The notes under the pieces are model-generated. The model saw nothing but the letters and a program-made list of their open reading frames with translations, searched no databases and was not told where the DNA came from. DNA of 23,941 bases from Candidatus Eiseniibacteriota bacterium (GTDB lineage Bacteria > Eisenbacteria > RBG-16-71-46 > DASYSL01), in contig JANPEF010000149.1 of NCBI GenBank assembly GCA_031431875.1, positions 1-23,941 on the forward strand, written 5' to 3'. Shown in pieces: positions 1 through 23,941 of the stretch. A program made the translations under genes and the position numbers. Within the stretch, counting starts at the first letter, position 1; each line of letters opens with the position of its first letter.

Positions 1-3000
1 GCGCCGCGGTCGACCGGGGACAGCAGCTCACCGTCATCCGCCGCCACCGGAGCGGCGGCCGGCACGACCACCGCGAGGTAGTCATCGCCGAACCCGCTGC
101 CGGCGCCCGCGACCGCAACGACGATGGCATGACCGGACTGATCATGCTCGACGCGCACCGCGACCTCGGCGACGTCGGTGTTGCCGCAGTTGTCGCTCGC
201 CGTGTAGGTGATCGTGTAGATGCGACCGGTGCGCGGTCCCATGCGCTCGGAGCGCAGCTGGAACGCGACGTCGGGCGTGCCGACCGTGGCGCCCACGATG
301 TCCGGCGCGGTGTTGCCGTCGCCCAGGTCGTTCTCGGGCTCGTTGCTGGTGATCGACGTCAGCACGAACGACGGATTGGGGCAGTTGTCGGAGACCGTGA
401 CGTCGGCCACGATGTCGACCAGCTTGTGGTTCGGCGGCCACAGGAACTCGCGGTTGAGGACCACGGCGATCTCGGGCGGCGTGACGTCCACCACCTCGAC
501 GTCGATCGTGTCGTTGGATGCGTTGCCACACTGGTCGGCGATCCCCACGTCGACGCGGATGACCGCCGGGCAGCTCGTGAGATCCGACACGAGCACCGTG
601 CCGGTCACCTCGAGGCGGCCGGGCAGCGGTTGAGCGGTGACCCACTGCGGAACGTCGACCGTGGCGTTGTTGCTCGGGTTCGTCACGGTGACGAGCACGT
701 CCGACGGGTCGATCGCGCAGTTGTCGGTGAGGACCGCCGTGAACGGCAGCAGGTACGTGCAGGTCGGGCCGACCTCGCCGCCCGTGGCGTCGGTGACGAC
801 GACCGGAGGCGTCGGATCGAGCACGGTGACGTCGGCGATCGCGTCGTCGGCCAGTCCGCAGCCGTCCGTGCCCGCGACCGTGATGCGCACGATGCTCGGG
901 CAGCTCGACAGGTCGCTGACGGTGACGGTGCCGGAGAAGTCGACGCGGTTGGCGCCGTTCTGCACCTTGTTGATCGCGCTGACGACGGTGGCCGTGCTGC
1001 CGAGCGAGGTGGCCGTGATCGTGACGTCACCCGGCTGCATGGTGCAGTCGTCGATCACGCTGCCGCTCACCGGGATCACGACGCTGCACGCCGGGCCGAC
1101 GTTCACCTCGGCCGGCGCGGTGACCGACGCCACCGGCGCCTCGGTCGAAATCGTGAAGTTGCCGTTCGAAACGTCGAAGAACACGTTCCCCGCGCCCTCG
1201 ACCTTCACGCGCGCGTCGGTCTGCGTCGTGGCGACGCAGGGCAGCACGACGGACTGCGAGCCGTCGTTCGGCACGTTGCCCGCGACCAGGTTCGGCCAGG
1301 TGAGACCGCCGTCGGTCGAGACGTAGATGTTCACGTTCGCGGCGACGCTGCCGCCGCCGACCGTCCACGTGACCGTGGTCGTGCAGCCGCCCTTGAGCGA
1401 CTCGCCGCCGTTCGGGGAGGTGACGAAGAACGGATCGCCCGCCACGGTGAGGACGACGGTGTCGTAGTTCACGCCGCCGCCGCCGGCCCGGTTGTCGCGT
1501 GCGGTGGCGCGGAACGTCAATGTGCGGTCGGTCGTGGGCAGGATCTCGAACGGCGTGGCCGTTCCTGCGAGCAGCGAGGTGAGGTTGGGGAACGTTCGCG
1601 TCGGGCTCCCCGTCGCGGGGAACGAGCGGAAGAGCGGCCCGCTGCCGCCCAGTGGCGGTGAGGCCGCGCCCAGGTCGTGCTGTTCCCAGCACCAGGTCAC
1701 CGCGTCGCCGTCGGGATCGCTGCCGGTGGCGGTGAGGGCAAACGGCGTGCCGCGCGGGATCGTGACGTCTCCGCCGGCGCCCACGGTCGGCGCCGTGTTC
1801 CCCGTCGCCGTCTGTGCCCCGCAGTTGCCGCCCGCCTCCCGGTAGTCGGTGATCTGTTCGAAGCTGTGCGTGTGGAAGTAGCCGTCGGCGCAGCCTGCGT
1901 TCGGGTCCTCGGCGACGGTGCAGCCGGCACAGGCGTACGACATGAGCGTGGTGCCGTTGCCGATCTCGTACGCCGAGCCGGCTACGCGCTCGACACAGCC
2001 GCCCGCGGTGCTGTTGTAGGTGTGCTGGGCGCCGAACTGGTGGCCCATCTCGTGCGGCAGGACGTCGGTCGTCCACAGCGCCGAGGCAATGTTCGTGACC
2101 GTGGATGCGGCGCGGCCGGCGTCGCCCTGGCAGACGCTCGCGAGCGCTGCCCGGCCCGAGAACGAGTTGCCGCCCCCCGCCCGCAGGTGGATCAAGTGAC
2201 CAATCTGGTAGGCCCCGCAGTCGGTGTCGAGCGTCGCGTCGGCCTCGTCGAGGAGAGTGCCGTCGACGCTCTCGGGATTGGTGAACGGGTCGGTGCCCGC
2301 GTTGGTGTATCCGGTCGAGGTGCACGTGATCGTGAAGCGGATCGCCACCTCGACTCCGTAGATCGCGTTCACCGCGGTGATGTAGTTGTTGAAGCGCTGG
2401 ACCACGGCGGCCTGGGACGCGTGCGCGTTCCGGAACTCGGCTGTCGCGACCATCGCCAGGTTGTAGGTGCGCAGGTTCGCGCCCGAAGGTGGGGCCAGCA
2501 CCGGTTTCCCGAGGACGGCCTGGGCCTCCTCATCGGACGAGCAGGTGAAGCCATCGGGGGTCGGGAGCTCGCTGCGGCGGAAGCTCAGGTACATGTCCGC
2601 AGCACCCGCTTCGACCCTTTCGATCACGATGTAGTCCGTCGGGGTCACGATCATGGCGTTGAAGCCGAGCGGCGAACGCGCGAAGCTCGCCGTGTGCGTC
2701 GGGTCGTCCACGCCCTGCGCGACGTAGCTCATGATCTCCGGATGCTCGGCCGACAGCTTGGGCGAGAGGACCGGCGATCGGCTCACCCGGAAGCGCGCGA
2801 ACGTGCCGTCGGGCATGGGCAGCGCGAGGATCGCGTTCGAGGTTCGCGACGCGGGCGTGAACTCGTCCGGCGCGTCGCGCAGGATGCGGAACAGCGCGAG
2901 ATCGTCAAGCTGGAGCAGCCGGTAGTCGTCGGGGGAGGCGAAGTCGTAAGCGAGCACGCCGCTCTGGATTGCGTCGGGCGCGAGTTCGCGCCACACGCCG

Positions 3001-3119
3001 TCGGTCGAACGCGCGCCGGGCGCGGCGAGCGCCGGCGTCGATGCGAAGAGGGCCGCGCAGGCGACCGCCAGAAACTGGCGGAAGAGCCGGGGCCGGAGGA
3101 AGGCCGGGGGATGGTTCAT
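1..3119 (-). CDS. Secreted reprolysin-like (M12B) zinc metalloprotease with C-terminal Ig/HYR-like modules; 3' end lies beyond the left window edge
   Basis: Translated by hand; it is missing from the ORF track, presumably because no stop lies in the window. ATG at 3119 has an AGGAG RBS. Signal peptide MNHPPAFLRPRLFRQFLAVACAALFASTPALA, then prodomain (LALPMPDGTFARFRV...SYVAQGVDDP). Zinc motif HEMGHQFGAQH at 2022-2054, then Cys-containing beta modules including LWPPNHKLVDI...GRIYTITYTASDNCGN. The frame matches at 3117, 2052, 183-212 and the left edge. Confidence 0.93.
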   Translation of the reverse strand, partial: MNHPPAFLRPRLFRQFLAVACAALFASTPALAAPGARSTDGVWRELAPDAIQSGVLAYDFASPDDYRLLQLDDLALFRILRDAPDEFTPASRTSNAILALPMPDGTFARFRVSRSPVLSPKLSAEHPEIMSYVAQGVDDPTHTASFARSPLGFNAMIVTPTDYIVIERVEAGAADMYLSFRRSELPTPDGFTCSSDEEAQAVLGKPVLAPPSGANLRTYNLAMVATAEFRNAHASQAAVVQRFNNYITAVNAIYGVEVAIRFTITCTSTGYTNAGTDPFTNPESVDGTLLDEADATLDTDCGAYQIGHLIHLRAGGGNSFSGRAALASVCQGDAGRAASTVTNIASALWTTDVLPHEMGHQFGAQHTYNSTAGGCVERVAGSAYEIGNGTTLMSYACAGCTVAEDPNAGCADGYFHTHSFEQITDYREAGGNCGAQTATGNTAPTVGAGGDVTIPRGTPFALTATGSDPDGDAVTWCWEQHDLGAASPPLGGSGPLFRSFPATGSPTRTFPNLTSLLAGTATPFEILPTTDRTLTFRATARDNRAGGGGVNYDTVVLTVAGDPFFVTSPNGGESLKGGCTTTVTWTVGGGSVAANVNIYVSTDGGLTWPNLVAGNVPNDGSQSVVLPCVATTQTDARVKVEGAGNVFFDVSNGNFTISTEAPVASVTAPAEVNVGPACSVVIPVSGSVIDDCTMQPGDVTITATSLGSTATVVSAINKVQNGANRVDFSGTVTVSDLSSCPSIVRITVAGTDGCGLADDAIADVTVLDPTPPVVVTDATGGEVGPTCTYLLPFTAVLTDNCAIDPSDVLVTVTNPSNNATVDVPQWVTAQPLPGRLEVTGTVLVSDLTSCPAVIRVDVGIADQCGNASNDTIDVEVVDVTPPEIAVVLNREFLWPPNHKLVDIVADVTVSDNCPNPSFVLTSITSNEPENDLGDGNTAPDIVGATVGTPDVAFQLRSERMGPRTGRIYTITYTASDNCGNTDVAEVAVRVEHDQSGHAIVVAVAGAGSGFGDDYLAVVVPAAAPVAADDGELLSPVDRG

Positions 3120-3265
3120 GTCAGGTCTCCTGAAAAGCGCACAATCGGCTGCGGACGGTGGGGGGAGACTTCGGGCCGCTGTGGACGTCGGCGAGGAGTT
3201 GAGGCGGGGCCCGCGAAGGGGGAACGTTCCGGGGACGTGAAATCGCACGCCGAGGAACGGGGAAC

Positions 3266-3294
3266 AGACTAGGCCCTGACCGACCCGGGGTCAA
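3266..3294 (-). promoter_or_regulatory. Putative sigma70 promoter for the metalloprotease gene
   Basis: Minus strand reads TTGACC-N17-TAGTCT, about 145 bp upstream of the ATG at 3119. Confidence 0.6.
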
Positions 3295-3406
3295 GCGAAT
3301 GGATCAAGCGTGCTTCCCCGCCGACGGCGACTTCCGTTCTAGCGTCACGCGGGCGAGCGTCCCAACTTGCAATCTTCATGCGCCCTCTCGGTTGGCTCCG
3401 CCCACG

Positions 3407-3540
3407 AGGAAGCTCGCCTCCGGCGAATCTGTCGGCCCCGACGAGATCGTCGCCTTCCTCGGCGCCGGCGGCATGGGCGAGGCGCTCGCGATCGCCCGGC
3501 CAATCTGCGGGCTTGCCCGCGCGGCGCCCACGGGCGGATC
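3407..3540 (+). pseudogene. Degenerate remnant of a Hanks-type Ser/Thr kinase N-terminus
   Basis: Reads (R)KLASGESVGPDEIVAFLGAGGMGE-ALAIARPICG, then GAHGRI in the neighbouring frame. This resembles the start of bacterial kinases (LGPYEI..LGAGGMGEVY) joined to the subdomain VIa helix (ALAIARQI..GL..AH..GI). No start codon (AGG) and no catalytic motifs. Confidence 0.6.
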
Positions 3541-5643
3541 ATGAAGGCCATGCGCGCCATCCCACTTGCCCTGCTCCTCGCCCTGCTCGTCGCCCCCTTG
3601 GTCACCGTCCCCACGCCTGCCACCGCCCAGTCCGCTGCCGATCGTGCCCGCGTGCTCCCCGCCGACGAAGTCCTGCGCCTGCTCGAAGAAGCGTCCGGCA
3701 TCGAATCGGCGGGCAAGTCGAGCCTGGCGGGTCTTTCGGACCGCCCGCTTCGCGTCCAGGCCGACTCGCTCCACTCCTACGACGCACTGCACTACCGGCT
3801 CGACATCACGCCGTCGCGCACCAGCCGCCACGTCGACGGCACGGTGACGCTGACGCTGGTGGTGCGCGACCCGGCGTTCACCACCGTCGACCTCGACGCG
3901 ATCGCCATGACGTTCTCCTCGGTCAAGGTGAATGGCGACGCCCGCACGACGTGGACGACGGGAGCGGGCAAGCTGAACGTGCCCGTGTGCGAGGGCCCGA
4001 GCTGCCCGCCGCATGCGCCCGGCGACACGCTCGTCGTCGAGGTGGCGTACGCGTGCAACCCGACGACCGGCTTCTATTACTACCCGCGCAACAGCTACAC
4101 GCTCTCCGAGCCCTACGACGCGCGGTACTGGTGGCCGTGCTACGACGAGCCCTCGGACAAGACGAGGCTCGACGTGTACGCGACCGTCCCGCTCACCGAG
4201 TCGTGCTGGTCGAACGGCCTGTTGATCGGGATCGCACCCGGCGGCCCCGGCACCCACGTCTGGCACTGGCAGGAGACGCACCCGATCGCGACCTACCTGG
4301 TGAGCGTCGCGGCGGCGAACTTCTGGCGCTTCGACCAGCTCGCGGGCACGGTGCCAATCGTCCACGTCGCGTTCCCCGAGGACTCGACCAGGGCGAAGCT
4401 CGACTTCGTCAACGTGCCGGCCATGCTCACGACGTTCTCGAACCTGTGGGAGCCCTACCCGTTCGACAAGTACGGGCAGGCCACGGTCGACCCGTTCGGC
4501 GCCGGCGGCATGGAGCACCAGACGATGACCACGCTGCGCCGCCAGCTCCTGCGCGGGGACCGCCTGTACGAGTACGTGTGGGCGCACGAGCTGGCGCACC
4601 AGTGGTGGGGCGACTGGGTGACCTGCGTCGATTTCCGCGACATCTGGCTCAACGAGGGATTTGCAACCTACGGCGAGGCCCTGTTCGTCGGGAGCTTCTA
4701 CTCGCCGGCCGCGTACGACTCGGCGATCGCGGCGCACATGGCTTCGGCCCTGACGGCCGATGCCAATTTTCGCTACGCGATCTACGATCCGCCGGCGAAC
4801 TACCTGTTCGGCACGACCATCTACAAGAAGGGCGGCAGTGTCCTGCACATGCTGCGCCGGGTGCTGGGCGACACGGACTTCTTCGCCGGCCTGCGCCTCT
4901 ACGGCCAGCGTTTTGCCTACGGGAACGCCACGACGCGCGAGCTCCAGCTTGCCATGGAGGACGCCAGCGGCGAGGCGCTGGCCTGGTTCTTCGACCAGTG
5001 GATCTTCGCCGCCGGCATCCCGACCTACTCCTGGGCGTGGCAGGCCGTCCCCGCCGACCCGCCCGCGCCGGACGAGAGCGACGTCGCGCTGTTCGTACGC
5101 CAGGTGCAGACCGCCGCGCCGCTCTACCGCATGCCGATCGAGTTCAGGGTGACGCGCGCCGCGCGGCCCGACACGTTCGTCACCGTGTGGAACGACGCGG
5201 TCAGCGAGCAGGCATTCGTCGTCCGCGTCAACGGCACCGTGACCGGCGTGATGATCGATCCGCGGGGCAGCATTCTCAAGCGGGTGCAGCCGTATGTACT
5301 CGATGCCGGGGATCCGGCCGTCGCGCTGGATCCGGGTCCGGGCCGGATCGAGCTGTCGGCGGCACCGAATCCGGCGCGGGGCAATGTCGTCCTGCGCGGT
5401 GCCTGGCTCGATGGCACCGCGGCCGCGACGATGCCGGCAACGGCCCGGTTCGCGGTGTTCGATGCGGGCGGGCGGCTGGTGCGGGACCTCGGCGCGGTTG
5501 CCGCGCCGTGGGGCGCCAGCGCGTTCGACGTGATGTGGGATCGCCGGGACGACGCGGGACAGGTCGTCGCGCCGGGCATCTACTTTGTGCAGGTCGTCGC
5601 CGGGCCCAGGCGCGAGGCAAGGCCGCTCGTGCTCGTGCGTTGA
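3541..5643 (+). CDS. Secreted M1-family zinc aminopeptidase with C-terminal FlgD-Ig/T9SS-CTD-like domain
   Basis: Signal peptide after ATG 3541 (or 3550). Motifs ARYWWPCYDEPSDK, GGMEH, HELAHQWWG...WLNEGFATY (HEXXH-18-E) and YKKG..VLHMLR. Tail APNP...VFDAGGRLVRDL...WDRRDDAGQVVAPGIYFV. The ORF-track start at 3367 is over-extended. Confidence 0.95.
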   Translation: MKAMRAIPLALLLALLVAPLVTVPTPATAQSAADRARVLPADEVLRLLEEASGIESAGKSSLAGLSDRPLRVQADSLHSYDALHYRLDITPSRTSRHVDGTVTLTLVVRDPAFTTVDLDAIAMTFSSVKVNGDARTTWTTGAGKLNVPVCEGPSCPPHAPGDTLVVEVAYACNPTTGFYYYPRNSYTLSEPYDARYWWPCYDEPSDKTRLDVYATVPLTESCWSNGLLIGIAPGGPGTHVWHWQETHPIATYLVSVAAANFWRFDQLAGTVPIVHVAFPEDSTRAKLDFVNVPAMLTTFSNLWEPYPFDKYGQATVDPFGAGGMEHQTMTTLRRQLLRGDRLYEYVWAHELAHQWWGDWVTCVDFRDIWLNEGFATYGEALFVGSFYSPAAYDSAIAAHMASALTADANFRYAIYDPPANYLFGTTIYKKGGSVLHMLRRVLGDTDFFAGLRLYGQRFAYGNATTRELQLAMEDASGEALAWFFDQWIFAAGIPTYSWAWQAVPADPPAPDESDVALFVRQVQTAAPLYRMPIEFRVTRAARPDTFVTVWNDAVSEQAFVVRVNGTVTGVMIDPRGSILKRVQPYVLDAGDPAVALDPGPGRIELSAAPNPARGNVVLRGAWLDGTAAATMPATARFAVFDAGGRLVRDLGAVAAPWGASAFDVMWDRRDDAGQVVAPGIYFVQVVAGPRREARPLVLVR

Positions 5644-5647
5644 GCGG

Positions 5648-6495
5648 ATGGACCCCTTCGAGATCAGGCGGCGTGTGATCACGTCGCTCTTCGCCGATCC
5701 CGTCCTGGCGGAGCGTCTTGTCCTGAAGGGGGCAACGCACTCGAACTCGTCCATCACGTCATCACGCGTGGATCGATCGACGTCGACCTGTCGATCGCCG
5801 ACGAGTTCGAGGATGTCGGCGACATTGCAGCCCGGATGTTCCGCGCGCTTCGCGTCGAGTTCGAGTCTGCCGGGTGTCTGCTGTTCGACGAGAGCTCTCG
5901 CGTTGTTCCGCCGGATTTGATTGTGGACCCCATGCCCTGGTGGGGAGGCTACAAGGTCGAGTTCAAGTTGATCGACAAGTCCACGGCGGGAGCGCTTGCG
6001 AGCGACCTCGATCGAATGCGCCGGGAGTCCGCAACCATCGATCTGCTGCAGGGTCGTCGGTTCTTCATCGACATCAGCAAGCACGAGTACTGCGACGGAA
6101 AGATCAGGATCGAGCTCGACGGCCGGTCGATCTTCGTCTACTCGGAGGAGATGTGCGTCATCGAGAAACTACGGGCGATCTGTCAGCAGATGCCCGAGTA
6201 TCCGCTGACGAACCGCCGGCCCCGATCCCGGGACTTCTACGACATCTATTCCACCGTGACGCGGCGGGCGATCGATTTGGCCCTCCCCGAGAACCGTGAG
6301 ATTTTTCAGAAGGTCTTCGCAGCGAAACGAGTCCCGCTCGAGTTGCTCGGTCGAATCACCGGGACACGGGACTTTCACGAGCCGGACTGGAATGCGGTAC
6401 GTGCGGCCGTGGTCGGGGAGGTCTTCGACTTCGGAATCTACTTCGATTTCGTCGTCGAAGAGGTCGTGAGACTAGAATCCCTCTGGAACGAATAG
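5648..6495 (+). pseudogene. AbiEii-family nucleotidyltransferase toxin (type IV TA), split by a 1-nt deletion in a G-run (or a sequencing error)
   Basis: ATG 5648 gives MDPFEIRRRVITSLFADPVLAERLVLKG. Adding one G to G5 at 5728-5732 restores LVLKGGNALELVH...RGSIDVDLS, in frame with ORF 5836-6495, which has EKLRAICQQ and RSRDFYDIY. Repaired length is 282 aa. Confidence 0.85.
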
Positions 6496-7341
6496 GCGCC
6501 AGCGGGAATTCAATGTCGAGTTGCGCATGCCGTGGAGCAGGTAGAAGTCGAAGGTCATCCCGATGCGCTCCAGGGGCTCAAGATCCGGCTCCCCAAAGCC
6601 CGCGCGCTCCATGAGGAATCCGATTGCCTGGTGATAGGGATAGACGTGGTCGAGGTGCTCGAGCGCGTCGACGATTTCTGCGCCCTTTACGCGACCGTGC
6701 GCGCCCCGGTACGCCTCGAGCACCTGTTGGACTCCCCCTGCATAGGCTGGTCGAACTGCGATGTCCACGAGGGTGCGTGCGATGCCGGTCACGGGGAGCG
6801 ATTCACCGTGGAGCCCGGGCATGACGGAAACGCCCCAGGCTCCAGTCTGCTTGCCGCTGAGGATGACCGCCCGGTGCGTGCCGAACGCAAAGATGTAGTT
6901 CGACGTCCGCTGCCGGCGGGAGAACGCCATCGTCAGGCGTTCTTGCAGGAGGCCCCCGCCACGAGGCTTCGCCGACTGCTCCTGATTGACGTGGATCGTC
7001 TTGGGGAGCTGATCGTTCAGCCCGTGCAGGAACACGGCCGTCCCATGCGAGAGGTAGCCGCGCGGACGCAGCGAGAGCGCCATGCGGAATGGGGAGTACT
7101 CGCCCCACGTGTAGCGAGTGACCTGTCCGTAATCCTCGGACTTGAGCTGGACGACCTGGAGTCCGAGGGACTCGATCAAGAATGCGATGAAGGCGCGGGC
7201 GGGCACCCGTTTCGCGAGGGCCCATTCCTCCGCGTGCTCGGATCGAAGCGAGATGAGTTCGGCCTCGGTGAAGACCCCGCCGGGCTTCTTCGCTAGTTCG
7301 CTCCGGATCTGTCCAGCGGCCCGGTCCAGGCTGCTTTCCAT
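6472..7341 (-). CDS. AbiEi-family antitoxin / transcriptional regulator (type IV TA)
   Basis: 289 aa, with a GGGAG RBS before ATG 7341. Motifs YLSHGTAVFLHGLNDQLPKTIHV and VTGIARTLVDIAVRPAYAGG are typical of AbiEi C-terminal domains, and the gene adjoins an AbiEii gene. Confidence 0.82.
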   Translation of the reverse strand: MESSLDRAAGQIRSELAKKPGGVFTEAELISLRSEHAEEWALAKRVPARAFIAFLIESLGLQVVQLKSEDYGQVTRYTWGEYSPFRMALSLRPRGYLSHGTAVFLHGLNDQLPKTIHVNQEQSAKPRGGGLLQERLTMAFSRRQRTSNYIFAFGTHRAVILSGKQTGAWGVSVMPGLHGESLPVTGIARTLVDIAVRPAYAGGVQQVLEAYRGAHGRVKGAEIVDALEHLDHVYPYHQAIGFLMERAGFGEPDLEPLERIGMTFDFYLLHGMRNSTLNSRWRLFVPEGF

Positions 7342-7358
7342 CGGAACTCTCCCTTTGT

Positions 7359-7390
7359 TGACGGTCTAGGTATATATACCTAGACCGTCA
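7359..7390. repeat. Perfect 32-bp palindrome 1 (putative operator)
   Basis: TGACGGTCTAGGTATA|TATACCTAGACCGTCA, ending 17 bp upstream of the abiEi-like start codon. Confidence 0.95.
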
Positions 7391-7396
7391 GATGAC

Positions 7397-7425
7397 AGCT
7401 TTTCACCCGGACGTCCCTGCGTCAA
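7397..7425 (-). promoter_or_regulatory. Putative sigma70 promoter of the antitoxin gene, between the two palindromes
   Basis: Minus strand reads TTGACG-N17-AAAGCT, with TG one base upstream of the -10 hexamer. The -10 match is weak. Confidence 0.45.
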
Positions 7426-7439
7426 GCTCAAAGGAACAC

Positions 7440-7471
7440 TCACCAGCTAGGTATATATACCTAGCTGGTGA
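7440..7471. repeat. Perfect 32-bp palindrome 2 (putative operator)
   Basis: TCACCAGCTAGGTATA|TATACCTAGCTGGTGA, extending with one mismatch to 7434-7477. It shares the 18-bp core CTAGGTATATATACCTAG with palindrome 1. Confidence 0.95.
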
Positions 7472-7523
7472 ATGTTCTCGATCTGAGAGTGCCAAGAGAT
7501 ATAACATGTTCAAACACAATGGG

Positions 7524-10500
7524 TTATGAAATCAACCACTCCAGGTCCTCGCGGCTCAGCGAGCGGGCGAAGCCCTCCTCGCCCAGGACTTCCTTCGCCA
7601 GCGTGGCCTTCTTCTGCTGCAGCTCCCAGATCTTCTCCTCGATGCTGTCGCGCGTCAGCAGGCGATAAGCCGTCACCTTGCGCGTCTGCCCGATGCGATG
7701 TGTGCGGTCGATCGCCTGCGCCTCGACCGCCGGGTTCCACCACGGATCGAACAGCACGACGTAGCTCGCCGCCGTCAGATTGAGTCCCGTGCCACCGGCC
7801 TTGAGCGAGACGAGGAACACGCACGCCGCGGGATCGTCGGTGAAGCGCTGGACGACGGCTTCGCGGTCCTTCTCGTTCGTCTTCCCCGTCAGCATGTGGT
7901 GCGGGATCTCGCGCTCGTTCATGTCGCGCGCGACAAGGGCCAGGCACTCGACGAACTGCGAGAACAACAGCACCTTGTGCCCCTCGGCGAGCAGCGGCTC
8001 GAGCAGCTCCCACAGCGCGTCGAACTTGCCCGAGGGCGAGCGTGTCGGGGCGCCGACCAGCGCCGGGTGATCGCAGATCTGGCGCATGCGGGTGAGGATC
8101 GCGAGGATCTGGAAGCGATCCTCGTTCAGCTTCTTCGGGTCGCCCTCGCCGCCGGCCAGGATGGCGCGGGCGCGCTGGACCTGCTCGAGGTACAGCTTCT
8201 TCTGCACGGGCGTGAGCTCGCAGTCGCGGCGCTCCTCGGTGCGCGGCGGCAGCTCCTTCGCGACGACGCTCTTCATGCGGCGCAGCAGCACCGGGCGCAG
8301 GCGTGCGGCGAGCAGGCGGCGCACCGCGGGCGGCGCGTCGACCGGATCGTAGCGCGCCGTGAATTGGCGGCGGCTGCCCAGGAACCCCGGGCTGGCGAAC
8401 GAGAGGATGCTCCACAGGTCGAGCGCGCGGTTCTCGAGCGGCGTGCCGGTCAGCGCGAGGCGGTGCCTGGCCTTCAGTTCGCGCGCCGCGCGCGTCACGT
8501 CGGTGTTGGGATTCTTGATGTTCTGCGCCTCGTCGAGGATCACCGCGCCGAAGTCGATCGTCTTCAGCTCCTCGATGTCGCGACGCATGAGCGCGTAGTT
8601 GGTCACCCACAGGTGGGCGCGCGTGGCCTCGCGCTTGAGCGTGGTGCGCCGCTCGGCGCCGGTGAGGCGCACCACGGCGAGCTTCGGCGTGAAGCGCGCC
8701 GCCTCGCGCTGCCAGTTGTGGACGACCGACGCCGGGCACACGACCAGCACCGGTCCCAGCTCCGGATCCTGCTCCCGGAGCCACGCGATCCACGCCAGCG
8801 CCTGGATCGTCTTCCCCAGGCCCATGTCGTCGGCGAGGATCGCACCCAGCCCCAGCGATGCGGCGAAGGCGAGGAAGTCGACGCCGGTCTGCTGATATCC
8901 GCGAAGCGTGCCTTTGAATGCAGGGGGCACCTTGACCGCGGGCAGGCCTTCAAACGCTTCCACTCTTGCCCGCAGCTCCTCGATCGCCTTGAGCGAATCG
9001 GCGCCGCCGATCTCGGCGAGCGTGGCCAGGGACTCGGGACGCGCCTGCGCCAGTTGCCACACGCTCACGCGTTGCTCCCCGCCGCCGGTCTCGAGGCCCA
9101 GGTCGGCGAGCGCTTCGGCGGTGCGATCGAGCTCGTCGTTCGTCTCGCGGCGCACCCAGCCCGAGGGCAGGCGCACGAACTTGCCGGTGGCGCGGCGCAG
9201 GAGGGTGAGGTCCTCCTCGCTGAGGACCAGGTCCTCGCTCTCCCACTGCGCGGTGACGCCGAACCAGTCGACGCCCGACGGGCGCACCGAGATCTTCGCG
9301 CGCACGGAGCGCGTGCCCTCGAGCAGGCGTTGCGCGCGCGAGGTGGCGAACCAGCGGACATCGTCGGGGCGCGTGCCCCACGCTTCGTCGAACGTGGCCA
9401 GGCGCTTGGCCGTCAGCCGGATTTCCCAGCCGCTGTCCCCGTTGCGCGCGCCGGTGCGGGCGAGCCACTCGACGGTGGGTGAGAGTGGCGTCGTGTCGAG
9501 CAGGTGAAGGTGCGCGGGATCGACGGTCTTGCGTCGCCCGGCGGGGCCGTCGACGATCGGCTCCCAGCGCCGTGCGGGGCCGTACTCGTGGGCGCACGCC
9601 TCGGGGGCGGGGTCGTCGCCCGGGGCCCACGCGGAGCCCTCGGCCGCAGCGAAGAGTTGCATCACCAGCAGGTCGTCGTCGTCGGACGCCAGGTCGAGGG
9701 CCACGATGGCGCGGCCCGGGACGACCCGCAGGTGCGGCGCCAGCGCCTCGCGCATGGTCGGGAAGCGCTGGGCCAGTGCCCCGAGCAGCGGCGTGTGGCG
9801 CACGGGCTCGACCGGCAGCCCGCCGAGCGTGGCCAGTTCGTCGACCAGGTCGGCGGGCGGCGACGCGCCGACCAGGTATGCCTCGTCATTGCAGAAGAGG
9901 AAGTCCGGATGGGCCCGCCCGCCGTGCCGACCGCCGCGCGCGAGGTACGCCTGGTGGAGCGGGCGCGAGCGCCCGTCGGGCCAGCGCGCCTCGAGATCGA
10001 GGGCCAGTCCGCCGCCCGCGTCGGCGCGCACCGTGGGGACGATGCGCGCGGCGCGCGACCCCAGGCTCACGACGCCGCCGGGGGTGAGCCCGCAGCGCGC
10101 GGCGACATCGGGATCGAGCGCGTTCGTCCAGGTGACCGCGGGCGTACCGCCGGCGACCTCGAGCACGCGACGGATCGCGGTCGTCGTGGGAAAGCGCGCC
10201 GTGCCGTAGTTCCATCCCGAGGCGAGCCCGTTGAGGAACGCCTCGAGCATCTCCATCTGGTCCTCGGGGAGCAGGCCGGGCTTGCGCAGCGACTCGGTGC
10301 GCAGGTGCTCGAGCTGGCCGATCGTGCGCGGCTGGTCGACGGTGCGCGGCGTGGTGAGGCGGCCCTCGATCTCGACCGTGGGCACGTCGTCGGGCCCGGG
10401 TGCCAGGTCGAGCACGAAGCGCAGGCTGCGCGGATTGACCGCGGTCTCGGCATCGGCTTCGGCGCTCCAGCGGGCGAGCCGCAGTGCGATGGCCTCGCGC

Positions 10501-11114
10501 CGGCGCGTCAGCATGTGCGCGTCGAGGTCGGCGCGCTGCCGGTACGGCTCGAGCGCGCTCGGGAGCCAGCCCTGCGCCTCCTCGGGCAGCGCCTGCGCCA
10601 GCCGCCAGCACAGGAGGTCGGGATCGTTCTCCTCGAGGATCTCGCGGAACGGCGGCAGGTGCGTGTGGACCAGCACGCCCGGCCGCGCGCGCTGCAGCGG
10701 CCGCAGCAGCTCGCGCAGGAAGCCCATGCGCTCCCACGAGGTGCGCGCCGTGCGCAGGCCCTCGAGCGCGCGCAGGTCGGGCGGTGCTGCGGGCGCGGCG
10801 GCGGCGACGCCGTCGGCGGTGCGCAGGAACACCAGGCCCAGTGCGTAGGCGTGCTTGCACTCGCCCTGCATGGGACACGTGCAGTCGGTGCGCCAGCCGT
10901 GCGGCGTCCACGTCCACGTGGTCGTGTAGGCGCGGGTGCCGCGCACGCGCGCCTCGAAGCCGTGCGCACTGCGGCTGATCGTGCCCACCTGCCCCTGCGA
11001 GGCATAGGCGCGACCGCGGCCCTGGACCTGCTCGGAGAAGCGCTCGAGCGAGGTCCGGACCGCGGCGACACGTTCGCTGCTGAGGCCGGTGGGCGGCGGA
11101 GCGGAGGAAGGCAT
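7524..11114 (-). CDS. SNF2-family helicase/ATPase with N-terminal SWIM zinc finger
   Basis: SWIM CTCPMQGECKH; Q-motif LRGYQ; Walker A LADDMGLGKT; DEAQ; LTGTPLEN; SLKAGGTGLNLT; DPWWNPAVEAQAIDRTHRIGQ. Confidence 0.96.
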   Translation of the reverse strand: MPSSAPPPTGLSSERVAAVRTSLERFSEQVQGRGRAYASQGQVGTISRSAHGFEARVRGTRAYTTTWTWTPHGWRTDCTCPMQGECKHAYALGLVFLRTADGVAAAAPAAPPDLRALEGLRTARTSWERMGFLRELLRPLQRARPGVLVHTHLPPFREILEENDPDLLCWRLAQALPEEAQGWLPSALEPYRQRADLDAHMLTRRREAIALRLARWSAEADAETAVNPRSLRFVLDLAPGPDDVPTVEIEGRLTTPRTVDQPRTIGQLEHLRTESLRKPGLLPEDQMEMLEAFLNGLASGWNYGTARFPTTTAIRRVLEVAGGTPAVTWTNALDPDVAARCGLTPGGVVSLGSRAARIVPTVRADAGGGLALDLEARWPDGRSRPLHQAYLARGGRHGGRAHPDFLFCNDEAYLVGASPPADLVDELATLGGLPVEPVRHTPLLGALAQRFPTMREALAPHLRVVPGRAIVALDLASDDDDLLVMQLFAAAEGSAWAPGDDPAPEACAHEYGPARRWEPIVDGPAGRRKTVDPAHLHLLDTTPLSPTVEWLARTGARNGDSGWEIRLTAKRLATFDEAWGTRPDDVRWFATSRAQRLLEGTRSVRAKISVRPSGVDWFGVTAQWESEDLVLSEEDLTLLRRATGKFVRLPSGWVRRETNDELDRTAEALADLGLETGGGEQRVSVWQLAQARPESLATLAEIGGADSLKAIEELRARVEAFEGLPAVKVPPAFKGTLRGYQQTGVDFLAFAASLGLGAILADDMGLGKTIQALAWIAWLREQDPELGPVLVVCPASVVHNWQREAARFTPKLAVVRLTGAERRTTLKREATRAHLWVTNYALMRRDIEELKTIDFGAVILDEAQNIKNPNTDVTRAARELKARHRLALTGTPLENRALDLWSILSFASPGFLGSRRQFTARYDPVDAPPAVRRLLAARLRPVLLRRMKSVVAKELPPRTEERRDCELTPVQKKLYLEQVQRARAILAGGEGDPKKLNEDRFQILAILTRMRQICDHPALVGAPTRSPSGKFDALWELLEPLLAEGHKVLLFSQFVECLALVARDMNEREIPHHMLTGKTNEKDREAVVQRFTDDPAACVFLVSLKAGGTGLNLTAASYVVLFDPWWNPAVEAQAIDRTHRIGQTRKVTAYRLLTRDSIEEKIWELQQKKATLAKEVLGEEGFARSLSREDLEWLIS

Positions 11115-11126
11115 CCGCGCATTGTC

Positions 11127-13700
11127 TCACATCGCGATGAGCTTTCCTCCGCCGACGATCGCTCCGGCAACCCTCATCCGCACGAAATAGAGGCCGGGGG
11201 CGAGGCGTGCCCCAGCGGCGTCCCGTCCCTCCCAGGCCACCTGGCCGGGTCCGGCCGCATAAGTGCGCTCCGGGACCCGTGCGACGACGCGCCCGGCGAT
11301 GTTCATGATCTCGAAGCCCGCGGAGCTCTCGCTCGCCAGCTCGAACGCGAGTCGGGTGCCGGCCCCGCGGAGCGGGTTCGGCGCGGCGGCGCGGAAGCGG
11401 GTGACCGCGGTGGCGGCCGGAGTCGATCCCGCGTCCACGATCGTCGGGTTGACCGCCAGCGAGAACGAACCGTAGACCGTGTTCACCGCGCTCCGCTGGT
11501 GGAGCACGATCAGCCCGTACACGCCGCTCTCGGGCGGCGTGAACACGGTCGGGCCCGACGTGCGCAGGACCTGCCCGGGCCCACCCAGCGCCAGGTACTC
11601 CGGCGGGCAGTCGAGCGTGCACGTCGAGGTGCTCGCCAGGACGCTCTTCATGATGAACAGGTCGCCGGTGAATCCGACGGTCTGGAAGTGCACCGCATAG
11701 GGCTGCCCGCCGACCAGCTCGATGTTCCACACCTCCATGAAGTCGAATGGGCTGAGCGGGAATGCGTTCACGAAATCGCCCACCGCGAGCGTCGTGTTGT
11801 GCATCTCGAACTCGGCCTGCGCTCCTCCGCCGAGGGAGAGCCCCGCCGCCGGGTAGGCGCGCACCGTTTCCACCCACTCCTGGAACGGCGGCGGCGGGAT
11901 GTCGTAGCGCGCGAGGAAGTCGATCCGCGAGCCGATGCCGTCGTCGTTCGACGCGCCGAGGAGCCCGGCATTGCAGCCGAATGGCGCCGCCCCGCCCCCG
12001 CCGGACGGCGCGTCCCAGGCTTCGATCACCCAGTCCTCGGTGATCGCGTTGGGCAAGACGGCCACCGCCGACCAGCCGAAGCGACCGTGGAGCGTGGCGA
12101 GCGCCTCCCCGGCGTAGGGGACCGCGACTCCGTTCGACAGGACGATCGGCACGCCGTCCGGCAGCTCGGTGCGCGCCCGGCACGAGGAAACGGCCAGCTC
12201 CCAGCAATGGTTCTCGCCCGTGTCGTTGGTGAGCACGACGGCGTAGGCGCCCGTCACCGGCGGCGTGAGGACGAAGTCGTTCACCCCGGTGACGACCACC
12301 TCGGCGATCGGCCCGTGGTCGCTGTTGGGCGACGACCATCCGTTGCCGAGCGGCACGGTCGCATCGAACGGCCGGAACACGCGCAGTGTCCCCGTCGCCG
12401 GCCCGCACTTGGCCACGTGGAACGTGTACGGCGTGCCCGCGACCAGGTCGGCGCGGTACGTGCGGACGACCATGTCGAAGCCACCGACCTTGTACTGCGT
12501 CGGGCCGTCGACCGTCAGCACGTCAGTGCCGGGCGAGTACTCGATGCGCCCCTCGACGTCGGTCGACGCCGTCGCCCCCAGCCAGTAGCTGCCGCCGGGA
12601 GCGATCGCGCCGGAGACCAGGTCGCCGACGACGAGCGCGACACGTTCGCCGGACGCGCCCGAGGTCGCCTGCTCCTCTCCCTCACACGGGTAGAAGCCCG
12701 GCGCGACGTGCTTCGCGACCTTCGTCCAGAACCAGTCGCCGTCCTGCCCCGCGCGTGCGGCGATCGTCGGGAAGCCCGGCGGCCCGCCCGGCTCGAACTG
12801 GAAAGCCGTCTCGGGCAGCCCCGGGATCGCCGGCACCGGCAGGCTGACGTGCGGTTCGAGGTGCGGAGGGTCGACGCACGGCTGGACGTCGAACACGTAG
12901 TTGCTCGGGGAGTCCGTCTCGCTGACGACGACGAACGCGTAGCGTTCGGTCGCGGTCGCCGTGAGGATGGGCGGGAACGACAGGTTCGAGACCACCTCGA
13001 CCAGCGCGTTCGCCTTCGAGCGCCACGAGTTGCCGCCGCCGTGCCGGAATGCGTACAGCTTGTAGTCGCCCGAGTCCTGCGAGCGCAGCCGGATCTTGTA
13101 CGACGTGCCGCCGAGCAGGTCCACGCTCCAGCAGTCGATCAGCCCGCCGTTGCCCAGGCCGAAATTGTAACCGCCGCCGATGTTGGCGATGCGGTCGCCC
13201 GAGTCCCACTCGACGGTCGCGCTGCCGGTGCCACTGGTACGCGAGATCGGCGCATAGCGCGTGCCCGTGCCCTCGGCCGCGAAGTCGCCGAGCACGAAGT
13301 CGATGCCGCTGGCCTGCTGCGACGCGACGACGGGAAGAGTGACGCAGGCGGCGAACGGCGCCGAGCTGAGGGACAGCCCGATGTCCCAGTTTGCGGTGCC
13401 AGCCGACTTCACGGCGACCGCGGCCCAGCGGGCGCCGGACTGCGCGAACCGCGGAATCGTCGGATTGGTCGCGAACGCCTGCGGCGTATCGTCGACCAGG
13501 GTCGGGTAGCTGCAGACCTGTCCCGCCGCGGGAGCGGCGGCGGCGATCGCGGTGACGAACGCGAGTGCGGCGGCAACGCGCCGAAGGGCAGGCCGCCGGG
13601 GCGGACCTGCTCCTTCCGACTTGTGTACGGTTCGTACGTTCTGTACGGACTGTACGCTCACCTGCGGGACCCCCACTCGATCTCCGGCCTGACACTTCAT
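11127..13700 (-). CDS. Secreted protein with three internal repeat units and C-terminal FlgD-Ig/T9SS-CTD-like domain; start uncertain (ATG 13700 or GTG 13661)
   Basis: Signal peptide RRPALRRVAAALAFVTAIAAAAPAAG. Three similar units. Tail AAPNP...IMNIAGRVVA...WEGRDAAGARLAPGLYFVRM. Confidence 0.88.
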   Translation of the reverse strand: MKCQAGDRVGVPQVSVQSVQNVRTVHKSEGAGPPRRPALRRVAAALAFVTAIAAAAPAAGQVCSYPTLVDDTPQAFATNPTIPRFAQSGARWAAVAVKSAGTANWDIGLSLSSAPFAACVTLPVVASQQASGIDFVLGDFAAEGTGTRYAPISRTSGTGSATVEWDSGDRIANIGGGYNFGLGNGGLIDCWSVDLLGGTSYKIRLRSQDSGDYKLYAFRHGGGNSWRSKANALVEVVSNLSFPPILTATATERYAFVVVSETDSPSNYVFDVQPCVDPPHLEPHVSLPVPAIPGLPETAFQFEPGGPPGFPTIAARAGQDGDWFWTKVAKHVAPGFYPCEGEEQATSGASGERVALVVGDLVSGAIAPGGSYWLGATASTDVEGRIEYSPGTDVLTVDGPTQYKVGGFDMVVRTYRADLVAGTPYTFHVAKCGPATGTLRVFRPFDATVPLGNGWSSPNSDHGPIAEVVVTGVNDFVLTPPVTGAYAVVLTNDTGENHCWELAVSSCRARTELPDGVPIVLSNGVAVPYAGEALATLHGRFGWSAVAVLPNAITEDWVIEAWDAPSGGGGAAPFGCNAGLLGASNDDGIGSRIDFLARYDIPPPPFQEWVETVRAYPAAGLSLGGGAQAEFEMHNTTLAVGDFVNAFPLSPFDFMEVWNIELVGGQPYAVHFQTVGFTGDLFIMKSVLASTSTCTLDCPPEYLALGGPGQVLRTSGPTVFTPPESGVYGLIVLHQRSAVNTVYGSFSLAVNPTIVDAGSTPAATAVTRFRAAAPNPLRGAGTRLAFELASESSAGFEIMNIAGRVVARVPERTYAAGPGQVAWEGRDAAGARLAPGLYFVRMRVAGAIVGGGKLIAM
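13625..13656. repeat. Four GTACG copies at exact 9-bp period
   Basis: GTACG begins at 13625, 13634, 13643 and 13652. Confidence 0.8.
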
Positions 13701-13734
13701 GGCTTCACCCCCCCGCTTCGCGGGACATCGGGAT

Positions 13735-14940
13735 CTACTGCTTCGCGAACTCGACCCGTCGATTCATGGCCCGTCCCTCGGCCGTCTGGTTGCTCGCCAT
13801 CGCCTCCGTGTCTCCCTTGCCGTCGGAGACCAGGCGATCGGCGGCCACCGCGAACTCCGCGCTCAGGATCTTCACCACCGACGCCGCGCGGCGCTTCGAC
13901 AGGTCGAGGTTCGACGCGGCCGAGCCCACGTTGTCGGTGTGTCCGGTGACGCTCAGCTTCGCCGTCGGGTTCGCCTCCATCCACGCGGAGACCTGGCGCA
14001 GGATCGGCGCCGACTCGGGCTGGACGACGTCGGATCCGGTGGCGAACTTGATGCCGTGGGTGACCAGCTTGCCGTCGGCGAGCAGGTCCTTGGCGGGCTG
14101 CGGGCCCTCGGCGAAGCGCACGTTGGTGATCATCGGGTGGGTGGTCGCTGTCAGGCGGATGTTCAGTTCCTCGGACATGCCGGCGTCGGCGCTGACGTCC
14201 GGCACGTTGACCATCCGTTGCTGGTCGATGTAGGCCTTGAGCGCCGTTCCACGCGCCAGGAACATCACGTGGTGGCGACCCGGGACCGTACCGCCCTCGA
14301 GCGGCGTCGAGGAGAACAGCTCCCCGCTGCGAAACCTCATGTTCGAGCCCTCGGGGAACGCGACGGACCAGCCCGTGCGGCCCGCGCCGTTGAGGCCGCT
14401 GACCTGCAGCGCGGAACCCATCGGCTCCTCGCAATAGAAGTCGAACTCGAGGGTCCACAACTCGGGCAGCTTTCCGGGCGGCAGCTTGAGGCGGACCGTG
14501 CCGTCGTTGCTCACGCAGCGCATCCAGCGCTCGCCCGCCATCTCGGCGACCTCGAACGTGCCCAGCTTCAGCGTCCAGCGCGCCGGGAACTCGCCGAGCT
14601 CGTCCTGCGTGAAGTCGTCGGCGAACAGCACCTTGTCGCCGGGGACGAAGTCGAACTTGGTCGAGACCGCAGACACCTTGGTGCTGCCAGCTCCGGCAGC
14701 GCCTGCGCCGCCGCTTGTCGAGCCGGCCGGAGTCGTGGCGGGCGTGCTGCCGTCGCCGGTCGTGCCCGTCGCCTTGTCGACCTGCTCGTTCGTGGTCTTC
14801 TCGAGTTTCTTCTTCAGCTTGTCGGCCAGGCCGGCGCGCGCGGTCGGTGCGTCGAGCACGACGACGGCGAACGCGACGAGCAGCGCGCACGCGATCAAGC
14901 TGAACATCTGGGCAAGCGAAAGCTGCACCGGTCGTGTCAT
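13735..14940 (-). CDS. OmpA-C (peptidoglycan-binding) domain protein with N-terminal beta-sandwich domain
   Basis: Likely start ATG 14940 (GAGG RBS), followed by a signal peptide. Then DFVPGDKVLFADDF..GEFPARW and the OmpA motifs IKFATGS, VTGHTDNVG..NLDLSKRRA, NRRVEF. 401 aa. Confidence 0.93.
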   Translation of the reverse strand: MTRPVQLSLAQMFSLIACALLVAFAVVVLDAPTARAGLADKLKKKLEKTTNEQVDKATGTTGDGSTPATTPAGSTSGGAGAAGAGSTKVSAVSTKFDFVPGDKVLFADDFTQDELGEFPARWTLKLGTFEVAEMAGERWMRCVSNDGTVRLKLPPGKLPELWTLEFDFYCEEPMGSALQVSGLNGAGRTGWSVAFPEGSNMRFRSGELFSSTPLEGGTVPGRHHVMFLARGTALKAYIDQQRMVNVPDVSADAGMSEELNIRLTATTHPMITNVRFAEGPQPAKDLLADGKLVTHGIKFATGSDVVQPESAPILRQVSAWMEANPTAKLSVTGHTDNVGSAASNLDLSKRRAASVVKILSAEFAVAADRLVSDGKGDTEAMASNQTAEGRAMNRRVEFAKQ

Positions 14941-14956
14941 GGCATGACCTCGGGTC

Positions 14957-15622
14957 CTAGGGAAGGGTGATGGGGTTCGTGTTCGAGCGGGCGATCTCGT
15001 CGGGACCGGCGTAGGCGGTGACGCGCCACAGCACGTCGTCACCGGAGGCATGCGCCATCAGGCCGGGGGGCAGGGCGGTGGAATCGAGCAGCAGTTCAGT
15101 CGCGGTCAGGTCGTCGACGCGTGCAACCTCGGTCAGGTCGCCGGCGAGGAATACGACGGCATAGTGCGTCGCAGCGGGCGCCTTGTTCCAGGTCAGGCGC
15201 GTGCGGCCGTCGCCGAGCACGGACATCGCCGGATGCGCCTGCCAGCCGGTGCTCGTCGCGGCCGGCCCGCGCAGCAGCGGCTCGGTCGCTTCGTTCACCG
15301 GCCCGTACTGCGTCCACACGCCGGCGATCACCACGATCGCGGCGGCGATGGCGAATAGCGGCCGCGCGGGCGCCGGCACGAGCCGCGCGAAGAACTCGCC
15401 GATGCCGCCCGGGGATCGATCGGCCACCGCACGCGCCGGAACACGCGTGGGCGGCTCGATCGTCACCCCGAGCTCGCGCTCCAGTTCGGCCAGGAGGTGC
15501 GCCTCCGCGTCGCCCAGCCGCGCCGAGTCGGGCAACGGGCCGGGCGCCAGGAACTCGGCGAGCGCCCGCGCGCGCGCGTCGTCGATCGGATCGGGCGTGC
15601 CGGGCGAGGTCGGCGTCGTCAT
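14957..15622 (-). CDS. Putative single-pass membrane anti-sigma factor with extracytoplasmic FN3/Ig-like domain
   Basis: Its ATG (15622) overlaps the sigma stop codon (ATGA). About 85-aa cytoplasmic N-terminus, TM segment PLFAIAAAIVVIAGVW, linker EPLLRG, then LTWNKAPAATHYAVVF...VLWRVTAY. 221 aa. Confidence 0.75.
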   Translation of the reverse strand: MTTPTSPGTPDPIDDARARALAEFLAPGPLPDSARLGDAEAHLLAELERELGVTIEPPTRVPARAVADRSPGGIGEFFARLVPAPARPLFAIAAAIVVIAGVWTQYGPVNEATEPLLRGPAATSTGWQAHPAMSVLGDGRTRLTWNKAPAATHYAVVFLAGDLTEVARVDDLTATELLLDSTALPPGLMAHASGDDVLWRVTAYAGPDEIARSNTNPITLP

Positions 15623-16206
15623 GCGGCCCCTCCTCGCGCGGCCAGCGCGCGGCGCAGTTTCTCTCGCGCGCTCTGCAAGACGGAGCGCGCGCCCGACACG
15701 TTTGACAGGCGCAGGATGCGCGTCACGTCGCCCACCGACAGGCGCTCGAAACAGCGCAGGAAAATGGCCTGCTGCTCCACCGGGTTCAGGGTCTCGCGGA
15801 GCAAGGCTTCCATGGCGTGTTCCTCCTCCGCGCTCTCGAGCAACCGGCCGGGATCGTCGTCGTCGACGAGGAACCACTCCGGATCGGCGTCGGGATCGCG
15901 CTTGAGCGACTTCGGGCGCAACGCCGTCAGGCACTCGTTGCGAGTCATCGCGAACAGCCACGACGGAAACCCGCTGCGACCGTCGAACTTCGACAGCCCG
16001 CGCCACGCCTTGAGCATCACGATCTGCGCGATGTCGAGCGCCTCGTCATGCTCGCGCATGAGTCGCAGCGCCCACGCGTAGACGCGACCCCGGTAACGTG
16101 CCAGCAGGAGCCCCGCCGCCTTCCGCCCGGTCTCCCCCTCGGGATCGGCGCGGAAGCGGCCCAGCAGGTCATTGTCGGGCGGTCCATCGGCGGCGTTCCA
16201 ATTCAT
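15619..16206 (-). CDS. ECF-subfamily sigma-70 factor
   Basis: 195 aa. Region 2 EALDIAQIVMLKAWRGLSKFDGRSGFPSWLFAMTRNEC; region 4 LNPVEQQAIFLRCFERLSVGDVTRIL...ARSVLQSAREKLR. Confidence 0.95.
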   Translation of the reverse strand: MNWNAADGPPDNDLLGRFRADPEGETGRKAAGLLLARYRGRVYAWALRLMREHDEALDIAQIVMLKAWRGLSKFDGRSGFPSWLFAMTRNECLTALRPKSLKRDPDADPEWFLVDDDDPGRLLESAEEEHAMEALLRETLNPVEQQAIFLRCFERLSVGDVTRILRLSNVSGARSVLQSAREKLRRALAARGGAA

Positions 16207-16233
16207 GAGACGCGGGGGCTCTCCATTCGTCAG
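16205..16233 (-). promoter_or_regulatory. Putative ECF promoter motif, copy 2 (CTGACGAAT-N12-CGTCTCAT), overlapping the sigma start codon
   Basis: 16 of 17 box positions and the spacing are identical to the copy at 21103-21131. The CGTC -10 core is typical of ECF promoters. Confidence 0.65.
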
Positions 16234-16243
16234 CCGGAAGTCT

Positions 16244-18979
16244 TCAGGACGGCCGCCGCGGGGACAGCGGCAGCCGGGTCCCGGGCTCGCCCACCAGCGC
16301 GAACGCGGCCCAGGCGCGAGGATGCGCCGTTTCGGGCCGGGCGCGCAAGGCCGCCCGCGCGGCCCGGGAGGCGGCGGCGGCGTCCTGCCCGGTGGCCAGC
16401 GAAGTATAGAAGGCGCTCATGTAGAGCTCCGCGGTCCGGTCCTCGACCGGCCACAGGGTGGCCACCACCGTGGTCGTGCCCGCACAGAGAAAGCCGGCCG
16501 TCAGGCCGAGCGCTCCTTCGCCCGCGAGCGCGACCGCCCCCGCCGACTGGCAACCCGACAGCACGGCCAGCCGCGCCTTCAGTTTCATGCGCGCCACGGT
16601 CGAGGCGCGCAGGTACGCGTCGTCCCCCGTGCCGCGACCGAGCAGGAAGCCCGAGCGCCAGGGCGAGCCCTCGACCGCGTCGGCGTGCGCCGCGAAGTGC
16701 AGCGCGTCGAACCGGGGCAGGTCGCCGGTCATCTCGGTGACGGTGCGCTCACCGCGATTGCTGCGCACGACGACACGTGCGTAGGCGTTGCCGAGGAGCG
16801 CCAGCTCGCGCTCGGCGCCCGGCAGGTCGCGTCCGCGGGCATCGGTCGTGCGACTGACCGCGAGCAGTTCGCCCGGTCCGGTCGTGCGCCGCGCGCGCGC
16901 GCGCAACAGCGTGAACAGCGTGGCCGACGGCGCGACGACGACCTCGCGGTTCACGTCGAGAGCCGCACTCTCGCCCGGCAACGTCAGCGCCGCATAGGGC
17001 CACAGGGCGAGCGGGCCGCCGCCGGTGACGATGATGCGCCGCGCGGGCTTGAGTGCCGCCGCGACCGGCGTGAGGATCTCGGTCGAGAGGCGCTTGAGTC
17101 CTGCTTCGGTCACCGTCGCACTGCCCCCGCCGAGCATGCCGTCGCGCCAGTCGCTGAACAGCGGGTCGAGGCTCCGGGTCCCAGGCAGCAGCCGCGCGAC
17201 CACGGTGGTCCGGGTGACGACGAAGGCGAACGTGGTCTCGGGCGTGGCGACCAGGTCGAGCAGCGCCTCGTCGGGCCGCAGCACGTCGCGGGCCAGCGAG
17301 TCGGCAGTGACACGGCGCACCATGGCCCGCGCAGCCAGGCCTTGACCTTGCATACGCTCCTCGAGCGTCCGTGCCTGGAACGTCTGCAGCGCGTCGAACG
17401 CCTGGCGCGCGCGTTTCTCCTCGGGCACGTTCCGCCGCGGGTCGAGATAGGCCAGCCCCAGTTCCGAGAACATGCCCGCCAGGCCCGAGCCGGCGCGCTC
17501 GCGCCACTCGAGGTCCGAGATCTCGGCGCGCCAGCGCTCCCACGAGCGCGCCGCCCGTGTCAGCGTTGCGATCGCGCTGTCCGGCTGCCCCACGCCGCGT
17601 TGCGCCCGTGCCAGCTCGACTGCCGCGTCGAGCGCGTAGATCGAGGTCTTCTGCTTCGCCGGCCCCCACGTGAGCCGGACGGCCTCGCGCGCCGGATCGA
17701 GCGCTTCGGAGTGCTTGCCCAGCGCGCGCCGGGCGGCGCTGCGTTCCATCAATGCGGCGCCGACGTTGTCGGGCGTCATGCGCGCCCGCCGGGCGGGCAC
17801 CAGCAGCGAGTCGATCAGGTCCTCGGCCGCGGCCGGACGGCCGGTGGTGCGCAGCAGCCCGGCGAGCTCGATGGTCGCGCCCTCCTCGAGGATGGCGTCG
17901 TCGGCGCTGGCCTCGGCGCGCACGCCGCGCAGCGTGCGCTCGGCCTCGGTGGAACGTCCGGCGCGGTACTGGAGCGCGCCGATCTCGCGGCGCACGCCAA
18001 GACGGATGTTCGGATTCGGAAGCTGGCCACTCAGGTCGTCGAGCCGCGTCAGCAGGGCCTCGGCCTCGTCGAGCTTGCCGAGTTCGATCAGCGCGTGGGC
18101 GCGATTGATGCGTGCGTTGATCGCGCTGCCACGGTCGGCGTTGCGCATGGCGAGTGTGTCGAAGTGCGCGGCGGCGATCTCCCAGTTGCGGTCGGCGGCC
18201 GCCATGTCGCCCTGTTCGAAGGCGACGATGCCGAGGTCGTTGAGCGCCGCGGCGGTCAGCCAGCGATTCTTGCGCTTGCGGGCCTCGGCGAGGACGGCAT
18301 CGAACTCGACGCGCGCCTCGTCGCGGCGGCCGAGGCGGTTGAGCACTTCTCCGTATAGGAAACGCGTGTGCAGCCAATAGAACGATTCGGGTCGGAGCTG
18401 GCGCATTGCGGCCGTCAGTTCCTTCTGCGCCTCGGGGTATCGGCCGTCGTTCTTCGCGATCGCGCCGAGTCCGCGGTGGGCGAGGCCCTCCAGCTCGACG
18501 AGACGGGCGCGGCGCGCCAGGCGGACGGTTTCCGTGAAGTCCCGTTTCGCCTCCGGAACCTTCCCGGCAAGGTCGGCCCCGTAACCGCGTCGCGCGATGA
18601 TCGTGACGATCGCGAAGGTGTCGCGCATCGCGCGCGCCGTGACGAGTGCTGAGTCGAGGATCGCGACACCGCGTGCGAACTCGTTGTCGTAGGTGGCGAA
18701 GCGGTCCCCGCGCCAGATCTGCGTCGCGGCGACAAGCGGGCGATCCCCGCGGGCCACCGCGACCCGGGCGATGGAATCGACGTAGGCTAGCCCGCGCGGG
18801 CTCGCGCCGCGGCCGAGAGAATCGGCGAACGCGTCGAACTTCAGGTACTCACGCTGGATCGGGCCTGCAGGCGCGGCGGCGCCGCCCGCCTCGACGCCGG
18901 CAAGCAGCGCGGCGACGAGGCAGAGGGCGACGGCCAGCAGGCGATTCGGCGCGAACGGCGTGCGCCATGGCGCGGGCAT
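16244..18979 (-). CDS. TPR-CHAT (caspase-like, clan CD) protease with N-terminal signal peptide
   Basis: Start ATG 18979 with GGAGAG RBS; hydrophobic N-terminus RLLAVALCLVAALLAGVEAGGAAA. TPR-like helices (ALNDLGIVAFEQGD, RINRAHALIELGKLDEA). CHAT dyad LHFAAHA (His 16685-16687) and VLSGCQS (Cys 16550-16552), plus VVATLWPVED and HPRAWAAF. 911 aa. Confidence 0.94.
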   Translation of the reverse strand: MPAPWRTPFAPNRLLAVALCLVAALLAGVEAGGAAAPAGPIQREYLKFDAFADSLGRGASPRGLAYVDSIARVAVARGDRPLVAATQIWRGDRFATYDNEFARGVAILDSALVTARAMRDTFAIVTIIARRGYGADLAGKVPEAKRDFTETVRLARRARLVELEGLAHRGLGAIAKNDGRYPEAQKELTAAMRQLRPESFYWLHTRFLYGEVLNRLGRRDEARVEFDAVLAEARKRKNRWLTAAALNDLGIVAFEQGDMAAADRNWEIAAAHFDTLAMRNADRGSAINARINRAHALIELGKLDEAEALLTRLDDLSGQLPNPNIRLGVRREIGALQYRAGRSTEAERTLRGVRAEASADDAILEEGATIELAGLLRTTGRPAAAEDLIDSLLVPARRARMTPDNVGAALMERSAARRALGKHSEALDPAREAVRLTWGPAKQKTSIYALDAAVELARAQRGVGQPDSAIATLTRAARSWERWRAEISDLEWRERAGSGLAGMFSELGLAYLDPRRNVPEEKRARQAFDALQTFQARTLEERMQGQGLAARAMVRRVTADSLARDVLRPDEALLDLVATPETTFAFVVTRTTVVARLLPGTRSLDPLFSDWRDGMLGGGSATVTEAGLKRLSTEILTPVAAALKPARRIIVTGGGPLALWPYAALTLPGESAALDVNREVVVAPSATLFTLLRARARRTTGPGELLAVSRTTDARGRDLPGAERELALLGNAYARVVVRSNRGERTVTEMTGDLPRFDALHFAAHADAVEGSPWRSGFLLGRGTGDDAYLRASTVARMKLKARLAVLSGCQSAGAVALAGEGALGLTAGFLCAGTTTVVATLWPVEDRTAELYMSAFYTSLATGQDAAAASRAARAALRARPETAHPRAWAAFALVGEPGTRLPLSPRRPS

Positions 18980-19023
18980 GGGGGGCTCTCCGGGCAGGTG
19001 GGGGGAGCACGAACCGGCGAGCG

Positions 19024-19032
19024 AGGATAGCA
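19024..19032 (-). promoter_or_regulatory. Possible extended -10 promoter (TGCTATCCT) for the CHAT gene
   Basis: TGn-TATCCT lies 45 bp upstream of ATG 18979, in the 83-bp intergenic gap. Confidence 0.45.
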
Positions 19033-19062
19033 CGCGCGCACGGCCGCGTCCCGCGGCCATCT

Positions 19063-21033
19063 CTAGCGCAGGAGGACCAGCCTCTGCTCCCTCGTCTGGA
19101 CCGCGCCACCGGCGCGAACGGTCAGGCGCGCGAAGTAGATGCCCGCCGCGGCCGCCCTGGCGCCCGTCGCACCGGTCCCGTTCCAATGCGCCGCGTGCGT
19201 CCCCGGCACCTGTTCACCCCGCGCCAGCGTCGCGACCCGTCGTCCGCGCAGATCGTAGACCGCGAGGTCCACATCGGCCGGCGCCGGCAGCGTGAACGTG
19301 AACGCGGTCGCGCCCGCGCTCGGATTCGGGCGCGGGGCCGAGAGCGCGATCGGGCCCGCGGCGCCGCCCGGCTCGACCCCGACCAGGGCATGCACGCGCA
19401 GGTACTTCGTGCAGGAGTGCGAGCGGACGTGATCCCGGGCGTTGGGGAACAGCGTGACTACGGCATCAGCCGCGCTATCCGGTACGGTGATCGTGTATGT
19501 CACGTCGGCGAACGAATTGGCGGGAACGACGACCGTGGCGGGCACGAGCCCATCCGTCCACGGGCGATTGCTGCCGACGATGTACGAGTACTCGTCGGCG
19601 AACAGCGCATTCCAGTTCGCGATGCGCCACTCGACCTGCACGGCATCTCCCGCCGTCGCCTCGAGCGTGTCGCCGCAGCCCTCGGTGAGCTCGAAGCCGC
19701 CGGCGACGAACGTGCGCGCGTAGACGTCCGGATCGGTTCCGCGATGGTCGGACCAGGCGAACGTGACTCGCCCCGCGGACGCCGCGGCGGCGCTCTGCCA
19801 GCCCATACCGCCGAAATTCGAGGCGACGCTGTCCCAATCGGTCGTCGCGGAGGCAAGCGGTTCCGGCTCGCTCGCCATCGCGCCCATGTTCCACAGGCGC
19901 GTGACCATGTACTTGGACACGCTGTCGGGATCGAACGGCTGGAAGTCGTGCCAGCCCAGGTAGAAGTAGCCGTCGTCGGCCATCGTCACGGCCGGGTGCA
20001 CCTCGTAGGAATACGGCAGGCGCGGCAGCATCGAGCCGAACGTGTTCCACGCCGTCCCCGCGCAGCAATCGGAGTTGAAGAAGACTTCGCTCGGATCGAG
20101 CTGCGGCCCGTAGAAGTGGGTGGAAGGCCAGAACGCCAGCCGCGTCGCCGGAAAGTCGAGCGAGTGCCTGGCAATCAACAGAGTCATGCGCTGGCTGAGC
20201 CGGGTCGGGCTCCCCGGACTGTCCGCACTGAAGCCGATCTGGCCGATGAGTTCCTCGGGGCCGAAAGTCAGGCCACCGTCGTGCGATGTGCGGGTGACGA
20301 TGTCGCTGGGAGGATCGAACTGTCCCGCGGCCCCCGTGAACCACCCGGCGACCACCATGCCGTTTGGCCCCGCGGCGAGCGTCGGGCCGGTGTGGTAGCG
20401 ACCGACCGGATTGGTGACGGCGATGTCCTGGGACGTGGCCGACCCGGCGTCCTGCGCGACCCGGTAGAGCCGCGGTCTCTGGACGCCGCTGTCGAAGTAC
20501 TGCGTGAGCAGCACGTGCGCCACTCCGGTTCCGTCCCCGGTCGCCAGGGCGAGCGTGGGCACGATGATGCTCGAGCCCTGGTAGAGGAAGAGCTCGAGGG
20601 GCTCGCGCCACGAGATGAGGCCGTTGCCCTGCACCGTCCCGTTCGTGACATAGACGCCGACCCGTGGCCCTGGAACCCCGATCGTGCGCGCGTAGCCCAC
20701 CATCCACAGCTGTCCCGTGTTCTCGTCATAGGCGATGTGCCCATCGGGTCGCCAGTACCAGTTCGACGGCAGCCCGGGCAACGGGATGTTTTGATAGCCC
20801 TCCCCGCCATTCTGGGACAGCGCGAGCCGGACCATGTCGACCGCCGTCGTCGTGTCCGCGCGATCGTAGGAGAGGACGTAGGTGCGCAGCTGCGCCATCG
20901 CGACCGACGGCGAGTGCTGGGTGCCCGGGACCAGGCCATGGACCCGGACGTCGGCCATGGTCGGCACGGACATCGTCGTGGCGGCAATCGCCCCGCAGAG
21001 AACGAGGGCAGACAAGAAGATGGAGCGGCGCAT
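19063..21033 (-). CDS. Secreted Asp-box/BNR beta-propeller-like protein with C-terminal FlgD-Ig/T9SS-CTD-like domain
   Basis: Start ATG 21033 (GAGG RBS), signal peptide MRRSIFLSALVLCGAIAATTMSVPTMA. Asp-boxes SQNGGEGY and SHDGGLTF, and AWSDHRGTDPDVY. Tail PRPNP...VYDLRGRRVATL...WNG...AAGIYFARL. Confidence 0.88.
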   Translation of the reverse strand: MRRSIFLSALVLCGAIAATTMSVPTMADVRVHGLVPGTQHSPSVAMAQLRTYVLSYDRADTTTAVDMVRLALSQNGGEGYQNIPLPGLPSNWYWRPDGHIAYDENTGQLWMVGYARTIGVPGPRVGVYVTNGTVQGNGLISWREPLELFLYQGSSIIVPTLALATGDGTGVAHVLLTQYFDSGVQRPRLYRVAQDAGSATSQDIAVTNPVGRYHTGPTLAAGPNGMVVAGWFTGAAGQFDPPSDIVTRTSHDGGLTFGPEELIGQIGFSADSPGSPTRLSQRMTLLIARHSLDFPATRLAFWPSTHFYGPQLDPSEVFFNSDCCAGTAWNTFGSMLPRLPYSYEVHPAVTMADDGYFYLGWHDFQPFDPDSVSKYMVTRLWNMGAMASEPEPLASATTDWDSVASNFGGMGWQSAAAASAGRVTFAWSDHRGTDPDVYARTFVAGGFELTEGCGDTLEATAGDAVQVEWRIANWNALFADEYSYIVGSNRPWTDGLVPATVVVPANSFADVTYTITVPDSAADAVVTLFPNARDHVRSHSCTKYLRVHALVGVEPGGAAGPIALSAPRPNPSAGATAFTFTLPAPADVDLAVYDLRGRRVATLARGEQVPGTHAAHWNGTGATGARAAAAGIYFARLTVRAGGAVQTREQRLVLLR

Positions 21034-21102
21034 GGCGTACCTCGTCCGAAGGGTCCGGGACCGGTGCTGCAACCGAAGCCGGGAAATCGGGGGCTTCCTC
21101 GA

Positions 21103-21131
21103 ATGAGACGATACGGGGGGAGATTTGTCAG
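21103..21131 (-). promoter_or_regulatory. Putative ECF promoter motif, copy 1 (CTGACAAAT-N12-CGTCTCAT)
   Basis: Lies 70 bp upstream of ATG 21033 and matches the copy in front of the ECF sigma gene. Confidence 0.7.
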
Positions 21132-21134
21132 GCG

Positions 21135-21196
21135 CAGCCCACTTTCAGCCCAATTCACCTATCTCAGGCAAGGCCAATTGGGCTGCAGCCCAATTG
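21135..21196. promoter_or_regulatory. Array of four CAGCCCA(A/C)TT half-sites including a perfect 22-bp palindrome
   Basis: CAGCCCACTT 21135-21144 and CAGCCCAATT 21146-21155, then CAATTGGGCTG|CAGCCCAATTG 21175-21196. Confidence 0.7.
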
Positions 21197-21225
21197 ACTC
21201 GCACCAGTGCGAGTCGTTCGGGCAG

Positions 21226-23583
21226 TCAGGGCTTCTGGACGGCGATTCCCATGCGCTGCATCTTGGCGATCAGCGTCGTCCGGCTGGTGCCCAGCGAGTT
21301 GGCGGCACGCTGCTTGTTCCAGTTGTGGGAATGGAGGGCGTCGAGCACGCGGCGGCGTTCCTCGGCTTCGAGCGCCTCGGGCAGCGAGCGTGGCCGCGGC
21401 GCGCCCTCGAGCACGAACGGCAGGCGGCGCAGCTCGGCACCATCGGCGGTCAGGGCGACCAGCCGCTCCATGACGAGGCGAATCTCGCGCACGTTTCCCG
21501 GCCACGAGTGGCCGGCCATCTCCTCGCGCAACTCGGGCGTGAGGGTGATCGTCTTCTCCTGCTCCCGCGCGAACTTCGCGAGGAAGTGATCGATCAGCAG
21601 CTTCGCATCCTCGGGACGCTCCCGCACCGGCGAGAGCTGGACGACATAGCCCGCCAGGCGATGATAGAGGTCGAGCCGGAACTCGCCGGCCGCGACCATT
21701 GCGGGGAGCCCGCGATGCGTCGCCGCGACCACGCGCACGTCGACGACGCGGGCCGTGTTCTCGCCGAGCCGGCGCACCTCGCCGCCCTCGAGCGCCCGCA
21801 GCAGTCGCGCCTGCGCCTTGAACGGCATGTCGCCGATCTCGTCGAGGAACAGCGTGCCCTGGTGCGCGAACTCGAACAGCCCGACGCGCTCGCGATCGGC
21901 ACCCGTGTACGCCCCACGCGCATGGCCGAACAGCTCGCCCTCGATGAGGTCGCCCGGGAACGCGCTGCAGTTGATCGGCACGAACGGCCCTGTGCGACCG
22001 CTCTGGATGTGCACGGCCTGCGCGATGAGTTCCTTGCCGGTGCCGCTTTCGCCCAGCACGAGAATATTCAGCCGCCGTGGTGCCAGCGAGCGCACGATCC
22101 CCAGCATCTGCTTGGTCGCCGAATCGACCGTGAGGAAGCCGGGGATGATGGGCTCGGCGGACTCGATCTGGCGGGTCGTGGGGCGCCTGGCGCGCTGCTT
22201 GGCGGGCTCCGTGGTTGGCCCTGTCGCGTCGGCGCCCCCTGAGATCTCCGCGAGCACGTCCCCGGCTTCGGCGATCAGGTGCTCGGCCCCGATGCGCTGA
22301 AACAGCCGGTGCGACTCGGCCGCGAGCGTCATCGCGTCGACGCGCCGCCCCTCGGCGAGCGCATGTCGCGCCAGGGCGAGGGAGGCACGTGCGAAGCCGT
22401 GGTCGTCGCCGATCGTGTTGCCGATCTGGCGCGCCTCTTCGAGTGCCGACACCGCTGCGGAGGACTCGGCGAGCGAGTTCAGCACGTTGGCGAGGACGTA
22501 AAGGGAGGTTCCGAGCTCGAACGTGTCCCCCTGCTCGCGCGCGATCGCGACCGATTCCTCGATGAGCGTGTGAGCGTTCTTGGCTTCCCCGCACGCGAGC
22601 TCCGCGGCAGCCAGGCCCCGTAGGCACTCGAGAACGAGATCCGTCGCCTTGCCATGGCCGCGCGCGAGCAGCAACGCTTCGCGATACCGCTCGCGGGAGG
22701 CCTCGTGGTTGCCCAGGTCAAGGTCGCAGTCGCCGAGGAATTCTAAGGCGAGCACGAGGGTCCGCGGTTCGTTCTCGCCGCGGAGTTCTGTCACAATTGA
22801 TTCGAGTCGTGCTCTTGCGTGAAGCGACTCACCCAAACACCTCAAGGCTCGTGCCTCTGCGATTCGAGACAGGACGGCATGCCCGGTGAATCCAAGGGCG
22901 GTAAATACAGTGGCAGAGTCACCTGCGAGCGATGCGGACTCAACCAGTTGACCACGACGGAGGAGCAGGGTTGCGAGGTTGAGCTCGCTACGTGCCTTGC
23001 CGGTCGGCGAGTCCTCTTCCGTCGCGAGTCTAAGTGCGTGGCGAAGAAGTCGCTCTGCTTCGCGCAGATCGCCCGAATTCTTGAGCACCAAGCCAAGATT
23101 CATTAGGGCGCGCCCTTCCATTTGGCGGCTCCCTGCTCTGCGCGATGCAACAATTGCCTCTTCAAAACGCTCGCGAGCGTTCGCGTACTCCCCGCGGCGA
23201 TAAGAAACCGCTCCCAGGGCGAGGCAAAACGCCGCCGCTTCGGCCTCTCGGCCCAGATTGAGGGCCAAGCGATGTCCGGAAGTGAAGTGTTGTGCTGCGA
23301 GCTCGAATGCTTCGTTGCGAATTGCTAGCTGGCAAGAAAACAAGGAAAACGCGATTGCATGAGCAGCCGACTGTTCTTTCCAGGATGACAAAGTCTCGGC
23401 AAACTGCTCAACGCGCTCCCGTTCTCCTGCCATCGCCAGGTCGGTGATCGCGTTGATCAAGACGACGCGCTCGGTTACCGAGAGAGCGACACGGTCATCC
23501 AATTGCGCGATCAGTTCGTGCGCGTGCTGATTGCTCGCCTCCGCGAGCTGGTTCGGGCCATTCGCGCCGACTAGTTTCGCCAC
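21226..23583 (-). CDS. Sigma54-dependent enhancer-binding protein (AAA+ and Fis HTH) with long N-terminal TPR sensor; start uncertain (GTG 23583 preferred over ATG 23730)
   Basis: GESGTGKE, ELFGHARGAYTGA, LFLDEIGD, FRLDLYHRL, WPGNVRE and HTH WNKQRAANSLGTSRTTL. TPRs such as LALGAVSYRRGEYANA and ALMNLGLVLKNSGDLREA. No receiver domain. GTG 23583 avoids a 160-bp overlap with the upstream ORF. Confidence 0.93.
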   Translation of the reverse strand: MAKLVGANGPNQLAEASNQHAHELIAQLDDRVALSVTERVVLINAITDLAMAGERERVEQFAETLSSWKEQSAAHAIAFSLFSCQLAIRNEAFELAAQHFTSGHRLALNLGREAEAAAFCLALGAVSYRRGEYANARERFEEAIVASRRAGSRQMEGRALMNLGLVLKNSGDLREAERLLRHALRLATEEDSPTGKARSELNLATLLLRRGQLVESASLAGDSATVFTALGFTGHAVLSRIAEARALRCLGESLHARARLESIVTELRGENEPRTLVLALEFLGDCDLDLGNHEASRERYREALLLARGHGKATDLVLECLRGLAAAELACGEAKNAHTLIEESVAIAREQGDTFELGTSLYVLANVLNSLAESSAAVSALEEARQIGNTIGDDHGFARASLALARHALAEGRRVDAMTLAAESHRLFQRIGAEHLIAEAGDVLAEISGGADATGPTTEPAKQRARRPTTRQIESAEPIIPGFLTVDSATKQMLGIVRSLAPRRLNILVLGESGTGKELIAQAVHIQSGRTGPFVPINCSAFPGDLIEGELFGHARGAYTGADRERVGLFEFAHQGTLFLDEIGDMPFKAQARLLRALEGGEVRRLGENTARVVDVRVVAATHRGLPAMVAAGEFRLDLYHRLAGYVVQLSPVRERPEDAKLLIDHFLAKFAREQEKTITLTPELREEMAGHSWPGNVREIRLVMERLVALTADGAELRRLPFVLEGAPRPRSLPEALEAEERRRVLDALHSHNWNKQRAANSLGTSRTTLIAKMQRMGIAVQKP

Positions 23584-23915
23584 GACTGCGCCCCCGGCTT
23601 CCGCAGAATGGTAAGAAAGAGGCGTGAAGACCGGATGCGGTCCCATAGAGAGCGGGCTGTGTTTGGTTGAACTTCCGGCGCTATGGTGGACGTCGGATCG
23701 TACGTAACTGTTGAACGAAGGTCGCCCCAATCGTCATCGACGGGAAGTTGTCGAGGGCCACCGGGCGAGTCAGGATCCCCCATCCTCGGATCCAATCGCA
23801 GCACCGGCATCGACTCCGCCGAGCAACTCCGGAGGACCGGCGCGCAAAGACTCGACGCGATCGTGAAGACGACCGCGCATGCGGCGAGAGCGATGAAGAA
23901 TCGGGGTGTCTTCAT
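23571..23915 (-). CDS. Small secreted protein / putative signalling propeptide (114 aa)
   Basis: Strong AAGGAGG RBS at 23925-23931. Sec-type signal MKTPRFFIALAACAVVFTIASSLCA...SCSA, acidic Pro/Gly core MGDPDSPGG, and basic amphipathic C-terminus SLWDRIRSSRLFLTILRK. Its stop overlaps the likely start of the activator. Confidence 0.75.
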   Translation of the reverse strand: MKTPRFFIALAACAVVFTIASSLCAPVLRSCSAESMPVLRLDPRMGDPDSPGGPRQLPVDDDWGDLRSTVTYDPTSTIAPEVQPNTARSLWDRIRSSRLFLTILRKPGAQSWRN

Positions 23916-23941
23916 CTCGGGGTTCCTCCTTGTCGGACGGG

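Follow-up and report, generated by a model that had tools for sequence, protein, structure and literature searches.

A small gene with a predicted export signal precedes a TPR-sensor sigma-54 activator in Candidatus Eisenbacteria and may form a signal-receptor pair with it

In the uncultured diderm lineage Candidatus Eisenbacteria, an open reading frame with a predicted signal peptide lies directly before the gene of a soluble sigma-54 activator of TPR-AAA+-HTH architecture. The pair described here is located in a stretch of 23,941 nucleotides (contig JANPEF010000149.1, assembly GCA_031431875.1), hereafter the window, and comprises the following features:

23925..23931 (-), Shine-Dalgarno sequence AAGGAGG, 9 nt 5' of the small ORF
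23571..23915 (-), small protein with predicted export, candidate propeptide, 114 aa, ATG start
23817..23915 (-), predicted Sec-type signal peptide, residues 1-33, with probable cleavage after Ala33 (assigned by hand)
23763..23780 (-), family core motif G[DE]PDxP, GDPDSP in the window
23598..23657 (-), basic C-terminal segment with Trp (residues 87-106), which varies between alleles; candidate specificity element
22752..23761 (-), exchangeable cassette of peptide tail and front TPR half, of lower GC3, reaching 22421 against genome G002
21226..23583 (-), TPR-AAA+-HTH sigma-54 activator, probably 785 aa from GTG 23583; the longest ORF starts at TTG 23730
22243..23583 (-), TPR sensor, entirely helical, about 11 hairpins of 40 aa each, with a variable front half and a rear half in which polar residues are conserved family-wide
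21418..22125 (-), AAA+ sigma-54 interaction domain with its lid and intact Walker A/B motifs
21898-21915 (-), sigma-contact loop GAYTGA, a variant of the GAFTGA-type loop
21253..21372 (-), Fis-type helix-turn-helix

The first-pass annotation had described a 114-aa frame with a strong ribosome-binding site, a signal peptide and a compact acidic core, and all three are borne out, the signal peptide as a prediction, the core LDPRMGDPDSPGG lying at 23795..23757 (-) with GDPD at 23780..23769. The predicted export signal shows an n-region, an h-region and an Ala-x-Ala pattern that are conserved in the family: the N-terminus is basic (K2, R5) and leads into a hydrophobic segment (best 19-aa Kyte-Doolittle mean 2.37), while Ala occupies position -1 in 92% and position -3 in 51% of the family alignment (n=146). 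A lipoprotein was rejected, since Cys24, present in the window, is not retained among the eight close homologues and no lipobox Cys is conserved. Within the motif, G46 and P48 are invariant in alignments of 32 and of 146 sequences, and GDPD is common to all three paralogues of the window's genome and repeated in several distant members. The family has a median length of 108 aa, with 51-63 aa after the motif and some members below 100 aa, and its profile is matched by 210 representatives (50% identity), nearly all of about 95-135 aa; the presence of G[DE]P in 149/150 sequences is partly circular, because the profile itself contains the motif, and the activator-anchored counts given below are relied on instead. 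No Pfam or NCBIfam family matches the small protein and the ESM Atlas returned nothing for it. A SecM-like arrest peptide was set aside, since the motif is located 51-63 codons from the stop. Just beyond the window, on the overlapping contig C125, a sigma70-like promoter about 205 nt upstream and a leader are conserved across four window-type loci; the window-type leader, though conserved, folds no better than shuffled sequences.

The C-terminal tail is basic throughout the family (median net charge +4 over the last 25 aa), and 78% of 149 family sequences have Trp within the last 30 aa. The tail had been described at the outset as amphipathic and basic, and of this the basic, Trp-rich character stands, whereas its helical hydrophobic moment is not above that of composition-matched shuffles (median z -0.04, n=146; z +1.07 in the window). 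In the window the tail is more polar than a classic transmembrane helix would allow (best 19-aa mean 0.14); of the 149 tails 7% exceed 1.6 over 19 aa, and some distant tails resemble membrane anchors. In the tuf-linked type a similar tail is retained across many genera, a constancy as compatible with a housekeeping partner as with a signal.

The activator ORF carries TPR_12 (Pfam E 3.7e-18), Sigma54_activat, AAA_lid_14 and HTH_8 domains and lacks a transmembrane segment (best 19-aa mean 1.34). An AAA+ domain with Walker A/B, a GAFTGA-type loop and an HTH, as expected of an enhancer-binding protein, are present, and all listed NCBIfam equivalog scores fall under their cut-offs. The overlap of the two genes, proposed from the start, is upheld and would measure 13 nt; the start of the activator is most likely GTG 23583 rather than TTG 23730, because close homologues have 780-786 aa and the activators of two further loci (G002 and L041) begin inside the final codons of the small gene. 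With this start the TPR input region would comprise about 450 aa instead of the 480 aa originally estimated, its TPR-like helices being upheld. The predicted TPR model (pLDDT 91) finds MalT domain III as its best fold match (1hz4, Z 30.5, rmsd 3.6, 356 aligned), while Rap phi105 (Z 27.2, rmsd 3.7, 338 aligned), NprR-NprX (Z 26.6, rmsd 4.7, 341 aligned), AimR (Z 23.5) and PlcR (Z 19.1) are also retrieved; the best PDB sequence matches are Pins/LGN (E 1.5e-9). A fold search with the full-length activator returned only AAA+ domains, and the ESM Atlas only generic TPR clusters for the sensor. Among 27 distant activators N183 is kept in 24, N223 in 26 and R295 in all, and in the model these Asn and Arg residues would sit at groove positions of the TPR superhelix. 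Complex prediction of the TPR domain with the mature small protein scored 0.01 and, being run without controls, counts as evidence neither way.

The association of the two genes was followed through the phylum. An activator-anchored set of 31 loci, from which one duplicate sequence and eight loci cut by contig ends were removed, left 22 informative loci, and the small ORF stands upstream in all of them (21 at first pass; L024, with a split activator, was added later). A second set was drawn from 26 genomes chosen because their peptide-profile match was absent (20) or weak (6); of its 30 loci two were cut, and the 28 with upstream DNA all contain a signal-peptide ORF of 86-130 aa, 22 with G[DE]P and six with variants. 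Homologous activators therefore do carry such an upstream ORF, whose absence had been named as the main ground for abandoning the idea, and the gene order is kept in 50/50 informative activator loci of this phylum sample with no third conserved gene seen. Starting from the peptide, a TPR gene comes next in 29/30 strong and 15/18 weaker matches, the misses being two contig ends and two false matches; a tally of 39/41 takes in AAA-only matches too and is left out of the pair counts. In the window's genome, a small ORF precedes three of the 19 sigma-54 activators, precisely the three with N-terminal TPRs. A permissive scan of the whole genome called 1204 small ORFs as signal-peptide-like, 38 of them having G[DE]P, and the only ones adjoining a sigma-54 activator are those three; the pairing exceeds chance in this genome. 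A metagenome scan with the peptide alignment yielded two loci only, no plasmid match was found, and a single viral match was read as false, as no such small ORF is among the ORFs listed.

Comparison with two same-genus genomes, G001 and G002 (the latter locus being split over two contigs), reveals a bounded region of divergence. The DNA alignment is interrupted at 23770..22752 against G001 and at 23761..22421 against G002, so that similarity ends just after the GDPD codons and returns within the activator gene, some 300-410 codons from its start. The paralogous loci, by contrast, align without a break to the same relatives at 87-95%. At the protein level, the window peptide is 78-80% identical to these same-genus alleles over residues 1-51 and 34-39% thereafter (paralogue tails: 82-95%), and the activator shows 36%, 85% and 94% identity to G001 over residues 1-275, 276-450 and 500-785, compared with 92, 94 and 98% over the same ranges for the C35 paralogue. 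Activator GC3 is 0.58-0.68 over the first 300 codons and 0.80-0.94 beyond; the assembly of the region is backed by contigs of public runs, and no second allele appears among the listed results for reads of public runs. Among the 59 pairs compared, tails vary in those clusters whose front TPRs vary. Over all 59, the tail correlates with the front TPR half (Spearman 0.58) as strongly as with the rear half (0.59); some 10 of the 29 type-C rows in this comparison were cut at a later motif. The tail and the front TPRs adjoin on the DNA, so that any recombination tract carries both. Judging from these alignments, tail and front TPR half are a cassette swapped as one block between close relatives, as matched signal-receptor pairs are: as in pherotype cassettes, signal gene and sensor N-terminus diverge jointly between conserved flanks. 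The peptide-TPR co-variation that the first-pass annotation proposed as a check is thus found, as the exchange of one block. The same annotation had put forward the GDPD segment as a candidate mature signal. Several distant members carry this segment more than once, and it may therefore belong to the ligand, but on its own it cannot provide pair or kin specificity: all three paralogues share it, and it falls within the cassette's conserved flank; the tail after GDPD is likely the specificity element and GDPD a shared core.

With regard to the genomic setting, the host is a diderm with rpoN and six family-5 solute-binding proteins; SbmA/BacA was not found in its genome (98% complete), and no dedicated protease or importer gene lies beside the pairs. 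Two paralogous types are followed by a sigma-54 promoter and a conserved structured RNA, for which Rfam gave no match and which is not tmRNA, as the tmRNA of this genome is on C50. The window's pair has no sigma-54 consensus promoter within 350 nt downstream, and an autoinduction loop is unsupported, as upstream of 25 homologous small genes no sigma-54 consensus of at least 9/11 was detected and the window has a single doubtful 9/11 site 389 nt upstream of its pair. A 22-bp palindrome at 21175-21196 was rejected as an activator binding site; it is a dispersed hairpin repeat that also occurs on C8, C21, C76, C88, C118 and C133.

From the observed pairing, conservation, cassette and fold, we infer every molecular step of a two-gene signal-receptor mechanism, to which we give about an even chance. 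Small protein and activator would be made from one transcript, and the former would be exported by Sec and cut after Ala33; a fragment of its mature part would re-enter the cytoplasm, either of the producing cell or of a neighbour, and bind the TPR groove of the activator. The co-variation suggests that the variable tail would be read by the variable front repeats and the shared GDPD core by the conserved rear repeats or, alternatively, by a common processing or import step. Binding would turn the AAA+ ring on or off and thereby control sigma-54 promoters, a role established for this domain, and in the window's paralogue type the joint exchange of tail and front TPRs would create strain-specific 'pherotypes' as in agr and comQXP. 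The Asn and Arg residues kept in distant activators and the six family-5 solute-binding proteins fit this scheme. Counting against it, the mature protein, at about 80 aa, greatly exceeds the RNPP signals in length, and 40-55 aa separate the core from the tail, so that a single short imported peptide cannot carry both. Further points against it are the lack of a protease or importer gene beside the pairs and of SbmA/BacA, the linkage of tail and front TPRs on the DNA with equal correlation of the tail to both TPR halves, the steady tail of the tuf-linked type, MalT as the top fold match, and, for the window's pair, the want of an adjacent sigma-54 promoter and the GAYTGA loop.

The pair appears to work most like RRNPP peptide signalling (Rap-Phr, NprR-NprX, PlcR-PapR, AimR-AimP), yet it falls outside that class by size and architecture. 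As there, a small protein, here predicted to be Sec-exported, is encoded next to a TPR protein of the cytoplasm; Rap, NprR, AimR and PlcR align with the modelled superhelix, and conserved Asn and Arg occupy predicted groove positions. RNPP receptors are described as binding their peptides via Asn, and NprR as holding a conserved Asp of NprX via Arg; polymorphic matched pairs are also reported for NprR/NprX, and RNPP signals are given as 5-11 aa from precursors of 20-60 aa (PMC3763537). The RRNPP signature, as set out in PMC10075063, comprises a receptor of 250-500 aa and a propeptide of 10-100 aa, whereas the present proteins have 785 and 114 aa. RNPP regulators begin with an HTH or a phosphatase-regulating region and end in TPRs, while here the TPRs come first, followed by AAA+ and a C-terminal HTH; the diderm host, the sigma-54 AAA+ output and two separated conserved elements in the small protein set it further apart, and a structural-alignment identity of only 9-13% does not by itself support common ancestry. 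The initial analogy to RRNPP systems hence holds for adjacency and for a fold near Rap and NprR, in a diderm host, and fails on size and architecture.

The joint divergence of a precursor and the N-terminal sensor of the next gene, with a conserved output domain, is likewise described for agrBDC and comQXP (PMC5007282, PMC4408185), whose sensors are, however, membrane histidine kinases in a cassette that also encodes a processing enzyme; the sensor of the present pair is a soluble part of the activator itself, and no processing gene adjoins it. With NtrC, PspF, HrpS and LuxO the activator shares the AAA+ sigma-54 domain, lid and Fis HTH, and its input of about 450 aa of TPR differs from REC, GAF or PAS. 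HrpS also has the GAYTGA loop, reported there to be functional but to limit activity (PMC3105312). The sigma-54 promoter and structured RNA behind the window's paralogues resemble LuxO-Qrr. MalT is a STAND/LuxR regulator that senses maltotriose rather than a peptide, so the model's fold alone would be no sign of quorum sensing. The eukaryotic LGN takes long peptides, and neither protein is known to be paired with an exported mini-protein.

A serious rival to signalling, though we hold it rather improbable, is a direct but cell-autonomous pair in which the small protein monitors export or the envelope: the unexported precursor would bind the TPRs with core and tail, or the protein would stay in the inner membrane, fixed there by either its signal anchor or its tail, and sequester or release the activator, possibly after intramembrane cleavage. 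Such a tether or export monitor would account for two conserved elements 40-55 aa apart and for the tight length, and needs no importer; translational coupling would match the amounts of both partners, some distant tails look like membrane anchors, and the best fold match, MalT, is sequestered by partner proteins. It does not explain why the window copy exchanges alleles while its paralogues stay fixed, and the conserved Ala-x-Ala site and the window's polar tail speak against it.

Indirect coupling is distinctly unlikely in our estimate. The exported protein would then work in the periplasm or on other cells, as a kin tag, a membrane-active or antagonistic peptide or a regulator of a third protein, with the TPRs sensing another ligand or a downstream effect and the co-variation reflecting linkage or a toxin-immunity-like arrangement. 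Basic Trp-rich tails do resemble membrane-active peptides, and a variable C-terminus adjoining the variable N-terminus of the next gene matches the layout of polymorphic toxin-immunity pairs; non-peptide ligands are known for TPR folds, ComR being described as activated by metabolites (PMC12998947). The constant gene order in all 50 informative loci, with no third conserved gene, argues against this coupling, and the small gene, upstream of the activator and with no adjacent sigma-54 promoter, is not simply its regulated output. That the small ORF is fortuitous or an untranslated leader frame, with no function tied to the activator, is strongly disfavoured and very improbable: no family model matches it, but the 210 representatives are of similar length, frame and length are maintained through non-alignable DNA, ribosome-binding site, signal peptide and motif are conserved, and residues 1-51 change least at second codon positions.

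Returning to the signal-receptor reading, a broader version is held tentatively, at somewhat below an even chance: phylum-wide diderm peptide signalling, independent of Firmicute RRNPP, in which a re-imported propeptide would gate a sigma-54 ATPase via TPRs, large regulatory RNAs, so far undescribed, would be driven by the fixed paralogues, and the paralogue in the window would exchange signal-receptor alleles to distinguish kin from non-kin. A literature search found no paper on this gene pair and none with a sigma-54 activator gated by peptide-TPR binding, and cytoplasmic TPR receptors reading peptide signals are described as a Gram-positive trait in PMC10075063 and PMC12998947. The natural allele series and the paralogues with identifiable sigma-54 promoters make the system testable in E. 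coli and could provide orthogonal peptide-controlled switches. Were the cell-autonomous alternative true, the pair would represent a new way of monitoring protein export or the envelope. If the signal-receptor reading is true, it would raise how a peptide re-crosses two membranes, add a new input class to the enhancer-binding proteins and extend direct peptide signalling to a diderm phylum.

Re-reading of the window sequence, which makes up the whole of contig C149, confirmed the motif and coordinates quoted for the small ORF in the first-pass annotation, and the two genes of the pair are arranged as follows.

23915..23571, minus strand: small ORF of 114 aa, with AAGGAGG 9 nt upstream
End at 21226, minus strand: TPR-AAA+-HTH protein (the activator), directly downstream of the 114-aa ORF

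A start of the activator at TTG 23730, as previously annotated, is less likely; because close homologues measure 780-786 aa, their starts lying within the small gene's final codons, translation probably begins at GTG 23583, giving 785 aa and a 13-nt overlap with that gene. The activator is 72% identical in a Ca. Eisenbacteria MAG. Contig C125, which shares 141 nt with the end of the window, carries a conserved leader and an upstream promoter that we take, from its match to the consensus, to be sigma70-like. The small protein opens with a basic n-region and a hydrophobic h-region; a conserved Ala-x-Ala site comes next, then a Pro/Gly-rich linker, the G[DE]PDxP core, a spacer that varies, and a basic tail that in most cases contains Trp. 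This tail had been described as amphipathic and basic; its basic character holds across the family, while its amphipathicity did not exceed that due to composition. The core is repeated in several distant members, no Pfam family matched more than one of 146 members, and the small gene occurs in two copies at two of the relatives' activator loci. Among the loci compared, tandem small-gene copies or tandem pair types were noted at L008:244-1115, L021:268-1105, L092, L093 and L106; one tandem copy has three G[DE]PD repeats, and within this set two different pair types in tandem adjoin the tuf tRNA cluster.

The expectation that homologous activators would be preceded by a signal-peptide ORF was borne out in relatives, where 31 activator loci comprised one duplicate, eight truncated at contig ends and 22 that were informative; a small ORF lay upstream in all 22, of which 21 were recognised in a first pass and the last in a later check. 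A harder set of 26 genomes, chosen for no (20) or weak (6) match to the peptide profile, gave 30 loci; all 28 with upstream DNA have a signal-peptide ORF of 86-130 aa there, with G[DE]P in 22 and variants such as GDND or GSPD in six. The profile, built from 146 small proteins, matched in 103 of the 151 genomes sampled from the phylum, and searches anchored on the peptide found a TPR gene next to it for 29/30 strong and 15/18 weaker matches. A whole-library small-protein search returned 210 representatives, the best 150 of which have a median length of 108 aa, and one activator homologue, P0213, is named from Ca. Krumholzibacteriota. In the window's own genome (98% complete), a signal-peptide ORF with G[DE]P precedes only 3 of 19 sigma-54 activators, namely that of the window and its paralogues on contigs C35 and C28, all with N-terminal TPRs. 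Among the other 16, the four long ones scanned comprise two receiver types and two kinase/NTPase-TPR-GAF types, both of the latter cut by contig ends, and the remaining 12 gave no match to the window activator's TPR region. Some homologous activators are interrupted: a stop or frameshift at L094:2498-2502, L093:1470-3973 and L024 marks either a pseudogene or an error of assembly.

Comparison with two same-genus genomes outlines a cassette, made up of the peptide tail and the front TPR half of the activator, that is exchanged as a unit between close relatives. Against G001, DNA identity is 85% up to 23770, alignment is absent to 22752, and identity is then 83%; against G002, whose locus is split over two contigs, it is 87% up to 23761 and resumes from 22421, reaching 97.8% over the next 2.7 kb and 92% over 14 kb. 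Both left breaks fall directly after the GDPD codons. Paralogous loci align unbroken (92.6% and 95.2% to G002, 87.4% to G001). Activator identity to G001 by region is 36, 85 and 94% (C35 paralogue 92, 94 and 98%), peptide identity is 78-80% up to residue 51 and 34-39% beyond it (paralogue tails 82-95%), and activator GC3 is low across the first 300 codons. An assembly chimera is ruled out, since contigs of one public run, which shares its study with the genome's possible source, span the cassette boundaries without differences, and short identical pieces were found in a second study. In a set of 59 pairs, tails vary in those clusters whose front TPRs vary; overall, the tail correlates with the front and rear TPR halves at 0.58 and 0.59, so that the front half is not favoured, in a comparison where some rows are mis-cut and tail and front TPR are linked neighbours. 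The excerpts of PMC5007282 and PMC4408185 on agr and comQXP polymorphism describe the same layout as the window's cassette.

The sensor is predicted to form about 11 helical hairpins (pLDDT 91), matching MalT domain III (Z 30.5, rmsd 3.6, 356 aligned), APPBP2 (30.0), Rap (27.2), and NprR-NprX and Pins (26.6); with such a range of matches, the fold is not specific to RRNPP. Polar residues N183, N223, R295, E302, E340 and R343 (806-aa numbering) are conserved at predicted positions that, by TPR numbering, presumably line the groove, and some may be structural in role. The AAA+ domain is intact, with the sigma-contact loop GAYTGA, also present in HrpS, where, according to the excerpt of PMC3105312, its Tyr allows but limits activation.

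How the two proteins might act together can be read in several ways. On the best reading, given an even chance, the small protein would be an exported propeptide that is processed, re-imported and bound by the activator's TPR domain, its tail being the source of allele specificity; the pair would then act as RRNPP systems do. Precursor size, receptor size and domain order nevertheless depart from the published signature, as excerpted from PMC10075063, and the pair is therefore not an RRNPP member. Three points weaken the propeptide reading: the mature protein is long, core and tail lie 40-55 aa apart, and no protease or importer was seen. The genome encodes rpoN and six family-5 solute-binding proteins and has eight Omp85 matches; SbmA/BacA had no match in it. 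The main rival keeps binding direct but confines it to a single cell, where the small protein would serve as export monitor or membrane tether; this is a distinctly less probable account, indirect coupling is somewhat less probable again, and a spurious small ORF is scarcely credible. The GDPD segment earlier named as the candidate signal may be the signal but cannot explain specificity. By analogy only, this core may be likened to the Pro-Asp also held by NprX heptapeptides, whose Asp binds a conserved Arg in the excerpt of PMC3763537.

No sigma-54 promoter was found adjoining the window's pair, and the paralogues suggest what output such activators would have: a -24/-12 site is present 200-400 nt downstream at 14/15 tuf-linked and 6/7 GAF-type loci, preceding these stretches.

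L032:5025-5370 (C35 of the window's genome, about 7025-7370), also L102-L113, L092 and L093: predicted structured RNA downstream of the tuf/tRNA-linked paralogue
L033:5628-6100 (C28 of the same genome, about 21130-21610), also L114-L118: different conserved, ORF-poor, hairpin-rich stretch after the TPR-GAF paralogue's sigma-54 promoter

The tuf-linked stretch (330-480 nt, conserved, no conserved ORF seen) is predicted to be a sigma-54-dependent structured RNA, with a 5'-3' closing helix, a terminator at its end, 57 predicted pairs (two-sided change in 27) and an anti-Shine-Dalgarno-like loop in 13/14 copies, though not in the own-genome copy. Fold z ranges from -1.2 to -7.3 in six such stretches, and Rfam gave no match for the downstream stretch. 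A second sigma-54 site follows the TPR-GAF stretch, upstream of a predicted lipoprotein and an outer-membrane gene that we assume to be PorV-like.

Elsewhere in the window, 21135-21215 holds a composite hairpin repeat that includes a perfect palindrome of 22 bp and belongs to a REP/BIME-like family dispersed over at least 7 contigs. A secreted FlgD-Ig-tail protein gene (19063-21072) is shared with G002 and absent between activator and CHAT gene in G001; both genomes keep 14957-19186, where the gene for a signal-peptide TPR-CHAT (caspase-like) protein is followed by genes for an ECF-type sigma factor and, probably, a membrane anti-sigma. A lower-GC island (5585-7341, 0.62), adjoined by an SNF2 helicase gene (7524-11114), contains an AbiEi-type antitoxin gene (6472-7341, minus) facing a plus-strand gene, presumably AbiEii-like, apparently split across two frames (5585-5920 and 5836-6495). 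Nothing ties to the pair the secreted metalloprotease-like ORF truncated at the start of the window (3-3248), the M1 aminopeptidase with FlgD-Ig tail (3367-5643) or another FlgD-Ig-tail protein (11127-13700).

A literature search found no description of the pair or motif, although supplements of large surveys could still list such pairs, and the gene pair is apparently undescribed in print. In conclusion, with its mechanism put forward as a proposal, the gene pair is real and phylum-wide and carries a matched-pair signature, and its activator is a genuine enhancer-binding protein in which the TPR domain forms a new input.
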